Below are positions 1 through 64,000 of a DNA stretch of 64,000 nt, piece by piece. The stretch comes from a virus, in the IMG/VR virus record IMGVR_UViG_3300023049_000574, positions 81,522 to 145,521 of that record; one strand, given 5' to 3'. Positions within the stretch are counted from its first letter, which is position 1, and each line of letters begins with the position of its first letter. Position numbers and translations under genes: made by a program. The notes under the pieces are model-generated. The model did no database searches. It had not been told where the DNA came from and was given only the letters and a program-made list of their open reading frames with translations.

Positions 1-203
1 TATTAAGAGAGTTAAAATTTTATTAGAAAATGAGGCTGAAAATAAACCTTTTATATTCAGAATTCGATTCACTATTAATAGAAATAAAGTAGTAGTTCAA
101 AAACTTGGACAGAATAATCAGTTGAGTCAGGTGAGTCAGTTTACATTCAGACCCTTTAATCCTGGTGCGGGTGGACAATAAATTAAAAAAAAGATTCTAA
201 TTA

Positions 204-3200
204 ATGAATAGTTTTACATTATTAAAAACAAATCCTAAATTAACTACGAACGTAAAGGTCATTTATAGTGATGATAAAGTGTATCTACAATCTTTTGAGG
301 TATTACCCGAACTATCTGAGAGAAAGTATACTAAAAGGGTAGTAACACAAAACAGTGATATAAATAGTCAAATAGGTAAATTTTGGCAGAATACACCAAA
401 AGAGATAGCCTATTTCAATTTTGATGAATTAGATTTTGATGTTTCTTATAACACATATGATAAACAGATAGATGATACTTACATCAGTGGGGCATCTAGA
501 ATTAATAACTATGAAGAAGAGTTCGAATATTTCGCTCCTGTTCATATTTATAAAAATGATATACCTTGTAACTTTATTATTTTCAGAGCAGACGGAGCAG
601 GTGTACTTGATCTAAATACTCAAAACTTTAGACAAAATGTTCTTAATAAGATGAAGGTTGTTAGAAATTTTAATCTTAAATCTGATAATAAGTTAGGTAA
701 AATGATCACCAATACTTATTTAGGTAATGATGATTTACCAAATAGTGGGATATCGATTAACTTTAACCAAACGGAATTCACATATTGGAATGGTATAGAC
801 TATGAAACAGGTGAATACACATCTAAGGGGAAGATATTAGATGATAACTTCGATAAAGAATTAACTTTCACACAGGGGTTTGATTTATTAACAGGAAATT
901 TTGAAGAAGAGGGAGTAATATATCCTTTCATATTAAATATGAGCTTCTTATTCGATGATAAACCTGCTAGTCCTGAGGGTCTTAACACATGGTCAATAAA
1001 TAGGTATTATGGATTTTATGGTGATCTAGAAAACGTAACAAGCATATCTCCTTATATGCCTCCTGCGTTAAAAGAAGGACTTAAGTTAGATAGGAATAAT
1101 ATATTTACATTAAGTGGCGCAAGAGTTAACCCATTTAAAAGAGAATTTAAAGATGGTAAAACATATTATGTAGAATACAAAAATGATTTTTACTTAGTAG
1201 AGAAAATAGAAGATGGGTATAAAGTAATATCTGATGTGGCTTTACCTACGGATGTTGACAGTAACTTCAACTTAAACACAATAACTTTCTTAGATAATAA
1301 TGTAATTAAATACCAAAATGGGAATAATTATACATTAGATGAAGATTCTGACGTATTAATAATCGATATTGATGGTGTTTGTCATAGGTTTTTAAAAGAT
1401 GGTGATAATTGGAGAGTTCTTTCAGATTATAAGTTTGAGATAAATAATAACATATTCAAATATTTTGTAAACAGAGGCGACCCATCACAAACTACAATTC
1501 TTAATTTAAATGAGGTAACTAAAGACAATCCCCCAAAATCATTTAAGGTATGTAAATTTAATTTTAAGGAAGTAAAAAACTTTGATCTAGATATATTAGA
1601 TACGGAGTACTCTAAATTTGAATATGAGTTTAGTTCATTTATTACGAAGAGCGAAGAACCTAAGTTATATGAAGACGATAACCTATTCAGTGGTTATGAA
1701 AAACCTATAGAAAAGTATATCTACAATAAAGAAGTTATCTCTATTCCTGTTGCTAATGAATATTTAGCTACTTCTGAATTATTTGAATTGATCCAAAAAG
1801 GACAAAGACCAAATAAGTTTTGGGATAAGAATTCAGATATAGTAAAATGGGGTATAGAAAGTAGTGTGGGTAATAATGATTATCCTTATATGTTTAATAT
1901 AAACCAAAAGGGTGATGATTATAATAGAGTAGCTAACACAGATAATAGCATACCTAGTAGAGTAGACAGAAATTTAGATTATTTCTATACATTAGCAAGT
2001 AGTGATTATAATTTTGGATACAATAATAATGTAATACATCAATCATTATCTATTATTAATGAAAACGATTTTAAAATAGATAAATATTTTAACAGGAACT
2101 ATGCTTCTAATTACTTTGATGAAATATTCTCAGGAGAGGAAACATATAATAATGTTATATCTAAGAGTAAGAAATTTTCTAACTTCTTACCTAGTGAGGA
2201 AAGTAACCCTAATAAAACTTGGTTTAAAGGATTAGAGTTTAGTATTTATAACGTAGATCAAATAGAAAAAGATAATAATACTATATTAAAGATGAATGTA
2301 AGTTCTTCTAATAGTTTCGAAAACTATAAGTTTTCTGTGTTATTATCCGCTAGATCAAATAATATAGAAAATGATTTTGCGCCAACAAATACATCCTCGA
2401 ATTGGGTATTGATAAGAAATTGGGAAAGGAATACGACTTATTTCACAGGTAGTATAGTTCTATTTGATGGAACTAAATTTAAAGACAGTGATGGTCAGTA
2501 TGGATTTCCAGGATATGTAGGAACAAGCTCTACTACGGGAACAGTAGATCCACAAGAATATGTTTACCCTAATGGTGAAACAGAAACTTTAACAATAGAC
2601 AGTGAAACATATGCGTTAACAGAAATATCACCAACAGGACCGAACAACGGTAATGCTGAACTCTTTATATGTACAGCTACTACCTCGGTAATAAGTCCAT
2701 TTGGAAACCCTGTTGATAGTACGGATTGGACAATATATCCACCTATTAGTTATAGATCTATTTATTATAGAAAAAATACATCATATTTGGCATTTGATTC
2801 ATCTATTACTTATAATAGTTTAATAGATAGACCTGCCCTTAATTTTAACTATTTATCTTATTTCGTTTTATATAAAGGACAATATTATAAAAGCGTTAGG
2901 GAACAAGGAAGCGCAGATAATATAACACCCGAAACAGTAGTTATAAGTGAATTAGACGGAAACCAAATAGTATATTGGGAGCAGGTAGAACAATATAATA
3001 CGACTAAGAACTATATAGAAAATGAGATCGTTAGTTTAGATAGAGATTTATATTATTTTGATTCCGATACAGAGGAACTATCATTAATATTTACTCTAAA
3101 ACCATCGGTTGATACTTTATATAGTAGATATAATGTAGTAAGATTCAATGATGATTATTACACTAATTTAATAGATGGGTCAGTATTGGATAATGGTGTG

Positions 3201-3947
3201 AATATATATATCAACAAAAAGTGGAAAAACATTTTAATTAATCCATATTTTAATGATATCATAAATCCATTTAACACAAACAGAGAACTTTTATATACAC
3301 CCGAATTGCAACAATTGACTGCTTCTAATATGATAGAGATAATCAACAGTATTAATCTAAAGAACGGATTTGTGAAAAATTTAGCGTATTATGTAATTGA
3401 AGAAGACGGAAGTTTTAACAAATATGATATCAATAATATTGAAGAAATTCCTTATATCCTGCAGGTTGAAGGACCTACCGAGAGAGAAATATATTCTCAT
3501 AGTTTAATTAAAAAGGGGTTAAATGTTAACCGTGATGTATTTAATATAGATAATGTTTTAGAAAATAACAATATAGAAATTTTAAATCAGATCAATTACT
3601 ATAATGGTCAGCCATTAGCTTATAAGTTTGAGAATAGAAACGGTCTTACTTTTGAAGATAGAACAAGTATCATATATAGGTTTGGTGGTGAGTATAATCC
3701 TATATTTAGTAATATATCTTTATTTGAATCCGATGGAGATAATAATTATAAATTCAACGAGAACCTAAGGGGTTTCGGTGAGATAAAAGAAATGATGAAA
3801 TCTAAAGTTAATGAGAATGATATACTAATAAACAAAAAGGGATATAGCTCTATTTACCCACAGATAGATGAAATTGGATATTTTGTAGATAGACATAACA
3901 TCTTTAAGAGTACTTGGGATAAGAGTTATTATAAAAAAACTATATAA
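204..3947 (+). CDS. Large hypothetical protein, probably virion structural (tail/baseplate region)
   Basis: 1247-aa ORF, N/D/Y-rich with a T/G/P-rich central part; no catalytic motif recognised. Confidence 0.4.
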   Translation: MNSFTLLKTNPKLTTNVKVIYSDDKVYLQSFEVLPELSERKYTKRVVTQNSDINSQIGKFWQNTPKEIAYFNFDELDFDVSYNTYDKQIDDTYISGASRINNYEEEFEYFAPVHIYKNDIPCNFIIFRADGAGVLDLNTQNFRQNVLNKMKVVRNFNLKSDNKLGKMITNTYLGNDDLPNSGISINFNQTEFTYWNGIDYETGEYTSKGKILDDNFDKELTFTQGFDLLTGNFEEEGVIYPFILNMSFLFDDKPASPEGLNTWSINRYYGFYGDLENVTSISPYMPPALKEGLKLDRNNIFTLSGARVNPFKREFKDGKTYYVEYKNDFYLVEKIEDGYKVISDVALPTDVDSNFNLNTITFLDNNVIKYQNGNNYTLDEDSDVLIIDIDGVCHRFLKDGDNWRVLSDYKFEINNNIFKYFVNRGDPSQTTILNLNEVTKDNPPKSFKVCKFNFKEVKNFDLDILDTEYSKFEYEFSSFITKSEEPKLYEDDNLFSGYEKPIEKYIYNKEVISIPVANEYLATSELFELIQKGQRPNKFWDKNSDIVKWGIESSVGNNDYPYMFNINQKGDDYNRVANTDNSIPSRVDRNLDYFYTLASSDYNFGYNNNVIHQSLSIINENDFKIDKYFNRNYASNYFDEIFSGEETYNNVISKSKKFSNFLPSEESNPNKTWFKGLEFSIYNVDQIEKDNNTILKMNVSSSNSFENYKFSVLLSARSNNIENDFAPTNTSSNWVLIRNWERNTTYFTGSIVLFDGTKFKDSDGQYGFPGYVGTSSTTGTVDPQEYVYPNGETETLTIDSETYALTEISPTGPNNGNAELFICTATTSVISPFGNPVDSTDWTIYPPISYRSIYYRKNTSYLAFDSSITYNSLIDRPALNFNYLSYFVLYKGQYYKSVREQGSADNITPETVVISELDGNQIVYWEQVEQYNTTKNYIENEIVSLDRDLYYFDSDTEELSLIFTLKPSVDTLYSRYNVVRFNDDYYTNLIDGSVLDNGVNIYINKKWKNILINPYFNDIINPFNTNRELLYTPELQQLTASNMIEIINSINLKNGFVKNLAYYVIEEDGSFNKYDINNIEEIPYILQVEGPTEREIYSHSLIKKGLNVNRDVFNIDNVLENNNIEILNQINYYNGQPLAYKFENRNGLTFEDRTSIIYRFGGEYNPIFSNISLFESDGDNNYKFNENLRGFGEIKEMMKSKVNENDILINKKGYSSIYPQIDEIGYFVDRHNIFKSTWDKSYYKKTI

Positions 3948-3950
3948 TAC

Positions 3951-4640
3951 ATGAGAAGAAGCGGAATATCACCTGAATACAGATATATAAACACAGCAGG
4001 AACTTTTAATATGATAGAACAAAAAAGTTTCATGGGATCTAAGTTAATGACAGCAGAGAACCCTATAGCTATAACTGATCAGGATATAGTATATTATCAA
4101 CAACTGAATGGTGAGCAATTAAACTTGAATCAAGAAATAAACATCAGTAAGATTATATTTTCTAGTTTAACAGAAAAGGCAAACAATCATCAAATAAATT
4201 TAGATGCTACTCAAACTGAAACTGATCAGAACGGAAGAACTAAGTGGATCATAAATATAAATTTAGTTGAGATACTAAGATCATATATGTTTACTAGAAT
4301 AAAAGAGAAAAGATCTTTTGGTGGTATATTAAGTGAGGAAACTTCTTTCAAATCCATAGATGATTCTATCAGACAATACTTAAATAATAATATAATAGGT
4401 TTATATGATTTCAAAAACATGGATCTTTACATAGAGTACTTACCATTATCAGAAGAAGAAAGAAAGAGATATGAGGTGAGTTATGATCGAAAGGTTAAAG
4501 AAGATGGAAGCAAATCAAGTAAGTTCAGTTTATCCTTTAGTAAAGATCGATCATATGTGCAAGTATTCTTCACACAAGAAAAGAACAGTAAAGATTTTAC
4601 TTTCAACTATTACTTTGATTTATACTACGAGCAAAAATAA
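3951..4640 (+). CDS. Hypothetical protein (possibly structural)
   Basis: 229-aa ORF starting 3 nt after the large ORF. Confidence 0.4.
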   Translation: MRRSGISPEYRYINTAGTFNMIEQKSFMGSKLMTAENPIAITDQDIVYYQQLNGEQLNLNQEINISKIIFSSLTEKANNHQINLDATQTETDQNGRTKWIININLVEILRSYMFTRIKEKRSFGGILSEETSFKSIDDSIRQYLNNNIIGLYDFKNMDLYIEYLPLSEEERKRYEVSYDRKVKEDGSKSSKFSLSFSKDRSYVQVFFTQEKNSKDFTFNYYFDLYYEQK

Positions 4641-4642
4641 TA

Positions 4643-5014
4643 ATGAATATGAGCTACGATAAGTTTCAGAACAATTTAATCAGGCTTTTCAAAATATTTG
4701 AGAAAAGACCTAACCATTTAAGTCAATTTCTAATTGAAAACGATGCTTTTAATGAAGACTTCAAAAAGAATGTTATCAAAAGCGAAAACCTTAATTCGAT
4801 CAATGAGTTATCTGAATCACTTATTGATTTCTCTGACTTTGATGAAATGAATGAATTTTTAAATGACCTTATTAAAAACCATAAGAAAAATAAAATAGTG
4901 TCTGAAAGCAAGATGAACAAAGAGTTATTTAAATTAATTTCAGAAGAAAAATTCGAAGATGCTGCCGCTTTGAGAGATTATATGAAAAAAAATCAAATAA
5001 AAATTAAACTTTAA
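4643..5014 (+). CDS. UVR (UvrB/UvrC motif) domain protein
   Basis: C-terminal EEKFEDAAALRDYMKK matches the UVR helical hairpin E.FE.AA.LRD. Confidence 0.7.
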   Translation: MNMSYDKFQNNLIRLFKIFEKRPNHLSQFLIENDAFNEDFKKNVIKSENLNSINELSESLIDFSDFDEMNEFLNDLIKNHKKNKIVSESKMNKELFKLISEEKFEDAAALRDYMKKNQIKIKL

Positions 5015-5058
5015 TCTAATCTCATATATAACAATTGAACATTTAAATTAATAAATAT

Positions 5059-6147
5059 ATGAGTAAAAAAATAAGCCCAATCGGTGATCCAACTCTAACC
5101 GATGTATTCGAAGAGGAATTACCTATCGAACAACGTGATAAAGAACAATATGATCTTATCATGCAACACACAAATTTCCCTAAGCCTAACAGTGTAATGA
5201 CTGCACAATTTTTAGGAAAGGACGAAACGCATTATTTACTTAATGCAAACTTAAAGGATGTAATCCGAGTTCCTGTTAACAGAAGTGAAAAGAAAATATT
5301 CTCTACCCTAGCGGAAGGATCTGATATCGATGTACTAGTTACAGGTATTTCAGATGATACCAATGAATATTCTATTAACGGAAGTGTTAGTCAGATTTAC
5401 CAAGAAAAAGCATTCCAAATCCTCAGAAACATAAATGATGATGAGTATGTAAGCGTTAATATCTTAGAACTTACTCCTGGTGGGTACAGATGTGAGATCA
5501 ACATGGAAAACTGCTTACTCGATGCGTTCTTACCACAGTTCTTAGCAGATGTGAATAAAATAAGAGACGAAGCTAAAGATAATTTAGTAGGGAACACTTA
5601 TAACATATGTATCGAAAGTTATTCAAGAGATAAGAGAACTTGGATTGTATCAAGAAGAAAATACTTGAAGCAACTTATTCCTTCTCACTTAAACGATCTC
5701 GATAAAGAAACTAACTATACAGGTCATGTTACAGGAACAGCACCATTTGGTATTTTTGTTCAATTTAACGAGTGTTTAACAGGATTGATTCATAGCTCTA
5801 ACCTTAATGATGATGTATTAGGAGAATTCGAAAACGGAAACATTAAAGCGGGTGATGAAATCACATTCAAAGTAAAAGATAAGTTGAATAAAAACAAGAT
5901 TATCTTAACACAAAAATCAACAGTTTCTTTTTGGGATACCATTGAGATAAACCAAGAAGTAGAGGCAGTGATCAAAGATCATAAACCTTTTGGGACTCTT
6001 GTGAATTTGGATAACGAAACCCTTGGGTTAGTTTATAAAAACGAACAAAGTGAACAAGTGTTAAGCCTGAAAAAAGGAGATCCTATTAACGTCAAGATCA
6101 TAAAATTTAATCGAGATAAAAGAGATATATTTTTATCAGTTATATAA
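5059..6147 (+). CDS. Ribosomal protein S1-like multi-S1-domain protein
   Basis: Repeated S1/OB motifs: GHVTGTAPFGIFVQFNECLTGLIHSSNL, IKDHKPFGTLVNL..GLVY, AFLP..., IVSRR. Confidence 0.8.
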   Translation: MSKKISPIGDPTLTDVFEEELPIEQRDKEQYDLIMQHTNFPKPNSVMTAQFLGKDETHYLLNANLKDVIRVPVNRSEKKIFSTLAEGSDIDVLVTGISDDTNEYSINGSVSQIYQEKAFQILRNINDDEYVSVNILELTPGGYRCEINMENCLLDAFLPQFLADVNKIRDEAKDNLVGNTYNICIESYSRDKRTWIVSRRKYLKQLIPSHLNDLDKETNYTGHVTGTAPFGIFVQFNECLTGLIHSSNLNDDVLGEFENGNIKAGDEITFKVKDKLNKNKIILTQKSTVSFWDTIEINQEVEAVIKDHKPFGTLVNLDNETLGLVYKNEQSEQVLSLKKGDPINVKIIKFNRDKRDIFLSVI

Positions 6148-6151
6148 AACA

Positions 6152-6189
6152 AAAAAAAAGAGAGAAGCGTATGTTTCTCTCTTTTTTTT
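6152..6189 (+). terminator. Intrinsic terminator (bidirectional-type)
   Basis: A-run, GAGAGAAGC-loop-GTTTCTCTC, T-run directly after the S1-like gene. Confidence 0.85.
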
Positions 6190-6205
6190 AATTAATTTCA
6201 CACCT

Positions 6206-6436
6206 ATGGACAATAACGATTTAATTAAGAAGATAAACGATCTACAAGAACGTCCTTTTATCCCATTCGAAGGAATGGAAGATAGTGTTTTCATGAAAGA
6301 AGGTATGCCTATACATCCATTAACTTGTGGTAACGATAGTAGACATAAAGTTCTTAGAGCTACCGAAGAAAACGGAAAAGTGATATTAGTGTGTGATGAT
6401 TGTGACTATAAACAAAGTTATATACCTAATTTCTAA
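6206..6436 (+). CDS. Small hypothetical protein, possible Zn ribbon
   Basis: TCGNDSRH...VCDDCDY. Confidence 0.5.
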   Translation: MDNNDLIKKINDLQERPFIPFEGMEDSVFMKEGMPIHPLTCGNDSRHKVLRATEENGKVILVCDDCDYKQSYIPNF

Positions 6437-6438
6437 TC

Positions 6439-7023
6439 TCAATTCTTAGAAAGTTTATCTAATATTCTCTTTTCATACTCACTAAGAGATTTCATACCAA
6501 ACTTACTGATCTTATCTAAGATATCGTCTAATGTCATAGAATCTACTTCTTCTTTATCCACCTCTTCTAAAAGTTTAGGACTCATTAAACTATATAACTC
6601 ATTATTTTCTATATCATTAGGGATACTATCAATCACTTCTTTAATGTTATAGTGATTCTGCTCATACCTCATTATCGGGCATAATAAGAACGCAAAATCC
6701 TCTTCTATTAAAGGTGGTATAAAATCATCAACAATTTCTCCCCTGATATATTTATCATATTTTATATAAACTTCTACTATTACCCTAGATAGCTCGTAGT
6801 CTAATCGGTCATCGTATTTCATTTTATATTTAGTATCCTCTATTATTTGGTCTTCCTCATCTTCTATTACGGGATATGTTCCCCAAGTATAGAAGAAATA
6901 TAATTCTTCTTCATCTAATTTTTCATTAGCATAAGATTCAAGATCTTTTAGAAACCTTTCAGTTATATCAGGGAAATCAAGTTTGAATTCTTCGTATGAC
7001 ACAAGTATTTCTTTCATAATCAA
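6439..7023 (-). CDS. Hypothetical protein with C-terminal DUF6576-like motif
   Basis: LDDILDKISKFGMKSLSEYEKRIL. Confidence 0.6.
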   Translation of the reverse strand: MIMKEILVSYEEFKLDFPDITERFLKDLESYANEKLDEEELYFFYTWGTYPVIEDEEDQIIEDTKYKMKYDDRLDYELSRVIVEVYIKYDKYIRGEIVDDFIPPLIEEDFAFLLCPIMRYEQNHYNIKEVIDSIPNDIENNELYSLMSPKLLEEVDKEEVDSMTLDDILDKISKFGMKSLSEYEKRILDKLSKN

Positions 7024-7100
7024 CTAAGTCATTTATTTTATATATTAGAAAATTCTGTACCTATATGAAAAAATCAGTATATTTGTATAAAAATAATTAC

Positions 7101-7676
7101 ATGAACATATTGAACAAAAAATCATTCAAGATACTTTTGATCATAAACAGTATCGTATTCTCAGCACAGATGCTTATTCCTTACACGAATTATGTTGTGC
7201 CATTATACCCTATGGGAACAGATAAATTCCTTGTTACTCAGTATCTTACGTCAATATTTTCACATGCTAATCTAATCCATTTTGCTTTTAATATGCTAGG
7301 ATTATATTTCATAATTAAGATGCTCGAACCTGCCTTTACGTGGAAAAAGGTTATTTTATATTACTTAATAACAGGATTGGCTTCTTCTGTTGTGTATCAT
7401 CTAATTGGATCACCTGATAAAGCATTAGTTGGGGCAAGCGGTGCATTATATGGATTACTTACCATACTAGCATTTTCTTTACCTAATATTAGGGTGTATT
7501 TGTTTTTTATACCTATTCCGATTAAGTTAAAAAACATATTTTATGCATATATAGCAATTGAATTATTTTTGTTCCTTACTATACAATCAGCAGATGGGGT
7601 GGCTCATATTGTTCACTTATTGGGAGCATTTTTTGGATATGTAACATTTTTACTAAACAAAAGAGGGATTATTTAA
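7101..7676 (+). CDS. Rhomboid family intramembrane serine protease
   Basis: Hydrophobic; FSHANLIHFAFNM, catalytic GASG, AHIVHLLG. Start moved to 7101 because TATATTTG lies at 7078-7085. Confidence 0.9.
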   Translation: MNILNKKSFKILLIINSIVFSAQMLIPYTNYVVPLYPMGTDKFLVTQYLTSIFSHANLIHFAFNMLGLYFIIKMLEPAFTWKKVILYYLITGLASSVVYHLIGSPDKALVGASGALYGLLTILAFSLPNIRVYLFFIPIPIKLKNIFYAYIAIELFLFLTIQSADGVAHIVHLLGAFFGYVTFLLNKRGII

Positions 7677-7686
7677 TATATTTAGT

Positions 7687-8211
7687 ATGGATATTTTTCA
7701 TTTCATATTAGGTGTAATATTTGGCGCATCCGCAGTAATTGTTGGGATTTCTATTAATGTACATAGGTCAGAATATAAGAAATATGTGCTACCTTTTAAA
7801 AAATTAATCGGTGAGCATATATCTAGTTTTACATTCAACACGAGAGTAGCAAATTTAGTTTACTTCAACCATAAAGATTATACGGTTGTTCTAAACCTTA
7901 AAGAAAAAGAAGTTTACTTATACCAAGATACTACTATTATCGCAACTACTTTCAAAGAGAACACACAAGAAGTGAAGCATCTATATACTTTATTAGAAAC
8001 AGCATACCACGCAGATATTTATCTTAAGATTATTACAGCATCAAATGGTGTAGTAATGTCACAACCCAAGGAAACAGATGTTAGTAAGAAAGAGAAAGAA
8101 CATGTTCATACACCAAGCGTTGATGATATTTTAGATAAGATCAGCAAAGATGGGATGGATAGCTTATCTGAAATAGAATTAGAGATCCTTAAAAATAATA
8201 GTGATGATTAA
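7687..8211 (+). CDS. N-terminally membrane-anchored protein with C-terminal DUF6576-like motif
   Basis: N-terminal hydrophobic helix; VDDILDKISKDGMDSLSEIELEIL. Confidence 0.6.
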   Translation: MDIFHFILGVIFGASAVIVGISINVHRSEYKKYVLPFKKLIGEHISSFTFNTRVANLVYFNHKDYTVVLNLKEKEVYLYQDTTIIATTFKENTQEVKHLYTLLETAYHADIYLKIITASNGVVMSQPKETDVSKKEKEHVHTPSVDDILDKISKDGMDSLSEIELEILKNNSDD

Positions 8212-9020
8212 TCTATAAAAGATTTAATTGCTTTAGCATCTTTTTTACTATAAAAAACACCTATATATCCAATTAATTGACTATTATCATACATAGGGTT
8301 TATACTAAGATATACCTCTGTATTTCTCATATCGTTTCTATTTAGTTTTACTTTTTGCATAATATTTAAATTGTCTTCTGAGAATAGATTTTTCTTAGGG
8401 AACACATCATAAATGTGTCTTCTCATTATTTCCCCCCTAGTGTACCCGCTTAATTCTTCTGAGCGTTTGTTGAATTCTACGATTTTTCCGTATTTATTAA
8501 CACAAACCATACCTCCTGGGTAATTGTCCAATACTACGTTTTTATATCTAATAGTATCTCTAACCTGAGCGTTTAGTTGAACTTCTTTGGTTATATCTTC
8601 TCCGAATAAAAGATAAAGTTCTTCGTCCTCTAAATACATACCGTGCCATTTAATAGTATATGATTCACCGTGGGTAGATACAATTCTTGATACCATTGAT
8701 CTTTCTTCCTTCTTTAATATTTCGATATATTGTTTAAAGTCATCAACATCATCAGGATGTATATCTCTTGTTAATAGACCATTTATTAAGCTAGTGTGTG
8801 AAAGGTTTAATTTTTTCTTTAATAAGTAGTTGTACTTTTTAACACGTGTGTCTTCGTCTATTAATGTGTATATGAATGGACACTTATCGAAATATTTCTG
8901 TAAGCTTTTAAGATCTTTAGTAGTTTGTAAATTTTTTTCTTTCAAAAAGGAGGACATGTTGCTTATTTCTTTTACTAGTTCCTCATCACTGTATTTTTTT
9001 GATTTATTAAAAATTCCCAC
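8208..9020 (-). CDS. Tandem PAS domain protein without output domain
   Basis: IHPDDVDDF and GKIVEFNKRSEELSGYTRGEIM..HIYDVFP PAS signatures. Confidence 0.75.
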   Translation of the reverse strand: MGIFNKSKKYSDEELVKEISNMSSFLKEKNLQTTKDLKSLQKYFDKCPFIYTLIDEDTRVKKYNYLLKKKLNLSHTSLINGLLTRDIHPDDVDDFKQYIEILKKEERSMVSRIVSTHGESYTIKWHGMYLEDEELYLLFGEDITKEVQLNAQVRDTIRYKNVVLDNYPGGMVCVNKYGKIVEFNKRSEELSGYTRGEIMRRHIYDVFPKKNLFSEDNLNIMQKVKLNRNDMRNTEVYLSINPMYDNSQLIGYIGVFYSKKDAKAIKSFID

Positions 9021-9079
9021 GTTGTTTATTATTTTAATTTATATATTAAAAGTAAAAGTTCATTTTTAATATATAGGGT

Positions 9080-9832
9080 ATGAGAAAGATACTAGAATTC
9101 GAAGAAAAGGACTTAAAACCCACAAATAGCTTTAAATTAAACGATACTTTAAATCCCGATTTATGGGAAGACATGAATCTGAAACAAGAAGTCAGAGAAA
9201 AATTAATCGAAATAGCTAATGAGTTTATATCAATGATACACGGAGAATTCTCAGTAAGTGATATTTATTTCACAGGATCTTTAGCTTCTTATAATTGGAG
9301 TGAGTATTCAGACGTAGATATTCATGTAAAGATTGATTTCAGTGAGATTAATGATGATACCGAATTAGTAGAAGAATATTTGAAACTAGTAGCAAAGAAA
9401 TTCAATAATGGTTATGACATTTCAATATATAAATATGATGTTGAAATATATTTAGAAGATGTTTCTGAAGAAAGGGAACACGTGAATGGATTATATAGTA
9501 TTTTAAATGATAAGTGGGTAAAGAAAGCTTCGCCATTTGATCGTGAGATAGATGTTAAATTAGTTGAGGAAAAAGCGATCAATTTAATGGAACAAATTGA
9601 TGAACTCTTAGATAAAGATGAAAAGAATGAAATCGAGAAGGAAGAACTAATCGAAGAGATCAATAAGATTTGGCTTAAAATAAAAAAGTCTAGAAAAGAT
9701 GGGATCAGTTCCCCTGACGGTGATCTATCTATTGGTAATCTAGTATTTAAATATCTTAGAAGAAATGAATATATTTCTAAGATCATAGGAGTCAAAAAGG
9801 AAGTAGTAGAAGCTAAGTATAGCTTAGACTAA
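9080..9832 (+). CDS. Pol-beta superfamily nucleotidyltransferase
   Basis: FTGSLASYNWSEYSDVDIH (hGS...DxD); N-terminus MRKILEFEE; TAATATATA at 9067. Confidence 0.75.
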   Translation: MRKILEFEEKDLKPTNSFKLNDTLNPDLWEDMNLKQEVREKLIEIANEFISMIHGEFSVSDIYFTGSLASYNWSEYSDVDIHVKIDFSEINDDTELVEEYLKLVAKKFNNGYDISIYKYDVEIYLEDVSEEREHVNGLYSILNDKWVKKASPFDREIDVKLVEEKAINLMEQIDELLDKDEKNEIEKEELIEEINKIWLKIKKSRKDGISSPDGDLSIGNLVFKYLRRNEYISKIIGVKKEVVEAKYSLD

Positions 9833-10192
9833 TTCGTTTAACTTTTTATCTCTAATAAGCTGTTTTAAATTATCACCATTTTTTATACCAAGATCAGCAT
9901 ATCTATTTTTAACAATACGTATTTTATTATCTATAATTCTAATAAAAAGAGTAGCACCATATAACAACTCTAAGCCACCACGGTCTATTATACGCTCTTC
10001 GGTTTGATATATAGTTGTATAAAAAAGGGTATTATCATCGCTTCTAACTTCTTTTGTGGTAGTCCGCATTGTAGTTTCGATATCAACTACATTGTCAATA
10101 TTAAACCGATGGAAAAGGTATCTGATGTTTTCTATCATATTCTCTTCTTTATAAGAATCATCATTTGTTGATATAACTATTTTATTCGGCAT
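9824..10192 (-). CDS. Hypothetical protein with C-terminal RDxKI-type motif
   Basis: Ends IRDKKLNELV. Confidence 0.5.
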   Translation of the reverse strand: MPNKIVISTNDDSYKEENMIENIRYLFHRFNIDNVVDIETTMRTTTKEVRSDDNTLFYTTIYQTEERIIDRGGLELLYGATLFIRIIDNKIRIVKNRYADLGIKNGDNLKQLIRDKKLNELV

Positions 10193-10616
10193 CTTCTAAT
10201 ATTTCGTCTATAATATTATCTCTCTTTACCACAGTATCATATTTATGCCATGATATATTAGATGGCAACATTACAACTTCATTTTGCTCTATATCTGAGA
10301 AAATCATTGTTGTTTTATAAAAACTATATTTAGACGCAGTTTCTGTGTATCCCTCACTTATATGATTAATATCCTTACTATTTATTCTACCATAATCATA
10401 CTTATTCAGTTGTTTTATGAATATTGAATATCTTTGGTAGATAATGAAAGCGATACCTAAATTTATAAGCAGGTTAAAAATACTAATATAGGCAAAACTT
10501 GTAAGTAAAAATATTATACCTATTGTAGTAGATATTAAAAAAACTATCATAAGGTCGTCTAATAACAACCCTATGATAGCTTTTTTATCTTTTATATCTA
10601 AGTCTTTAAACCGCAT
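10182..10616 (-). CDS. Membrane protein with C-terminal RDxKI-type motif
   Basis: Two hydrophobic helices; ends KRDNIIDEILEDAE. Confidence 0.5.
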   Translation of the reverse strand: MRFKDLDIKDKKAIIGLLLDDLMIVFLISTTIGIIFLLTSFAYISIFNLLINLGIAFIIYQRYSIFIKQLNKYDYGRINSKDINHISEGYTETASKYSFYKTTMIFSDIEQNEVVMLPSNISWHKYDTVVKRDNIIDEILEDAE

Positions 10617-11217
10617 GGATAGCCTGATTTACTTCTTCTATACTTAATATGACATTATATAAGAACATCTTAACACCAATGGCGATGATAATAATACCGA
10701 AAATTCTTTCGATCAAATTAATACCAACTACTCCAAGTTTTCTTTTTAACCAATCTGCTGATTTCAACACAAGAAATATGATAATAGAATTTATTAAAAT
10801 TCCTGTAACAATTTCGATATCTTGGTATTCTGCTCTCATGGATATGATTACGGACAATGTGCCTGGTCCTGCAATGAGAGGAAAAGCAATCGGAAACACC
10901 GTAGCATTAGTAGCTTGTTTTTTAGTTTGTTTATTAGGACTTGACCCAACATCAATTACCATCTGCAGACCAAACCAACAGATGAGTAAAGCCCCCGCAA
11001 CACCAAAGTGGTGTGCATCTACACCCAATAGATTAAATATTGTTTTACCGAAGAAAAGAAACACGATCATTATTATAGTGGAGATAAGTGTTCCTCTGAA
11101 AGAATTGATATGACCTCCGTTGTCTTCTCTTAGTTTAATTATCAGTGGTATGTTGCCAAGCATGTCAATCACAGCAAAGAGAGTAATAGCAATAGTAGCG
11201 ATGTTAACGTAGTTCAT
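10606..11217 (-). CDS. MarC family membrane protein
   Basis: LFAVIDMLGNIP and VFPIAFPLIAGPGTLS, RIFGIIIIAIGV; likely start 11217. Confidence 0.9.
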   Translation of the reverse strand: MNYVNIATIAITLFAVIDMLGNIPLIIKLREDNGGHINSFRGTLISTIIMIVFLFFGKTIFNLLGVDAHHFGVAGALLICWFGLQMVIDVGSSPNKQTKKQATNATVFPIAFPLIAGPGTLSVIISMRAEYQDIEIVTGILINSIIIFLVLKSADWLKRKLGVVGINLIERIFGIIIIAIGVKMFLYNVILSIEEVNQAIHAV

Positions 11218-11287
11218 TTTATTCTTATATAATATTAGGCGCAAAATTGCGTGGCAAAGATAAGAATTAATTTTAAATATATATGGT

Positions 11288-11974
11288 ATGATTAGTTTAA
11301 AAGAAGTAGATAACACATTAAAAATATTATTTAGTGAAGCCAAGGTATTATCGTTTGATTCAGTATATGAATTATCCGAAGATAAAAAATATTATAAATT
11401 AGTATTTTCACTACATAATTTAGAAGTAGAAATGAGTGATACTATCGATACTACTATTTTACATACTAAGTTTATATTTAGAACAGATTTAGAAAAAACT
11501 AAACTAGTTGAAAATAGTTTTTGGTATCTTAAAGATATCGATTGTTCTTATGTAAAAAAGAATTTTGATACTAACGATGACTTAATCGATGTATTAGAAG
11601 AAATTATCAATGAGGATAACTTCGGGGAAGATATGTCAAACCTATCTAATTTTATATCAGAAGCACCTTCTAGTAGTATAAATGATTTTCTAAGTCAAGT
11701 AGAGTATAGTTTATTTTCAGTAACTACTGTGATGTATAACCCATCTCTTAAATTAGCACCGTGTCAAGAAATGACATTTGATTTTGATATTACATTAAAT
11801 AATGGAGAACATATAATTAAATTGAGTATAGAGAAGGTAGATTCAACAGATGTATTTAAGTTTTATTACCACTTATCTGATACAGTAGAAGAAATAGATG
11901 TTGATGATATTAGCCAACTTGCACAAACTATTGGTGATCATTTAATTTTACTTTTCAATAAATATCTGAAATAA
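11288..11974 (+). CDS. Hypothetical protein
   Basis: 228-aa ORF behind AAATATATA. Confidence 0.5.
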   Translation: MISLKEVDNTLKILFSEAKVLSFDSVYELSEDKKYYKLVFSLHNLEVEMSDTIDTTILHTKFIFRTDLEKTKLVENSFWYLKDIDCSYVKKNFDTNDDLIDVLEEIINEDNFGEDMSNLSNFISEAPSSSINDFLSQVEYSLFSVTTVMYNPSLKLAPCQEMTFDFDITLNNGEHIIKLSIEKVDSTDVFKFYYHLSDTVEEIDVDDISQLAQTIGDHLILLFNKYLK

Positions 11975-12452
11975 TTAAACTATCTTTACAAACTATTATA
12001 TAACATTAAAAAGAATTATGTTTAGTATTCAATTTGATCACACAGTTGACGTAGATATTTGTATGACAGATATCATAGGAAATTTAAATAGCTTTAGTAG
12101 AAGTAACCTGATGGAATTAAAATCCGAAATAGAAGACGAAATAGGTGGTGTATATGTTCCTACATTAAATAGGAACGATAACACTATCGAAAACGAAGAA
12201 AAAATTAAGTTTTTAGTTGATAATATTTGGAATATCGACTTAAAAGATCTAGAAACTATTAAAAAATAAAAAATATGAGTTATTGTATTGTAAAAATCAT
12301 GGAAAATAAAGATGGAGGTAGACCTATCCATCACATCATTATTGATAGCATGGCTGAGGTAATGGAATTCACCGAAGAGGAAACGGCTAAGACCTATAAA
12401 GATTTATTGGAAGCTAATTCAGATTCAGGTCATAAATATGTAGTAAAGAAAA

Positions 12453-12734
12453 TTGGGGAAGCAAAATAAAGAATCAGATATAAGTATAGGAGATATAGTT
12501 AACCTTAATAGGGAGCTAGATAATATCTATATTGATTGGGGAGGCGAAACACCCAAAGACATTAAAGTGATTGATATCAAAAACTATAAAGGTATCACAG
12601 TGGCTATCATTGATAAAGAGTATACGAGATCTGATAATGAGAAGTCGAATGAAATTTCGATTGATTTTTTAGTTAAAGATGTAGTAGAAACAAGAAATAA
12701 TTTCATTGATAATCTTTTGGACGAAGAAGAATAA
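12453..12734 (+). CDS. Hypothetical protein with C-terminal RDxKI-type motif
   Basis: Ends TRNNFIDNLLDEEE. Confidence 0.45.
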   Translation: MGKQNKESDISIGDIVNLNRELDNIYIDWGGETPKDIKVIDIKNYKGITVAIIDKEYTRSDNEKSNEISIDFLVKDVVETRNNFIDNLLDEEE

Positions 12735-12944
12735 TTATTATATTTGCAGAAACTACATAACTATGAACGAAAGAGAATTGAGAAAACTAGAAAGTAGAAT
12801 CAGAAAAAACATGAGAGATATCAAAAGTGGTGAAACAACACCCAAGGAAAGTGGTATCGGAACTAAAATGAATATTCTGAAAAAATACGATGAAGCTCTT
12901 TTCGAAAAAATCATAGTTGAGTACAAAGAAATTTTAACAACCAA

Positions 12945-13535
12945 ATGAGCTTTTACGTAAACCCATTCGAACGAATTGATCATCAAGATGTATTTTTTAC
13001 ATCTGATATCCACATTGGTCATCAAAATGTTATAGGGTTCGATAGTAGACCCTTTAAAGACCTCGATGAGATGCATGAAGAAATGATCATCAGATGGAAC
13101 TATAAAGTCCCATCTGATGCTATTGTATATCTCGTTGGGGATGTTTCTTATAGGTGTAATAACATGGGCTTAGTTAAAGATATCATGAAGCAACTAAATG
13201 GGGATATTCGCCTTATTTTAGGAAACCATGATAGAATGAAGGAAATGGCTAAATTGGGTGTTTTCTCTGATATTCAGAGTTATAAAAGATTAGAGATATT
13301 ACATGATGATGGCAATAATGGAGATCGTCAAGATGTTGTATTATGTCATTACCCGATACTTTCTTGGGATAAAGAATTCCACGGGGCAATTCATTTACAT
13401 GGTCACTGTCACCAAAACCTTAAAGATAAATACCCTTGGTATTACGAGGAAAATAAAGTGATCGATGTCGGATGTATGGGTCACAATTACGAACCCATCT
13501 CTTATCAAGAGGTGAAAAAATTAATTATAGTATGA
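12945..13535 (+). CDS. Calcineurin-like metallophosphoesterase
   Basis: SDIH, VGD, GNHD, HYP, HGHCH motifs. Confidence 0.9.
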   Translation: MSFYVNPFERIDHQDVFFTSDIHIGHQNVIGFDSRPFKDLDEMHEEMIIRWNYKVPSDAIVYLVGDVSYRCNNMGLVKDIMKQLNGDIRLILGNHDRMKEMAKLGVFSDIQSYKRLEILHDDGNNGDRQDVVLCHYPILSWDKEFHGAIHLHGHCHQNLKDKYPWYYEENKVIDVGCMGHNYEPISYQEVKKLIIV

Positions 13536-13733
13536 TATATTTATTAGGCATTGGAACATTTTTATTTATTATCCTATTCATTTATTTACTAATAGGGAAT
13601 GCTTATAAGAGAGGAAAAAGAGATGTTCTTGATAAACTATACAGAAACGGGGAGATATCTTCTCACATCAAAGGACATTATAATAGGTAAGCCTTAAAAG
13701 TTAGGTTATTTAATGTTTACTCAGTTTATGATA

Positions 13734-14222
13734 TTAAACTATTCTTAATATACCTTCTTTGATTACGTTGATATTTCTATCACTATCAGGTAAGAAAAGG
13801 AATGAATTCATTCTATTCAAAGGTGCTTCAATAGCATTGAATCCTAGTTCAATTAAAGTTTCATTCACATCAAGTTCTTCTCGTTCTAAATAAGCTATGA
13901 AGCTTTTTCCCCCCATATCTTTGTTTTCTTCTAAAGATTCAGCTAAATATTCTTGATCCATATCTCTTAATTTATCGATAACAGATTCTACATTATTTAT
14001 ATCCCCAAAATAGTGTAAACTATTAAGTGGTTCAATAAGCTCTATTCTATATAGATTAGCACCATATTCAGAAGCAGCTTCCTTTGAGTTAGTAATATAT
14101 ATACCATCTCCTAAAAACTTAGATTCGCCACTGGTTTTAGGCATCTGTTTTAACTCAGATAAATCTTTATCTGTTCCATGGTAATACCTTTCTTGATTAT
14201 TATACTCTTTAATAAATTTCAT
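13734..14222 (-). CDS. Putative ADP-ribosyltransferase-fold protein
   Basis: YYHGT...GDGIYIT....A..Y; N-terminus MKFIKEYN. Confidence 0.55.
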   Translation of the reverse strand: MKFIKEYNNQERYYHGTDKDLSELKQMPKTSGESKFLGDGIYITNSKEAASEYGANLYRIELIEPLNSLHYFGDINNVESVIDKLRDMDQEYLAESLEENKDMGGKSFIAYLEREELDVNETLIELGFNAIEAPLNRMNSFLFLPDSDRNINVIKEGILRIV

Positions 14223-14265
14223 ACAGTATATATAAACTTTTTGGTCTTTTTAAAATATATGTTAT

Positions 14266-14679
14266 ATGGATGAAAATAAAATCAAAGAACACCCCGATTT
14301 TAAAATGTACGTAGATAATAACGATGGAATAGAAGATCCTAATTTATTAGATTTTTGCTTAAAAACAGCAGACTACTTACTTAAAGTTCCTTACGTTGAT
14401 ACTAATGGTTATTTTAAAATGCGGGCTACCGAAAACGGAGAAGAAGTAACTAAAACGATATACAAAGAGACTAAAGAGTTTGATGATTACACACAACTAT
14501 TAGAATATGCGCTAAACATATGTGAAAAAAATTACTTCGTGTTACACAATTTAAGTGGTAATAAGTTGAGTTACTTCACAATCGATGGTAATGTTACTTT
14601 CCCCAAACCAATGGAAAACAGAGATGCGGAAGCAGTAGTTAAACAAGTACACAGAAATAATATTATATCACAGATATGA
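14266..14679 (+). CDS. Hypothetical protein
   Basis: 137 aa; ends HRNNIISQI. Confidence 0.45.
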   Translation: MDENKIKEHPDFKMYVDNNDGIEDPNLLDFCLKTADYLLKVPYVDTNGYFKMRATENGEEVTKTIYKETKEFDDYTQLLEYALNICEKNYFVLHNLSGNKLSYFTIDGNVTFPKPMENRDAEAVVKQVHRNNIISQI

Positions 14680-15425
14680 GAAACACTATTATACACGGGG
14701 ATTGTTTGTTATATATGAAGGCAATCAAAGATAACTCTATTGATGCTATTATATGTGACCTTCCTTATGGAACTACAAATTGTAAATGGGATAGTTTAAT
14801 CGATCTCGATAAATTATGGGAACAATATAAAAGAATAGCTAAGGATCATTGTCCTATCGTTCTATTTGCTCAAACTCCATTCGATAAAGTATTGGGAGCA
14901 TCTAATTTAAAGATGCTTAGATATGAATGGATATGGGAAAAGACACAAGCTACGGGTCATTTAAATGCTAAGAAAATGCCTATGAAAGCACATGAGAATA
15001 TATTGGTGTTTTATAAAAAATTACCTGTGTATAACCCTGTAATGACACACGGACATACTAGAAAAGTAAGTAGTGCTAAGAATAGAGCAGCTTGTATTGA
15101 GAGAAGAAACGACACTGATAATATTTACAACAATGAATATTCTGATAAGATAAATGATTACGATAGTACATCTAGATACCCAAGAAGTGTGATTACCTTT
15201 CCTACGGATAAACAGACATCTAACTTACATAAGACACAAAAACCATTAGCTCTCTTAGAATACTTAGTAAAGACGTACACAAATGAGGGCGATTTAGTAT
15301 TGGATAATACTGCAGGTAGTGGTACTACGGGATTGGCTTGTAAAAATCTAAATAGGGATTACATCTTAATAGAGAAAGAAGAAGAGTATGTTGATATAAT
15401 TACTGATCGGTTAAATGAAGGATAA
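14676..15425 (+). CDS. N6/N4 DNA methyltransferase (beta class)
   Basis: DLPY, HKTQKP, VLDNTAGSGTTG. Confidence 0.9.
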   Translation: MRNTIIHGDCLLYMKAIKDNSIDAIICDLPYGTTNCKWDSLIDLDKLWEQYKRIAKDHCPIVLFAQTPFDKVLGASNLKMLRYEWIWEKTQATGHLNAKKMPMKAHENILVFYKKLPVYNPVMTHGHTRKVSSAKNRAACIERRNDTDNIYNNEYSDKINDYDSTSRYPRSVITFPTDKQTSNLHKTQKPLALLEYLVKTYTNEGDLVLDNTAGSGTTGLACKNLNRDYILIEKEEEYVDIITDRLNEG

Positions 15426-15887
15426 TTTATAATAACCTTCATTATCTTTTAATACTTCTATGATTTGATCATTCAGATCGCCTTTGATTTCTATGATTCT
15501 AGGATTTCTATCAGTTGGTGTAATATGACCGAAAGGAACATCAAAGTATTTACCATATACTAATGTATCATCTATATGAAAACTAAGCTTGTGTTTATTA
15601 CAATACTTTGCCTTTGTTTCATTCCAAGTATTATCATCGATCCAAAAGCGTCCATTTTCGTCTGTCCACATTTCAGTATCTTTATTTTTATGATATTCTA
15701 ATATAGAAAAGATGTGATCATATTCAACATCATATCCTTTGAGTTCTGTTTTAATAGAACCATCGATAAGAGATCCCGTTAAGATATGGATCTCATAGTT
15801 TAGTTTCCTAAACTGCTTGATTATTTTTGAAAATAACTGAGGGTTCTGATCAATAACCCCATGTATATCGAATCCTATTTTGTTCAT
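15411..15887 (-). CDS. HAD-superfamily hydrolase-like protein
   Basis: IGFDIHGVI, ILTG, K, HIDD. Confidence 0.65.
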   Translation of the reverse strand: MNKIGFDIHGVIDQNPQLFSKIIKQFRKLNYEIHILTGSLIDGSIKTELKGYDVEYDHIFSILEYHKNKDTEMWTDENGRFWIDDNTWNETKAKYCNKHKLSFHIDDTLVYGKYFDVPFGHITPTDRNPRIIEIKGDLNDQIIEVLKDNEGYYKLSFI

Positions 15888-15907
15888 ATTAGCAAATGTA
15901 ATGATTT

Positions 15908-16378
15908 TTAATTACCCGATTCGATTTCTTCTAATATTTTTGTCAATTTAAAATCCCTAGATTTCATAGTTGTTTGTGTACCAAATAGATTCTTATTAAC
16001 AACTAATCTTTGATTGCCTCCCTTTGTTAGATAAATAAAGGCTAACCACACATTATCAATAGCATATATTTCCTTTAATTTAGAAACCCTTGGGGATATT
16101 TTATCACAGGCTAATAATAGTTTTTTATCATCTGTCCTATATCGATGGAAGAAAGGGTCTAAAGATAGATCATTATCAATAGTAATACCCTGTGATGGTT
16201 GACCGTTTGCACTGAATAAAATTTCAGCGTTATCATAATCTAAACAGACTAGGCTATCTTGCCAAGATATCTTATCTCCAATTCCCAATTTCTTTCCTAT
16301 CATTTTATAATAGGATGGGGAAATAAGAAAATACTTATTTCTGAAACTATCTATTTCTTCGTGTATTATGAAATTCAT
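15908..16378 (-). CDS. Hypothetical protein
   Basis: Likely start MNFIIHEE at 16378; near the end SRDFKLTKIL. Confidence 0.45.
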   Translation of the reverse strand: MNFIIHEEIDSFRNKYFLISPSYYKMIGKKLGIGDKISWQDSLVCLDYDNAEILFSANGQPSQGITIDNDLSLDPFFHRYRTDDKKLLLACDKISPRVSKLKEIYAIDNVWLAFIYLTKGGNQRLVVNKNLFGTQTTMKSRDFKLTKILEEIESGN

Positions 16379-16414
16379 ATAATAATATATAAGATATACA
16401 AAAATAGTAAAAAA

Positions 16415-16672
16415 ATGGAACACATAAAAACATTTGAAGCACTTTCTAGAGATATGTCGATAAGACAACTTAAAAATGTTTCTAACCAACTAGGTAATAT
16501 TGATGTTGGTAAAAGAGTATCAGACGCTAGTTTTGCTAATGCACTTAACACTAAAAGAAACATGGCTGATACGTATATTCAAAGTTACAGCGATTACTTA
16601 AAAGAACCATTCTCGGTAAACCAAAACAGAAAGCCGTGGAATGATCGTAAGAAAAAAAGCAAGAAAAAATAA
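16415..16672 (+). CDS. Small basic protein with MxHIKTFE N-terminus
   Basis: Start MEHIKTFE; TAATATATA at 16383. Confidence 0.55.
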   Translation: MEHIKTFEALSRDMSIRQLKNVSNQLGNIDVGKRVSDASFANALNTKRNMADTYIQSYSDYLKEPFSVNQNRKPWNDRKKKSKKK

Positions 16673-17532
16673 TGGCAGCACCTACTACACAAGCAACTAA
16701 TTTAGAAGCGGCTTTAATCAATAGCCTTAGCGTTCGTTTGACCTTTAATGTGGGTAACGGAGAAAGGAGATTAGTGGCTGTAACCAAAGGATCTGATGTT
16801 AAGTATCCTATTAATGGGGTAAAATATGAAGGTAGTTTAAAATACGAAACAGGTGATCAGCTTATTGCAATAGAAGCGGGTACAGAAGGTGATCCTTATC
16901 CATACCCATATCCTGACCCTGATCCCGAAGATCCTGAAACAGATCCTAATTCATTAACATATGTAGTGTATGAAGGTTTTGATAATGGTCAAAATGGGTT
17001 GGATATTATTGAATTAAATCCAGGAACTACTTATACTATAATGGTATTCGAACATGATAATTTCTTTTATTCTAACTCTACAAAACTTGTGATAACTACA
17101 CACTATGCTCCTAATACTAGAAGAATGGATGTTAGAGTATATGACAACAATACTAGAAAAATAATCAAAGAAGCGGATGTTGCGATTAAAGATAGGAGAG
17201 GGTTTATTGCAGCGTTTGGTAAAACAGACAATGAAGGTAGATTTAGATCTTCTTTAGTTGAAGAAGGTAGATACGAAATGAGTGTAGTTGCTAATAATTA
17301 CGACCCTAAAATTATAACAGGTATGTTTGTTCAGAGAAAAGAACCCACTAGGGATAATAATTATAGGATATATACTAACACAGCACATACAGAATACGGT
17401 GGTACTGTTGAGAGAGAGCGTTACCGAAACCAAAATGACTATATTGTATATTTAGATACGGCTAATAATACAGGTAGATCTTTCACTAGATATGAACCTA
17501 ACGACAACCCTGATCATTTAACTAAACTATAA
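16672..17532 (+). CDS. Probable virion surface protein (Fn3-like plus prealbumin/carboxypeptidase-regulatory-like domains)
   Basis: LNPGTTYTIMV; A.V.I...KTDNEGRF....GRYEMSV..Y; P/D-rich linker. Confidence 0.55.
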   Translation: MAAPTTQATNLEAALINSLSVRLTFNVGNGERRLVAVTKGSDVKYPINGVKYEGSLKYETGDQLIAIEAGTEGDPYPYPYPDPDPEDPETDPNSLTYVVYEGFDNGQNGLDIIELNPGTTYTIMVFEHDNFFYSNSTKLVITTHYAPNTRRMDVRVYDNNTRKIIKEADVAIKDRRGFIAAFGKTDNEGRFRSSLVEEGRYEMSVVANNYDPKIITGMFVQRKEPTRDNNYRIYTNTAHTEYGGTVERERYRNQNDYIVYLDTANNTGRSFTRYEPNDNPDHLTKL

Positions 17533-18015
17533 TTAAATATCTAATTCAATAAAAGTTAAATCACGTTGTATTAAGGTTCTATTGTATTCCATATTATTTA
17601 ACCATCGTCCTAAGACAACAGATAATCCGTTAGAACTACCTACTATCGAAATAAATTTAGGTAAGTCATTATATATTTGATTCCAAATTTCTTCACCACC
17701 ATCCTCATATACTTCTTCTCCTATACTTATGATATTATCAATATTTTCTATACCATAGACTTTATCAAAAGCTTCTATAAGTGTAGATATATTTTCAACA
17801 GTTAGTGGATTTATACCATCAGCATTAGGCGTAGGTAAGTCTTTTAAATAAATTTTCACCAATTCCCACTCTGCTTTGGTTATATCTTTATTTAGATATC
17901 TTCTAGATTTCTCTTTTAAATAATCTAATATATGTGGATTATACTTTAACTCTACATCCCTATTTGTGTGAAATGTGACTGTATAAAAAAATAATATGCC
18001 TAAAAACTGTTTCAT
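17533..18015 (-). CDS. Hypothetical protein
   Basis: 160 aa behind TATATTTG on the minus strand. Confidence 0.45.
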   Translation of the reverse strand: MKQFLGILFFYTVTFHTNRDVELKYNPHILDYLKEKSRRYLNKDITKAEWELVKIYLKDLPTPNADGINPLTVENISTLIEAFDKVYGIENIDNIISIGEEVYEDGGEEIWNQIYNDLPKFISIVGSSNGLSVVLGRWLNNMEYNRTLIQRDLTFIELDI

Positions 18016-18081
18016 AGTTCTGCAAATATACTAAATAAGTAAGTAGAATTTTTAATATATAAATAAAATAACACTTAATAA

Positions 18082-19230
18082 ATGGCAGATTGTTCACCAA
18101 GTACAAATAGATTTTTCTCACCTGTTCAAACACATATTAAGATGTACAACAGTACATTTGTGGCTGTTGAGGGAGCTAATATGACACATAAAATGTCTTC
18201 ACTTCCTTCAATAAGATTTCCCTATCAACAAGTATTAACAGGTAGAATTACTTTAAGAGCAGGACAAACTAACTATTTATTGAACCATTTGGGATTAGGT
18301 GATAATGCCACATTCTTAGCGATCACAGCACAATATGATTCTAGTTCTAAATTCGAAGCAGATAATTACATTCAATACTCATATTACAGTGATAAAGGTA
18401 GATTAATGCCTTTCTCTCATATGTTAGTATTAACAGGTAATTCTGAGAATAGAATAGAACAATTATATTTACATAACCCTAACCAAAATGCAGCAGTTGT
18501 ATTGGAAGTGATGGTTGGTGTAATTGATGAAACATATGATTTCTTCACTCAAAATGAAGAATCTACTAGTGGTAATAACTCTACTACAATCAATAACTTA
18601 GTACACACTGATCTATCTCTTTGGGATGCCGATAGTGATATCATGGTTGTTACTAATAGCTTTAATCAACCTATATTATATCTAAACTTAAACGATATTA
18701 ACAGCGTAAGTCAAGATGGTAAGATTGTTACAGTGGATGAAGCTAGTACAGGTCAAATATTATTAGTATTCAAAACAGAATATGATGCTACACAAGCAAG
18801 AGGTAAAATAACACAATGGATAGATGATTATAATAATAATTCTACTCCACCTGTGGATGATTTCGAACCAATTATTAGATTTACTACTAACGTTACTGAT
18901 GATGATCCTGATGTTATTCCTTATGGTATATTTTATAGTATAGATGGAGATAGAGCATTTGTAGGCGATTCAACATTAAGTTTAGCTGATTACAGTAATA
19001 CAATTACTAAAACTATATTAAGTAATTATCTAATATCTGAGGTTAGAGACTTTGAAGACACGATAGTAAGCGTCAGCCCTGCTAGTGATTTAACTATAAG
19101 AGATGTAAATGGAGCAGTATTAACAAGTATAGTAGCAGCAGGTGAATATTATATCTATTTTGATATTGCTGATGCAATCGGTAATAAAGTAGACCCCGCA
19201 GTTAATGTTAAAATTAATGTCGTTGCTTAA
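18082..19230 (+). CDS. Probable virion structural protein
   Basis: 382 aa, composition suggests beta-rich; TAATATATA at 18053. Confidence 0.45.
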   Translation: MADCSPSTNRFFSPVQTHIKMYNSTFVAVEGANMTHKMSSLPSIRFPYQQVLTGRITLRAGQTNYLLNHLGLGDNATFLAITAQYDSSSKFEADNYIQYSYYSDKGRLMPFSHMLVLTGNSENRIEQLYLHNPNQNAAVVLEVMVGVIDETYDFFTQNEESTSGNNSTTINNLVHTDLSLWDADSDIMVVTNSFNQPILYLNLNDINSVSQDGKIVTVDEASTGQILLVFKTEYDATQARGKITQWIDDYNNNSTPPVDDFEPIIRFTTNVTDDDPDVIPYGIFYSIDGDRAFVGDSTLSLADYSNTITKTILSNYLISEVRDFEDTIVSVSPASDLTIRDVNGAVLTSIVAAGEYYIYFDIADAIGNKVDPAVNVKINVVA

Positions 19231-19618
19231 ACTTATATAATAAGCTCAATTTATCACATTCATTAAATCCATTAATTCGATCTAGATCGAACTTATCGTC
19301 TATTTCACATATATATGCTAAACTTCCCCCAAAGTAAACAAAGGCTGCTTGAAGGAATTTATTAGTAATAACTACTGTGTAGTCTGTTGTCATAGCAGCA
19401 CCACCTATCCCTTGCCATCCACCTGAGGTATTCCCCCAAGTTTGTTGAATAATATGAAAGTCAGTTCTATGCCAATTATTGGTTTTATCGCTAAAGTAAT
19501 CTTTTAATCTAGCACCATAATCCCCACCCATTTGGGTAATAGCGTATTGTAAGTTGTTATAACTGTTAACCGCAGATAAAAACTGCTCTGTTTCTCTTGT
19601 ATCAAATGTATTTCTCAT
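19214..19618 (-). CDS. Hypothetical protein
   Basis: QTWGNTSGGWQGIGGAAMT motif; function not recognised. Confidence 0.5.
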   Translation of the reverse strand: MRNTFDTRETEQFLSAVNSYNNLQYAITQMGGDYGARLKDYFSDKTNNWHRTDFHIIQQTWGNTSGGWQGIGGAAMTTDYTVVITNKFLQAAFVYFGGSLAYICEIDDKFDLDRINGFNECDKLSLLYKFKQRH

Positions 19619-19679
19619 AAATATTATAGAATAATTTTAAACTTTGTTTATATACTCGATATAATAATAAAAAATTTTT

Positions 19680-20231
19680 ATGAATAAGTATTTAAAAGAC
19701 ACAGAAGAGTTCCACGATAATTTTAATTTACCGATTAATGAAGAAATAGTTGATGATAATTTAGAAGATAGAAAATTAAGACTATCTTTGATCTTTGAAG
19801 AAATGGTAGAATTAGCTCATGCAATGGGTTGTACAAAACATTTAGAATCTTTATGTGATAAACACAAAGGTGGATCTCATACTTGGTTATTCAACGGAGA
19901 AGAGTCAAGTGATGGCAATACATATAATAAAATAGAAACCTTGGATGCCTTAGGTGATCTACAATATGTAACATCAGGGTCAGTTATTTCTTTAGGGTAT
20001 AAAAATGTATTTGATAATGCGTTTACTGATATCCATATAAGTAATATGACTAAACTTTGTAATAACACACAAGAAGCAGATGATACTATTAAGTATTATA
20101 AGAAAGAAAGGGGAGAAGTAATGGAATTATCTATTCTACCAAAGGGAGATAAGTTTATAGTACAAAGAGAAGATGGTAAGATCATGAAAAATAAATATTA
20201 CGAAGCAGTGGATTTAAAAAAATATATTTAA
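19680..20231 (+). CDS. MazG-like NTP pyrophosphohydrolase
   Basis: LIFEEMVEL...ETLDALGDLQYV...IHISNMTK. Confidence 0.8.
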   Translation: MNKYLKDTEEFHDNFNLPINEEIVDDNLEDRKLRLSLIFEEMVELAHAMGCTKHLESLCDKHKGGSHTWLFNGEESSDGNTYNKIETLDALGDLQYVTSGSVISLGYKNVFDNAFTDIHISNMTKLCNNTQEADDTIKYYKKERGEVMELSILPKGDKFIVQREDGKIMKNKYYEAVDLKKYI

Positions 20232-20637
20232 TGGAAATAATAGAAATAGAGAGAGAACCACCCGTTGCTGACGAGTCAATAAGAGGGTGGGTGTTCCAAA
20301 TAATTCGACAACAAGTTTTTCTGTTAGCGGTAGATGATCATGCTATAGAATCATTAACTATGAGCGATGATATATATGAGCTATATGATGATCTAAAAGC
20401 CCACTTCTATTTTGAAATAAAGAAAAGCCATGGTCTTAAATATTCTGATAATTTAGAAACAGAATATATGTTTGATTTTATAGTTAAAACCAATAAGATA
20501 GATATATATTATATAATAAACAGGGATATTAGAAAAGAAAGAGATGGTTATATTAATAGTATATTAAACAGTTAATTGGGGATATCGATTACCCGTAGAA
20601 TACAATAAAAGGAAATAAAATATAATATATAGGGTAT

Positions 20638-21168
20638 ATGAAAAAGATATACTCTATATTACTTATTTTAGTACTTTCGATATTACCTATATCACTTAAT
20701 TCGAGTGAAATGGGAAACCCTGATGCTATTAAGTTCGGATCAATAAAAGCTGCTATGAAAAGTGGGCTGTTCACGTTAATGAACACGATTGATCTTACGG
20801 GTTGGATGCCATCTGATAATAGTCAAAGTGGATATGGGAAAGGTAGATTTTTCTACAAAGTATCACGAACTGTATCTCCCGATAAAGGCGGTTACTATTA
20901 TTTTGAGATAAGATTCTTATCTGATAGTTATTATCCTGCTAATTATTATACTAATGGTCAAGTAACAAGGTCTGCTACTAAGATAGATGTTATGTCATTG
21001 TTCGTTAATGGACAACCTACTATTAATATGTTAACTAATAGTCAAACTTTTTGGTTATTATTCCAAGGGAATTTTGACAGAGGTACAGGAGATTTGGGAA
21101 TATATTTTAAAGCAAACAATCCTAATTCTAGGATAGATCTTAGATGGACGCAACCAAAACCTTATTAA
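20638..21168 (+). CDS. Signal-peptide-containing hypothetical protein
   Basis: MKKIYSILLILVLSIL; TAATATATA at 20623. Confidence 0.5.
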   Translation: MKKIYSILLILVLSILPISLNSSEMGNPDAIKFGSIKAAMKSGLFTLMNTIDLTGWMPSDNSQSGYGKGRFFYKVSRTVSPDKGGYYYFEIRFLSDSYYPANYYTNGQVTRSATKIDVMSLFVNGQPTINMLTNSQTFWLLFQGNFDRGTGDLGIYFKANNPNSRIDLRWTQPKPY

Positions 21169-21172
21169 AATC

Positions 21173-21553
21173 ATGGCAGAGAAAAAAGAAAAATATGACG
21201 GTGATTATAAAGTAGGTTTATCTGACCAAGGAAGGATATCATTTAATCTGAATTGGAAATGGGCAGTTACTATAGCTATTACTATATTGGGGTTTGTTTT
21301 ATATTTAGTAATAGACAAGTATCATACTCAACCAATGAACGAACTGAAAGAGAAAAATATCGAACTTAGAAGTGAATTAAGTAAGATGAAAGAGAATAAT
21401 GGTAAAGCTATTAACACGTTAACAAATAACCAAGGTATTCTTTTGGATAGAAGCGAAAGAACTCAAATGTTTATCAATAGATGGTTCAACGAAAATGATG
21501 ATCAACCTGCTGCTGAGATCCAACCATTAGATCATAATACACCAGGAAATTAA
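21173..21553 (+). CDS. Single-pass membrane protein with coiled coil
   Basis: TM helix followed by heptad-like segment. Confidence 0.45.
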   Translation: MAEKKEKYDGDYKVGLSDQGRISFNLNWKWAVTIAITILGFVLYLVIDKYHTQPMNELKEKNIELRSELSKMKENNGKAINTLTNNQGILLDRSERTQMFINRWFNENDDQPAAEIQPLDHNTPGN

Positions 21554-21581
21554 ACTTTTTTTAATTTTATAATATATTAGT

Positions 21582-22681
21582 ATGTTTAAAATAATATTCA
21601 AAATAGCAGACTTTGCTTCTAAGGAAATAAAAAGGGATTTTAATATTGATCAAATATTAGAAGATTCCGAAAAAAAGTTTGATGATATAACAGAATATAA
21701 TCAATATGTACAAGTAATTGAAAGGATATTCGAAAAAAACCAAAAACTAAATTTATACGGAAATGATTATAGTATCAATGATTTAAAAACCATTACTACA
21801 TCTAATTTATCCAATATAATATTAGAAGTTACTGTAATAGAATTTACTCCCCCAATAGATTGGGATCTAATAAATAAAGAATTAAATAGTAATAACAATT
21901 GGTATTTTACCTATGGTACAGGAACGACCAACCTACATGGTAATACTACTATGGGTGGTGGAACACAACAACTAACGAATAATTATAATAATGCAGTATA
22001 AATTAACATATGATGTAAACAGTTGCTCTAAAGAATTAAAAAGAGATTTTAATATTGATTCTGTTATGAGTGAAGATGATTTATCTTTTTCTACATTAAA
22101 AGAATTTAAGTCCTATGTGGATCTTTTAAAAGAAATACAAAACGATAATTCTAATATAACTATCAATGATATTATATTCAGAATAAATCAACTAAATTAT
22201 TCTATTTATGATAATACTACCTTTTGTATCATTAAGCTTTATTGTGTAGATGATAAGTATATAGACGAGGATGATGATAGAGGTGAGAATGTTTATAAGT
22301 ATAGCTCCACGAATATAGATTCTTTAATACAAGCTTATACTAAAGCAGTTAATAGTCCTATATAATATGGAAGAAACTAATTACAAAGTATGTTTTATAT
22401 TATCTAATAAGAATCAAAAAAATATACTAAGAGATTATAATCTTAACCTTATTGATAAAGATAATTTCAAGAATGAGATATATTTCACTTCCCCATTAGA
22501 TATGAAAACTTATTTAGAGTTTTATAAAAAAGGAGATAGGGTAAATTTCAATGATATGTTATTTTATATTGAAGATATTTCATGTAATATGACAGATGGT
22601 AAGATTAATTTTGATATTAAGTTATTATATTTTAATACTCTTGAAGAAGATGGAAGTATGTACGGAGAAGTGTGGAGGTAA
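21582..22681 (+). other. Three tandem paralogous hypothetical genes (21582-22001, 21991-22365, 22367-22681)
   Basis: Shared near-N-terminal SKE(I/L)KRDFNID / KNILRDYNLN. Confidence 0.55.
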
Positions 22682-23100
22682 TGAAAAGAATTTCACCAAA
22701 ATATATTAAAGAACTAAACGAAAACGAAATATTTGTTTTTGGTAGTAATGAGGGCGGTAGACACGGAAGGGGTGCTGCTAAGTTAGCCTTAGATCAATTT
22801 GGTGCTATATACGGACAAGCCGAAGGTTTACAGGGATCTTCATATGGTATTCCCACTAAAGACAAAACAGTAAAAATTACTCTTACTACAGAAGAAATCC
22901 AAAAGTATGTTGATAATTTTATTACCTTTGCGATTGATAACAACCATTTAATATTCCTAGTAACGGAAATAGGGTGTGGTTTAGCGGGGCATGATCCAAG
23001 AGACATTGCGCCTCTGTTTAAGAAAGTGAAAAGTGTAAAAAATATTTATTTACCCGAAAGGTTTTGGGATAATTTAGATCTCTATGAAAGTATATTATAA
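22681..23100 (+). CDS. Conserved phage protein, Macro-domain-like (FVFGSN family)
   Basis: FVFGSNEGGRHGRGAA...YGIPTK...FLVTEIGCGLAG. Confidence 0.65.
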   Translation: MKRISPKYIKELNENEIFVFGSNEGGRHGRGAAKLALDQFGAIYGQAEGLQGSSYGIPTKDKTVKITLTTEEIQKYVDNFITFAIDNNHLIFLVTEIGCGLAGHDPRDIAPLFKKVKSVKNIYLPERFWDNLDLYESIL

Positions 23101-23146
23101 AATAAAAGATGAGTTTTCGGAGTTAGATTTTTAAAAAAATAATAAT

Positions 23147-23154
23147 TATATTTG
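23147..23154 (+). promoter_or_regulatory. Bacteroidota-type -7 promoter box upstream of leader 1
   Basis: TATATTTG = TAnnTTTG. Confidence 0.55.
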
Positions 23155-23196
23155 CAAAATAATTAAACAAAAGACAAAAAGTTTTATATATAGAGT

Positions 23197-23256
23197 ATGA
23201 AAATAATTAATGTAAATAGTTCGGTATCACGTATAACTTCTAGGAGTAGAGGGTGA
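23197..23256 (+). CDS. Ser/Arg-rich leader peptide MKIINVNSSVSRITSRSRG (putative attenuator peptide)
   Basis: 19 codons with AGT, TCG, TCA, TCT, AGT and CGT, AGG, AGA; 3' end AGTAGAGGG is complementary to the terminator 5' arm. Confidence 0.8.
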   Translation: MKIINVNSSVSRITSRSRG

Positions 23257-23283
23257 TATTACTATGTACATAACTTATATAGG

Positions 23284-23315
23284 AAAAGCCTTCTACTTTA
23301 GTAGAGGGCTTTTTT
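23284..23315 (+). terminator. Attenuator-type intrinsic terminator before tRNA cluster 1
   Basis: GCCTTCTAC-TTTA-GTAGAGGGC followed by TTTTTT. Confidence 0.9.
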
Positions 23316-23324
23316 CATTTATAT

Positions 23325-23404
23325 GCTCCTGTAATCGGCTCTAGCTACGAACTAGATACCCGTAATCGGAATTGAAAATGTGGGTTCGAGTCCCCCCAGG
23401 AGTT
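23325..23404 (+). tRNA. Non-canonical D-armless tRNA-Arg(ACG)-like gene
   Basis: Acceptor GCTCCTG/CAGGAGT; anticodon arm TCTAG-CTACGAA-CTAGA; T loop TTCGAGT; only 8 nt between acceptor and anticodon arms; 23-nt variable segment. Confidence 0.7.
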
Positions 23405-23412
23405 CAAAACAC

Positions 23413-23501
23413 GGAGAGGTGGCAGAGCTTGGTTTATTGCACTAGTCTTGAAAACTAGCATACTGTAAAAGGTATCGAGGGTTCGAATCCCTCCCTCTCC
23501 G
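23413..23501 (+). tRNA. tRNA-Ser(TGA)
   Basis: GGAGAGG/CCTCTCC, CTAGT-CTTGAAA-ACTAG, long variable arm, GGTTCGAATCC, G73. Confidence 0.95.
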
Positions 23502-23506
23502 CAAAT

Positions 23507-23595
23507 AGTAGGGTGCATGAGTGGCTTAAGTGACTTGCTTGGAAAGCAAGTGATCGTGTAAAAGCGATCCGTGGGTTCGAATCCCACTCCTACTA
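23507..23595 (+). tRNA. tRNA-Ser(GGA)
   Basis: AGTAGGG/TCCTACT, CTTGC-TTGGAAA-GCAAG, long variable arm; atypical A1-U72 and A73. Confidence 0.85.
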
Positions 23596-23599
23596 CAAA

Positions 23600-23688
23600 G
23601 GTGAGTTGGCAGAGTGGACGATTGCGCTTGTTTGCTACACAAGTGATCGTGTAAAGGCGATCCGAGGGTTCGAATCCCTCACTCACCG
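23600..23688 (+). tRNA. tRNA-Ser(GCT)
   Basis: GGTGAGT/ACTCACC, CTTGT-TTGCTAC-ACAAG, long variable arm, G73. Confidence 0.92.
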
Positions 23689-24562
23689 CTAATAAACAAA
23701 AGGGTTATTATTGATATAATAATTAAAAAAGTAATGGGAAATAATATTAAAAAAATAGACATTAAAGAGTTTAGAGAAAAAGGATACTTACAAGAAGTTA
23801 ACCGTATGTTTTTACATCCATTGGGATTAGTATTATCAGTATCAGTTGATGATAATGCTAATGAAAAATTAGATGGTATTTGGGATTATAGAGATGATGA
23901 AGAAGGGATCATTTATGATATAGCTAACTCAGATACAGATAGACAAAATAGATTCAAAAAGAACATATCATTCATCAGCGATGAGTTAGAAGGAAGAAAG
24001 GAAAGGAGAAAGGAAATCCTTGGCTTCGATATAGAAAAAGTAAAATAGTTATGGAAGAGTATAATAAAAACACGTATGTTGAGAATATAAAGATACAAGG
24101 TTATCTCACTAAGGAATATGCTATTCATAAAAATGGGGAAGTTAGAGAAAAGATAGATCGTTTAATGGATGTAATTAACAACCAAAGAAAAGAAAGAGAT
24201 ATCGAGCGTTGGGAAAATCTTAATATGGAATTCAAAGAACCATGGGATGTTCCTTCGCTTCCGAGAGATGAAGAATTAATGAATAATTATGTAATTCCTG
24301 CATTATATAGATGTGGTGCTATAGCTAAAAAAGACTTAAAGAAAGACCATTATTATTTCGGGAAGTATAGAAACAGCAATTATGGTAAATGGAATGGTGA
24401 AAAATTTGAAATACAAAGATATGAATGGAATGTATTAGTTGATGATGATTGTTTTCACTTCGAAGACGATGACGGATTCGCATTATTTGTTCCTATAAGA
24501 GAGGTTACTGAAAAGGAATTCTTAGATAGAGAATTAAATATATAAGAAAAAGAACTTTTATA

Positions 24563-24982
24563 ATGAAGAAGATAAAGAATTTCGAAGATTTCATAAACGA
24601 ATCAATATACGGTGCTGACGTAGCCGATCCTATGGTAGAAAAAGAATGGGATGATCTATACGAAGAAGCCAAAGAAGAACCAATTAAATCTAAGATCAAA
24701 GAGATGTTAGTTGAGATATATAAAGATAAAGACACTTTAGTTAAAGTTGCAGACCTTTTTGAATGGAGTGATGGATCTAATGGTATCATTAACTTCAATG
24801 AATTAGACCACTTTTTAACAGACGTAGGATATAAATGCTACGCAGATGATCCTTCTAATATAGAAGACCTAGAAGATTTCAAAAAATGTATCCTATATGC
24901 ATATGCTTCTACGGATTTAGGATATAAAGGAGAAAAACATAGAGATCATCAATATGATCCTAATAACGAATTTTCTTGGTAA
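24563..24982 (+). CDS. Hypothetical protein with MKKIKNFE N-terminus
   Basis: MKKIKNFEDFINE. Confidence 0.55.
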   Translation: MKKIKNFEDFINESIYGADVADPMVEKEWDDLYEEAKEEPIKSKIKEMLVEIYKDKDTLVKVADLFEWSDGSNGIINFNELDHFLTDVGYKCYADDPSNIEDLEDFKKCILYAYASTDLGYKGEKHRDHQYDPNNEFSW

Positions 24983-25001
24983 TTTTTAGTACTTTTGTGT
25001 C

Positions 25002-25544
25002 ATGAACACAAAATACGTAGAAACTTATATTAATAATATTCCTTCAGACTTACCTAATATTATTAATTGGGAAGAAAGAGAAGATGCGCCTAGAAAGGAG
25101 ATTTTCATGGCAAATGAGGAATTGAGTTATACCTATGGTATGGGTAGAGGAATTAGAACATATGATTCTGTACCCATGATACCTTTTGTCAAGGATGTAA
25201 TGGATAAGATCAATTCGGATTATAACTATAACTTAGATATCTGTTTCTTAAATTATTATAAAAATGAAAAAATGTGGTTGGGTTGGCACTCTGATGACAG
25301 CCCTGAGATCGATCAAACTGAACCTATTGCGGTGGTCAGCATTGGCGCAGAAAGAGATATTTGGGTAAAGACTAAAGACTATAAAGGAGTCATTCCTGAT
25401 GAATGGAGATTTAACCTGAAAAGTGGATCTTTATTCATGATGTTAGCAGGATTTCAAGATAATCATTTACATAAAATTCCTAAATGGGATAAGAAATGTG
25501 ATTGGAGAACATCATTAACATTCAGGAAATATAAGAAAATTTAA
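25002..25544 (+). CDS. AlkB-family 2OG-Fe(II) dioxygenase
   Basis: LNYY...GWHSD...HKIPK...RTSLTFR. Confidence 0.9.
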   Translation: MNTKYVETYINNIPSDLPNIINWEEREDAPRKEIFMANEELSYTYGMGRGIRTYDSVPMIPFVKDVMDKINSDYNYNLDICFLNYYKNEKMWLGWHSDDSPEIDQTEPIAVVSIGAERDIWVKTKDYKGVIPDEWRFNLKSGSLFMMLAGFQDNHLHKIPKWDKKCDWRTSLTFRKYKKI

Positions 25545-26528
25545 TACTTTTTTCTTATATTTGTACCATGGACATACTATTAGACTACACAGGAGAGAAA
25601 GGAATCGGCTTTAAAGCTGCTAACTTTTACTTAGAAAACGATCAATCTATCTTCTTGTTAGGATATGATACGTTAGCTGATTTATATGTAGTGCTGAATA
25701 TCAAAGAGAATAACGAAAAGTTCTATTGGTGTCAATGTAAGATTTTCAGAGATGAGAAACACTATGAAGAAATCATCAATAATCTAACTCCCGATTCTTT
25801 ACATCAAGTGACTTCTGTATATCAAGATGGATATCCTGATGGGTTTTTTGATAACGTTAATAAAGTTAATTCACAGAAATTGGATTACTTCCTTACTGAT
25901 TCGACATTAGAACAATACAACTATCTAAAAGATGCGGATTTATATCTAGAACATAGTTATAGTAAGTAGAACTATTAAAACCAAGTTTATAATGTGTTTA
26001 AAGGTGATAATTTTTTGATTGGTAACAAGCATAAATTCAGGGAAGTAAAATGCTATGTTGATTAACTATTACTAATGTTTGAATATAAATAATAATGGTT
26101 ATATTTGTATAAATTATAATAAAAGGTGCAACATTATAATATAATAAACTTTATATAATATTATGACTTTTTTAACTTTTTTACACACATTAATAGATAT
26201 TTTCCTACTTATTGTAGCACCTTTGATGATACTTTCATACGAAGTATTAACGTTCAGTGATAAGATAATAGGAAAGACTAATGAGGACGGAGTAGTTTCG
26301 CCTTTTTATTCTATGTGCGAATCTATGTATTTGTTATGGATTGTAATGGCTTATTTGTTCTTAGAGAATAGAAACGCAGTAATAATATTAGTGTTAATCA
26401 GTATTTTAGGAATCTTCTTTGGGAAGTATAAAGCCTTTAATATCTTTGATAATATCTTATCTATAATAATAGTACTTTATGTAGTAATATTGAACTTTAA
26501 ATATTTTTAAACTAAGAACCTAGAAAAC

Positions 26529-27128
26529 ATGATTACAAGTATATCGAAAGAATTGAACCCAATTGAAATACCTTTCTTTGAGGGTGAGGTTAGTATGCTA
26601 CCTTTTGATTTAAGTGATTTATCAACTCTACCTATAGAGTTTAGACAGACAGCAAAACAAATGATTAAAAACTTACCGAATAAGGTAGGAGAGGCGTTCT
26701 TAACTATACATGGAAAGTTTGTTAAAAAAACTAAAACATTAAGACGTGGCGCACCCCATATCGATGGTAACTATTTAAAAGAAGTTGCTTCTTGGGGAAA
26801 TGGTGGTGGAAACGGATGGAAGGTCGGTGAAAATGGTATGCAGTTAACAAGTAAAGAACACGCTATTTCTTACGAGAATAAGAAAGGTGGGATGTTAATT
26901 GCTTCTGATTACTCGGCTTGTAAAGGATGGAATGGTGTATTTAATGATAAAGCAGGAGTCGGAGGCGATTGTAGCCATTTAAACTTAGATGATGGTTTTA
27001 TGTTAGAAGCTAATAAAGTATATTATAGTAACTCTCAGTTCGTACATGAAAGTCTACCATTAGATAAAGACGTACATAGAGTTATGTATAGAATCACATT
27101 ACCTATTGAACACGAATTTAAAGCATAG
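26529..27128 (+). CDS. Putative 2OG-Fe(II) oxygenase-fold protein
   Basis: PHIDG...VHES...R...R. Confidence 0.5.
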   Translation: MITSISKELNPIEIPFFEGEVSMLPFDLSDLSTLPIEFRQTAKQMIKNLPNKVGEAFLTIHGKFVKKTKTLRRGAPHIDGNYLKEVASWGNGGGNGWKVGENGMQLTSKEHAISYENKKGGMLIASDYSACKGWNGVFNDKAGVGGDCSHLNLDDGFMLEANKVYYSNSQFVHESLPLDKDVHRVMYRITLPIEHEFKA

Positions 27129-27488
27129 TAATATGAAAGTAACAATAGATAGAACGTTTAATTATGGTTTTAGGCAAATATGGCTCAGAAAGGATTTTGA
27201 GCTTCCCTACACCCCTTTCTATGGTATGTGGATCATAGATCAAGATAATGACCAAGAAATCAGTTTAGAACTAGTTAATAACAGCTATGTAGCTACTATG
27301 ATCAACTATTACCCAACAGAAGAAAAAACTACTATTGATATTAGGGAGGTTTGGAAACAGCCTGTAACAGAAGAAACAGTTGATGATATATTAGAAAGTT
27401 ATACTAAGGCGGGTTGGGAAAGAATGGATCTTACTGATGCTGAGGAAATGAAAGAATTTATGCACGAACAATATTTAAAAACCAAGTA

Positions 27489-28046
27489 ATGGGAAAATTA
27501 GACATAAGAATGGATGAAATACTTGATAGTATTTCTGAAAACGGAATAAATAATTTATCAAAAGAAGATAAGTTATTTTTAAAATATGAATCAGATGGAA
27601 TGGATTATCAAAGTATAATCTATAAAATACATATAGAACTTAATCCTAAAGCAGAAGAAGAAAGGAAGATTAGTAATGATATACTTAATATTTGTTTTCC
27701 TACTCCTGAGGAAGAAGGAACAACAGAGGATGAATTTCTTTATCGTTATAAATTGAGTGGTAAAATATATGCTTCTCTTGGTGAGAATTGGACTGAGGGG
27801 GAATATGATTTTAATTTAGGTCCTTCAACAACGAGAAACAAGTTGAGTGATGCTATTTTTATTGACGAATATTTAAAAGATATTTGCCGAAAAATAAACA
27901 TTAGTGAAAACACATTTGATGTTGGTATCGCTGAAAACGTTCATATGATATATGCTAATTCTGAGGACGAAGCTAAAAAAATAATTGGTCTTATTTTAAA
28001 GGAGATCAAAGCTGATGGATTTGAAATTGAATACGCAAAGACATGA
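27489..28046 (+). CDS. Hypothetical protein with N-terminal DUF6576-like motif
   Basis: MDEILDSISENGINNLSKEDKLFL. Confidence 0.55.
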   Translation: MGKLDIRMDEILDSISENGINNLSKEDKLFLKYESDGMDYQSIIYKIHIELNPKAEEERKISNDILNICFPTPEEEGTTEDEFLYRYKLSGKIYASLGENWTEGEYDFNLGPSTTRNKLSDAIFIDEYLKDICRKINISENTFDVGIAENVHMIYANSEDEAKKIIGLILKEIKADGFEIEYAKT

Positions 28047-28447
28047 TAAGAGAAGACTCAAAATATGTAGTTAAAGATCTTGGTTTAAAAGATATTGAAT
28101 ATTATGATGCTACTATCGATTATAAAACTAAACTAATCGCTTTGATTAAGTTTATCAGTGATAAAAAGGCTTGGTATTATATATGTGATGATTTTATTGT
28201 AGCTTATCATAAGAAAGAAGGTATAGTGATTAGTACAAGTGATGTAGTAGATTCGTTATCTATTCCCGATATTAGGAATAAGCTATCCCCTATTACACAT
28301 ATGATCTCTTTGTTGAAGATAGATAATTGTCCTCAGGGATATATTAAGGATTCAATTAAGTCAGCAGAGAAGGCAGTAAAAGATTTAGCACAGTTTTAGT
28401 AAACTTTTGATAAGTTTTTCAATAAGATATTTAAAAGAAATATAGAT

Positions 28448-29020
28448 TTGGAACTACTTATTATTACAGGAATGCCCTATTCGGGAAAAGGCACACAATG
28501 CGAATTTTTAAACGACTACTTAGGATATAAGCATATCTCTATGGGAGATGTTTGTAGAGCAGAAAAAGAAAAAGGAACAGAACTCGGTAGAATAATGTCT
28601 GAGTATCATGAAAAGGGTAACTTAGTTCCTAATAAATATATCGAAGAAATATTTGAAAATCTTATTATAGATAATATTGATGAAAAAGGAATCATCTTAG
28701 ATGGACACCCTAGAACACTTTCACAAGTAGATCAGATAGTTAGTATGATCGATAAAATTCACGTACAGAACGTAATCAATATTGATGTTGAAGAAACAAC
28801 TCTTTTAGAAAGAGCTAAAGAACGAGCTAAAAATTCTGATCGCCCTGATGATAAAAACCCCGCCATTCATCTAAAGCGAATAGAAGTATTTAAAGAAAGC
28901 ACTCTACCTGCAGTTGAATATATGAGTAAAATAATGCCATTTGTGAACATTGATGGTAATGGATCAGTTGAAGAAACAAGAGAGAAGATAAAAGAAAACA
29001 TATTTATCTTTGAGGATTAA
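28448..29020 (+). CDS. adk: Adenylate kinase family protein
   Basis: GMPYSGKGTQ P-loop, HISMGD..R, ILDGHPRT..Q, R.DD. Confidence 0.88.
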   Translation: MELLIITGMPYSGKGTQCEFLNDYLGYKHISMGDVCRAEKEKGTELGRIMSEYHEKGNLVPNKYIEEIFENLIIDNIDEKGIILDGHPRTLSQVDQIVSMIDKIHVQNVINIDVEETTLLERAKERAKNSDRPDDKNPAIHLKRIEVFKESTLPAVEYMSKIMPFVNIDGNGSVEETREKIKENIFIFED

Positions 29021-29030
29021 TATATACTCT

Positions 29031-29843
29031 ATGAAGTATATAAATAAATTCAATGAAAAGGTAACCGCAGCATTATTACCCACTGAACTAAGACATAAAA
29101 ACCTTTTATATCATTCTACTGATTTAGAATCATTTAAGAAAATCATAGAAAGTGATAAATTATACGGAACAGTTCAGTATGATTGGGGCATATCTACTTC
29201 TAGAAATAAACATTATGCTTTTGGGAGAAACGACACTGATTATGATGTGATACATGACGGTGGTGATGTTCAATTAATATTAGATCGAGATTTAGTTAAA
29301 AGACACCATAAAATAAAGGCTTATGATTGGGAAGAATTTAAAACAACTAAAGGTAAAACAGGTGTATATCATGATTATATACAAGCAGAAGATAAGATAT
29401 TAGCTAATTCATTAAAAAATGTAACGAAATATATAGTAGGTATTCATATAGTTAAAGACAAATTTATTGATGATATATTTGAAGACCCAATTATTAAAGA
29501 CAAACTTTTAAGTAAGGATATAGTTGTGTTTAATGAAGATTGGGAAATAATATTTAATAGCAAAGTTAAAAATACTGATACCGAATTCGAAAAAATTAAA
29601 GATTCTAAATTCAATAGATTACCTGATTTAACTTTATCGGAAATAGTAAATAATTGGGATGACGTTAAAGACATAGAAGATGATAATATTGAAACTATTA
29701 AATATTATGTAGACAACAAAGAACTATTACCTAAACAAATTCTAACATATGACAAAAAGGGATTATCTGATGGTTATCATAGACTGATAGCTATGAAGAT
29801 AGTAGGTGTAGATAAGTTTAGGTATAAAATTGATAATTGGTAA
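29031..29843 (+). CDS. Protein with MKYINKFNE N-terminus, ART-like and ParB-like motifs
   Basis: LYHST...ISTSR...; C-terminal LSDGYHRLIA; TAATATATA at 29018. Confidence 0.45.
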   Translation: MKYINKFNEKVTAALLPTELRHKNLLYHSTDLESFKKIIESDKLYGTVQYDWGISTSRNKHYAFGRNDTDYDVIHDGGDVQLILDRDLVKRHHKIKAYDWEEFKTTKGKTGVYHDYIQAEDKILANSLKNVTKYIVGIHIVKDKFIDDIFEDPIIKDKLLSKDIVVFNEDWEIIFNSKVKNTDTEFEKIKDSKFNRLPDLTLSEIVNNWDDVKDIEDDNIETIKYYVDNKELLPKQILTYDKKGLSDGYHRLIAMKIVGVDKFRYKIDNW

Positions 29844-29864
29844 TTAATTCTTATATTTGTTTTT

Positions 29865-30179
29865 ATGAAAGTATATATAGCAAGTCCTTACACTAAGGGC
29901 GACACTGCAATAAACGTTAAACGACAATTAGATACATTTGATATACTAATGGATAAGGGATATTTTCCTTTTGCTCCATTGTATAGTCATTTCCAACATA
30001 TGGCACACCCAAGACCATACGAAGATTGGATGACATATGATTTAGAATGGATATTAGTGTGTGATTGTGTACTACGTTTAGATGGCGAAAGTAGTGGTGC
30101 GGATAGAGAAGTCGCACATGCTAAAGAACACGGAATCCCCGTGTATTATTCATTAGAAGAATTATACGCAGCTACTTAA
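29865..30179 (+). CDS. Nucleoside 2-deoxyribosyltransferase-like (DUF1937/DUF4406-type) protein
   Basis: VYIASPY...CDCV..L..ESSGADRE...A...GIPV. Confidence 0.75.
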   Translation: MKVYIASPYTKGDTAINVKRQLDTFDILMDKGYFPFAPLYSHFQHMAHPRPYEDWMTYDLEWILVCDCVLRLDGESSGADREVAHAKEHGIPVYYSLEELYAAT

Positions 30180-31279
30180 TGGATCTAACTAAATATAATA
30201 ACGATCTAAGTGATGTCACTGATTATTTATCAGAACTAGGATTATCTAAGTTAAAGGATAAACATGATGGTAGATACAATAAATATAGTGTTCCTAAAGC
30301 AGACTTCGAAATACATGTATATAGTTTTATAAAGCAAGGTGACTCAGATTTATTTAAATATTGTGGTGATGAATTATTAACTTTAGATATTGTTAGAAGG
30401 TTCATGAATATAAGTCATGAAGAATCCAAAGAATTCACAAAAGATATTAAAAGAGATATCCATATCATTAATATAATACCTAAAGGATCTAGAGCAGGAA
30501 TGGTTACTATAACCAATCTAGAAGATTTAGATAACTACTTAGTGGAATATATTCCTTTTTATAAAAGGGATACTAGAATAAATAATATTTTAAAATTATA
30601 AATGGATTTTTTCAAATTAATTTCAAGAGAAAATGTAGGTAAGACTTTCCATATTAAGTTCTTACCCGCTATTGGATCAGATGATATAATAGATAACTAT
30701 CCTGTACCTTTTGGTAAGTATCATAAACAAATATACGTTTCTAATGCTATGGTTAACGGAGAGTTTAAACAACTTGTATATAATCAAGTGATGAGGGACT
30801 TTTTACAAATATTCTTTCTTGGGACGAGGGGATATATCATCCATCCTGATCCTGAAAAATTAGATTGTGATATAACATATAATCATCATAGAATAAATAC
30901 TACTCTTGAAAACGTATATTTAGATTTAGAGAATAGATATGATGTTACAAGAGATGAGTTAATATATGTTGACTATCCTGATAATGTACACCCATTTAAT
31001 ATATTATATCCTGCTAATAATGAATATATAATTAATCCTTATAGCTTTAAACTTACTGTAAGGGAGATAACTCTTTTTGGAACAAGTGGTTTATTAGATT
31101 TGGGAAAAATCGAAACGGTTAAATATGATCCTAATTTAATAATTAAAGATCAGAGTGATTCTACTATTAACGAAGCAAACGATTTTATGAAAAGCAAACC
31201 TAGTTTAGAAGGATTGGCTAAGTATTATGTGGAAGCATACCACAGAGATAAATTCATCGATGATGTTTTAGAAGGTTAA
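30179..31279 (+). other. Two hypothetical genes (30179-30601, 30602-31279) with C-terminal RDxKI-type motif
   Basis: End KRDTRINNIL and HRDKFIDDVL. Confidence 0.5.
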
Positions 31280-31524
31280 TTAGAATAAGATATGATGAAA
31301 AAGATACTATTAAAAAATATCTTAAAAATTTATTGAATATTAAATAAATTTTCTTATATTTACAGTCCTAATAAAAAGAGGTAAAGTAGAAACTTCTTAT
31401 TCTGACTTTTTAATAAGGAGGAATATTGTATAGAATGCTAGAGTAAACTAGAAATCTCTTTTTATTTTTAAACTTTATTATATTTACATCCTATAAGGAG
31501 AAGAAAACTTTTATATATACAACA

Positions 31525-31596
31525 ATGACAACATTAAATAACATAGCAATTATAGCGAGAGCGAGAGCTTTTAACAGACCCCGAATTGGAGTGTGA
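31525..31596 (+). CDS. Ile/Ala/Arg-rich leader peptide MTTLNNIAIIARARAFNRPRIGV (putative attenuator peptide)
   Basis: ATA GCA ATT ATA GCG AGA GCG AGA GCT run; 3' end CCGAATTG is complementary to the terminator 5' arm. Confidence 0.8.
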   Translation: MTTLNNIAIIARARAFNRPRIGV

Positions 31597-31620
31597 CTAT
31601 AATTAATATGTCAATTTTTA

Positions 31621-31658
31621 AAACCTCAATTCGGATTTCCGAGTTGAGGTTTTTTTTT
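31621..31658 (+). terminator. Attenuator-type intrinsic terminator before tRNA cluster 2
   Basis: CCTCAATTCGG-ATTT-CCGAGTTGAGG followed by 9 T. Confidence 0.92.
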
Positions 31659-31698
31659 GTTATAGATCATCGGGTCGCAAATTGCGACCACAATAAAT

Positions 31699-31775
31699 AC
31701 TGACGTATCCCCGATGTCTTATATACATCATGAAGGTAGCGGTTGAAAACGTGGGTTCGAATCCCACCGTCAGTA
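31699..31775 (+). tRNA. Non-canonical D-armless tRNA-Ile(TAT)-like gene
   Basis: ACTGACG/CGTCAGT; GATGT-CTTATAT-ACATC; GTGGG-TTCGAAT-CCCAC; 7-nt linker in place of a D-arm. Confidence 0.7.
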
Positions 31776-31783
31776 CAAAATAT

Positions 31784-31863
31784 GCATCAGTATCCGAGGG
31801 GAGCTTCTAACTCCTTATCCGTAATTGGAGATGAAAATGTAGGTTCGATTCCTATCTGGTGTA
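31784..31863 (+). tRNA. Non-canonical D-armless tRNA-Arg(TCT)-like gene
   Basis: GCATCAG/CTGGTGT; GGGAG-CTTCTAA-CTCCT; GTAGG-TTCGATT-CCTAT; 8-nt linker. Confidence 0.7.
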
Positions 31864-31873
31864 CAAATTTTAT

Positions 31874-31948
31874 GGGGTGTAGCACAGGCGTAGCCTAAAT
31901 CGTTTGCAACGATTTCAGAACAACAGGGTTCGATTCCCTTACACTCCA
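31874..31948 (+). tRNA. tRNA-Ala(TGC) with aberrant D-arm
   Basis: GGGGTGT/ACACTCC with G3:U70 and A73; AATCG-TTTGCAA-CGATT; T loop TTCGATT. Confidence 0.75.
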
Positions 31949-31954
31949 CTAAAT

Positions 31955-32031
31955 GGTTCGGTAGCTTAATTGGATAAAGCAATCGGTTTCTAACCGATAG
32001 AGTGAGAGTTCGACCCTCTCCCGAATCACCA
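31955..32031 (+). tRNA. tRNA-Arg(TCT), canonical, CCA encoded
   Basis: GGTTCGG/CCGAATC, D-arm GCTT-AATTGGATA-AAGC, ATCGG-TTTCTAA-CCGAT. Confidence 0.95.
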
Positions 32032-32038
32032 AATATAT

Positions 32039-32101
32039 GGGGGTTTAGCTCAGTCTGACCGTAAGCGGCACATTTGCAATGTGCGTCACACATCGATTCG
32101 A
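32039..32101 (+). pseudogene. 3'-truncated tRNA-Ala(TGC)
   Basis: 5' half and GCACA-TTTGCAA-TGTGC intact; sequence breaks at TTCGA with no 3' T-stem or acceptor strand. Confidence 0.7.
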
Positions 32102-32696
32102 AGAAGTGTAAAAATATAGAATATGAAAATGAAACTAAAAATACTAACGTTAGATGAACTAAAAGAAAGAATTAAAACATTCGATAAAAAATATGGAAAA
32201 TATTATGAAAAAGAATAACAATAACTTAGGAGGACACCGCTACCAAGCATTGATACTCGACACCAAAGGAAACTAAAGAAATATTCTAAGAACTTCTTAG
32301 AGATGTTTAACTTTTTCCTCAATAGTCATAGGAATGGGATATTAACCTTTTCGGGAACAAATGATTTCAGTGTCGAGTATAAACAAGATGGATATGATAG
32401 TAGGTTATGTTTTAGGAAGTTTGATAATGGTGATTACCAAAACAAAGTTGTACATACTAAACACCCTAATATACTATTTAGTGTAATTAAAGGAAAGAAG
32501 TCATGGGGTCTATTTGTTAATGAATGGTCAGATGGAATCGTTGAATCTAGCTTTACTATCGATGAAATTAAAACAGTATTCGATGAACAGAATATCAAAG
32601 TTCCCGATCCATTATGGAAAGACTTTTTAAACACAATTGGTAGAAAGAAAAGGATAAGAAATCAAAAATACTACAATGAGCTTATTAAAAATAGTA

Positions 32697-33491
32697 TTAT
32701 TTCCAATACTTAAAACTCTTAACAGTCATTTCTGATCCGTTATGAGGATGTCCCTTATTAACACTCGTACCTATAATCGGTACTAAACCACCTTTGATTC
32801 TTTCTAAAATGTTCTTATTAGTTATCTTTCTAACTAAGAAACCATCGTAATATAATTCGATTTTATCATCGTTCCATATAATAGCAAATGATACATCACG
32901 TCCAAATTCGTTTGGAATATAGTGAGTGTGTGCGCCAATATTTTTAGCGTTATCACCATAGTCTTCACCATAATGTATATTGGTCTGTGGTTTAGATTTA
33001 GTTGCTTTATTTTTTGTATAAATTTCTATAACATCTATTTCAGGTAGAACTTTATAATCCAATTCTTTTTCTGTGCCATCTGTTACGAACCATAATGGAG
33101 CATGCCAAATACCTGTGGCTGCTTTCATATTAACTATAACTTCCATAGCACCTTTAAAGTATGTTTTCTTACTAAATAAGATACCTGTTTTAAAGTCCAT
33201 TGTCTTATTGTTCTTCTTGTTTAACTTAGGGCTAAATTCTGTTGATAACCTTACACCACCTTCTACAAGGTTAGTACATGACTTATCGTTATATGATAGA
33301 TCAGCATCGTCTGAATGTGTTCCCCACCATAAAGTTTTTTGCCACTGTTTAGTTAGTTTACTGAAGTCCTCATGTACATCAAGTGTTAATCCCTTAGGAT
33401 CAAAATCTTTAACCTTACTAGAAAGTCTTCTTCCTATGTTATTTTTATATAACAAGTAATAATTATATAACTTTTCTTTTAAATTTCCCAT
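32697..33491 (-). CDS. Glycoside hydrolase family 16
   Basis: Catalytic EIDVIE (ExDxxE); W..D.I..Y.DG. Confidence 0.85.
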   Translation of the reverse strand: MGNLKEKLYNYYLLYKNNIGRRLSSKVKDFDPKGLTLDVHEDFSKLTKQWQKTLWWGTHSDDADLSYNDKSCTNLVEGGVRLSTEFSPKLNKKNNKTMDFKTGILFSKKTYFKGAMEVIVNMKAATGIWHAPLWFVTDGTEKELDYKVLPEIDVIEIYTKNKATKSKPQTNIHYGEDYGDNAKNIGAHTHYIPNEFGRDVSFAIIWNDDKIELYYDGFLVRKITNKNILERIKGGLVPIIGTSVNKGHPHNGSEMTVKSFKYWK

Positions 33492-33528
33492 ACTTTATAT
33501 ATTATTTTTTCAATTTAATATATAGCTT

Positions 33529-34101
33529 ATGAAGTATATTAAACCCTTTAATGAATCTATTAAATTCCCTGAGATTGATGATATGTATACTAGACACAAT
33601 CAGCTAAAGGTAAATAAAGATAATATTCAAGAAGAAATAAATGACATAGAACACAGACTTATTAAAACACAAGACGAATATATTAGTAAAATCGAAACTA
33701 TATTAAATAAAGTTGTAGAACATTTTAGAATGAATGTTACATCAAACAAGGGGATAATGATAATAAAAACACAAAATGATATTATACGACATGATACAAA
33801 AGAAAATGATGATGTATTCAATTTGTCTAACTTGGTTGATAATTTTAAATTTAAAACCGCTTATCCAGATAATCCAATTGAGGTAACACAAGAAGAATAT
33901 GTGTTATATGATATTTTTGTAGAAAGGTCTATTAAAGACGGAAACAACGGAAACACAAATGTATTTTATTTGATTCCTACTTATGATGAAAATGAACTTC
34001 ATCTTCATTTAACTTATATTCATGTTAAGGATTTGATGAAGTTATATGAAAGATTAGTAAAGAATATTTCAGGTAATATGTTAATGAAAATAAATAATTA
34101 A
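33529..34101 (+). CDS. MKYIKPFNE-tagged protein, single-module member of the KKLNE family
   Basis: N-terminal tag, coiled coil, L..LY..L...I C-terminal helix; TAATATATA at 33516. Confidence 0.55.
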   Translation: MKYIKPFNESIKFPEIDDMYTRHNQLKVNKDNIQEEINDIEHRLIKTQDEYISKIETILNKVVEHFRMNVTSNKGIMIIKTQNDIIRHDTKENDDVFNLSNLVDNFKFKTAYPDNPIEVTQEEYVLYDIFVERSIKDGNNGNTNVFYLIPTYDENELHLHLTYIHVKDLMKLYERLVKNISGNMLMKINN

Positions 34102-34105
34102 ACTA

Positions 34106-34399
34106 ATGAAAAATATAAAAACATTTGAATCATTTATAGACGATCAGGGTAATATCAAAGACTTCAATCATAAAACATATATTATAATTTCCAAGAAACA
34201 TATTAATAATTTATATTTATCTCAATTAGATCCACCAAGGTTTACGGGAGAGAGTAGCGCAATGAGGAAAACTTATCATTTCCCTTCATTAGATGATGCT
34301 TTAGAATATAAATCTAAACACCCTAAAAGAAATAAACATTGGAGTATACACGAATATAACCCAACTAAAACGATTAGTATGGGTAATACGGTTGGTTAA
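34106..34399 (+). CDS. MKNIKTFE-tagged small protein
   Basis: N-terminal tag. Confidence 0.55.
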   Translation: MKNIKTFESFIDDQGNIKDFNHKTYIIISKKHINNLYLSQLDPPRFTGESSAMRKTYHFPSLDDALEYKSKHPKRNKHWSIHEYNPTKTISMGNTVG

Positions 34400-35104
34400 T
34401 TAATTAGACTTTCTATAATCGATTAAGAAATCATATAATTTTCTAATATTTTCATAGCTTGTACTATTCCTAAAAGCGTTTAGATCAGTAACCATTAACT
34501 CACCGTGTAGATCAAATAACCTTTTCCAATCATCAAATACGCCTTTATATTCAGGGTTATTTTCTACAAATCTTTCAAAGTTTGGTAAATTAATAACATC
34601 ACCAATAAATATTTCAGATCGTGCTATATTACTTTGGTTTAAAGATCCATCAACTTCTATAATATTCTTAGAGTCTCGATAAGCCTTTCCGATCTCTTTA
34701 GCTGAATGTAAATTCAATAAAGCTGTTTCCATATACTTAGATAGTGGTTCAACTAAGACATCATTACCTAATGTGGGTATTATTAATTCTTCGAAATTCT
34801 CTAATGCTTTTTCGGCATTTTTAGTCTTAATCACTGTGATTAGATCTTCTCTTATCTTCTTAATAAGAGTATCAAGATTTTTTATGAACTCTTCGCTCTC
34901 ATTATCCTTCTTCCAATCTCTGAAACCATTTGGGTTATCTATAAATTCATCTTGCTTCATATTCCAATCGAAATTATGTAAATAATGATGTCCGTATTCA
35001 CCTCTTAGTGTTTTTAATACATCTTTAGGGAATGAATTAAAATCAACTAAATCCTTTGATTCTATATTATATTCGTTTATCTTTGTAATTAAATATTTAC
35101 CCAT
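34400..35104 (-). CDS. Hypothetical protein (MGKYLITKINE)
   Basis: TAATATATA upstream on the minus strand. Confidence 0.5.
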   Translation of the reverse strand: MGKYLITKINEYNIESKDLVDFNSFPKDVLKTLRGEYGHHYLHNFDWNMKQDEFIDNPNGFRDWKKDNESEEFIKNLDTLIKKIREDLITVIKTKNAEKALENFEELIIPTLGNDVLVEPLSKYMETALLNLHSAKEIGKAYRDSKNIIEVDGSLNQSNIARSEIFIGDVINLPNFERFVENNPEYKGVFDDWKRLFDLHGELMVTDLNAFRNSTSYENIRKLYDFLIDYRKSN

Positions 35105-35118
35105 ATACTATATATTAA

Positions 35119-35889
35119 ATGATAGATCAATTAATACAAGAACTTTATGATGAGGATGGTATTAATCTAGAGATCTCAGCAGGAGACAAATTAGATAATA
35201 CCATTAAGTATGTGACAGATAAATTGATTGCTCATATACCCGAAGATTCTTATACTAAAATCAATAGGAATTATATAGACATTAAAATAGAAAACAATAG
35301 TCGTTATTATAGTAACGTAAAGACAAATGAAGAATATAGAAACCAATTATTTGCAAACGTTAAGTCTGTTGAAATCCATAAATTTTACCCACAAGTAGTT
35401 AAAAATTTACTTGTATTAAATTTAATTAATGGTTATGACGAAGAAAGGAGAGAATCGTCTGTTGTGTTCCAAGATCATAAAAAGGTATTTCTCTTTTTAA
35501 TCAACAGATTTACTGAACAGGATACAGGATGTAAACATATCAATGCTTATATAAACTCTTTTTATGTGTTTGTCCAAGTACAAACATCTCCTTATTTAAG
35601 AGGAATAAACGAGTTATTTTTAAAAGAATCTAAAGATAACTTGTTGTTTTATATAGACTCTTTGTATTACAAAGAAGTAAATAAGGGTCTTATCAACCAA
35701 TTAGATAGGCTTGGGTTAAATTATAGTATAGAAGATATTGATTATATATACATCGGTGAAGGTATTCAGTTTTATGAAAAACGAAATGATGAAATTTATA
35801 TGAAGGGGTTCAATCCAAAAAAACAGGAAGAAGTAGAAAATATGATTAAAGTTAGAGAAAGGGATAGGAAAATAGATTCTCTGTTTTAA
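35119..35889 (+). CDS. Hypothetical protein, possibly degenerate PolB palm; C-terminal RDRKIDSLF
   Basis: SVEIHKFYP / YINSFY / FYIDSLY in PolB motif order. Confidence 0.3.
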   Translation: MIDQLIQELYDEDGINLEISAGDKLDNTIKYVTDKLIAHIPEDSYTKINRNYIDIKIENNSRYYSNVKTNEEYRNQLFANVKSVEIHKFYPQVVKNLLVLNLINGYDEERRESSVVFQDHKKVFLFLINRFTEQDTGCKHINAYINSFYVFVQVQTSPYLRGINELFLKESKDNLLFYIDSLYYKEVNKGLINQLDRLGLNYSIEDIDYIYIGEGIQFYEKRNDEIYMKGFNPKKQEEVENMIKVRERDRKIDSLF

Positions 35890-35899
35890 TATATACTCT

Positions 35900-36277
35900 A
35901 TGAAGTATATAAAACCAATCAATGAACATTTTGATCATCTTCCTAAAGATGAAATTATTGATAGATTAGAACGCCTTCTAACTATTGCATATATGCAATT
36001 AAGAGATGAGCTTATATATAGTAATGTTAATCAACTTTTATTAGATGAGGGGATAAAAAGCTCTGAGTTTATTAAAGTAAATGATGAAGGTTGGGCAATA
36101 GAAGGTTATTATTATACTATGAAAGAAGGTGAAGATGAACCTGCTTATCTTTATGACAGAAAAGAATTAAAACATTTTGATAAAGATATACTTGCTAAGA
36201 TACTTGAATTTCTTGGTAAAGAAGAGAAGTTTTCTCGTATCTTAAACCAAGAGATGTTTAAAAAATTAAATAAGTAA
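35900..36277 (+). CDS. MKYIKPINE-tagged module protein
   Basis: Ends EMFKKLNK; TAATATATA at 35887. Confidence 0.55.
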   Translation: MKYIKPINEHFDHLPKDEIIDRLERLLTIAYMQLRDELIYSNVNQLLLDEGIKSSEFIKVNDEGWAIEGYYYTMKEGEDEPAYLYDRKELKHFDKDILAKILEFLGKEEKFSRILNQEMFKKLNK

Positions 36278-36278
36278 A

Positions 36279-37733
36279 ATGATAAAAGATTTTAAAACCT
36301 TTAGTAAAAACGTGAAATCAGATATAGATAAAATGGATGGTTATAGATCTAAGATTTATAAACTGAAACTACAAATGGATGAAACATATAAAGAAGATAT
36401 CATAGAGGGTGTAATGCTTTTGTTGAATGTTATTAAGGATAAGTATAAGTTTGATAACTTATTTAACTTTCTAAGAGATGATATAATCAAAGATAGCACA
36501 GATATATTAGAAGCTATTAGAGAATTAGCTATATACGTTGATGACTCTTCATACGCACCTGAGAATATAAGATACATAAATGGGAATTGGTATATCGATG
36601 TTTATTTCAGAAAATATGAAGAAGGGACGTTAATATTTTCTGAAATAGAAACAGAATCATTATTTGAAATATTTGAAATATTATTACACGGACTAAGTTC
36701 TGAATTGAATTCCGAAGCAATGAAAAAATTAAATGAGTCTACTGTATTCTTCGATATAGAAAATACTATTAGTAAAATCAATGATAAGAGAAAAGAGATC
36801 AAAGACACAAAGAAGAAATTAAAACGTTTGAACACAGAAACAATAGAACTCAGTAAAAGTATAAACAAGTATAAAGAAAAAATGATCTTTCAGATAGAAG
36901 ACATTTTAATTAATGTAGTTAAAGAAGAAAATACATTAGAGGCTTATATGCGAGAAAACGACATGGAGATTTTATATGATGAGATTTTTGATGATATGGT
37001 TAAGGTAGTCCATCAAGAATATCCTGATCATGATATATTTAATCTAACTGCAGAGAATGGTTATTGGGCATTTGATGCTGAGGACGGACAAGGACATGTT
37101 GATTCAGTAATAATTAGTGATGATTTAGATACTATATCTGTTTATAAAATATTAAAGATACTTGCTACTATACCACAAGTGAGTAAGTATATAAATCAGA
37201 GCGCAATGAAGAAACTGAATGAATCTAAATTAGAAGAAGTGGGTACTATCCTTAATAATAAAAGGGAATTAGAAGTTAAGTTAAAAGACTTACAACAAGA
37301 TGTTAATAAAATAGACCAAACACTTCTTAATATAAAACTTGATCTTATGGTTAAGATAAACAACATATTCGAAAGTCTTATGTCTAAATATAATTTAACA
37401 CCTGATAAAAATGGATTTATTGTTATAGATAAAGCTCTCAAAGAAAAGGGAGTTGATATTTTAGATGAAATGGGTAATATAGAATTTAGATTTACTGATA
37501 TGGGTATTATAAGAAGTACTACATTTAATGACACACAGACAATATCTAATATAGTTCTTGAAACAAGAGATGGAGTATTAACAGATATTCAAATATCAGG
37601 GAATCCTAATATCCATAACTATAAGAGATTAGAGAATGTGGATGTGGGTGGGTTATTTAACTTATATAAATATTTACTGATCAATATAGGTGGTAAGTAT
37701 ATTAAAAAAATGAACGAAATGAACAATGATTAA
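36279..37733 (+). CDS. Three-module putative polyprotein
   Basis: AMKKLNES twice, YIKKMNE at the end. Confidence 0.55.
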   Translation: MIKDFKTFSKNVKSDIDKMDGYRSKIYKLKLQMDETYKEDIIEGVMLLLNVIKDKYKFDNLFNFLRDDIIKDSTDILEAIRELAIYVDDSSYAPENIRYINGNWYIDVYFRKYEEGTLIFSEIETESLFEIFEILLHGLSSELNSEAMKKLNESTVFFDIENTISKINDKRKEIKDTKKKLKRLNTETIELSKSINKYKEKMIFQIEDILINVVKEENTLEAYMRENDMEILYDEIFDDMVKVVHQEYPDHDIFNLTAENGYWAFDAEDGQGHVDSVIISDDLDTISVYKILKILATIPQVSKYINQSAMKKLNESKLEEVGTILNNKRELEVKLKDLQQDVNKIDQTLLNIKLDLMVKINNIFESLMSKYNLTPDKNGFIVIDKALKEKGVDILDEMGNIEFRFTDMGIIRSTTFNDTQTISNIVLETRDGVLTDIQISGNPNIHNYKRLENVDVGGLFNLYKYLLINIGGKYIKKMNEMNND

Positions 37734-38220
37734 AGATTTTAAACAGTTTTCTAAAGATTTTCAAAATGCTATTTCTAACATAGATAGAAAACAAACAGAG
37801 ATTAATAGAGAAAAAAGAGACGTAGAAACTAAGTATAAGAAAGAAATGTGTGACATCATCGATAAAATATTAGATGAGTTAAGAGAAAGATATGACTTCG
37901 ATGATCTCATTAATTACCTAGAACAGAAAAAGACCAAGGGAGACGAAAAGCTTTTAAATGAAATTAGGTATATATCATTTGAGTTCTATGGTGGATATTA
38001 TACTATGGGTACAATAACACATAATGACGAAGACTATGAACTTCTTATGTATGAAGACGAAGATAATTATAGAGAATTTGCTTTTATTGAAATGGATATT
38101 ATGCCATTATACGAATTCTTCAAAGGTCTATTGAATTATTATTCTACTATTACGAACTCCGAAGTTTTCAAAAAATTAAACGAGATGTCAAATAATATAG
38201 CATCCCATTTGGATAAGTGA
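37726..38220 (+). CDS. Single-module paralog
   Basis: Starts MIKDFKQF; near the end VFKKLNE. Confidence 0.55.
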   Translation: MIKDFKQFSKDFQNAISNIDRKQTEINREKRDVETKYKKEMCDIIDKILDELRERYDFDDLINYLEQKKTKGDEKLLNEIRYISFEFYGGYYTMGTITHNDEDYELLMYEDEDNYREFAFIEMDIMPLYEFFKGLLNYYSTITNSEVFKKLNEMSNNIASHLDK

Positions 38221-38236
38221 ATTTAATATATACTTT

Positions 38237-40771
38237 ATGAGCCGTATCAAAACACTTAGGAAATTTAAAAATTATGAAAGTCAGATAAAAACTATTGATG
38301 CCGAATTAGAAGGTAAGGATGGTTATATCAAACGAATGCTTATTAAAAGAAAAGAAGGTATTAGGGATAATATTGAACAAGATATCGTAAGATTATTACA
38401 TAGTGTTTTAGATGATAATGGAATAGAAATAGGATCAGATGATACACCTGTTATCCAATTATTGAAAGATAAGAATATTGAAACTAATTTAACAGAAATT
38501 GTTAATATTCCAATAAGACACGGGAATGAAGAAACTAACATTAATGAAATATATCTTTATCGGGGTGATTGTCTTATTATGTTCGAAGGTGAAAAATATA
38601 GGGAATTAACACATAATATAAAATTAGAAAAGATTTTAGCTATTTATAAAGCTATGATAAGTCTAATTAATAGACCTCTTTTGAAATCATTAAATGAAGA
38701 TACTACTAGTGATTATAAAAAGATTTTAACAGAACTTGAACGTGCTGATAAAAATCTTAATGACTTTCGTGAAAAACTAATTGATAGTGTAGAGAAAGTA
38801 GTAATGGGTATTATTAAAAAATATGAATTACCACTATATGCTGATGTAGCTAAGGAATTAAAAGGGAGGGGAATTGATTTAAAAATTTATATAGACGGAG
38901 AAAACGTAGATATATCATATGATATAGATGATGATTCCTTTTATATATTCGATCAAAGAGGAGCATACCATAGTTTTTTAAGTACTATGCACATAGAACA
39001 TTTAATTCAATTATATGATCAACTATTAGCATCACTTAATAAAAATGCTTTCAAGAAACTAAATGAAGGTTTAAAAGAAGACTATTTAGAATCAGAAAGG
39101 GACATAAATGTTTACAGAGCAAATTACACTAGATTACAAAAAGAACTTTCAAAAAAGTATTATGATCTAATGAATATGATTGTGAAACAATATGATATTG
39201 ATCTACAACCCGAAGCACCGATATCATTTTCTATAATAGATAAAGTAATTGAGAAAGATGAGGATAATGGTTTAATCGAATTGAAAAACAAGGAGTTAAC
39301 AGCCATAGGTGATAATCACCATAAATTCATATTAACAGATTTGAGATATTGTCCTTACGAAGAAAAATTTCAAGTAAGTAAATTATACGGAGATACACAT
39401 ATGGTTACATATCCTTCTAGTATGCAATTTGATCAACTATATCCTATATATGAATCTATTATTAAAGCTTTAAATAAAAAACCATTAGAGAAATTAAACG
39501 AAAGTAATATCAAGGAATTAGAAGAAATGTATTTGAAGAATTTACATAAAGGTGAAGGAGATCATTATGAAATACAGAAGGAAGTACAAGATTCATTAGA
39601 AAAATTATTGGATATGATCATCGATAAATATGATTTAGATCTATCAGACCAAAAAGGACTCTTAGATGAATTAGAGAAAAAGGATAAAGATAATACTCTT
39701 TTAGATTTAAGAGGAAGGTTTTTTAATATGTTCGAAACAGAACACACTTTTTATTTCGTTGATATCCTTAAAACAGAAACAGGAGGTTATTATATTAATA
39801 TAAGAAACGAAGAAGATGGTGCGATAAAAAGAACTAAAGTTAGTTTCACAGGCTTCCATTTCTTATACCCGATATATACCGCCCTCATAAGTACTATTAA
39901 TAAAGAGGCATTTAGATCGATGAACGAAAGAGTGCTTTCTAGAGAAAGTTTCCTTATTAGAGAATCTTTTATACAAGAAGTAGAAGAATATCAAAATAAA
40001 GTAAAGGAGATAGAAGGGAAGATCAGTGATATGAAAAGAAAGAAGGAAGAACTTGATGAAAAATACAAAGGTTCTAAAGATAAGATAGAGGGTCATATTG
40101 TGGATATATGTGAATACATTAAAAAAGAGTTAATTGAATTTAATCAAGACTTACATATTTATTTAGAAGATGATCAAGGAAAAATGGGAGATATTATGGC
40201 AGCTTTAGGTATATCAAGTGGTGCTTATATGTTTGTAGATCACGGAGATGTGATGTTCGATATAGAAGGTGATGATACGTATGATATAACAGAGTATAAT
40301 GTTGACAAACTTTTCGAAGTCTTAAAAATACTTATATCAATACCTAAAGTGAGTGCTTATTATAACAAAGATATGTTTAAGAAACTTAATGAGTTATATG
40401 ATAATGATGTAGCTGACACAAAAAGTGAGTATTTAATTAAAGCTAATAAGTTACTTAATGGAGTAATTACTTCATATAATTTAATAGAAGAAGGCGAAGA
40501 TAATGTATCACTAAAAGAAAAATTACAAGAAAAGGGAATTGATATTAATCTCTCTGATATCTATTTATACGATCAAGCTAGAGTCCAAGACATTATTGCT
40601 AAAAAAGCACCATCGGGTTATTCCTTTTTATTGAAATGTATTGAGTCTAAAACAGGTGATGTATTTGAAATTGAATTAGGACAAGTAGTTAGACGAAAAA
40701 CTATGGTTAGAATATTTAATACTTTATCAAAGGCTATTAATGCTTTTTTCTTGAAGCAATTAAATGCCTAA
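38237..40771 (+). CDS. Six-module putative polyprotein
   Basis: LKSLNE, FKKLNE, LEKLNE, FRSMNE, FKKLNE, LKQLNA spaced about 120-155 aa apart; TAATATATA at 38224. Confidence 0.6.
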   Translation: MSRIKTLRKFKNYESQIKTIDAELEGKDGYIKRMLIKRKEGIRDNIEQDIVRLLHSVLDDNGIEIGSDDTPVIQLLKDKNIETNLTEIVNIPIRHGNEETNINEIYLYRGDCLIMFEGEKYRELTHNIKLEKILAIYKAMISLINRPLLKSLNEDTTSDYKKILTELERADKNLNDFREKLIDSVEKVVMGIIKKYELPLYADVAKELKGRGIDLKIYIDGENVDISYDIDDDSFYIFDQRGAYHSFLSTMHIEHLIQLYDQLLASLNKNAFKKLNEGLKEDYLESERDINVYRANYTRLQKELSKKYYDLMNMIVKQYDIDLQPEAPISFSIIDKVIEKDEDNGLIELKNKELTAIGDNHHKFILTDLRYCPYEEKFQVSKLYGDTHMVTYPSSMQFDQLYPIYESIIKALNKKPLEKLNESNIKELEEMYLKNLHKGEGDHYEIQKEVQDSLEKLLDMIIDKYDLDLSDQKGLLDELEKKDKDNTLLDLRGRFFNMFETEHTFYFVDILKTETGGYYINIRNEEDGAIKRTKVSFTGFHFLYPIYTALISTINKEAFRSMNERVLSRESFLIRESFIQEVEEYQNKVKEIEGKISDMKRKKEELDEKYKGSKDKIEGHIVDICEYIKKELIEFNQDLHIYLEDDQGKMGDIMAALGISSGAYMFVDHGDVMFDIEGDDTYDITEYNVDKLFEVLKILISIPKVSAYYNKDMFKKLNELYDNDVADTKSEYLIKANKLLNGVITSYNLIEEGEDNVSLKEKLQEKGIDINLSDIYLYDQARVQDIIAKKAPSGYSFLLKCIESKTGDVFEIELGQVVRRKTMVRIFNTLSKAINAFFLKQLNA

Positions 40772-41293
40772 TTTCTTTCTTATTATTTCTTCTGCTTTTT
40801 CGTTATGTTCGATAGCTTCTTCTTCAGTCATATTAACAAATTCGACTTTTTTGACAGCACCCACTGTTCCAAAATCATCATTTTTACCTACTCTAGCAAC
40901 TCGATAACCAATTATATTTGGTACATAATTACCACCATCGTCACGACCCCAATGTTTTTGTACACTAACTATCTCGAAGATATAATGTTTCTTAGCTAAC
41001 CCACCTTTTTCTGTTAAGTTTTTAAACTTTATATACCTTCCAATGTCCTTTTTTAATTCGTGATCTTTAACAGTAAGACCTACTACATCAGTTATTTCTT
41101 TAGCGGTTTGGTGTTTATTATCATGTTTTTCGGCTTCTTCTTCCTTATCGAAATCAGGGTTATCATAATTATCTAATAGTTCTCTTTCGTGGTTTGATAA
41201 TGAATCTAAGCCCGTATCTGAGATTTTATCTAATATTGCGTTTAGTTCTGTTTGTGATAAATTAGCTTGTTCAAATGTCTTAACGTATTTCAT
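40760..41293 (-). CDS. MKYVKTFE-tagged protein with DUF6576-like motif
   Basis: LNAILDKISDTGLDSLSNHERELL. Confidence 0.6.
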   Translation of the reverse strand: MKYVKTFEQANLSQTELNAILDKISDTGLDSLSNHERELLDNYDNPDFDKEEEAEKHDNKHQTAKEITDVVGLTVKDHELKKDIGRYIKFKNLTEKGGLAKKHYIFEIVSVQKHWGRDDGGNYVPNIIGYRVARVGKNDDFGTVGAVKKVEFVNMTEEEAIEHNEKAEEIIRKKLGI

Positions 41294-41307
41294 TTTATTA
41301 TATTTTT

Positions 41308-41769
41308 TTAAAAAGTGAATTGGTCTAAACCACCACCTTTCTTAACTATATTATTTACTGTTTTAGTAGAGGCTATTATCTTTTCTAGATCAGTTATATC
41401 AACATCATTGTTCACTGTCAGTAAACCAAAAGGTTTTAATCCGTAACTTGGATTCACGACTTCTTGGATATTAAAAGTATACCCAAGTCTATTTTTATTA
41501 AAGATATAAACGATCTTTTCTAATAAGTTCATATCAATCTTCATTTCACTTTCAGGATAAAATATTCTAATAGTTTTACCTTCTTTAATTTCTTTTCCCT
41601 TTTCGTCAGTGCCAATGATTTTAACTTCTATCCTATATTTTTTATCTTCTTTACTAATGACTTCTAAATATCCTTCATTATCGTTATCAGATATAAAGTT
41701 ATAGTCCTTTAAGTATATTCTACCTAATTGGATTTTCTCAAATATTTTATAGCTAAGTAAATGCTTCAT
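41308..41769 (-). CDS. MKHLLSYKIFE-tagged hypothetical protein
   Basis: N-terminal tag; TAATATATA upstream. Confidence 0.5.
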   Translation of the reverse strand: MKHLLSYKIFEKIQLGRIYLKDYNFISDNDNEGYLEVISKEDKKYRIEVKIIGTDEKGKEIKEGKTIRIFYPESEMKIDMNLLEKIVYIFNKNRLGYTFNIQEVVNPSYGLKPFGLLTVNNDVDITDLEKIIASTKTVNNIVKKGGGLDQFTF

Positions 41770-41870
41770 AACGTATATATTATTTATTTAGATTTAGTAT
41801 TAAGTCAGTAGTAAGTAATTTACTATATTCGGCTATTTCTTCATCTGTTAGCTTATCCCTTACTCTTTTA

Positions 41871-42650
41871 TCACGTAATAAATTCTTCTTGTTTACTATT
41901 ATTCTCATTCATTTTCTTAATCATATCCTTAACAAGTGGTCTACCTTTAGCAAACTTTTTAACTTCCTCTTTAGATAAACTAGTATATACTCTTGGATCA
42001 TTAAGTAATAGATATACTACATCATCATGACCACCCCTTGCTGCGCTTCTAATAGCTCGGTTATACCTATCACTCGGATCAACTCTTTTGTCTTGAAGTA
42101 ATAATTTAACTATATCTAAATAACCATTTTCTGCTGCATCTAGTATAGTAATATTATTATTAGCACTCGGATCAACTCTTTTATCTTGAAGTAATAACTT
42201 AACAGTACTTAAACTTCTATTTTCTGCTGCTAACCTTAATGCATTATTATTATCAGCACTCGGATCAACTCTTACGTCTTCTAATAAGATTTGAAGTGCG
42301 TCTGTATATCCTCTTGCCGCAAACCACATTATAAGAGAATTATTATTATCACTTGGATCAACTCTATGGTCTTTTACTAAGGTTTTGAATATATCGTTAT
42401 GATAATTAATAGCCGCATATTTTATTGCCCTTTTATTATCAGCATTAGGATCAACTCTTTCGTCTTTAAGTAATTCTTTAACTATATCATAGTGTCCTAA
42501 TTGTGATGTTATTTTTAGAGCAACGTTCCCACTCTTACTAGGATCAACTTCTTTAATTAACTTTTTAACAGTTTTGATATCACCTTCGCTACAAGCATCA
42601 GTAAATAGAACATCTTTAGAAATAGATTCAAATAATTTAATATACTTCAT
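41871..42650 (-). CDS. Ankyrin-repeat protein with MKYIKLFE tag
   Basis: About six 34-aa repeats DPS..NN.AL..AA..G..DIVKLLL.D.RV; near the end IKKMNE. Confidence 0.9.
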   Translation of the reverse strand: MKYIKLFESISKDVLFTDACSEGDIKTVKKLIKEVDPSKSGNVALKITSQLGHYDIVKELLKDERVDPNADNKRAIKYAAINYHNDIFKTLVKDHRVDPSDNNNSLIMWFAARGYTDALQILLEDVRVDPSADNNNALRLAAENRSLSTVKLLLQDKRVDPSANNNITILDAAENGYLDIVKLLLQDKRVDPSDRYNRAIRSAARGGHDDVVYLLLNDPRVYTSLSKEEVKKFAKGRPLVKDMIKKMNENNSKQEEFIT

Positions 42651-42681
42651 TTATTATATATTAATTCTTATATTTGTATTT

Positions 42682-43185
42682 ATGAATTTGATAATGGGTA
42701 AAGGCATACTAAAGTTTGATCCACCGAACAAGACGAAAAAACATGACCGTCAAAGTTCTTGGAAAAAGACTGCTATGATCCACATCAATGATGATGTATG
42801 TGAATATTACAGATGGATAATTTCAAAAAGGTATCCTTATACCCAAGGAGTTAAAGGAGAAAATAATTGGATCAATTTACCTTTACGTGGATCTCATGTT
42901 ACTATTCTTAATGATAGAATAGAGGATATTAATGTTTGGAATAAGATGAAAGAAAAGTATGACAATACTGAAATGTTTTTTTTTTATAATTGGGATGGGT
43001 TAAGAAATAATGGAGAACATATTTATTTCAAAGTAGAATGCCCAATGGGACAAGAAGTAAGGAACTATGGTAATTTAGGAGATCCTTATTTTCCATACCA
43101 CATGACAATAGGGCTTGTACCCGAAGAAAGTGTAATTAAAAGTGAACACAATTTAAAGGTTCAGGACTATATGATAAACAGATAA
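42682..43185 (+). CDS. 2H-phosphoesterase-like protein
   Basis: Two HxT motifs, SHVTI and YHMTI; TATATTTG at 42669. Confidence 0.6.
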   Translation: MNLIMGKGILKFDPPNKTKKHDRQSSWKKTAMIHINDDVCEYYRWIISKRYPYTQGVKGENNWINLPLRGSHVTILNDRIEDINVWNKMKEKYDNTEMFFFYNWDGLRNNGEHIYFKVECPMGQEVRNYGNLGDPYFPYHMTIGLVPEESVIKSEHNLKVQDYMINR

Positions 43186-43425
43186 CTAAAATAACTAAAA
43201 TAAATATTATGAACAATTATGAATTGATGGTCATATTAATGACCCTAGAAGTATTAAACTTATTCGCATCATATGGGATGTCATTTTGGTTTGATAATGA
43301 AAAATTGTTGATTCCTTTTACTAATATTTGGGTGAGAAATCGATTAGTAAATAAAAGCAGGTTTCATAAAATGATTATACCAAACACAGTAATATGGTTA
43401 GGTATAATTATAATTATGTTGATAT

Positions 43426-45125
43426 ATGTCTGATATTTTAATAGACGATCTTCCCGAAGACATATATGGTGACCATATATGTGTGATCATACCTGAGGGA
43501 TATGAAGATTTTAAATTAGGAAGTTCATATAGACCTAATGGGATGGGTGGTATGTTTAAGAGAAAGGGATCAACTAAGTGGGAAACTTCTTGGGGAATAG
43601 ATATACCTGATGCTGAATATGCATATGGCTATAACATGAATGGTCACACTTGGGACGCAGTAACAGGAGCATCAACGGAAATAAATATTATGATACCATA
43701 TGAAGTCTTGATCAGACATTTTAAACACGTTAATGCCTTCACTTCTAATGAAGAAGTACAAGCCTTTATTAAAAGGGTTAATAGAGATATTAAAATCGAT
43801 GATATTTTAGATGAAAAATAACTGCTATATAATACCTTTTAGTAGAAGGAATTTAAATTTTGTGACTGATCATTTTTTAATAGGAGACATTATCAGTAAA
43901 GATGGTGTTTTATTAGTTTCTGAATTCATATTAATAGATTTAAACCTAATGTTATTTAGTTTTCTTAATGAAGAAGAAGCCGAAGGTCATAAGGAAGTTA
44001 GTCGCAATGAGATAATAACATTAGCTAGGGATTATAAAATAAATAACATTTTAGATAATGAGTAAGTATTATTTAATAGCAAATAAAAATGAAGTTGATT
44101 TTGTGTCTACTTATTTTAAGTTCACTTCTACTGAACATACCCACAAGTCTCTTGTAGGATATACTAATTATTTGTATATTAACACAGATACTATGACTTA
44201 TACATTCGAGGAATTGTTAGGTTTTAATGAAATGGCAGAACATAAATTGATCAACATTAAAGACCTTCGATATATAGCAAGAGATATTAAGATCGATAAA
44301 ATATTAGAAGATGTCTAAGTATTACTTTTTAAATTTATTTGGCTTAAGAAGTGAATTACTTGAACTTGGATTTAAGGAAGACGATAAGCGTATATTTCCT
44401 ATGGAAATGAATTACATGGCAGTAGATCTAAATAAAAAAACTTTCTTCGCTGAGGAATACGCAGAAGCGGTAATAAAAAGGTTAGACTATAAAGCAATAC
44501 CCGTGGAATATTTTATGAAGAAGTTAGTTGTGTTTCAAAGAGATAAGAAAATCGATAATATTTTAAACGATGAATAAATACGTAATTAAAATAAGTATGG
44601 AATCGACTACTTATCTAAAAGATTTGGGATTTTATTCAGAAGACGAAAAACACTTTAACAAATATTTTGAACACCTTAACAAATATTTTGAATACTTCTC
44701 AATAAACTTAGAAAAACAATCAGTTATATCTCATACATCACACGATTTGTTATACCAAGAAGTTAGGTTGATTTCCTTAGCAGAACTTAAAGCTATACTA
44801 AGAGATAAGAGAATTGATAATATATTAAATAATGAGTAAATATTCTTTAATATTATCACCCCCCTTTAATACTGATGATAGTATAGATCATATCGTTGGG
44901 TATATTATGGAAAACTTTGAGTATAGCGATACTATCCTCAACTATGATCAAATCAAATTTAAACTAAATATCGGTTTACTTATAAGAAGCGTGTGGGTGG
45001 ATACGGAAGAAATGACATGTGTAGTAGACTTGGAATTGGAAGAAGACGAAGATGATTATATAAATATATCCAAACTTAAATCAATATTAAGGGAAGAAAA
45101 AATTGATAACTTATTGAATGATTAG
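43426..45125 (+). other. Array of six overlapping small genes each ending in RDxKIDxIL
   Basis: 43426, 43811, 44058, 44311, 44570 and 44832 end RDIKIDDIL, RDYKINNIL, RDIKIDKIL, RDKKIDNIL, RDKRIDNIL, REEKIDNLL. Confidence 0.8.
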
Positions 45126-45140
45126 TATCTTTGTCCTATT

Positions 45141-46145
45141 ATGGGAGGCAATGCAATAAAAATAGCGGAAAGAGTACCGAAAGATAAATTCTTTGAATAT
45201 GCGAAGAAGATTATTCCTATGGTCGAAAAAGCATTTGATACTAAGGTATCAATGGTTAATAGTTTTAAAAACAAAACTGACTTTGGTGATTTAGATCTAT
45301 TAGTATTAGAGAATAAAAATATTTTGAATAGAAGAAAAGTTATTGAACAAACATTTGATCCACAAGAGATTAAAGTTAACTCTCATATCATCAGTTTTAA
45401 CCATAACGAATTACAAGTAGATTTAATTTTCACATCTAAGGAAGATTGGGGAACATCTAAGATCTTCTTCGAATGGGGTGATCTTGGGAACTTCATGGGC
45501 AAGCTAATTAATAACTATGGAGATTTAGCTGACCACGGATACTTATTGAAATACGGATTCGATGGACTAAAGTGTAAGATCTTAGAACAAGGTAAAACCA
45601 AATTAGTCTTTATCTCTAAAGATAATAAAGAAGTATTCAAATTCTTAGGATTAGACTTCAATAAGTGGGAAGAAGGTTTTAATGATAAACTAGATATGTT
45701 TGATTACGTCATCACCTCTCCTATGTTTGACTATCCTGCTTTCCAATGGGAAAACTTAAACAGTATTAACAAGGATCGCAATAAAAGACGACCTGCTTAT
45801 ATCGAGTTCTTAGAATATATTAAGGATCATAAGAAAGTAATTCCTTGGAATAACCATCCAAAAGAATATTTAGATATTATTAAAAATTTCTTTAGTGTTG
45901 ATCTTTTAGAAGAAAGAAAGAATTTTACCAAAGATATTGTTATTAAAAATATTATCAAAGATAAGTTTAATGGTACTATTATTAAGGAACTGATTCCTTA
46001 TCTAGACGGAAAGGAACTAGGTAAGTTTATAGATAGTTATAAAAAATCAAAGGAAAATTTTGATCAATATGTATATGAAACTGATAGAGTATATGTAGCA
46101 CAAAATATTCTTGATTTTTGGCACACTATATATACTACCAAATAG
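45141..46145 (+). CDS. Pol-beta-like nucleotidyltransferase
   Basis: K.DFGDLDLLV...QVDLI. Confidence 0.65.
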   Translation: MGGNAIKIAERVPKDKFFEYAKKIIPMVEKAFDTKVSMVNSFKNKTDFGDLDLLVLENKNILNRRKVIEQTFDPQEIKVNSHIISFNHNELQVDLIFTSKEDWGTSKIFFEWGDLGNFMGKLINNYGDLADHGYLLKYGFDGLKCKILEQGKTKLVFISKDNKEVFKFLGLDFNKWEEGFNDKLDMFDYVITSPMFDYPAFQWENLNSINKDRNKRRPAYIEFLEYIKDHKKVIPWNNHPKEYLDIIKNFFSVDLLEERKNFTKDIVIKNIIKDKFNGTIIKELIPYLDGKELGKFIDSYKKSKENFDQYVYETDRVYVAQNILDFWHTIYTTK

Positions 46146-46863
46146 TTTTAAGCATTTCGGGACTTATCTTAACTATACCATTATCACCTTTTAGGACATA
46201 AACACCAAGAGAAGTAAATTCATTTACGATGTTATTTACTTTCTCGATCTCTTTTTTGTCTAGATCTTTTAAACTTTCTATTAAGTTAATCATTTCTTCA
46301 TATCTTAATTCTATTCTATTCCCTAAAAAGTAAATTAGATTAAAGTTAGCGTCTTGGTACTTTTCTATTTCACCTCTTATAGATAATTCATGTGAAAAGT
46401 GATTAAGGCTAGTTTCTACACCAATAGAAGGCATAGAAAATCTCCAACCATCAAAAACAAATTCTCTTGTCTGATGATCATAATTATCTAAGAAACTAAC
46501 GAAATCGAAATGTATAAAGTTATGTTTATCGAACTCTACTTCTTTAAAGATTACATCATCTTCCTTGGTGAACTTTACGAATTCTACAAATAAATAAAAC
46601 ACATCTACTGCTCTAAGTGCATTAAATCTAAAACCTTTTAGGTTAAATTTTATATACTTTCTTAGTATAGTTATTATGGTGCTAATTATTCCGAAGATGT
46701 TTGAGTTACTTAAAGATTTATTGAAAAACTCTCGATCCTTATCAGAACCTTTGGATATTGTTATCCTTAGACCCCTATCATAGAAATACCCCTGAGTGGG
46801 GAGGTCGGTGATATAGATTTCTTTAGAATCTTTAGTAAAAATTTTCTTAAAAAAATTGATCAT
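46135..46863 (-). CDS. Possible baseplate hub assembly protein (T4 gp26-like)
   Basis: LPTQG..Y and L..VDVFYLF pattern; TAATATATA upstream. Confidence 0.35.
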   Translation of the reverse strand: MINFFKKIFTKDSKEIYITDLPTQGYFYDRGLRITISKGSDKDREFFNKSLSNSNIFGIISTIITILRKYIKFNLKGFRFNALRAVDVFYLFVEFVKFTKEDDVIFKEVEFDKHNFIHFDFVSFLDNYDHQTREFVFDGWRFSMPSIGVETSLNHFSHELSIRGEIEKYQDANFNLIYFLGNRIELRYEEMINLIESLKDLDKKEIEKVNNIVNEFTSLGVYVLKGDNGIVKISPEMLKTIW

Positions 46864-46928
46864 ATAAACTATATATTAAAGAAAACATTTATCGTTTTTT
46901 TAATATAAGGTAAAAATAACAGTTACTT

Positions 46929-47648
46929 ATGAGTAAGATATCGAAGCACCAAAAAGAGGGTAAACATAGTTTGACCTATGATATCATCTTTAAGGGAAAG
47001 AAAGAAAAATTAACAGAGGAAGACGATGTACAAATAACTGATTATCAAGAAACATTTCAATATGATCCAGGATCGAGAGTATATGATGAAGCATATAATA
47101 ACGATGACTTCGAAAGAAGAAAGAGGGTTACTGATAAAGTATATGCGATAATTAGAGATAAGACAGACGTAAACTTAGATGCTAATAGAAGAAAACCATC
47201 TAAGAAAGATTTCAATGAATACTTTGTTATATTAAAAAAGGAATTAGAAGGTGAAAAGTTCACTAATGTAGAATTGTTCAATGAACTTGCTGTTTATTTT
47301 TCTGATAACCTTTTCACTATATTTAAATTATTAGACAATAAGTGGAGAAATAAAATCATTGAAGAATTACAAGAACATATTGGCAATGCTCCAAAAAGTT
47401 CCACAGAAGTTTCTGTTAGGAATTTAACAGAAGGTAGTGAGATCGAATTTCTCTACTACGATGATGTAGAGGATGAGGAAAAATTAATCACAGGTGTTGT
47501 ATTGGAATATAATAAAGAAGAGGAACATTTTAAGGTAGATAGTTTCGAAAATATTTATTTAGTTGAATTAGCGGCTATTAATAAAATCTTAAACAACAGA
47601 AAATTCAAACACAATCTAAGTAAGTTGATTAACATCGACTTTTTATAG
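46929..47648 (+). CDS. Hypothetical protein
   Basis: 239-aa ORF. Confidence 0.5.
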   Translation: MSKISKHQKEGKHSLTYDIIFKGKKEKLTEEDDVQITDYQETFQYDPGSRVYDEAYNNDDFERRKRVTDKVYAIIRDKTDVNLDANRRKPSKKDFNEYFVILKKELEGEKFTNVELFNELAVYFSDNLFTIFKLLDNKWRNKIIEELQEHIGNAPKSSTEVSVRNLTEGSEIEFLYYDDVEDEEKLITGVVLEYNKEEEHFKVDSFENIYLVELAAINKILNNRKFKHNLSKLINIDFL

Positions 47649-47752
47649 TAGTAAAAGTTTTTTCCCGTTTTTTAATTTCAGTAAATTTTTTTCTGATAAA
47701 AAAACTAGATATATAATAGTACCTAAAAATAAAAAAAATAATAATAATTAAC

Positions 47753-50350
47753 ATGGAAGATACTTTAAACGAAAGAAAAAGAAAAGAAAACGAGATGAAA
47801 AAAGAATTAACAATTTTTACAATAGAAGAAATTATGGAATCAAGTATTGATTACTTCGATGGTGATCAATTAGCAGCACAGGTTTGGAAAAACAAATATG
47901 CATTAAAAGATTCAGATGGAAACATTTATGAGAAAAATCCTGATATGATGCATGATAGAATTGCATCTGAGATATACAGAATGGAACAGAAGTATGATAA
48001 CCCAATGGAGTTAGAACAAATAAAAGGGCTTATCAAAGATTTTAAATATATTATACCACAAGGTTCACCAATGAGTGGAATTGGTAACAATTTTCAAAAA
48101 GTATCATTATCAAACTGTTTTGTGATCGGTGATGATGGAAAGGATTCTGATTCGTATGGTTACATTATGAAGACTGACGAAGAACAAGTTCAGTTAATGA
48201 AAAGACGTGGTGGTGTTGGACATGATTTATCTAACATTCGACCAAAAGGAAGTGCTGTTAAGAACTCAGCTTTAACTTCAACAGGTGTTGTTCCATTTAT
48301 GGAAAGATATTCAAACTCTACAAGAGAAGTAGCACAGGACGGTAGACGTGGTGCATTAATGTTGAGTATATCTTCTAAGCATCCTGATTCGGAAGCATTT
48401 ATCGATGCTAAATTAGATGGCACTAGAGTAACAGGTGCTAACATTTCAATTAAAGTACATGATGACTTTATGAAGGCTGCAACTAAAGGAACACCTTATA
48501 CACAACAGTATCCAATTTATTCGGATAATCCAAAAGTAACTAAGGAAGTTGATGCACAAGCTATTTGGAAAAAGGTAATTCATAATGCTTGGAAATCAGC
48601 AGAACCTGGGGTATTGTTTTGGGATAAAATTATATCAGAATCACTAGCAGATTGCTACGCAGACTTAGGGTATGAAACAGTATCTACTAATCCATGTGGT
48701 GAGATACCTTTATGTCCTGACGATAGTTGTAGACTATTAGCAATCAACCTATATTCATATGTAGAAAATCCTTATACCGATAAAGCAAAATTTAACTTTG
48801 GGTTATTTAAGGAACATGCTAAATATGCAACAAGAATGATGGATGATATCGTGGATCTTGAAGTAGAAAAGATTGATGGTATTTTAGAAAAGATCCAAAG
48901 TGATCCTGAGAAAGATACTACTAAGAGAACTGAGTATGAGCTTTGGAAAAGAATCCAAAAGAAATGTCAAGAAGGTAGAAGAACAGGTATTGGTATTACT
49001 GCAGAAGGAGATATGTTAGCCGCATTAGGACTTACATATGGCACTAAGAAAGCAACTAGTTTTGCAACTAAAGTACATAAGACTTATGCTATCGAAGTAT
49101 TCAGATCTTCTAACCAATTGGCACAAGAAAGAGGAAGTTTCAAAATTTGGGATGCTAAGAGAGAACAAGATAACCCAATCTTAAATAGAATTAAAAAAGA
49201 AGATCCTGAGTTATACGAAAACTTAATGAAGTATGGTAGAAGAAATATTGCTCTTTTAACTATTGCACCAACAGGATCTGTTAGTATTATGACACAAACT
49301 AGTTCGGGGATTGAGCCTGCGTTTATGGTAGCCTATAAAAGAAGAAGAAAGATCAACCCAAATGATAAAGATGCTAGAACAGACTTTATCGATGAGGTAG
49401 GTGATCATTGGGAAGAATATAATGTATTCCACCACGGCTTTGAGAGATGGATCAAAGCAACAGGTCATAAATTCCTTACTAAGAAGGAGAAGGAAACGAG
49501 ATTAGAAAATCTTCCTGATGAAACTATTGATAAATTAACTAAGAAGTCTCCTTATTATAAAGCGATGGCTAATGATGTTGATTGGGTAGAAAAAGTGAGA
49601 ATGCAAGGTAAGATTCAAGAATGGATAGACCACTCTATTTCAGTAACGGTTAATTTACCTGAGCATGTATCAGAAGAATTAGTGAATGATGTATATGTTA
49701 CGGCTTGGAAAGAAGGTTGTAAAGGATGTACTATCTATCGTGACGGATCTCGATCAGGTGTATTAATTAACAAAGAAGAAAAGGAAAAACAAGCTTTGTT
49801 CGAAGACGTTAATGCTCCAAAAAGACCTAAGACCTTAGATTGCTCAGTAATGACTTTCCAAAATAAAGGAGAGAAATGGATTGGTTTCTTAGGTTTATTA
49901 GACGGAAGACCATATGAGATCTTCACAGGCGCACACGATAATTTCCCAATTCCAAGTTATGTAGAAGAAGGAAAAATCGAGAAAGTTAAAGTGAACGGAA
50001 ATGGATCTAATTACAACTTCATCTATAAAGATAAAACAGGAACAGAAATCACTATTCCTAATCTAAATCACGCATTTGAGGAAGACTATTATGATTTAGC
50101 TAAGACCTTCTCAGCTATATTAAGACATGGTATGCCACTTACTTATGTAGTAGAATTAATCGATGGTCTAAACTTAGACGGAGATTTGATAACTACATGG
50201 AAATCAGGTGTTAAACGAATGATCAAAAAGTTCATCAAAGATGAAACTAAAGTATCAGGGAAAACATGTAAAGAATGTGGATCAGAATCGTTGGAATATA
50301 AAGAGGGCTGCCTTACGTGCCTGAATTGTGGAAATTCAAAATGTGGATAA
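47753..50350 (+). CDS. nrdJ: Class II (adenosylcobalamin-dependent) ribonucleotide reductase
   Basis: SNCFV, GGVG, RRGALM, TNPCGEIPL, TIAPTGS, YRDGSR, C-terminal CxxC...CxxCG.SKC; no NrdB nearby. Confidence 0.93.
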   Translation: MEDTLNERKRKENEMKKELTIFTIEEIMESSIDYFDGDQLAAQVWKNKYALKDSDGNIYEKNPDMMHDRIASEIYRMEQKYDNPMELEQIKGLIKDFKYIIPQGSPMSGIGNNFQKVSLSNCFVIGDDGKDSDSYGYIMKTDEEQVQLMKRRGGVGHDLSNIRPKGSAVKNSALTSTGVVPFMERYSNSTREVAQDGRRGALMLSISSKHPDSEAFIDAKLDGTRVTGANISIKVHDDFMKAATKGTPYTQQYPIYSDNPKVTKEVDAQAIWKKVIHNAWKSAEPGVLFWDKIISESLADCYADLGYETVSTNPCGEIPLCPDDSCRLLAINLYSYVENPYTDKAKFNFGLFKEHAKYATRMMDDIVDLEVEKIDGILEKIQSDPEKDTTKRTEYELWKRIQKKCQEGRRTGIGITAEGDMLAALGLTYGTKKATSFATKVHKTYAIEVFRSSNQLAQERGSFKIWDAKREQDNPILNRIKKEDPELYENLMKYGRRNIALLTIAPTGSVSIMTQTSSGIEPAFMVAYKRRRKINPNDKDARTDFIDEVGDHWEEYNVFHHGFERWIKATGHKFLTKKEKETRLENLPDETIDKLTKKSPYYKAMANDVDWVEKVRMQGKIQEWIDHSISVTVNLPEHVSEELVNDVYVTAWKEGCKGCTIYRDGSRSGVLINKEEKEKQALFEDVNAPKRPKTLDCSVMTFQNKGEKWIGFLGLLDGRPYEIFTGAHDNFPIPSYVEEGKIEKVKVNGNGSNYNFIYKDKTGTEITIPNLNHAFEEDYYDLAKTFSAILRHGMPLTYVVELIDGLNLDGDLITTWKSGVKRMIKKFIKDETKVSGKTCKECGSESLEYKEGCLTCLNCGNSKCG

Positions 50351-50351
50351 C

Positions 50352-50380
50352 AAAAAAGCCCCTTAATTGGGGCTTTTTTT
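50352..50380. terminator. Bidirectional intrinsic terminator
   Basis: AAAAAAGCCCC-TTAATT-GGGGCTTTTTTT between convergent genes. Confidence 0.9.
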
Positions 50381-50795
50381 ATGTGTAAAAATAACTAACC
50401 GTAATAGGTAAATCGAATTCGGATATCTCATTGGCTACCCAAGGGGCTATTTCACCTAATTCTACTTTATCTGATTTAACTTTAATGACTGTTTGTTCGG
50501 GGTGGAAATAGATATAAACATCTTCTGTATCAACATTTACTGTACCCCATCTATCTATCACAAAATCTAGACTTAGTTTATTACATATCTTTATACACCC
50601 ATCATTAAATATATTTTTATGTTCTATATTTCTATATCCTTCTCCTTGGAAATATATTCCATTAATACTTATGTGAGCCTTTTTTGCATCTTTAGGATCT
50701 AATGTAATACCACCCCCATGAGGTCTTTGTTCAGCAGCCTCATTCATCTTAGTAGATACTTTGTTTATAACATCTTTATTTTTAATATACTTCAT
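50379..50795 (-). CDS. MKYIK-tagged hypothetical protein
   Basis: MKYIKNK...STKMNEA. Confidence 0.5.
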   Translation of the reverse strand: MKYIKNKDVINKVSTKMNEAAEQRPHGGGITLDPKDAKKAHISINGIYFQGEGYRNIEHKNIFNDGCIKICNKLSLDFVIDRWGTVNVDTEDVYIYFHPEQTVIKVKSDKVELGEIAPWVANEISEFDLPITVSYFYT

Positions 50796-50835
50796 TTCTC
50801 TTGTTTATTTTCATATTATATATTATATTTGTAGT

Positions 50836-51342
50836 ATGATAAATTGGGAGAATGGAGTAGAATCCGCAGAAGATAAAGAGCTAAAACAATTAGCTAGAGA
50901 TATATATGATAATAAGGTATTGACTGATCGACATTTAAGTGAACACGATCAACATTTGTTACCTGTGATATTTATGCCCATGGGAGGGCTGATGGGACCG
51001 CAACCGCCTGATGAACCAAATCCACCTAATGATAAGCCCGAAACTTTATTAGACAATAGAGAAAATAAACTATATGAATTAGTCGATAGAGAGAAGAAAG
51101 AAGAAGAGTATGAAAAGGATATGAAAGTTTATGAAAAGGAACTAAAAGATTATCAAGAAAAATATATCCCTACTATTGGTCTAATATATGAATATTTAGA
51201 TACCGAACAAGGATCAAGAGGCATCAATGGTTATCCTTCTTTCTTTTCGATGCGAATGTTTAATAAAGAAGACACTGTTAAAATGTTTGATTATTTAGAA
51301 AAATACAGAGAGAAAAGGAAAGTATTGGATATAGACTTTTAA
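50836..51342 (+). CDS. Hypothetical protein
   Basis: Likely start MINWENG; TATATTTG at 50824. Confidence 0.5.
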   Translation: MINWENGVESAEDKELKQLARDIYDNKVLTDRHLSEHDQHLLPVIFMPMGGLMGPQPPDEPNPPNDKPETLLDNRENKLYELVDREKKEEEYEKDMKVYEKELKDYQEKYIPTIGLIYEYLDTEQGSRGINGYPSFFSMRMFNKEDTVKMFDYLEKYREKRKVLDIDF

Positions 51343-52058
51343 TCTAAGTCGAAAGCTACTAGTTCACCTTCATTGTTTATCCCAAATTGACCTTCGAATA
51401 CATCAGACCAATTCGGAAACAATTTGCTAACACTAATCAAAACTTCGATCAATTCTTTAGTAAAATCAGTATAATAGCCTCTTTTTTTGAGTAGATCGAT
51501 CAATTTTAAGTAGTTTTTCTTAACAAACTCAAACAGAAGCGTAAGGGTATTAACCTTGCCTTCTCGCTCAACTAAACGCTTATATATCTCATGGAAGTCT
51601 TCGGGTAGTTCCTTTACTTGATCCAAAGAGAATAATACATTATAAATATTTTGTTCTTCGTGTTGTATCTTCTCTCTGATATCAGTATTTAGTTTTTCCA
51701 TTATAATATAACCTACACTATCAGCCTTTAATAGACCCACACTGTTCTTCAGTAATTCTTCTAGTTCACCGAATTTAACCACACCACTAAGCTTATCTCT
51801 TGTTTCGATACTTGTGAATAGTTTACCATCCTTAACTAGTTCCTTTGGTGGCTCAAATGTTCCTGTTTCATATATTTTACCAATACGATCATAATCTTTA
51901 TTAACTATTTTGTTGAGGTTATGGATGTTACTAACATTGGTTATCTTAATTACTTTATCATCACCAAATAGATATACTAATGATTCTCTGCCGTAGCCGA
52001 TCTTCTGTCCTACTGCATTATCAAATTTATTGTTTAAGAATTCAATTAATTTTTCCAT
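51339..52058 (-). CDS. Protein-kinase-like fold protein (divergent)
   Basis: IGYGRESLVY, KVIKI, YIIMEKL, D....Q, LVAFD. Confidence 0.55.
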   Translation of the reverse strand: MEKLIEFLNNKFDNAVGQKIGYGRESLVYLFGDDKVIKITNVSNIHNLNKIVNKDYDRIGKIYETGTFEPPKELVKDGKLFTSIETRDKLSGVVKFGELEELLKNSVGLLKADSVGYIIMEKLNTDIREKIQHEEQNIYNVLFSLDQVKELPEDFHEIYKRLVEREGKVNTLTLLFEFVKKNYLKLIDLLKKRGYYTDFTKELIEVLISVSKLFPNWSDVFEGQFGINNEGELVAFDLD

Positions 52059-54286
52059 GTATCGATACCTTTAATATATCTTTTAGATTCATTCATTTTT
52101 TTGAACATATCCTCTCTTTGCTTAACTAACTTTAAATATTCTTCTATATCTAATTCAAGAATTACATTACCCGATTCTATTAAGTTTATATTATGACCTA
52201 ATAAATCATCTGTTAATAATTCACTCAAGTCCTTTCGGTAATCACTATGGTGTACAAACTTCTCTTTTTTTTGATCATATACTGAGTACTGCCAAGTTTG
52301 TTCCCCATCAGCGTAAAATTGTATTTTTGCTATAAAAAATTTCTCTCTTTTAAATTCTATTTCAACTAAATATGCTTTGAATATTTTTGTTGAACTTTTA
52401 TCCGATAGATAATTATTTACTAAATATTCATCACCGAATACCCAATTGGGCAAGTGTTCTAAAAATTTTTTAGTAATATCTTCATTTGTGTTGAAAGATT
52501 CAAATGTTTTAACCCTTTTTTCGTTCATTGATATAACTGCATTAGTAGTAGCATCCATTGCATTTTTTATTTCAAAGATATCTTTTTGTATAACTAGTTC
52601 AAATTCATTTTTTGATTTATCGAAATCAGAAAATACATTATCATAACATTTAGCTTTTTCTTTACTGATTTCAGGATGGTTATCTTTTAAAATAGTAGCG
52701 AAAATAAAATCTCGGTTTTCGAATTCGTTTTCTTCATCGATATATACAAAGCGGTTTTGATTCATAGTTACCTCATCATACATTTGATCTTCTAAAAATA
52801 AGTAATATATTTTGTTATTCTTTTTATACTTAAATAGAGAATATTTAACATTTACGTATTTTATGTCTTCTTCTCTTCTATTATCCATTTCTTTGAAATG
52901 AACAGAGGCTAACTTACTTGCCATTGTGATAAACAATTTATCAACATCAAATGATTCATTAATTTTCTTAAACATTTGATTCCTTTCTTCTTCTATTTGA
53001 AGCCACTCCCTCATTTCCATAGTTCTCATGTGGTTCAATTCTCCCTCGGCAGTAGAATACTTTGTTACGGTTTCATCATGGAGAATTTCATACATATCAT
53101 CAAAAGTAACTTCTGATAAAACCTCATAATATTTATCGTCATATTTCTGACGATAAGCAATATCTATAAATCTACTATTAGTAACAGCACAATCTATAAA
53201 TTTCTTTTCTTCTTTAACATAGAAATAAGTATTCAATTCTGTTGTATCTCCCATCCCATCCATTTTATCTTGTGTAAATACGAAATAATAACTTTCATTA
53301 TTTAAAAGACTTAGTTCATATAGATGTGCGAAAAACGCACCTAAATCGTCTTCGTCTTCTTGTTGGTGTTCTATGAAATAGTGTTTAGCTTCTTTAAACT
53401 TTTCGTCAATAAGAGTAAGATAAGCTCTCTCAATATCTTCACCCATTTTTTTCTCATTTAATTTCTTAAATCCATCTTCTCTTTCTTTGATAATTTTTTC
53501 CCAATCAAAGATATCGATTGAAACTATCACCTTTATATCATCATCTTCTTGTTCTATTCCTTCCAATCCTTCACTACCTATAAGATCATGTACTTCATCA
53601 GCATGATCTAAAAACGCTTTTTCTTCTTTTTCAGATGTAAAATTAGAATTCTTAAAACTACCATCTTTTTTATCATAAACAAAGACTATATATTCTATAT
53701 CCTGATCATAAATCACGTTTCTTACTACGGTATAAATACCATTTATCTTATATAACACATGGCTATAATATTCAATATCTTCATTAAAGTCTTTAATGTC
53801 TAATTCTAACATAGGGTAGCTAAATCTATAAAAAACTTCTTTTATTTTTTCTATATTATTACTACTCTCATTAAGTTTAATCAATGCATCTCTCGTTTGT
53901 TTCATACTGTTAATGTATTGTTCCATATTAATGGTTTGGATAATCTCACTATAGTCTTCTATAAAAGAAGTGTATTCATAATCTTCGTCATTATCATCAT
54001 CTTCCAAATAATAGTTTTCTTCTGCGAATTCGTCAGTTTGGTATAGAAAATGTTCTTTATCGACAGTACCATCACGATCTATATCATAGACTGCTTTTAT
54101 CATGTAGCCATAGTATTCATTTTTCAATAAATACGTCATTAGATGTGGTTCTAATCCATCAATTTTTTGTTCTAAGTAATAATCCATATTAGGTTCGAAT
54201 ATATTTTTAATCACGAACACAAGGTATTTCTTTTTCAGATTATTTATATCAATTTTACCTTCTTTGAAGAGTTTGAAGTTTTTCAT
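52046..54286 (-). CDS. Five-module putative polyprotein
   Basis: Start MKNFKLFKE; LIKLNE, FKKLNE, FKKINE, ISMNEKRVKTFE, FKKMNE. Confidence 0.6.
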   Translation of the reverse strand: MKNFKLFKEGKIDINNLKKKYLVFVIKNIFEPNMDYYLEQKIDGLEPHLMTYLLKNEYYGYMIKAVYDIDRDGTVDKEHFLYQTDEFAEENYYLEDDDNDEDYEYTSFIEDYSEIIQTINMEQYINSMKQTRDALIKLNESSNNIEKIKEVFYRFSYPMLELDIKDFNEDIEYYSHVLYKINGIYTVVRNVIYDQDIEYIVFVYDKKDGSFKNSNFTSEKEEKAFLDHADEVHDLIGSEGLEGIEQEDDDIKVIVSIDIFDWEKIIKEREDGFKKLNEKKMGEDIERAYLTLIDEKFKEAKHYFIEHQQEDEDDLGAFFAHLYELSLLNNESYYFVFTQDKMDGMGDTTELNTYFYVKEEKKFIDCAVTNSRFIDIAYRQKYDDKYYEVLSEVTFDDMYEILHDETVTKYSTAEGELNHMRTMEMREWLQIEEERNQMFKKINESFDVDKLFITMASKLASVHFKEMDNRREEDIKYVNVKYSLFKYKKNNKIYYLFLEDQMYDEVTMNQNRFVYIDEENEFENRDFIFATILKDNHPEISKEKAKCYDNVFSDFDKSKNEFELVIQKDIFEIKNAMDATTNAVISMNEKRVKTFESFNTNEDITKKFLEHLPNWVFGDEYLVNNYLSDKSSTKIFKAYLVEIEFKREKFFIAKIQFYADGEQTWQYSVYDQKKEKFVHHSDYRKDLSELLTDDLLGHNINLIESGNVILELDIEEYLKLVKQREDMFKKMNESKRYIKGIDTWKN

Positions 54287-54305
54287 ATTAATATATATAT
54301 TAAAT

Positions 54306-55334
54306 ATGAAGTACATAAAGCTATTTGAAGATCACAAAAGCCAAGATATTATATTACCTAAGGGTACTGTTTTATACCATGGGACGATAGAAGACTTTGG
54401 TATCGAAAACATCAGAACGGGTGGTTATGATAATATATTATGGACTACTAAAGATTCAGCTATTGCTGATACATATATTCCCGATAGTGGATCAAGTGTC
54501 TATATGAGTACAGATAGTCTAGTATACCCTGTTAGGGAAGGAGATTTAAGAAATTTACAAAAAGAGATTGGTATTGAATATGATTATGATCAAGTAGAAT
54601 TCAAAGGAAGTAGAGCGACATCATATCCGATTGCTCCTATATTTAAGGATATAGATAAAAAAGAATATAAATGGAACGAGGAATCAATGAAAATAGATTC
54701 TTTATTCAGAGAGAAAACAAAGGAAATAAATGATATTTATGATAAGGTTGAAACAAAAGAAGAATTAGCTAAAGTACAGAAGAAAGTAGACCAACTACAT
54801 AGAGAGATAACCGAGTTAAGTAATAAGAAAGAAGAATTGTCTAGTATGTATACTGATATGAGAGCTGATATTAAAATGAGAGAATTTGTAAATAACTATT
54901 TAAAAAACGAACTCAATTATGTACCTAAAAATGAGAATAGTGATAAAAACCATAGTTGGAAAATAAAAATCAACAATGGTAAGGCATTAAAGGGAGATGA
55001 ACACGCTAAGGGTAGATTACTTATTATTACGTTACAAAGAGACTTAAAAATATATGATATGACCGATGGTGGAAAGCTTGAAGGAGATCTGATGAACCTT
55101 CAATACCACTCCCATGGCGTATTTAAATCAGCAGCCGAGAACGGATATGACGGAGTTAGGATAAATGACTTTGCTCAGATAGAAGGAATGGGTAATTTCG
55201 GACACACATCTTATGGTATATTTAATGATGCTATAAAGGATCTAAAAATAGAATCAGTTTTATCAGAACACCCTAAAGATTTTTGGGGAGAATACTACCA
55301 AAAAAGAGACTATACTAGTAAAAGCTTAAAATAA
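54306..55334 (+). CDS. MKYIKLFE-tagged protein, ADP-ribosyltransferase-like
   Basis: LYHGT...LWTT....A..Y...GYDGV. Confidence 0.5.
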   Translation: MKYIKLFEDHKSQDIILPKGTVLYHGTIEDFGIENIRTGGYDNILWTTKDSAIADTYIPDSGSSVYMSTDSLVYPVREGDLRNLQKEIGIEYDYDQVEFKGSRATSYPIAPIFKDIDKKEYKWNEESMKIDSLFREKTKEINDIYDKVETKEELAKVQKKVDQLHREITELSNKKEELSSMYTDMRADIKMREFVNNYLKNELNYVPKNENSDKNHSWKIKINNGKALKGDEHAKGRLLIITLQRDLKIYDMTDGGKLEGDLMNLQYHSHGVFKSAAENGYDGVRINDFAQIEGMGNFGHTSYGIFNDAIKDLKIESVLSEHPKDFWGEYYQKRDYTSKSLK

Positions 55335-55359
55335 TTTTCGTATATTCTGCTAGTAGGGC

Positions 55360-56103
55360 TTAAACATCCCAAAACTTATTACTCTCTTCGATCTGAGAAT
55401 TAATATCAATCTTATTTATCCCATTACTATCTCTTTGACAAACTTTAATTTTCCATTGTTGGTATTCATCATTTGTTTCAATAGGATGTATTACAGACAC
55501 TTCTGTATTTAATGCAAAGAATTTATCTCTTTTTTTAGCATCCATAAATAAATAGGCATCATCCCCTGCATACACACCCATTACTTTATATCCTTTGATT
55601 TGTTTCCAAAACTCGAAATTGATAAGTAAACAACCACCTGCTATCCCCCCACTGTTATTGTTCCAAATATATTTCTGATCATTGATTATTTTCTCAGAAA
55701 CTAAATGATGTATTAAATGACAATTTCCTTCAAGTTGATTAAATGCAATTACTCCCATATTATCAATAGTAGTCATCCTTTGAATCTCATGGTAATAATT
55801 AACATCGTCTAAAAATACTATATCACTATCCATAGTAAGCATATAATCATAATTAAGCGAAAGAGATAGCTCATTTATATTATGAGCCTTACCATAGTTC
55901 TTATCTTGTCTGATCATATTTTTCGGACTTAATGCTCTAATCTCGGTTCTTATTTCATCCCAATATTCATCTTTACACCAACCAATAAAATATAGATCAT
56001 ACTCACTTATATTTTTGAGTGATCTAATGGATCTAATAGACCTATCCTTTATCGTTTCATCGGGTACGAATATATTTTGTATAACACATATCTTAGTTTT
56101 CAT
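55360..56103 (-). CDS. Glycosyltransferase family 2-like
   Basis: NYGKA..IN, MDSD, GGCLL, IKGY...YAGDD. Confidence 0.8.
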   Translation of the reverse strand: MKTKICVIQNIFVPDETIKDRSIRSIRSLKNISEYDLYFIGWCKDEYWDEIRTEIRALSPKNMIRQDKNYGKAHNINELSLSLNYDYMLTMDSDIVFLDDVNYYHEIQRMTTIDNMGVIAFNQLEGNCHLIHHLVSEKIINDQKYIWNNNSGGIAGGCLLINFEFWKQIKGYKVMGVYAGDDAYLFMDAKKRDKFFALNTEVSVIHPIETNDEYQQWKIKVCQRDSNGINKIDINSQIEESNKFWDV

Positions 56104-56851
56104 ATAAATAATTAATATTCAGATTTTCCTCTCTATGTTTATCCACTAGAGTAAAGTGTGTGTTAAATCCATATCTAACCTTTTTAAGCCAATCTTTTTC
56201 TGCTCCTTTAAAGTTATTAAAGAAGACTTTTCTTTTAATTAATGGTAGATTTTTCCTGATAAGTATATCAGCGAAATAAACGGCTATATTAGTCATATGA
56301 GCCTTACTATACTTCTTACTATCGAACATAGATCTAAGTATATAACCAAAGCCCAATACTTCCTGCGAGAAGCCTATTTCGTAGGTGTGAATAACCTCAG
56401 TGAAATCATTTTTGATCCCATTTTCTATTAGGTAGTTAATAAATAGGTCGGTTGCTCTTTTACTTAGAACTAAGAAATATGATTGTAGGTGATATTTTAT
56501 CTCATGTGAATCAGTTATCCCAAACACATCACAATCATCTTTGTCTACTTCTTCCTTGATCTTATTCAATGAGTTGAAACATACCATTGAATCATTTACT
56601 AAGAATAGTTTATTACAATCTATTTTATTGTTAGTTAAATATTTATGGTACATACCGAAGTCATATCCACTGTTTTGATATTTATAATAGCTGATATTGA
56701 GTTCGTCTAATATATCTATATTCTTTATCTCTCGATCATTAGTTAATAAAATTATATGGTCTACTACCTCAGAAAGCTTTTCTAAATAGTATATTACATA
56801 ATTGGGTATGTAATTATTTTCATAATAGTGGCTGAAAAGACATAGGTTCAT
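56093..56851 (-). CDS. RgpF (rhamnan synthesis F)-like protein
   Basis: LFSHY, N.GYDFG.Y, LVNDS, GIT...YHLQSYFL, YEIGFSQ, PLIKR. Confidence 0.8.
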   Translation of the reverse strand: MNLCLFSHYYENNYIPNYVIYYLEKLSEVVDHIILLTNDREIKNIDILDELNISYYKYQNSGYDFGMYHKYLTNNKIDCNKLFLVNDSMVCFNSLNKIKEEVDKDDCDVFGITDSHEIKYHLQSYFLVLSKRATDLFINYLIENGIKNDFTEVIHTYEIGFSQEVLGFGYILRSMFDSKKYSKAHMTNIAVYFADILIRKNLPLIKRKVFFNNFKGAEKDWLKKVRYGFNTHFTLVDKHREENLNINYLYEN

Positions 56852-56860
56852 CCTTGGTTA

Positions 56861-57283
56861 TTATTTTTTGCCCCAAAACGCCTTTGTTAAAAAGAAACTG
56901 TAGAATAATCTAAATGTAGTATTCCAAATAAATCCCAAAATAATCCAATTTATTATCCCTAAAAGTATAATAGTAGGAGATACAGCAGCCATACCACATA
57001 TAGCAAATATCATTAGCATCTTAAAGAAATGCCATGCGTCTGTTAACTGAACAGGTTTGTTTATTTTAAACCCCAGTATATTCCATTTTACTCTACCTTT
57101 CTTTGGGTTTCTGTCTACATATTTGTTTCTCCATCCTTGGTTAGAGTTGAACCATAATCTTCTTTTCTTATTCTTGATCAAATCAAACACTGATGTAAAA
57201 AAGTGGTGATCTAATTTATCCATCACTGCGTTACACGCTGCAGCAATAAATATGAATATAAAAGGCAAAAATCCTATAAACAT
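56861..57283 (-). CDS. Membrane protein
   Basis: Hydrophobic helices; W.NKY and TDAWHFFK motifs. Confidence 0.55.
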   Translation of the reverse strand: MFIGFLPFIFIFIAAACNAVMDKLDHHFFTSVFDLIKNKKRRLWFNSNQGWRNKYVDRNPKKGRVKWNILGFKINKPVQLTDAWHFFKMLMIFAICGMAAVSPTIILLGIINWIILGFIWNTTFRLFYSFFLTKAFWGKK

Positions 57284-57566
57284 AATTATTTAAAAATATT
57301 TTCTATTCTACTGTATAAGTCATATAATACAGTTATTGTTAAATAGCTACCTGAGATACCAAATATGATTATACCGAATTTCCAATCAAAAAATTGAAAT
57401 GCTACAAAGCTTAGTATAACTAGTAATGTAGCAAATAACTTCTTAAATAATGAAGATGTAATAAATGATTCTAAATTTTTCTCTTTAGGTTTTATAACAC
57501 CGCTTACTTTCTTTCTCTTGTTAGCCATGTCATATATATTAAAACTCTTTTATGTGTTCTAATATT

Positions 57567-58295
57567 CTATGCGGGTGTAGTGATGATACTACCTAATTGT
57601 TCATTAGGATCTTGTTGATTAAGGAATTTCTTGATATATCTAAATAGTTCCCTTTCTTTTAGTAATCTATCCAATTCTTCTTGGCTTTTTCTTGCTGCTT
57701 CTTTTTTCCCTATTTGAATATCCGAAGATATTATTTTTTCAAACAAAGGCTCAATCTCACCAATGGCATCAATTTTTTTCACAACATTTAGTAAGACATC
57801 AGCAACAGTGTGATCATTAGTTATATCTTTATAGTTATTGAGTAGCTTAATATGATTTTCTTCTAATTCAATACCTTCTTCAACATATTCGTATGGATCT
57901 AAGTTCTTTAGTTCCTCTAATTCCTCTTGGTTTTCTTTAAGCCATATAGCATATTCTGCCATAAATTCAGGATCTGAAATAACTTGTGATTTACTAGGGT
58001 TCACAGGACTACCATTTTCATCTAAACAATCTAAGTAAAGTCTGATGAAATTAAGATTACCATCCTTTTCGTGGACATTATATCCTTTAGTCGGTGTATA
58101 GAAATACATACTTCGAGGGCTACCTAAAGAAGAAGTAGATAATATGTTTTCTTTAACCCAACCTTCTTCGACTAGCTCTTCGACTATATCAGATATTTCA
58201 GAACTGCTGTCTAATATAATTCCTGATAATCCTTGACCCGATTGCTTATGTATTGTAACTATTTTTTCGTAGATATTCTCTTTGGTATATTCCAT
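57567..58295 (-). CDS. Hypothetical protein
   Basis: 242 aa behind TATATTTG on the minus strand. Confidence 0.45.
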   Translation of the reverse strand: MEYTKENIYEKIVTIHKQSGQGLSGIILDSSSEISDIVEELVEEGWVKENILSTSSLGSPRSMYFYTPTKGYNVHEKDGNLNFIRLYLDCLDENGSPVNPSKSQVISDPEFMAEYAIWLKENQEELEELKNLDPYEYVEEGIELEENHIKLLNNYKDITNDHTVADVLLNVVKKIDAIGEIEPLFEKIISSDIQIGKKEAARKSQEELDRLLKERELFRYIKKFLNQQDPNEQLGSIITTPA

Positions 58296-58313
58296 TTAAC
58301 AAATATAGTAAAA

Positions 58314-59171
58314 TTATACCATATCTTGAAACATTTGACTTTCTTTGGCTCGTCTTTTAACAAGACCACCATAACCTTTCTTTAATCTAGTGGTTTTGAT
58401 TCGTTCTCCCGCTTCTTTCATCTTATTCTGTTTAACCAATTGTATGAAAGGGCTAGACCTTAACCCACCCACGCCCATATTATAAGCCATGGATACTAGA
58501 GCATCAAACTGTGATTGTGTTAACTTGATATCAACACCTTCTTTTTGCCATTGTTTAAATATTCGCCTAACACCTTTTGTTGTTCTTCTAAGGTCTTTCC
58601 TGAATAAACGATCAGCTTCTTTTAAAGAGATCTTATCTCCAATTTTATATTTAGATTTTAAGCTATCTTCTGCGTGTCCGTATCCAATTGTGATCATTTT
58701 ATCATTTATTGTATATGCTGTTAATTTAAGATCTTCTTCCTCTTTTAAGAATTCTATTAGATTTTCAGAAACATCTAACTTAGTAGGATCGAATTTCTTT
58801 ACCTCTTCTATTTCTTCTTTAGGTTCAACACTTTTTTGAACCATCTCTACGAATTCGTTTGTTAATTGAGGATCAACGTTCTTAGATATCTCAATAGCTT
58901 CTGAGTCAGTTAATCCACCCATATTCATAATGAATGGTGTTAATAATGCTAAGATACCTAGTTTAACGTATTTCTTCTTAGATTTTATTCTTTCTAATAA
59001 GTTTTTAAACCACTGCTTTTTATCACTAGCTTTATTCATAGAATTAACCATTGCTTTAGTGATCTTATTTCTGTGATCTATTTCAATACCTTTATCGAAA
59101 TCCCATTCATAATCTACGCTTTCTAATAAATTATATAACAAGAACGTATCATAACTGTTAAGTTTTTCCAT
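58314..59171 (-). CDS. GH24 phage lysozyme with long N-terminal extension
   Basis: EE.LKLTAY....TIGYGH, QFDALVSMAYNMGVG, GLVKRRAKE. Confidence 0.9.
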   Translation of the reverse strand: MEKLNSYDTFLLYNLLESVDYEWDFDKGIEIDHRNKITKAMVNSMNKASDKKQWFKNLLERIKSKKKYVKLGILALLTPFIMNMGGLTDSEAIEISKNVDPQLTNEFVEMVQKSVEPKEEIEEVKKFDPTKLDVSENLIEFLKEEEDLKLTAYTINDKMITIGYGHAEDSLKSKYKIGDKISLKEADRLFRKDLRRTTKGVRRIFKQWQKEGVDIKLTQSQFDALVSMAYNMGVGGLRSSPFIQLVKQNKMKEAGERIKTTRLKKGYGGLVKRRAKESQMFQDMV

Positions 59172-59188
59172 ATAATATATATATTAAA

Positions 59189-59425
59189 TTACTTTGCTTT
59201 TTTCTCCATATCAGATAACCTGTTATAATAATCAGGTATCTCTCTGATGTGAGACTCAGCGATTTTCTTATAGAAATCTTTCTCTGACCAAGGCATAGAT
59301 ATGTTTTTCTTTTCTATATATTTTTGTAGTTCGTTGTATATATCAGAATGTTCCTTTTCTACCTTAATTCCCATTTCTAATTGTTTATCTGTATCTACGG
59401 CTTCGTTAAATCTTTTAATCTTCAT
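59189..59425 (-). CDS. DUF5661-like small protein with MKIKRFNE tag
   Basis: GIKVEKEH...IA..HIREIPDYY..L. Confidence 0.6.
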   Translation of the reverse strand: MKIKRFNEAVDTDKQLEMGIKVEKEHSDIYNELQKYIEKKNISMPWSEKDFYKKIAESHIREIPDYYNRLSDMEKKAK

Positions 59426-59473
59426 TATAGTAATGCTTTATTTTATATATTTAATATGTAAAACACAAACAAC

Positions 59474-59508
59474 AAAAAAGGAGAGCTAAACTAGTTAACT
59501 CTCCTTTT
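59474..59508 (-). terminator. Intrinsic terminator downstream of mnmA
   Basis: AAAAAAGGAGAG...CTCTCCTTTT. Confidence 0.75.
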
Positions 59509-59556
59509 CCATATTGTAATAAATATTACAACAATTATACACTTGTTATATAAAAG

Positions 59557-60663
59557 TTATGTAAAAAGTTTAGTATTTTCTATAATACCACCAACTAAAA
59601 TCATATTATCTTTATATACGACTGCAGATTGACCCTTAGCAGTAGCATTAAAACGATCAGAAGTATATACATCAAAACCATCATCCTTTAAGTGAATTCT
59701 ACCATTAATAGCATCACCCGTTGATCTAACTTTAACAGATACTTCTTCTCCATCAACGATGTTTAACATATAATTAGGATCTTTGGCTACAATGACATTC
59801 CTTTCTAAATCTTTTCTACGACCTAGATAAATCTTATTTGTATCAGGATCTATACGTGTTATGTATACGGGGTAACCTAAAGCTACACCTAATCCCCTTC
59901 TTTGTCCAATAGTATAAAAAGGATGACCCTTATGTTTCCCGACAACCTTATCATTCTCAAAGAATTCGCCACCGTCTAATTTAGATAGATCAGGATTCTT
60001 TCTTAGTAAGAAATTGTCTTGTGTTCCATCCATATCAACAAAGCAGATATCAGCACTTTCAGACTTATTAACTATATCAGTTAATCCTCTTTTAGCTGCC
60101 ATCCATTTTACGTCTTCCTTTAAATATTCACCTAACGGAAATAATGTTTTTGAAAGATCATTTTGTGATAAATTCCATAAGAAATATGTTTGATCTTTAG
60201 TAGTATCTTTGGGTGTACCGATACTATACTTACCATCCTTTTCGATGATCTTAGCATAGTGTCCTGTGGCTACATAATCACAATTTAGTTTATCGGCAAT
60301 TTCCATCATAGACCCCCACTTCACATGTTTATTACACATAACACAAGGATTAGGGGTATTGCCGACACTACTGTTATTTACGTAGTCATCGATCACATAT
60401 TTAGTAAATTCTTTGGTAAGATCCACAAGATTAAATGGGAAATCATATTCTACTGATATGTTTCTAGCATCATTAACATCATCTAAGTTACAACACTTAG
60501 TTGAACTCATATTAGATGTTAGTTGTAGTCTTTCTTCACCAAGCTTTAACATAACACCAATTACATCTGCACCTGCTTCTTGTAATAAGATAGCAGCCAT
60601 AGATGAATCGATTCCACCTGACATTCCAACTAATACTTTTTTATTTTCTAAATTAGGTAACAT
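59557..60663 (-). CDS. mnmA: tRNA 2-thiouridylase MnmA
   Basis: SGGIDS, TPNPCVMCN, ATGHY, KDQTYFL, ES.DICF, YTIGQRRG, GQSAV.Y. Confidence 0.95.
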   Translation of the reverse strand: MLPNLENKKVLVGMSGGIDSSMAAILLQEAGADVIGVMLKLGEERLQLTSNMSSTKCCNLDDVNDARNISVEYDFPFNLVDLTKEFTKYVIDDYVNNSSVGNTPNPCVMCNKHVKWGSMMEIADKLNCDYVATGHYAKIIEKDGKYSIGTPKDTTKDQTYFLWNLSQNDLSKTLFPLGEYLKEDVKWMAAKRGLTDIVNKSESADICFVDMDGTQDNFLLRKNPDLSKLDGGEFFENDKVVGKHKGHPFYTIGQRRGLGVALGYPVYITRIDPDTNKIYLGRRKDLERNVIVAKDPNYMLNIVDGEEVSVKVRSTGDAINGRIHLKDDGFDVYTSDRFNATAKGQSAVVYKDNMILVGGIIENTKLFT

Positions 60664-60697
60664 AATGTTATGTATTTTAAATACAAAGTTACCTATT

Positions 60698-61057
60698 TTA
60701 TATTAAGGTATCAATATATTTCTTTCTTTGTAATACTTTTTCGAATTTTCCAATATTATCTTTTACATACTCTTGGTGTTCTTCTCCTTCTTTAGTACCA
60801 CCAAAACTCAGAATTTTTAATTTTTTTTCTTTGAGATATAAGAAACAATGTGTAGTAGCGTATATTTCATCAATATCTCTCTTTATCCAATAATAATCAA
60901 AGGTATTTAAATCTTTATTTATATGGGTTACTTTATAGTTAGAGGTGATAAAATAATCTATTGTCATTGAGTTTATCTTATCGGCAAAATCATTTATTAT
61001 AAATTTACATAATTCTTCTTGATGGTCTAAAAGGAAGTCACTGATTACAATATTCAT
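60698..61057 (-). CDS. Hypothetical protein
   Basis: Ends QRKKYIDTLI. Confidence 0.45.
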   Translation of the reverse strand: MNIVISDFLLDHQEELCKFIINDFADKINSMTIDYFITSNYKVTHINKDLNTFDYYWIKRDIDEIYATTHCFLYLKEKKLKILSFGGTKEGEEHQEYVKDNIGKFEKVLQRKKYIDTLI

Positions 61058-61890
61058 TATCTAAGTAAAAATTTAAAGAATCCACCTTTATATTCTACAA
61101 TATAGATACCTTCTTTGAGATCACTGTCGAATTTCACTTTTTCCCCATTAGTAGTATAAACATTTAACCATTGATCTTGTGGGATAAATTCACTTTTAAT
61201 ATAAATAATATTTGAATGTGTATATGAACCATCAAAATTGTATTGAGTTAACCTAATATACCCATCGTTGTAATCATATATAAATTGTGTGGAATACTCT
61301 TTTATAATATTAGAATTACCACTTCCTTCTACTCTTTTATAATTATCCCAATATTCTCTATCAACAGAGGCTGCTACTATAAAATGTGAGTTATTAGTTT
61401 CTGTTAAAGTAGTCCAATTGGCTGTTACATAATTATTAGAAAATGATACATCAAATTTAATTAATTCGATTGGGAGTGTAGAATTTGGAACACATCCCGA
61501 AAAATCACATATACTAGGACCAAATAATGTATCTGACCCTCTATATACAGTATTACCATCGATATTAATTTTAGAACCTGAATTATCACCTGATATTTGA
61601 CCACTCGTATAAACTTCTATCATAACTGATGAGGTAAAATTTAACTTTTTTCCACCATTAAATGTGAGTAAACCATATACTTGTAATAACATATTTGTAT
61701 ATGTACCACAAACACAATTCACTGTTACTGTATCATTTATTGATACAACAATTGTATCACCAGAGCTTGGTACACCAAATGGAATCCATGTATTGGGATC
61801 ATCCCAATCACCATTACCATTGGAAACTAGGGTTTTACTAAATAATGTAGCAGAGATTAATAATAAGGTAATTAATAATAACTTTTTCAT
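61057..61890 (-). CDS. Secreted Bacteroidota-style protein (LPIEL linker, T9SS-CTD-like tail)
   Basis: Signal peptide; G.W.DP.TW; LPIELIKF...WTT.TE.NNSHF; L.EGIYIV. Confidence 0.65.
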   Translation of the reverse strand: MKKLLLITLLLISATLFSKTLVSNGNGDWDDPNTWIPFGVPSSGDTIVVSINDTVTVNCVCGTYTNMLLQVYGLLTFNGGKKLNFTSSVMIEVYTSGQISGDNSGSKINIDGNTVYRGSDTLFGPSICDFSGCVPNSTLPIELIKFDVSFSNNYVTANWTTLTETNNSHFIVAASVDREYWDNYKRVEGSGNSNIIKEYSTQFIYDYNDGYIRLTQYNFDGSYTHSNIIYIKSEFIPQDQWLNVYTTNGEKVKFDSDLKEGIYIVEYKGGFFKFLLR

Positions 61891-62851
61891 ATCTATTTAT
61901 TTAAATTTTTGTGACAATACATTTATGATCACCACCTTGTTGTGGTGTAAGAGATAATATATTTGTTTTAATTGCTTTATATAAAGGGGATTCATTAGTA
62001 AACCAAGAAGAACCAAAACTATCAATTAATTCTTGTTTTAATTTCTCAATTTTCTTTTTACTGTTCTTACTCAATGGTTGTTGCATCTCAAGTTCAAGAA
62101 TTCTTTTCTGTGTAGTTTTGACTATATTAATATAATCATTATGTTCAATTAAATTCTTTACTTGCGTAATATTATTTTCGTAAGTGATTCTATATTGTCC
62201 TAATACTTTCATAACTACAAATATACTAAAATGTTTCGAATATATTCACACTTCTAATAATTGGTTCAATCTATGTTCTCTAACAATATCTTTAAAAGTT
62301 TCTTCAAATTTTTTATCACAATCAAAGGTATCTAAGAAAAAATCAATCCCTTTACTGTTCCCTTTATTGAAAATTAATTCAACACATTCTCTTCCAATTC
62401 TCGTTCTTAAGTTAGTTATATAATAAAGAGTATATTCTATTTCTAAATGGCTATTACTTATCCTTTTATCATTTATTAATTCTTTAAAAATTTCTATGTA
62501 TCCTAATTTACATACAATTGTTAGAAACGATATTTCTTCACTTGTTTTACTATCGCCATGATATACTACCATGGGGTTAAGATCAGCTTCTTTCATTTTC
62601 TTTTGTATTAAATTACCTGCTTTCAAATATAAATACATTATACTCAACACCATCTACGATTTCAAAAGACTTATCACAATCTTCACTAATTATCCACTCA
62701 TTCCACAATCCACTACATACTCCTCCATTAACAAATTCTCTACGACCATCTGTATATTCTACCCAGTGCGTGTAATTTTGTTTTTTTGCAGGATAAGAAC
62801 CTTCATATTTAGTTTGGCTATCTGCAAATTTTTTAACAATATCAGAACTCA

Positions 62852-63034
62852 CTACAACACCATCTATATTGCATGGTGCGGCTTTGGCGTTATTTGAAAA
62901 GTTTTCCTTCTCCATTATTTCCTCAAATTTGTTATTCATTTTTTCTAAATCTATACTCATGGTAATTTGTTATTTAGTTAATTGATATTAAGTCGGTATC
63001 TATCTCACAACGCAACATAGATTCACCATTATAG
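62852..63034 (-). repeat. attC-like imperfect inverted repeat with long loop
   Basis: CTACAAC-acc-ATCTATATTGC ... GCAACATAGAT-tcacc-ATTATAG. Confidence 0.45.
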
Positions 63035-63046
63035 GCAAATGCTACA

Positions 63047-63235
63047 TTACTTCTTCTTATCAACAATTTCGTTAGAAGTTTTTATTTTTTGCCAACGCTC
63101 TTCAAAATACTCAACCAAAATAGTTTCTACCATATTATTGAAAGAAGGTCTATTTTGTTTTTCTTTTTCTTCATTTAATTTATCCACTAACCAATCATTT
63201 TTATCAGTTAGTTTTAATGATATTCGCTTAGACAT
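63047..63235 (-). CDS. Ribbon-helix-helix DNA-binding protein
   Basis: KRISLKL...L......RPSFNNMVETIL. Confidence 0.6.
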   Translation of the reverse strand: MSKRISLKLTDKNDWLVDKLNEEKEKQNRPSFNNMVETILVEYFEERWQKIKTSNEIVDKKK

Positions 63236-63671
63236 ATTGTTCTGATTTAATTCTTACTTCAATATCAGCAATAGCGAAATCCCACCGTCTTTGAAATAAA
63301 TCACCATTTGCTCTTAACTTACCATAATAATCTTTCATATCGTGTGCCATGTGTTCGTCTCCAAATTGATAATGGTTTAATTGATTACCGACTAAAACTT
63401 CTTCTGTGTTCCATTGTTCCCAATTTTTTCTAACAATTTTTTCTAAATCATCATTTGTTTCAGGTAGTGAAGTCCCTATTTCTTTAATAAACATGTCCAA
63501 CCAATAAGGAAACATGTGTGAACCCTTATTATTCAAATCCATAAATTTATATTCAGATAGTTTCATTTCAAGAATATTACAAATAAAATCAAATCCGTTT
63601 ACTCTTGTAATGACACCTTCGTTATTTATATCTATTTCAGTTTCGCTGAATGGTAGTTTAAATGTTTTCAT
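63228..63671 (-). CDS. Hypothetical protein
   Basis: 147 aa behind TACCTTTG on the minus strand. Confidence 0.5.
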   Translation of the reverse strand: MKTFKLPFSETEIDINNEGVITRVNGFDFICNILEMKLSEYKFMDLNNKGSHMFPYWLDMFIKEIGTSLPETNDDLEKIVRKNWEQWNTEEVLVGNQLNHYQFGDEHMAHDMKDYYGKLRANGDLFQRRWDFAIADIEVRIKSEQYV

Positions 63672-63820
63672 AATCTTATCGTTTTATTAATTTATACGTC
63701 AAAGGTAATACTTTTGTTTTAAATAACCTAATATTTTTTTGATTATTTTTCTTACCACCCTAAAAATAAAAACTTCTTTAGTGCTTCGTATTGAGTTTCA
63801 TGCAAACAGACCGCATCAGC

Positions 63821-63886
63821 CGATAACAATATGTATATTCCAGTTTTGTGAAAAACAAAACCGACAACATACATTTACCGTTAGCA
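63821..63886 (-). repeat. attC-like hairpin
   Basis: CGATAAC-aat-ATGTATATT-cc-AGTTTTGT-gaaaa-ACAAAACC-gac-AACATACAT-ttacc-GTTAGCA, just after the TAG (63893-63895) of a partial minus-strand gene. Confidence 0.6.
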
Positions 63887-64000
63887 ACAAGGCTACCATT
63901 CTACCACCAATTCAAAGCCTTCATCCATTCCACCACCGTCTGTCCAGTAATTAACTTTAGGGTTTAAATTATTCGACTGTAGGTAATCATAAACACGCTT

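Follow-up and report, generated by a model that had tools for sequence, protein, structure and literature searches.

A probable leader-peptide attenuator of tRNA genes in a phage

Leader-peptide attenuation is best known from the enterobacteria, where thrL senses Thr and Ile, ilvL senses Ile, Leu and Val, and trpL, hisL, pheL and leuL are further attenuators. The pheM leader of pheST extends this mode of control to an aminoacyl-tRNA synthetase operon. The genes for tRNAs themselves are usually regarded as constitutive or as controlled by growth rate, and our literature searches on attenuation and leader peptides in connection with tRNA genes, their operons or clusters, and phages found no description of attenuation of tRNA genes. 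Here we describe phage loci in which a short leader ORF rich in codons for particular tRNAs precedes an intrinsic terminator, and the genes for those tRNAs follow. Leader-peptide attenuation itself is already known; what would be new is tRNA genes as the target. In the absence of transcript, Term-seq, ribosome-profiling or reporter data, we consider it likely that these loci are ribosome-mediated leader-peptide attenuators whose output is tRNA, feeding back on tRNA supply.

The locus lies in a stretch of 64,000 nucleotides analyzed as a whole (the window), which is the final 64 kb of a 145.5-kb IMG/VR virus record. A preliminary description, made from the sequence alone, had reported a 19-codon ORF, an intrinsic terminator, an Arg(ACG)-like element with three Ser tRNAs, codons in the ORF cognate to those tRNAs, and a repeat of the terminator arm at the end of the ORF. 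All of these were confirmed, at the positions given in Table 1, and the anatomy and the codon positions are therefore shown; that the leader is translated is inferred. The codons of leader 1 that are cognate to the downstream tRNAs are CGT, TCA, TCG, TCT and two copies of AGT, and among them are codons that are rare in this phage (TCG at 0.36% and CGT at 0.25%). Its composition is unusual: among the 662 ATG-initiated ORFs of 15–30 codons in the 145-kb genome, leader 1 is the sole one with at least 5/19 Ser plus at least 3/19 Arg.

Table 1. Positions of the features of the two leader-terminator-tRNA units, in window coordinates. Promoter function is inferred; pairings are predicted by folding.
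Feature	Position	Strand	Details
Unit 1 promoter-like box TATATTTGCA	23147-23156	+	Fits the Bacteroidota -7 consensus TAnnTTTG
Unit 1 ATATATA-N4 start-site signature ATATATANNNNATG	23186-23196	+	Abuts the ATG of leader 1
Leader ORF 1 MKIINVNSSVSRITSRSRG	23197-23256	+	19 codons + stop; ATG 23197, TGA 23254-23256
Unit 1 hairpin 1:2 (anti-antiterminator)	23210-23271	+	Inner stem CUUCUA 23238-23243 with UAGAGG 23247-23252; dG -17.8
Leader 1 sensing codons AGT TCG (GTA) TCA CGT	23218-23232	+	Cognate to Ser(GCT), Ser(TGA) and Arg(ACG)-like
Unit 1 region 2 (antiterminator 5' strand)	23243-23254	+	12-bp helix with 23288-23299; dG -20.7
Unit 1 intrinsic terminator, regions 3:4	23282-23315	+	15 pairs, 4-nt loop, T-run 23310-23315; dG -19.1 kcal/mol
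tRNA-Arg(ACG)-like, non-cloverleaf	23325-23404	+	Rfam tRNA 24.6 bits; begins 9 nt after the terminator T-run
tRNA-Ser(TGA)	23413-23502	+	ARAGORN; Rfam 56.9 bits
tRNA-Ser(GGA)	23507-23596	+	ARAGORN; Rfam 47.4 bits
tRNA-Ser(GCT)	23600-23689	+	ARAGORN; Rfam 54.9 bits
Unit 2 promoter-like box TATATTTACA	31479-31488	+	TATATTTRCA motif
Leader ORF 2 MTTLNNIAIIARARAFNRPRIGV	31525-31596	+	23 codons + stop; contains I-A-I-I-A-R-A-R-A
Leader 2 sensing codons ATA GCA ATT ATA GCG AGA GCG AGA GCT	31543-31569	+	
Unit 2 region 2	31581-31592	+	9+2 bp with 31623-31634; dG -12.4
Unit 2 intrinsic terminator	31620-31658	+	9-T run; dG -21.2
Unit 2 tRNA cluster	31699-32031	+	Ile(TAT)-like and Arg(TCT)-like (both non-cloverleaf), tRNA-Ala(TGC), tRNA-Arg(TCT)

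Upstream of the leader lie two signals that recur in the window. The TATATTTRCA motif of the promoter-like box is found seven times where 1.6 would be expected, and the ATATATA-N4 signature 14 times where 1.29 would be; of the 13 matches to the signature other than that of leader 1, 12 sit exactly on an ATG that either opens an ORF of at least 90 aa or is in frame close to the beginning of such an ORF. A second small ORF running across terminator 1 (23264-23344, 26 aa) has no start signature and was dismissed. The host of the window phage is inferred to belong to the Bacteroidota, judged by the type of promoter box together with weak matches to Bacteroides phages.

The end of leader 1 has two alternative partners. 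The repeat AGTAGAGGG (23245-23253) duplicates the 3' arm of the terminator and can pair with its 5' arm; it also pairs locally with CTTCTA (23238-23243) in an upstream hairpin. This 1:2 hairpin, which would supply an anti-antiterminator, had been missed in the preliminary description. It belongs to the minimum-free-energy fold of 23190-23322 (z = -5.4 against shuffles). These alternative pairings are shown as complementarities, and with them the leader 1 RNA is predicted by the folding model to have the full classical 1:2 / 2:3 / 3:4 topology of an attenuator.

In the mechanism that we propose, transcription would start upstream of the short ORF, and the nascent RNA would form either the terminator (3:4) or the antiterminator (2:3), the latter being the last leader codons paired with the terminator 5' arm. 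Were decoding by Ser(GCU), Ser(UGA) or Arg(ACG) slow, the ribosome would pause on AGT, TCG, TCA or CGT. Thus positioned, it would cover region 1 and leave region 2 free, so that the antiterminator forms and RNA polymerase enters the tRNA genes. With fast decoding the ribosome would arrive at the end of the leader and mask region 2, and the terminator would form 9 nt before the first tRNA gene. Since the products are the very tRNAs that the leader tests, the arrangement would constitute a negative-feedback loop on tRNA supply. That stalling decides read-through is inferred.

To model the positions at which a stalled ribosome would free or mask region 2, we folded the nascent RNA as far as the loop of the terminator and, for each codon placed in the A site, barred the surrounding ribosome footprint from pairing. 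Equilibrium folds of the complete leader always favor the terminator and so do not discriminate between the states, which is why nascent-RNA folds were used. For leader 1, the probability of the antiterminator was 1.00 with the A site at any codon up to CGT 23230, i.e., with AGT, TCG, TCA and CGT included; it was 0.54 at ACT 23236, 0.08 at TCT 23239 and 0 at codons beyond 23239. For leader 2, the second such unit in the window, it was 0.90 with the A site anywhere from 31531 to GCT 31567, 0.23 at 31570 and 0 thereafter. In both units of the window, therefore, the model has the cognate codons run out at precisely the point from which a stalled ribosome would mask region 2, and this is the geometry expected if stalling leads to read-through and completed translation to termination. 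The attenuation logic put forward in the preliminary description, in which the antiterminator is freed by an early stall at Ser/Arg codons and covered once the ribosome is close to the stop, is supported by these folds. Its list of cognate codons has been refined, in that just the first four Ser/Arg codons (23218-23232) are in sensing position, one for each anticodon class and two for TGA. The TCT, AGG, AGT and AGA codons (23239-23250) have a structural role, within regions 1 and 2. The small number of sensing codons in leader 1, and the position of the TCT codon for Ser(GGA) at the edge of the sensing zone, speak against the attenuator reading.

One weakness of this polarity is the state without a ribosome. 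In ribosome-free nascent RNA at equilibrium, the antiterminator had a probability of 0.72 for leader 1 and 0.41 for leader 2. Termination of untranslated RNA would therefore require the 1:2 hairpin, which is made earlier, to win kinetically, and kinetics lie outside an equilibrium model. A referee could thus propose that the same parts follow another logic, with leader translation serving as a timer or as a link between transcription and translation and the codons merely setting the speed; read-through might, for example, require that a ribosome follow RNA polymerase closely. In its favor, the polarity is inferred from folding alone and the untranslated state of leader 1 is ambiguous. Against it, the cognate codons end at the masking point not only in both window units but in most of the other loci described below, as stall-dependent read-through predicts. 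We regard timer logic as very unlikely.

The stall-dependent reading can be compared with a second, independent case in the same genome (31479-32031). Strong intrinsic terminators are few (about 10 in 145 kb), and the genome has just two tRNA clusters, each with one of these terminators immediately ahead of it on the same strand. Cluster 2 has the design of cluster 1 with a different leader. The two leaders share little sequence except TTTTATATATA ahead of the ATG, and both have the TATATTTRCA box 37–41 nt upstream. Leader 2 is again compositionally unique: no other of the 662 short ORFs in the genome attains 4/23 Ala together with 4/23 Arg. The unit has its own 1:2 hairpin (dG -18.5), and its terminator is the strongest in the genome scan and lies 46 nt before the first tRNA gene. 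Within the cluster, the Ile(TAT)-like and Arg(TCT)-like elements score 35.5 and 33.0 bits with the Rfam tRNA model, above the gathering score, and Arg(TCT) scores 66.9 bits; tRNA-Ala(TGC) was called by ARAGORN alone.

To place both units among other phages, we used a comparative sample of 110 IMG/VR loci that had been picked by a motif of non-cloverleaf tRNA-like genes and hence independently of any leader. The tRNAs were grouped into clusters, and clusters were kept if a terminator stood no more than 60 nt ahead of them; the longest ORF that ended shortly before this terminator was taken as the leader. From the 110 loci this gave 37 terminator-preceded clusters and 31 non-redundant leaders. 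The leaders resemble the clusters that they precede: PQPMQDQD, PQPQDQD and PQPQVDIDQD are found before Gln/Pro/Asp, YYYEVE before Tyr/Glu, SSSSSSRSS before Arg(TCG)-like/Ser/Ser, LRILPAHRP before Leu/Pro/His/Arg, and IIGNGAIAGGG before Ile/Gly/Gly/Ala/Ala. The match between leader and cluster at the level of amino acids was 0.33, against 0.188 ± 0.017 when permuted (0/20,000 as high). At the level of codons, within the 10 codons before the modeled switch, it was 0.425 against 0.142 ± 0.032 (0/20,000 as high), and after the modeled switch it was 0.144. With one representative for each of 10 independent cluster classes, the match was 0.60 against 0.21 ± 0.06, and none of 200,000 permutations was as high. 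In most loci the distance from stop to terminator is 21–35 nt, and the antiterminator complementarity recurs across loci despite unrelated sequences. Covariation of leader codons with downstream anticodons across phages is therefore shown.

These observations bear on the plainest alternative, a constitutive leaky terminator that sets a low fixed level of tRNA or simply ends the upstream operon, with a short ORF that is untranslated or encodes an unrelated micro-protein. No terminator lies between the upstream gene (end 23100) and leader 1, so that terminator 1 is the first after that gene, and expression data that could exclude a fixed level are nil; both points speak for this alternative. Against it stand the unique composition of the ORF, the frame-specific cognate codons and their covariation with the clusters, the conserved spacing of stop and terminator, and an antiterminator complementarity that recurs in unrelated sequences. 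This explanation is very unlikely.

The frame of the cognate codons distinguishes translation of the leader from a direct reading of the RNA. The match of 0.425 was obtained in frame 0; in frames +1 and +2 it fell to 0.117 and 0.131. Confinement of the signal to frame 0 argues for translation and against direct pairing between RNA and tRNA. The rival that this addresses is T-box-like sensing, in which leader triplets would pair with the anticodons of free tRNAs without a ribosome. It has in its favor that output and sensed molecule would both be tRNA, and that the choice between terminator and antiterminator is common to T-boxes. However, the T-box model RF00230 gave no match in 23000-23800 (E up to 10) or in 31280-32140 (E up to 5), and a T-box is much longer than the leader. 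Each leader holds more than one kind of triplet; these are enriched solely in the frame that the ATG opens and the stop ends, and they sit at ribosome-footprint distance from region 2. T-box-like sensing, too, we judge very unlikely.

Returning to the translated attenuator, an objection might be that leader and tRNA genes merely share the codon preferences of their phage. In single phages with several units, however, the leader matched its own cluster better in 17/19 comparisons (p = 3.6e-4), both window leaders included, and phage-wide codon bias is therefore not the cause. Of the refuting observations named in the preliminary description, the two open to sequence analysis were looked for, and neither was made. 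A separate promoter between terminator and tRNAs is ruled out, as the 9 nt from the T-run to the first tRNA-like gene leave no room for one; a lack of correlation between codons and anticodons in homologous loci is excluded by a correlation that is strong and frame-specific and holds within single phages.

The within-phage result also bears on what the attenuator controls. Conceivably it is real but gates the downstream protein genes (23734-31279) under a general shortage of amino acids or charged tRNA, with the tRNAs as passengers. As this explanation would have it, no terminator follows the tRNAs of cluster 1, and their strand is shared by the 17 ORFs that come next. Against it, leader codons track the tRNAs next to them, from one locus to another and also between units of a single phage, which a general starvation sensor would not need; a sigma-70-like promoter match (23693-23720) lies between the tRNAs and the next gene; and in other phages such units precede clusters with different neighbors. 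Gating of protein genes as the main function is thus unlikely. It remains possible that read-through at terminator 1, under tRNA-directed attenuation, also feeds the genes at 23734-31279.

Leader 1 itself was sought in relatives by way of the proteins that flank the unit. For the upstream flanking protein (PHROG 2072, widespread), 80 loci at up to 60% identity were inspected and none had a Ser cluster; the downstream flanking protein had one relative (L082), likewise without a Ser cluster. Neither flanking protein thus led to a direct orthologue of leader 1. In a further search, based on a Ser(TGA) pattern, two loci (L204 and L209) were added. Their leaders, MKTILNILPSILRPSIRRS and MINISNILPSSLRPSIRRS, have many I, L, P, S and R residues and precede tRNAs for Ser, Arg, Pro, Ile, Met and Leu.

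Some of the genes in these clusters are not standard tRNA genes. The Arg(ACG)-like element of cluster 1 scores below the gathering score of RF00005 (24.6 against 29 bits) because the D hairpin is absent; acceptor, anticodon and T arms are present, 5 nt replace the D arm in the alignment, and the anticodon loop is CTACGAA. Together with the two elements at 31699-31863 it is a member of a family represented in the sample that we collected by about 100 distinct phage elements. Family members have 7–8 nt at the position of the D arm and a segment of 21–25 nt 3' of the anticodon arm that ends in TGAAAAY, and their anticodons are almost exclusively those for Arg (TCT, TCG, ACG) and Ile (TAT, GAT). 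Three bases of the 5' linker form a helix with the three bases just before a D-loop-like TAR..GG motif. This wrapping helix covaries: the 3 bp are perfect in 57% of the elements, with 15 pair combinations, against 7.5% with shuffled partners. The covariation was seen in a register counted from the anticodon stem, and a fixed register gave no signal. The Arg(ACG)-like element fits the helix, with CGG of the linker opposite CCG behind the anticodon arm. ATA, AGA and CGT are among the sensing-position codons of leaders that precede non-cloverleaf genes. It is possible, as these leader codons suggest, that the non-cloverleaf Arg and Ile elements take part in decoding; this is not proven, nor is their aminoacylation.

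Units of the same kind are found in a cultured phage. Maribacter phage Panino (PP540027.1; host Maribacter halichondriae) carries two leader-terminator-tRNA units, and a box identical to the TATATTTGCA of the window lies upstream of both leaders. In one unit the box is followed by the leader MKTQRLHQELEQPTNIGRDFYGVDGY (MKTQRLHQELEQP...), a terminator and tRNAs for Pro, Glu, Gln, His, Leu, Leu and Arg. In the other, a 50-aa ORF lies between the box and the leader MRAATGIAIIGRTKDKPLGRISVL (MRAATGIAIIGRTKDK...), and a terminator and tRNAs for Ala, Lys, Ile and Gly follow. In the Panino record, the leader MKTQRLHQELEQPTNIGRDFYGVDGY and a non-cloverleaf tRNA are each labeled "hypothetical protein", and the Panino paper gives the tRNA count and nothing on tRNA regulation.

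A bolder reading goes beyond the single attenuator. Phages of Bacteroidota-type hosts would run a tRNA homeostat, in which each block of tRNA genes is transcribed only when its own codons are decoded slowly, so that the limiting tRNAs are topped up, and the leaders would also record which of the non-cloverleaf Arg and Ile tRNAs decode. We consider this reading fairly probable. The shortage might come from a mismatch of codon usage with the host or from host anticodon nucleases. The physiological trigger is inferred, and nuclease attack, which the preliminary description had suggested, stays conjecture.

If the mechanism holds, feedback on tRNA transcription would operate codon by codon, a regulatory principle new to the translation apparatus, and the question of why and when phages express tRNAs of their own would have a direct answer. 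The codons served by a cluster can be predicted from the leader ahead of it, even for tRNAs that tRNA finders miss. Panino on M. halichondriae is a cultured phage-host pair, so the idea is directly testable. Compact units of this kind might also find use in reporting or controlling the supply of specific tRNAs.

Among described systems, none of the Rfam leader families accounts for the locus. At leader 1, the Bacteroid-trp leader (RF01692) scored 26.1 against a gathering score of 49 (E = 1.7), Thr_leader (RF00506) 20.9 against 55, and Phe_leader (RF01859) 21 against 55; these and the other weak matches (PyrR site and L10 leaders) were rejected as chance, being far below the gathering scores and driven by the terminator hairpin. 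The Bacteroid-trp leader does show that leader-peptide attenuation operates in the Bacteroidota, the likely host phylum, with another target and other codons. T-boxes resemble the phage units in that the state of a specific tRNA is sensed and a decision between terminator and antiterminator is made. They differ in binding tRNA directly and without translation, and mostly control synthetase or amino-acid genes of Firmicutes. The pheM leader of pheST is likewise a leader-peptide attenuator of a component of the translation apparatus; unlike the phage units, it is bacterial, has a leader for a single amino acid, and its output is a synthetase protein.

The closest likeness is to attenuators of the thrL and ilvL type. 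Shared with these are a short leader that is translated (in the phage units by inference), clustered regulatory codons, mutually exclusive 1:2, 2:3 and 3:4 pairings (predicted by folding in the phage units), a terminator before the regulated genes, and several amino acids per leader. In one habit of the class the phage units fail, as their targets are not genes of amino-acid biosynthesis, transport or aminoacyl-tRNA synthesis. They are also phage-borne, they show no sequence similarity to the bacterial leaders (Rfam scores above), and their regulatory codons are picked by anticodon (ATA for Ile-UAU, AGA for Arg-UCU) and not by amino acid alone. Above all, the phage units regulate tRNA genes, so that the product would be what the leader tests, and the feedback would act directly on decoding capacity.

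The tRNA-like genes Arg-ACG, Ile-TAT and Arg-TCT of the window depart from the cloverleaf in the same way: all three lack the D hairpin, and 3' of the anticodon arm each carries a segment of 21-23 nt with TGAAAAY at its end. In this class of gene the anticodon arm is wrapped by a 3-bp helix, and this helix covaries. The 110 IMG/VR loci gathered by the motif of these genes, independently of leaders, hold about 100 distinct family members, with anticodons that are almost exclusively Arg and Ile. None of the non-cloverleaf genes was detected in the ARAGORN run. In Maribacter phage Panino (PP540027.1), a non-cloverleaf Arg(TCT)-like tRNA is annotated as a hypothetical protein, as is the first leader ORF.

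Two further tRNA features lie in the second cluster or 3' of it. The tRNA-Ala(TGC) has the alanine identity pair G3-U70, and its sole match in Rfam is a 16-bit match to the tmRNA clan. Lying 3' of tRNA-Arg(TCT) is a degenerate tRNA-like remnant, the start of which resembles a D arm and the anticodon loop of which (TTTGCAA) is Ala-TGC-like; it has neither a T arm nor an acceptor 3' strand. The QueC-like queuosine-biosynthesis gene is an additional sign of phage investment in tRNA function.

Coordinates of features in the window and, where stated, in phage Panino
Feature	Position	Strand	Remark
Arg-ACG, non-cloverleaf	23325-23404		
Ile-TAT, non-cloverleaf	31699-31775		
Arg-TCT, non-cloverleaf	31784-31863		
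tRNA-Ala(TGC)	31874-31949		ARAGORN, odd anticodon position
tRNA-like remnant	32040-32125		
First leader ORF and Arg(TCT)-like tRNA	Panino (L195) 5307-5402 and 8000-8107		Annotated as hypothetical proteins
TATATTTRCA sites	1100, 12739, 18021(-), 18464, 23147, 31355, 31479		
ATATATA-N4-ATG, examples	9069, 11277, 33518, 35889, 38226		
QueC-like gene	59557-60663	(-)	PHROG 1741, E=1e-72
Ribonucleotide reductase large subunit	47753-50350	(+)	PHROG 84

Most leaders, regardless of the tRNAs downstream, share an A-rich opening motif, M-[KRT]-[TN]-x-N-[LVN]-N-[IM], seen in the window and at six other leader-bearing loci (L098, L106, L118, L138, L147 and L155). Since the openings are similar and the tRNAs differ, common descent or a requirement of translation initiation is suggested, though only as a possibility. 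ATATATA-N4-ATG occurs at 14 sites in the window against 1.3 expected, nearly all coinciding exactly with the start ATG of ORFs of at least 90 aa. The motif is a start-site signature and may be a promoter yielding mRNAs that are leaderless or have very short leaders.

An extra TATATTTACA box in 31355-31470 lies directly 5' of the promoter-like box belonging to the second attenuator. The 110 nt or so after this extra box contain hairpins, become T-rich at the end and include no ORF of leader type; a small RNA and a decayed unit are both possible readings of this stretch. TATATTTRCA has seven copies in the window against 1.6 expected, and it agrees with the Bacteroidota -7 promoter box, TAnnTTTG; an identical TATATTTGCA stands upstream of both Panino leaders.

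Follow-up and report, generated by a model that had tools for sequence, protein, structure and literature searches.

Three genes in the window, by which we mean the whole 64,000-nucleotide stretch of the virus record IMGVR_UViG_3300023049_000574 (a large uncultured phage) that was analysed, probably encode functional, decoding elongator tRNAs with a topologically rewired core (Table 1). As shown by alignment with their relatives, these tRNAs have a predicted acceptor stem, T arm and anticodon arm of the canonical kind. Past U8-A9 the chain is predicted to form a helix strand that continues directly into the anticodon stem, and past the anticodon arm it comes back as the opposite strand of the same helix; next, a D-loop-like element, T-A14-R15-...-G18-G19-N20, bulges out, two further bases pair with connector positions 10-11 in the Arg subtype, and TGAAAAY leads to the T stem, its last base acting as Y48. 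This wiring, likewise shown by the alignment, would produce a three-way junction of the acceptor stem, the D-like helix stacked on the anticodon stem and the T arm, instead of a four-way cloverleaf.

Table 1. Rewired tRNA genes and neighbouring elements in the window, with the positions of their parts.
Feature	Position	Strand	Parts	Basis
Rewired tRNA-Arg(ACG), 8-nt-connector subtype	23325..23404	+	acceptor 5' strand 23325-23331 (GCTCCTG), 3' strand 23397-23403 (CAGGAGT); connector TAATCGGC: U8 A9 23332-23333, helix strand 10-14 (ATCGG) 23334-23338, C 23339; anticodon arm 23340-23356 (TCTAG-CTACGAA-CTAGA), anticodon 23347-23349; TAC 23357-23359; CCG 23360-23362 (partner of 14-12); D-loop-like bulge TAATCGGA 23363-23370; AT 23371-23372 (partner of 11-10); TGAAAAT 23373-23379, ending the 23-nt segment; T arm 23380-23396 (GTGGG-TTCGAGT-CCCCC); discriminator T 23404; CCA not encoded	sequence, RF00005, family model R1
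Rewired tRNA-Ile(UAU), short 7-nt-connector subtype	31699..31775	+	acceptor 5' strand 31699-31705 (ACTGACG), 3' strand 31768-31774 (CGTCAGT); connector TATCCCC: U8 A9 31706-31707, TCCCC 31708-31712; anticodon arm 31713-31729 (GATGT-CTTATAT-ACATC), anticodon TAT 31720-31722; ATGAA 31730-31734; GG 31735-31736 (partner of C11, C12); D-loop-like TAGCGG 31737-31742, T 31743 (string TAGCGGT); TGAAAAC 31744-31750, ending the 21-nt segment; T arm 31751-31767 (GTGGG-TTCGAAT-CCCAC); discriminator A 31775	sequence, RF00005, R1
Rewired tRNA-Arg(UCU), 8-nt-connector subtype	31784..31863	+	acceptor 5' strand 31784-31790 (GCATCAG), 3' strand 31856-31862 (CTGGTGT); connector TATCCGAG: U8 A9 31791-31792, TCCGA 31793-31797, G 31798; anticodon arm 31799-31815 (GGGAG-CTTCTAA-CTCCT), anticodon TCT 31806-31808; TAT 31816-31818; CCG 31819-31821; D-loop-like TAATTGGA 31822-31829; GA 31830-31831; TGAAAAT 31832-31838, ending the 23-nt segment; T arm 31839-31855 (GTAGG-TTCGATT-CCTAT); discriminator A 31863	sequence, RF00005, R1
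Canonical cloverleaf tRNA-Arg(UCU)	31955..32031	+	encoded CCA	ARAGORN; RF00005 66.9 bits
Leader ORF and terminator, directly upstream of the first cluster	23197..23315	+	leader ORF 23197-23256; 15-bp intrinsic terminator 23282-23315	
Leader ORF and terminator, directly upstream of the second cluster	31525..31653	+	leader ORF 31525-31596; 15-bp terminator 31620-31653	

The first-pass annotation had described a 7-bp acceptor stem, a connector of 7-8 nt, a normal anticodon arm, a segment of 21-23 nt ending in TGAAAAY and a T arm, all of which were found at the same positions, together with the three D-loop-like strings and the matching AATTGGATA in the D loop of the canonical Arg-UCU gene of the same cluster. 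The acceptor stem is paired at 7 of 7 positions in each of the three genes (G.U allowed), the T arm has a 5-bp stem and a GTTCRANYC-type loop, and all three anticodon loops carry U33 and a purine at 37. A9 is separated from the anticodon stem by only 5-6 bases, and no D-arm hairpin was found there. An encoded CCA is absent after all three genes; three of the five canonical neighbours in the window have 3' trailers similar to theirs (CAAA).

The replacement helix is supported by covariation among 129 distinct relatives, in which connector bases 12-14 pair with the three bases directly 5' of the D-loop-like bulge (T-A-R...GG-A/U). Pair 12:45 is CG in 106, UA in 18, AU in 4 and GC in one, and is never unpaired; pair 13:44 is GC in 69, CG in 32, AU in 25 and GU and UA in one each, with a single unpaired case. 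In the 8-nt-connector subtype, to which both Arg genes belong, there is additional pairing of bases 10-11 with the two bases that precede TGAAAAY, and the five pairs are formed in 50, 44, 53, 53 and 39 of 53 sequences (the first two being 10-11). About 88% of the cells of the connector-to-segment helix are paired, with four pair types per position, and shifting the 3' partners by 1-3 columns lowers the pairing from 94% to 37-46%. For comparison, the acceptor stem is 97.5% paired in the family and all seven pairs covary, the anticodon stem is 96% paired and covaries fully, and T-arm pairing reaches 97%; the earlier remark that the stems differ and yet stay paired is thereby extended to the whole set of relatives. 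In the genes themselves, all five helix pairs of Arg(ACG) are Watson-Crick, as are four of five in the rewired Arg(UCU), where 14:x1 is A.C as in many relatives, while the clear pairs of the Ile gene are C11:G and C12:G only. The helix is weakest in this 7-nt-connector gene because CC:GG are the only pairs clearly conserved in that subtype. Neither RNAalifold nor single-sequence folding recovered the short bulged helix. On this comparative evidence, the rewired genes are not truly D-armless in the mitochondrial sense, since the connector pairing covaries strongly; their earlier description as D-armless had overlooked the main helix of bases 12-14. The proposal that the linker pairs with the bases before AAAA survives in part: its inner two pairs (10-11) covary in the 8-nt subtype only and are not the whole of the pairing, the outer two (T8 and A9 with T and G of TGAAAAY) lie beyond a covariation test because these bases are invariant, and the TATC/GTTG pairing fails as written for the Ile gene.

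Canonical tertiary and identity signals survive in the permuted order, as far as conservation in the alignment can tell. The pair R15:Y48, formed by the R of TAR and the last base ahead of the T stem, is A/U in 91 and G/C in 38 of the 129 sequences with no exception, and the R15 state changed at least 17 times on a tree built without the R15/Y48 columns. Moreover, the family shows no variation at T8 or at the A of TAR, GG (G18G19) is kept in 128 of 129 sequences and position 37 is A or G in all 129. All 79 Arg genes carry A directly 3' of GG, 40 of the 48 Ile genes carry U there, and every one of the 48 Ile genes has A as its discriminator, which agrees with the bacterial identity sets (Arg A20, C35 and U/G36; Ile A73 and U20; PMC9976931, Table 1). 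The L shape would still be assembled through U8-A14, R15-Y48 and the contact of G18G19 with the T loop, a 3D fold predicted from covariation only. The ArgRS or IleRS of the host would recognise the usual identity bases and charge the tRNAs, which are expected to decode CGU/CGC/CGA (Arg-ACG), AUA (Ile-UAU) and AGA (Arg-UCU).

Standard tools overlook these genes, as the first-pass annotation had anticipated. ARAGORN detected none of the three in its default, relaxed or mitochondrial mode, and the Rfam tRNA model RF00005 aligns all of them only weakly, with the D arm deleted and 18-20 nt inserted in the variable region (24.6 bits for 23325-23404, 35.5 for 31699-31775 and 33.0 for 31784-31863; gathering score 29); a whole-window run at the gathering cut-off listed one of them. 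The family model R1 gives them 76.1, 74.5 and 75.7 bits, respectively, scores that are high partly by construction since all three are in the seed alignment. The separation of members (46-85 bits) from canonical tRNAs (at most 40 bits) is nevertheless real, as about 35 non-seed members were recovered by the model.

The motif TGAAAAYGTRGGTTCGANTCC, 21 nt long and shared by the three genes, occurs three times in the window and in none of 100 dinucleotide-preserving shuffles. A search with this junction/T-arm motif returned 110 viral stretches, nearly all with the same anatomy. The suspicion of a real tRNA gene family with a rearranged arm order and a D-loop-like element 3' of the anticodon arm was well founded. 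The non-cloverleaf layout is common to more than 100 phages, and the anticodons are those of Arg and Ile only, except one UCA. The family is virus-specific: the cellular genomes searched held eight copies, every one on MAG contigs. Four cultured phages carry a rewired gene without annotation. Of 88 relatives, 25 encode CCA directly 3' of the discriminator, where chance would give about 1.4, and in Vibrio phage D260 the rewired gene encodes CCA, as do the neighbouring tRNAs. In the literature searched, we found no paper describing phage tRNAs with a rewired D arm.

The second leader ORF contains the codons ATA GCA ATT ATA GCG AGA GCG AGA GCT and, further on, another AGA, and its ATA codons are read by the rewired Ile-UAU tRNA only; the CGT codon of the first leader is likewise read by the rewired Arg-ACG tRNA only. 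The match between anticodons and leader codons noticed earlier was thus borne out. In this genome AGA makes up 67% of the Arg codons and ATA 48% of the Ile codons (42.6 per 1000), and the rewired Ile-UAU gene is the sole Ile tRNA in the record, which is about 58% complete, so that the statement covers the record and not the whole phage. The rewired tRNAs would supply codons that this AT-rich phage uses heavily. AGA decoding is duplicated, as a rewired and a canonical Arg-UCU gene share one cluster, the canonical one offering an internal comparison. Since the canonical gene stands 90 bases downstream of the rewired copy, the latter is unnecessary merely for AGA supply, which leaves room for a special role. 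A degenerate Ala-like fragment (32041-32110) also lies in this cluster.

The first-pass annotation had suggested nuclease resistance or a decoy function. On the latter view the genes would give rise to tRNA-like decoys or sponges that are made and perhaps processed but, instead of decoding, capture a host nuclease directed at tRNAs or some other factor that binds tRNA. The duplicated AGA decoding and the confinement of the family to viruses would suit this idea, and the odd core could change recognition by host enzymes. However, a decoy needs neither isotype-specific A20/U20-like bases, nor A73 in all Ile members, nor a perfect anticodon loop (U33, R37), nor leader ORFs whose ATA and CGT codons are read exclusively by the rewired genes, and it would not have to be the sole tRNA for Ile in a record where 4.3% of the codons are ATA. 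A pure decoy is thus opposed by the identity elements, the codon demand and the leader codons, and we regard it as unlikely. Still less probable are D-armless tRNAs of the mitochondrial kind, roughly the picture drawn in the first-pass annotation, in which the D-replacement loop is unstructured and the long segment makes a small hairpin by itself, in the manner of a variable arm. When 31784-31863 and 23325-23404 are folded as single sequences, a local CCG-UAAU-YGG hairpin does appear, and RNAalifold predicts no connector pairing; in 87 relatives, however, no more than 52% of the cells of this hairpin are paired, since the bases supposed to pair with GG vary and GG itself does not, whereas the two core pairs of the connector helix are almost never broken. 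Decaying pseudogenes or chance tRNA-like sequences are effectively refuted by conservation and have hardly any probability left. One copy (23325-23404) does fall under the Rfam cut-off and a degenerate fragment shares the cluster, but every stem has been kept by compensatory change in 129 distinct relatives, which argues against decay, the anticodons are limited to two amino acids, CCA is encoded in 25 of 88 relatives and the 21-nt motif is not expected at random.

The preferred reading, decoding tRNAs with a rewired core, can be extended, though only tentatively and with rather less than even expectation on our part: a phage-own three-way-junction tRNA, charged by the host and read by the ribosome, might escape an agent that acts on the canonical D-arm/variable-loop core. 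Such an agent could be a toxin, a defence nuclease of the host that targets tRNAs, or a recognition step peculiar to the host. Such an escape would explain both the rewired gene beside a canonical isoacceptor and the absence of the family from cellular chromosomes.

With canonical class I tRNA-Arg and tRNA-Ile (RF00005) the rewired genes share the 7-bp acceptor with discriminator, the 5-bp/7-nt anticodon arm with U33 and R37, the 5-bp T arm with a GTTCRANYC loop, U8, A14, R15:Y48 and G18G19, A20 (Arg) or U20 and A73 (Ile), and the location in phage tRNA clusters. They differ in having no D hairpin in the interval from position 9 to position 26; the connector, on the 5' side, supplies one strand of the D-stem equivalent, and its partner comes from one or two strands that follow the anticodon arm, where the D loop is also placed, as a bulge. 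In addition, TGAAAAY replaces the variable loop of 4-5 nt, and the junction would be three-way rather than four-way. Mitochondrial D-armless tRNAs also lack the D hairpin and have a short connector between the acceptor and anticodon stems, but they are flexible, lack G18G19 and the conserved elbow contacts and occur in organelles only (PMC7609411), whereas the phage forms keep GG, R15:Y48, a canonical T loop and a covarying D-like helix. A stretch of 18-23 nt between the anticodon and T arms is shared with class II and allo-tRNAs, which keep a normal D arm and whose variable arm is a self-contained hairpin (Mukai et al., PMC5389517); in the phage genes this stretch pairs with the 5' connector and bears the D-loop motif, and there is no D hairpin. 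A class II long-variable-arm identity was rejected, as the self-hairpin fails covariation (52% of cells paired) and the D hairpin is absent. The order of tRNA parts along the phage gene is non-standard, as in the permuted tRNA genes of Cyanidioschyzon merolae, in which, as Soma et al. reportedly described in 2007, only the gene is permuted and a normal cloverleaf RNA is regained on processing. In the phage, by contrast, there is no sign of RNA rearrangement, and the mature molecule itself would be rewired.

To our knowledge, the cloverleaf has been treated as universal outside organelles. If the rewired fold is true, these tRNAs would be a natural experiment on the architecture that synthetases, EF-Tu, RNase P/Z, modification enzymes and the ribosome need, and a new scaffold for orthogonal or engineered tRNAs. 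Phage tRNA repertoires are undercounted, since the rewired kind accounts for three of the eight tRNA genes here and is unannotated in the four cultured phages, and as a consequence codon-supply analyses of phages miss decoders of AGA, CGN and AUA. If, furthermore, rewired tRNAs are shielded from host defences that cleave tRNAs, the rewiring would represent a new counter-defence principle.

Three tRNA genes in the window, two for Arg and one for Ile, share a non-cloverleaf anatomy. In each of them a 7-bp acceptor stem is followed by U8-A9 and then by just 5–6 bases before an anticodon arm of 5 bp and 7 nt, and the 3' half consists of a 21–23 nt segment ending in TGAAAAY and a canonical T arm. 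The first-pass annotation had placed and described these genes correctly, and its warning that standard finders may miss them is borne out: ARAGORN in default, relaxed (-ps80) and mitochondrial (-mt) modes modelled none of the three correctly, and the Rfam cloverleaf tRNA model RF00005 deletes the D arm in aligning them and places an insert of 18–20 nt in the variable region, scoring 24.6 (Arg-ACG), 35.5 (Ile-TAT) and 33.0 bits (Arg-TCT) with a cut-off of 29. The genes have in common a 21-nt motif, TGAAAAYGTRGGTTCGANTCC, with three copies in the window and none in 100 shuffles. The window is the final 64 kb of a 145.5-kb IMG/VR virus record (30% G+C; CheckV completeness 58%), and three of the eight tRNA-like genes in this record are of this type, referred to here as rewired.

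Rewired tRNA genes and associated features in the window, in other viral contigs (L021, L023, L025) and in cultured phages
Feature	Location	Remarks
Rewired tRNA, anticodon ACG (Arg)	23325-23404	8-nt-connector subtype
Rewired tRNA, anticodon TAT (Ile)	31699-31775	shorter connector subtype
Rewired tRNA, anticodon TCT (Arg)	31784-31863	8-nt-connector subtype
Leader ORF and 15-bp intrinsic terminator, cluster 1	23197-23315	leader AGT TCG GTA TCA CGT .. TCT AGG AGT AGA
Leader ORF and 15-bp intrinsic terminator, cluster 2	31525-31653	leader ATA GCA ATT ATA GCG AGA GCG AGA GCT .. AGA
Non-canonical tRNA-Ala(UGC)	31874-31949	G3:U70; ARAGORN call, anticodon at position 32; RF00005 20.1 bits
Degenerate Ala(TGC)-like fragment	32041-32110	5' acceptor strand, D-arm start, anticodon arm GCACA-TTTGCAA-TGTGC
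AlkB-like 2OG-Fe(II) oxygenase ORF	25002-25544	between the two tRNA clusters
S1 RNA-binding-domain protein; QueC-like protein	5059-6147; 59557-60663	elsewhere in the window
Short ORF rich in ATA, strong terminator, rewired tRNA	L021:454-713	minus strand
Short ORF rich in ATA, strong terminator, rewired tRNA	L025:5548-5807	
Short ORF rich in Ser/Arg codons, strong terminator, rewired tRNA	L023:5123-5382	minus strand
Rewired tRNA, Vibrio phage D260	OZ195864.1 66332-66411	
Rewired tRNA, Serratia phage Kamaji	ON287373.1 4365-4443	
Rewired tRNA, Brevundimonas phage Kabachok	ON529852.1 265039-265117	complement
Rewired Arg-UCU tRNA, Maribacter phage Panino	PP540027.1 28066-28145	

The rewired family is large and virus-specific. 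A BLAST match in Vibrio phage D260 fell between tRNA-Leu and tRNA-Pro, where nothing is annotated; the homologue there has the anticodon ACG and, like the adjoining tRNAs, an encoded CCA. Scanning IMG/VR with the 21-nt motif returned 110 stretches, which structure parsing resolved into 88 distinct sequences of the same anatomy, and CCA directly follows the discriminator in 25 of these 88 (about 1.4 expected by chance). A covariance model, R1, of the kind that the first-pass annotation had proposed for searching phage metagenomes, was built from 87 of them and recovered further members without the exact motif; members score 46–85 bits and canonical tRNAs of the same contigs at most 40. R1 also confirmed members in three further cultured phages, Panino, Kabachok and Kamaji, all of which have no tRNA annotation at these genes. 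In Panino, a CDS for a 'hypothetical protein' (PP540027.1 27999-28106; L167:1402-1509) covers the 5' part of the rewired tRNA and is likely a false gene call. BLAST matches in the T5-like Escherichia phage HMD-P3 (30.8 bits with R1) and in Lactococcus phage phiL47 (18–24 bits) are not clear family members. Among prokaryotes (185,579 species, one genome each), the motif scan gave 53 stretches, of which 45 are ordinary tRNAs (mostly Gly) or chance unrelated matches; the other eight are rewired copies, which all lie on mostly short MAG contigs; isolate chromosomes gave none. The anticodons are those of Arg (TCT 43, TCG 20, ACG 10, CCT 4, GCG 1, CCG 1) and Ile (GAT 26, TAT 22, CAT 1), apart from one TCA. 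The TCA gene (viral contig L060:440-527) has an Arg-type rewired body with the bulge TAATTGGA, an anticodon reading UGA and, ahead of the T arm, a longer insert, and may be a suppressor derived from the family.

Across 129 distinct sequences, bases 12–14 of the connector (the 7–8 nt between the 5' acceptor strand and the anticodon arm) pair with the three bases directly 5' of a conserved motif, T-A-R...G-G-(A/U), on the 3' side of the anticodon arm. Pair 12:45 is CG in 106, UA in 18, AU in 4 and GC in 1, and never unpaired; pair 13:44 is GC in 69, CG in 32, AU in 25, GU in 1 and UA in 1, with one sequence unpaired; pair 14:43 is formed in 64%, by six pair types. Moreover, in the subtype with an 8-nt connector (53 members, almost exclusively Arg, the two Arg genes of the window among them), bases 10 and 11 pair with the two bases 5' of TGAAAAY in 50/53 and 44/53, as A:U, G:C, C:G or U:A. 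The Ile gene of the window, which belongs to the shorter subtype, clearly keeps only C11:G and C12:G. When the 3' partners were shuffled the observed pairing score was never reached, and when they were slid by 1–3 columns pairing fell from 94% to 37–46%. This covariation argues that the D arm has been rewired rather than lost, which is the one correction to the first-pass annotation: it was right in kind in proposing a family of rearranged tRNAs, and wrong in taking the arm to be absent. Its suggestion of nuclease resistance or a decoy role calls for caution.

Two other pairings were considered for the same bases. Single-sequence folding draws a local hairpin, CCG-UAAU-YGG, that would amount to a translocated D arm, but covariation rejects it: just 52% of cells are paired, because the GG is invariant while its putative partners vary. 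An extended anticodon stem alone, in which the connector CGG pairs with CCG after the anticodon arm, leaves the pairs at 10–11 unexplained; in the Arg-ACG gene this pairing is the same helix as in the final, rewired model. Neither RNAalifold nor MFE folding recovered the short bulged helix.

T8 and the A of TAR, the partners of U8-A14, are invariant in the family. The R of TAR covaries with the base that adjoins the T stem on its 5' side: 91 sequences combine A with U and the other 38 G with C, without exception, which is the signature of an R15:Y48 Levitt pair. A tree from which the R and partner columns were left out requires at least 17 changes of the R state; only three of these contrasts lie on well-supported branches, since the sequences are short, and an independent-pairs test on this short-sequence tree gave 3–6 pairs, of which nearly all agree but which do not suffice for a sign test. 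Furthermore, the base after GG is A in 79/79 Arg members and U in 40/48 Ile members, and the discriminator is A in 48/48 Ile members and variable in Arg members, in agreement with the identity sets that Giege and Eriani list for bacteria (Arg A20, C35, U/G36; Ile A73, U20; PMC9976931). The canonical signals for tertiary contacts and for identity are retained, although their order is permuted.

The chain order is predicted to form a three-way junction: acceptor 5' strand, U8-A9, helix strand 10–14, one base and the anticodon arm, then about 3 bases, the opposite helix strand, the D-loop-like bulge, at most two paired bases, TGAAAAY, the T arm and the acceptor 3' strand. The connector strand would pass straight into the 5' strand of the anticodon stem, like cloverleaf positions 22–26, and T-A14-R15 would come after the returning strand, as it does after cloverleaf positions 10–13; therefore the helix could occupy the D-stem site, stacked on the anticodon stem. 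The bulge would contact the T loop via G18G19, with Y48 supplied by TGAAAAY, so that the L shape would be kept and connectivity alone altered.

Upstream of each tRNA cluster in the window lie a short leader ORF and a terminator, and the tRNAs that follow read the codons of the leader. In both leaders the final codons can pair with the 5' arm of the terminator (alternative folds of -19.6 and -14.2 kcal/mol), and the arrangement looks like a ribosome-mediated attenuator gating the tRNA genes. As the first-pass annotation noticed, anticodons match leader codons; ATA (twice) and CGT are readable only by the rewired tRNAs of the respective cluster. If the rewired tRNAs were decoys there would be no need of such a match, which thus speaks for use in translation. 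We infer that host ArgRS and IleRS charge them for this use, and codon demand supports it: in the phage genome AGA accounts for 67% of the codons for Arg, and ATA for 48% of those for Ile (42.6 per 1000), while the 58%-complete record contains no Ile tRNA gene other than the rewired one. However, a canonical Arg-UCU gene lies 90 bases downstream of the rewired Arg-UCU gene, so AGA supply cannot fully account for the rewired copy.

The leader-terminator design also stands directly upstream of rewired tRNAs in L021, L023 and L025, which are unrelated viral contigs. Upstream of the leader, L021 and L025 have in common the motif AAAACTTTTT(A)ATATATA, to which the window has close counterparts, AAAACTTTTATATATA at 31505-31520 and AAAAGTTTTATATATA at about 23177-23192; this motif may be a promoter.

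Other tRNA-like elements accompany the family. The tRNA-Ala(UGC) of the window has a tiny D arm (4-bp AGGC/GCCU, 3-nt loop, no GG) and a 10-nt variable region, and the Ala(TGC)-like fragment, probably a pseudogene, lacks both a proper T arm and a proper 3' acceptor strand. In viral contig L067 (651-734), and equivalently upstream of L059:5210, a canonical Ile-GAT and a rewired Ile-TAT adjoin a third, Ile-GAT-like gene, whose D arm is normal and whose long variable arm ends in GTACAT; this gene may represent a further unusual layout of phage Ile tRNAs, or else an intermediate. Neighbouring ORFs, scanned with PHROGs and Pfam, matched only an AlkB-like oxygenase, adenylate kinase, an S1-domain protein, RNR and a QueC-like protein, and no tRNA-processing or synthetase genes that could explain the wiring. 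A tblastn search with one large ORF found no relatives among GenBank phages.

Class I tRNA is the closest known family: the rewired genes have its acceptor stem, anticodon arm, T arm and conserved core and elbow nucleotides, and strict cloverleaf membership fails on the missing D hairpin. Mitochondrial D-armless tRNAs are without GG and elbow contacts (PMC7609411), whereas the phage genes keep the GG and the bases for such contacts. Class II tRNAs and allo-tRNAs retain the D arm, and their variable arm pairs with itself (PMC5389517), while the rewired genes have no D hairpin and their candidate self-contained hairpin is paired in just 52% of cells. No description of this layout was found in full-text searches, which most subscription journals lie beyond, or in a 2020 review of non-canonical tRNAs (PMC7609411). 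It is a reasonable idea that the rewired core may be an escape from a host factor reading the canonical core. The reading of these genes as rewired tRNAs lends itself to direct tests in the four cultured phages.

Follow-up and report, generated by a model that had tools for sequence, protein, structure and literature searches.

Why tRNA genes should be present in phages, and by what means they are controlled, is an old open question; matching of codon usage and evasion of tRNA-cleaving defences are the answers usually given, and expression of the genes is generally assumed to be constitutive. The locus considered here poses the question in a specific form. On a 145.5-kb contig from an uncultured phage (GC, 30%), a cluster of Ile, Arg and Ala tRNA genes is preceded by a short open reading frame (ORF) that contains codons for the same amino acids, followed by an intrinsic terminator. 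Does this leader decide whether the tRNA genes are transcribed? The window analysed is a stretch of 64,000 nucleotides (positions 81,522 to 145,521 of IMG/VR record IMGVR_UViG_3300023049_000574), and its numbering is used throughout. On the sequence evidence set out below, it is likely that a ribosome-mediated transcription attenuator of the leader-peptide (trp) type gates the tRNA operon, and the tRNAs would probably be made only during slow ribosomal decoding of the codons in the leader.

Anatomy of the leader, terminator and antiterminator

A leader-peptide attenuator can be recognized by several features: the 5' leader contains a short ORF preceded by a credible start signal, regulatory codons are enriched, an intrinsic terminator separates this ORF from the genes under control, and an exclusive antiterminator has one strand that is masked by the ribosome at the stop codon and exposed by a stall at the regulatory codons. 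The coordinates of the corresponding elements are given in Table 1, together with those of a second unit, which precedes a cluster of Ser tRNA genes and is called locus 1 here. The positions of the leader, codon run, complement and terminator agree with the original prediction, all of whose statements about the sequence hold at this locus.

Table 1. Features of the two leader-terminator-tRNA units in the window.
Feature	Coordinates	Strand	Description
Ile/Arg/Ala locus
TTATATTTACA	31478..31488	+	resembles Bacteroidota -7 box (TAnnTTTG type); sequence and motif search
TTTTATATATA gene-start motif	31509..31519	+	conserved in 8/8 homologous leaders
Leader ORF	31525..31596	+	23 codons plus TGA (31594-31596); peptide MTTLNNIAIIARARAFNRPRIGV; ATG at 31525
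Regulatory codon run	31543..31569	+	ATA GCA ATT ATA GCG AGA GCG AGA GCT; 8/9 codons read by downstream tRNAs
Region 2 (putative antiterminator 5' strand)	31581..31589	+	CCGAATTGG; pairs with 31626-31634
Intrinsic terminator	31620..31658	+	stem AAAACCTCAATTCGG / CCGAGTTGAGGTTTT, loop ATTT, then nine T; 15-pair stem
Non-canonical tRNA-like Ile(UAU)	31699..31778	+	reads AUA; no D-arm, 21-nt extra arm; Rfam tRNA 35.5 bits
Non-canonical tRNA-like Arg(UCU)	31784..31863	+	reads AGA; no D-arm, long extra arm; Rfam tRNA 33 bits
tRNA-Ala(UGC)	31874..31949	+	ARAGORN; acceptor-stem G3:U70 pair read from sequence
Canonical tRNA-Arg(UCU)	31955..32031	+	ARAGORN; Rfam 66.9 bits
Truncated/degenerate Ala(UGC)-like gene	32039..32101	+	UGC anticodon loop, degenerate T-arm; from sequence
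Locus 1
Leader ORF	23197..23256	+	19 codons; MKIINVNSSVSRITSRSRG; 4 nt past TTTTATATATA (23182-23192)
Terminator and tRNAs	23282..23689	+	terminator 23282-23315
Odd Arg(ACG)-like gene	23325-23404	+	3' of terminator
tRNA-Ser UGA, GGA, GCU	23413-23689	+	after Arg(ACG)-like gene

The short ORF with its start signal is found at 31525-31596, and its ATG lies 5 nt after TTTTATATATA. This exact 11-mer has two copies in the window, only at the two tRNA leaders, and the spacings of 5 nt here and 4 nt at locus 1 bear out the predicted 4-5 nt. In shorter form the signal is more widespread: ATATATA-N4-ATG stands upstream of 34 long ORFs genome-wide, and ATATATA-N4/5-ATG at both leaders. TTTTATATATA serves this phage as a promoter or else as an initiation signal, and the 5' untranslated leader of the unit is probably very short or absent. 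A possible host-type promoter, TTATATTTACA, is located 5' of the leader; the box is not conserved in the related phage L096, which leaves its role uncertain. Matches to sigma-70-type promoters are not enriched (81 observed versus 102 expected) and were left unused. No recognizable promoter motif is present between the terminator and the tRNAs.

The intrinsic terminator lies between the leader ORF and the tRNA genes and is the top-scoring terminator-like site in 20000-36000, with the locus-1 hairpin as runner-up. Its G+C core stem spans 31624-31649 and its run of nine T 31650-31658; the 5' arm constitutes region 3 and the 3' arm region 4. About 12 terminator-like sites occur in 145 kb, only the two at the tRNA loci being located ~100 nt past an ATATATA motif.

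Region 2, the candidate antiterminator strand, is positioned 5 to 13 nt 5' of the stop codon and 12 nt 3' of the codon run. Within it, CCGAATTG (31581-31588) is complementary without mismatch to CAATTCGG (31627-31634), and RNAduplex gives -11.3 kcal/mol for region 2 with the 5' arm versus -4.5±2.0 for shuffled sequences. This pairing, with the covariation described below, argues for an exclusive antiterminator whose upstream strand would be hidden while a ribosome stands on the stop codon. RNAfold also pairs AATTATAG with CTATAATT in the window, partly kept in L096, and CUUCUA with UAGAGG at locus 1; no conserved helix between regions 1 and 2 (anti-antiterminator or pause) is found in the alignment of 8 sequences.

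A proposed switch for tRNA transcription

These elements suggest the following sequence of events. Transcription would begin at the ATATATA motif, at the leader ATG or immediately 5' of it, and a ribosome would translate the short ORF without delay. With fast decoding of the ATA/GCN/AGA run, the ribosome would arrive at the TGA (31594-31596) and cover CCGAATTGG (31581-31589), so that the terminator hairpin would form and the polymerase would halt at the T-run before the tRNAs. With slow decoding of ATA, GCG/GCA or AGA, the ribosome would be stalled 12 to 35 nt 5' of region 2; free region 2 would then pair with 31626-31634, formation of the terminator would be blocked, and transcription would proceed into the Ile(UAU), Arg(UCU) and Ala(UGC) genes. 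Since the operon encodes tRNAs for the very codons that cause the stall, the circuit would be a negative feedback on decoding capacity. From this arrangement we infer that the ORF is translated, that its translation is coupled to RNA polymerase, that stalling allows read-through and that tRNA supply is the signal.

Leader codons follow the tRNA genes

Nine of the 22 leader codons are cognate to the downstream tRNAs, versus 2.26 expected from phage codon usage (binomial P=1.8e-4), part of this match being cheap because ATA and AGA are common in an AT-rich genome. Just 20 of 38,984 22-codon windows of phage genes equal the nine cognate codons, and the same cognate fraction is attained by just 3 of 662 short ORFs. 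An additional AGA past the run (31576-31578) is too near region 2 to serve as an inducing codon. Locus 1 shows the corresponding enrichment for its own cluster, with 6 of 18 codons cognate versus 1.3 expected (P=1.2e-3). When the Ile/Arg/Ala leader is matched to the Ser cluster instead, the score falls to 1/22, which is not significant; the leader of locus 1 includes 4 codons of the Ile/Arg/Ala set. The match beyond chance that had been claimed for this leader is thereby upheld. The genome survey that had been proposed gives a simple outcome: the contig has two tRNA clusters in total, and each carries a leader-terminator unit.

The tRNA genes themselves are less uniform than first described. 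The earlier list comprised Ile(TAT), Arg(TCT), Ala(TGC), a second Arg(TCT) and a truncated Ala(TGC). In this cluster ARAGORN calls only the Ala(UGC) gene and the second Arg(UCU) gene, whereas the Ile(UAU) and first Arg(UCU) genes are non-canonical, tRNA-like and uncalled, with acceptor, anticodon and T arms present and the D-arm absent (Rfam tRNA cut-off, 29 bits). The Ile(UAU)-like gene occupies the first position, which is that of an ARAGORN-called tRNA-Ile(UAU) in relatives, and the odd Arg(UCU)-like body is also found in Vibrio phage D260 and 7 IMG/VR contigs. The last gene, listed before as truncated, is truncated or degenerate and has a full-length homologue called by ARAGORN in the relative L103 (9008-9089).

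The relatives were obtained only via the family of the ORF at 32303-32713. In seven of them (L096, L100, L103, L104, L106, L110 and L111) an ORF of 20-23 codons, the codon run and the terminator have all been retained. The leader ORF is present in 8 homologous loci, all from uncultured phages, with frame-preserving indels. Single-protein searches yield no close relative for 30602-31279 and 38237-40771 among viral contigs or for 29031-29843 among metagenomes, and phrog_2072, which neighbours locus 1 on its upstream side, occurs at 80 IMG/VR loci that show neither synteny nor a comparable adjacent unit. Among GenBank phages there is no close relative and no cultured one; sharing is limited to the odd Arg tRNA body (Vibrio T5-like phages) and a neighbouring ORF (three uncultured huge phages).

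The codon content of these leaders bears on the most serious alternative, a classical amino-acid-sensing attenuator that responds to Ile, Ala and Arg starvation through uncharged tRNA, with no product feedback and no tuning to tRNA abundance. Its anatomy would be the same as that of biosynthetic attenuators, and a stall is the same whether the tRNA is missing or uncharged. Extra tRNA is no cure for amino-acid starvation, however, so that such a coupling would have no evident use, and the codons chosen are specific to isoacceptors rather than to amino acids. In the runs of the relatives, ATA (with tRNA UAU) makes up 21 of 22 Ile codons versus 48% in phage genes, and GCG, a rare codon (with tRNA UGC), 15 of 21 Ala codons versus 8.7%; between the window and L096 the core run differs by synonymous changes only. 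Leader content also follows the tRNA genes present: tRNA-Arg is absent from the clusters of L103 and L110, and AGA is absent from their runs. Amino-acid sensing is therefore considered unlikely. The biased runs also support the earlier claim of a match at the codon level, but one part of that claim is less secure, as the pairing of ATA hinges on the odd gene: the sole ATA-reading gene in the cluster is the D-armless tRNA-like gene, whose function is putative.

Covariation and a survey of large phages

The related loci also allow the leader to be compared with the terminator. Over the 8 loci 95.8% of the cells of the antiterminator helix are paired, and compensatory double changes occur in 4 of 9 pairs; the observed pairing and covariation are matched by none of 500 shuffles, and the pairing collapses once the partner is slid. 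The mean leader/arm duplex is -11.9 kcal/mol for cognate partners versus -7.4 for non-cognate ones. At locus 1 it is the final leader codons, AGTAGAGGGT (23245-23254), that pair with the terminator 5' arm; the duplex has -14.6 kcal/mol, a value that 0 of 500 shuffles reach, and the gap from terminator to tRNA is only ~8 nt.

Similar units are found beyond these relatives. The permutation test that the original prediction had called for was extended to 31 non-redundant terminator-to-tRNA units in other large phages, which contain 208 codon/anticodon matches versus 118±10 when leaders and clusters are shuffled (100,000 rounds; maximum 162, and 0 of 100,000 reach 208), although this figure and the binomial probabilities above overstate independence because the relatives are phylogenetically related. 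When each distinct amino-acid set is represented by a single unit (22 units), there are 155 matches versus 84±9. Two further units are present in the GenBank huge phage LR756502.1. The N-terminus of the leader peptide, M-x-x-x-N-N-I, is conserved over many phages while the middle of the peptide varies, and the distance from stop codon to stem is fixed at 19-30 nt. In 14 of the 31 units, the final 30 nt of the ORF lack clear pairing to the detected 5' arm (z above -2).

A second alternative can be weighed against these data, namely that the hairpin terminates transcription constitutively, acts as an insulator or marks the 3' end of a gene for a small RNA or peptide, that read-through is fixed and leaky or depends on a phage antitermination factor, and that the codon match is non-regulatory. 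The conserved N-terminus could indicate a function of the peptide, and a NusG-like gene is present in L104. This explanation leaves unaccounted for the covariation between the ORF 3' end and the terminator 5' arm, the fixed stop-to-stem distance, and the tracking of the tRNA set by the variable middle of the peptide across the 31 units, and its probability is judged to be lower still than that of amino-acid sensing. That a spurious short ORF arose by chance in AT-rich intergenic DNA beside a terminator is scarcely credible, for although short ORFs abound and both ATA and AGA are common codons here, the codon match has P ~2e-4 and ~1e-3 at two loci without cross-match, the ORF is kept with its frame in 8 loci, and none of the 100,000 permutations reaches the association seen in the survey. 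The modular, codon-matched unit that had been envisaged is the reading to which the evidence points: both tRNA clusters of the contig carry one, the antiterminator covaries with the terminator in relatives, and the leader codons track tRNA content in the relatives and in the survey.

Relation to known regulatory systems

The units most resemble the attenuators of amino-acid operons in Proteobacteria (trpL, hisL, pheL, leuL, thrL and ilvL of ilvGMEDA), in which a short leader with regulatory codons is followed by an intrinsic terminator and alternative hairpins are formed, the antiterminator strand being masked by the ribosome at the stop codon; the leader-peptide mechanism has been summarized for pheL (PMC3082878). 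thrL and ilvL resemble the phage unit further in combining several amino acids in one leader. The amino-acid operon attenuators control enzymes, whereas the phage unit would control tRNA genes, so that the product itself would relieve the stall. The phage unit also differs in that its codons match downstream anticodons at the isoacceptor level, in being phage-borne, and in existing as many units with differing "checklists" of codons and one common N-terminal motif.

Other systems share parts of this design. The pheM leader of pheST (phenylalanyl-tRNA synthetase) in E. coli subjects a component of the translation apparatus to attenuation via cognate codons; unlike the phage unit, it is located on the chromosome, acts on a synthetase protein and responds to one amino acid. 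T-box riboswitches likewise exert tRNA-species-specific terminator/antiterminator control over translation-related genes, but bind uncharged tRNA directly, without a ribosome, via a specifier codon and the T-box sequence. Rfam finds no T-box, either in 31300-32300 with E-values allowed up to 10 or window-wide at the gathering score, and returns no other leader or riboswitch family, the only matches of this kind being weak chance ones (PyrR, L10 leader, NsiR1) on the terminator. In mycobacteria, leaderless polycysteine short ORFs act as cysteine-responsive attenuators (bioRxiv 10.1101/834739); they have in common with the phage unit a regulatory short ORF at the transcript 5' end and a response set by codons, but target protein genes and are without an intrinsic terminator/antiterminator pair matched to tRNA genes.

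The E. coli tRNA-Phe genes pheU and pheV were considered as a possible precedent with a Phe-rich leader and attenuator, and rejected: in MG1655 the promoter stands directly before the tRNA at both genes, and there is no leader ORF and no terminator upstream. In the literature examined, control of tRNA genes by a leader peptide is nowhere described, and as most subscription journals were outside its coverage, the absence of a published account is unproven.

Implications for phage tRNA genes

Taken over all units, the evidence favours, with less assurance than for the single locus, a wider proposal: large phages of Bacteroidota-like hosts may carry widespread, unpublished modular attenuators, each with a conserved N-terminus, an exchangeable codon "checklist" and a terminator/antiterminator switch, which would place each tRNA block under product feedback on decoding speed. 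Such units would top up the tRNAs that the host lacks or that defences cut, and the D-armless bodies may belong to the same counter-measure. Because the units are small, modular and portable, they could act as natural sensors of codon-specific decoding capacity. If the proposal is true, phage tRNA expression would be demand-driven and self-limiting, the leader sequence would predict the inducing tRNA shortage for each cluster, and leader-peptide attenuation would extend from amino-acid metabolism to the tRNA pool.

Organization of the leader-terminator-tRNA units

The whole contig (145.5 kb, 30% G+C, CheckV-estimated completeness ~58%), whose final 64 kb form the window, yields PHROGs matches for few of its proteins; recognizable ones include ribonucleotide reductase, a piece of DNA polymerase, and a QueC-like protein. 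It carries only two tRNA clusters, both inside the window: the Ser cluster of the sister unit, locus 1, and the Ile/Arg/Ala cluster of the unit under study, locus 2. At locus 2 the motif, leader ORF, codon run, complementarity, and terminator were rechecked, and every statement of the original prediction about them holds.

Features of the two tRNA-associated loci in the window
Feature	Position	Remarks
Ser tRNA cluster (locus 1)	23325-23689	
TTTTATATATA motif (locus 2)	31509-31519	
Leader ORF (locus 2)	31525-31596	23 codons
Codon run	31543-31569	ATA GCA ATT ATA GCG AGA GCG AGA GCT
One more AGA	31576-31578	
Terminator (locus 2)	31620-31658	15-pair stem and nine T
Ile/Arg/Ala tRNA cluster (locus 2)	31699-32101	
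Ile(UAU) tRNA-like gene	31699-31778	Rfam tRNA 35.5 bits
First Arg(UCU) tRNA-like gene	31784-31863	Rfam tRNA 33 bits
Ala(UGC)	31874-31949	ARAGORN; carries G3:U70 pair
Arg(UCU)	31955-32031	ARAGORN

Across the genome, 34 ORFs of at least 40 codons have ATATATA placed exactly 4 nt before their start codon, and other spacings are rare. Both leaders bear this signal (spacings N4 and N5), and the exact 11-mer TTTTATATATA is absent elsewhere in the window. The ATATATA motif marks genuine gene starts, be it as a promoter of near-leaderless mRNAs or as an initiation signal. In the form (T/A)ATATATA-N4-ATG (window examples 33491(-)/33529(+), 38237, and 35900), it also serves divergent gene pairs among the 34 that have just 38 nt between them, which suggests a phage-specific promoter yielding near-leaderless mRNAs. 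Directly upstream of the locus-2 leader, within 31354-31475, lies a stretch of ~105 nt that starts just past a Bacteroidota-type -7-like box, TTATATTTACA (31354-31364), ends in a T-run, and is ~90% identical in L096, a related uncultured phage, above the surrounding DNA; it includes AAGGAGGAAUAUUG, folds with a closing stem AAAAAGAGG/UCUCUUUUU (z=-2.1), and may represent a small RNA. The phage probably infects a member of Bacteroidota, given the TAnnTTTG-like box, the A/T-rich regions in place of Shine-Dalgarno sequences before starts, and a Por_Secre_tail protein in the related locus L103.

The hairpins preceding the two clusters are the top two terminator-like sites in 20000-36000. The whole contig has about 12 such hairpins; only these two sit ~100 nt past an ATATATA motif, and the remaining ones lie at gene ends. 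The gap from T-run to first tRNA-like gene is ~8 nt at locus 1; at locus 2 it is ~40 nt and has neither of the two promoter-like motifs. The tRNAs of both clusters therefore appear to depend on read-through.

Among the tRNAs claimed for locus 2, Ala(UGC), the canonical Arg(UCU), and a truncated Ala-like copy, the fifth gene of the cluster, stood; 'Ile(TAT)' and the first 'Arg(TCT)' had to be reduced to tRNA-like genes. ARAGORN calls are limited to Ala(UGC) and Arg(UCU). The two tRNA-like genes exceed the Rfam tRNA cut-off of 29 bits and retain normal acceptor, anticodon, and T arms, with the D-arm replaced by 6-8 nt and an extra arm of 21-23 nt. The same D-arm-poor family, its extra arm terminating in TGAAAA(T/C), includes 23325-23404 in the window and members in L001 (about 3025-3120) and L009-L015; its members carry anticodons for Arg (ACG, UCU; CCU in L096) or for Ile (UAU). 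The body of the Arg form (…CCGTAAnnGGAGnTGAAAATGTGGGTTCGA…) also occurs, unannotated, between tRNA-Leu and tRNA-Pro of the Vibrio T5-like phage D260 and in 7 IMG/VR contigs of 31-51% G+C. At the Ile position some relatives have an ARAGORN-called tRNA-Ile(UAU) and others the odd tRNA-like form. In relatives' tRNA-Ala(UGC) a ~22-nt insertion lies directly 3' of the anticodon (L100 5742-5838; L103 8908-9004; L106 5222-5318); ARAGORN reports these genes as 'tRNA-???' with the 4-letter anticodons gcgg, gcag, and gcgt, and the insertion could represent a short intron, or else the anticodon loop could be disrupted.

Leader codons match the downstream tRNAs

The claimed codon-level match between leader and downstream tRNAs was borne out: 9 of 22 codons in leader 2 are read by the anticodons UAU, UCU, and UGC, against 2.26 expected from the codon usage of contig ORFs of at least 120 codons (P=1.8e-4). 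This cognate count is reached in just 20 of 38,984 gene windows, and the fraction in just 3 of 662 short ORFs. Leader 2 also has two copies of GCG, a rare codon that makes up 0.27% of the total. In leader 1, 6 of 18 codons are cognate (1.30 expected, P=1.2e-3). Cross-comparisons are not significant, whether leader 2 is set against the Ser set (1/22) or leader 1 against the Ile/Arg/Ala set (4/18, P=0.11); the latter figure shows that in this genome matches to ATA and AGA come cheaply.

Predicted alternative pairing of the leader transcripts

In RNAfold, the minimum-energy fold of both leaders includes the terminator; without the terminator 3' arm, the last ORF codons pair with the 5' arm instead, CCGAATTGG with UCAAUUCGG at locus 2 and AGUAGAGGGU with GCCUUCUACU at locus 1. 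Within the locus-2 pairing, CCGAATTG (31581-31588) and CAATTCGG (31627-31634) are complementary. The locus-1 leader/arm duplex (-14.6 kcal/mol) is unrelated in sequence and obeys the same pairing rule. At both loci the upstream strand overlaps the stop codon or ends a few nt before it, so that a terminating ribosome would mask it and one held at least 12 nt upstream, on the codon run, would not. A clear anti-antiterminator (1:2) hairpin is predicted at locus 1 (CUUCUA:UAGAGG); that predicted at locus 2, AATTATAG:CTATAATT, is only partly kept in the nearest relative, and the alignment of eight leaders gave no conserved 1:2 helix.

Homologous leaders in related phages

Most neighbouring proteins, used as queries, led to no relatives with a comparable unit. 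The first ORF past the locus-2 tRNAs (32303-32713 (+)), which is without a Pfam or PHROG family, has homologues at 83% to 44% identity whose contigs bear the same leader-terminator-tRNA unit. Eight distinct homologous leaders were aligned (window, L096, L100, L103, L104, L106, L110, and L111). All eight retain the ATATATA motif and a 20-23-codon ORF whose run draws on ATA, GCN, and AGA codons as a class (AGA missing from the L103 and L110 runs); in each, the stop codon lies 19-25 nt upstream of a strong terminator with tRNA genes directly after. Between the window and L096, amino-acid changes fall in the N- and C-terminal codons, and within the nine-codon run the sole differences are GCA to GCG and ATT to ATA. 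ATA accounts for 21 of 22 Ile codons in the eight runs versus a 48% share in this phage's genes, and GCG for 15 of 21 Ala codons versus 8.7%, binomial figures being indicative only because the eight leaders share descent.

The composition of the run follows that of the cluster. Two or three AGA codons occur in the run of all six distinct leaders that precede tRNA-Arg(UCU) clusters; the L103 and L110 clusters, which comprise Met(CAU), Ile(UAU), and Ala(UGC) without a tRNA-Arg, follow AGA-free runs (ATA GCA GCG ATA GCG ATA and ATA ATA GCG ATA GCG ATA, respectively). These two cases may represent a single evolutionary event.

The nine antiterminator pairs between the 3' end of the ORF and the terminator 5' arm are paired in 95.8% of cells of the alignment, with double-sided changes in 4 of the 9 pairs (9 cells); the observed pairing or covariation score was reached in 0 of 500 column shuffles, and shifting the partner by one column lowers pairing to 52-65%. 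Mean RNAduplex energies are -11.9 kcal/mol for cognate and -7.4 for non-cognate leader/arm combinations, and no permutation of arms among leaders equals cognate pairing.

In L096, the closest relative, an inserted 388-aa gene with a faint HTH_28 match (8759-9925) separates the tRNA cluster from the conserved downstream ORF and stands in place of the window's canonical tRNA-Arg(UCU) and truncated Ala-like gene; this gene may represent a mobile or homing element of the tRNA region. The downstream protein itself (136 aa; also A3 and L117-L183) has invariant residues that include G..H..GKKSWGLW. In large phages its family almost always adjoins tRNA clusters, with tRNAs within 2.5 kb in 64 of 67 IMG/VR loci; in 41 of 53 loci a tRNA on the same strand ends no more than 600 nt upstream of its gene. 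The protein may have a function related to tRNA.

Survey of large phages

A profile of the downstream-ORF family gave 67 loci from IMG/VR, in phages of up to 676 kb, which were combined with earlier loci. Requiring a perfect-stem terminator at most 260 nt upstream of a tRNA cluster left 31 non-redundant units, in which the leader was fixed as the ATG ORF of greatest length among those whose end falls 15-35 nt upstream of the stem. Many of these leaders begin M-x-x-x-N-N-I (MTTLNNI in the window) and then spell the downstream tRNA set: FEFDFFAAEADF precedes Phe, Glu, Asp, and Ala tRNAs, AYEGAYGYEG precedes Tyr, Glu, and Gly tRNAs, and TGTPTRPVAGT precedes Pro, Thr, and Gly tRNAs. The permutation test of codon/anticodon overlap suggested with the original prediction also came out in its favour, with 208 matches in the 31 units, homologous ones among them not being independent, versus 118±10 permuted (maximum 162 in 100,000). 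When each distinct amino-acid set was represented by a single unit (22 units), there were 155 matches versus 84±9. The wobble rule of the count wrongly let UAU read ATG, the effect of which is added noise only. Clear pairing (z below -2) between the final 30 nt of the ORF and the detected 5' arm is seen in only 17 of 31 units. Two more units lie in LR756502.1, a huge-phage genome that is published but unannotated.

L108 (5338-5513) and L113 (5170-5200) have another type of leader, 39-40 codons long (MEKVYTYN…GAPAADYD…NGIVMHKLKV), with conserved ends and a variable middle of Ala/Pro/Asp/Tyr/Gly. It stands upstream of a terminator and of Asp tRNAs, which are followed at a greater distance by tRNAs for Ala, Tyr, Pro, and Gly. 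The terminator and the first called tRNA are separated by ~160-220 nt, within which lies a tRNA-like gene bearing a large insertion.

Proposed mechanism and relation to known systems

The best-supported reading of these sequence features is that the unit is a trp-type, ribosome-mediated attenuator. With fast decoding, the ribosome would reach the stop codon and cover the antiterminator strand (region 2), allowing the terminator to form; slow decoding of ATA, GCG/GCA, or AGA would hold it upstream, so that region 2 pairs with the terminator 5' arm (region 3) and transcription proceeds into the tRNA genes. Since the tRNA products read the stalling codons, the loop would be self-limiting. Rare, wobble-read codons (GCG at locus 2; TCG and CGT at locus 1) would sharpen the sensitivity of the sensor. 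From sequence we infer that the leader is translated, that its translation is coupled to RNA polymerase, that read-through is conditional, and what signal is sensed. Speculatively, the setting would be a shortage of particular host tRNAs in infection, caused by host shut-off, by tRNA-cleaving defences, or by a mismatch in codon usage.

In this reading the unit would work as leader-peptide attenuators do in amino-acid operons, and it has every sequence-level defining feature of theirs that could be tested; it is not a T-box, the Rfam search having given no such match. E. coli pheU and pheV were considered as a precedent and rejected, as neither has a leader of this kind. No account of tRNA genes under leader-peptide control turned up in full-text literature searches. 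The attenuator mechanism is already known; its target and logic are new. In the reading proposed here, tRNA genes would be placed under feedback by their own products, with the leader serving as a modular codon checklist.
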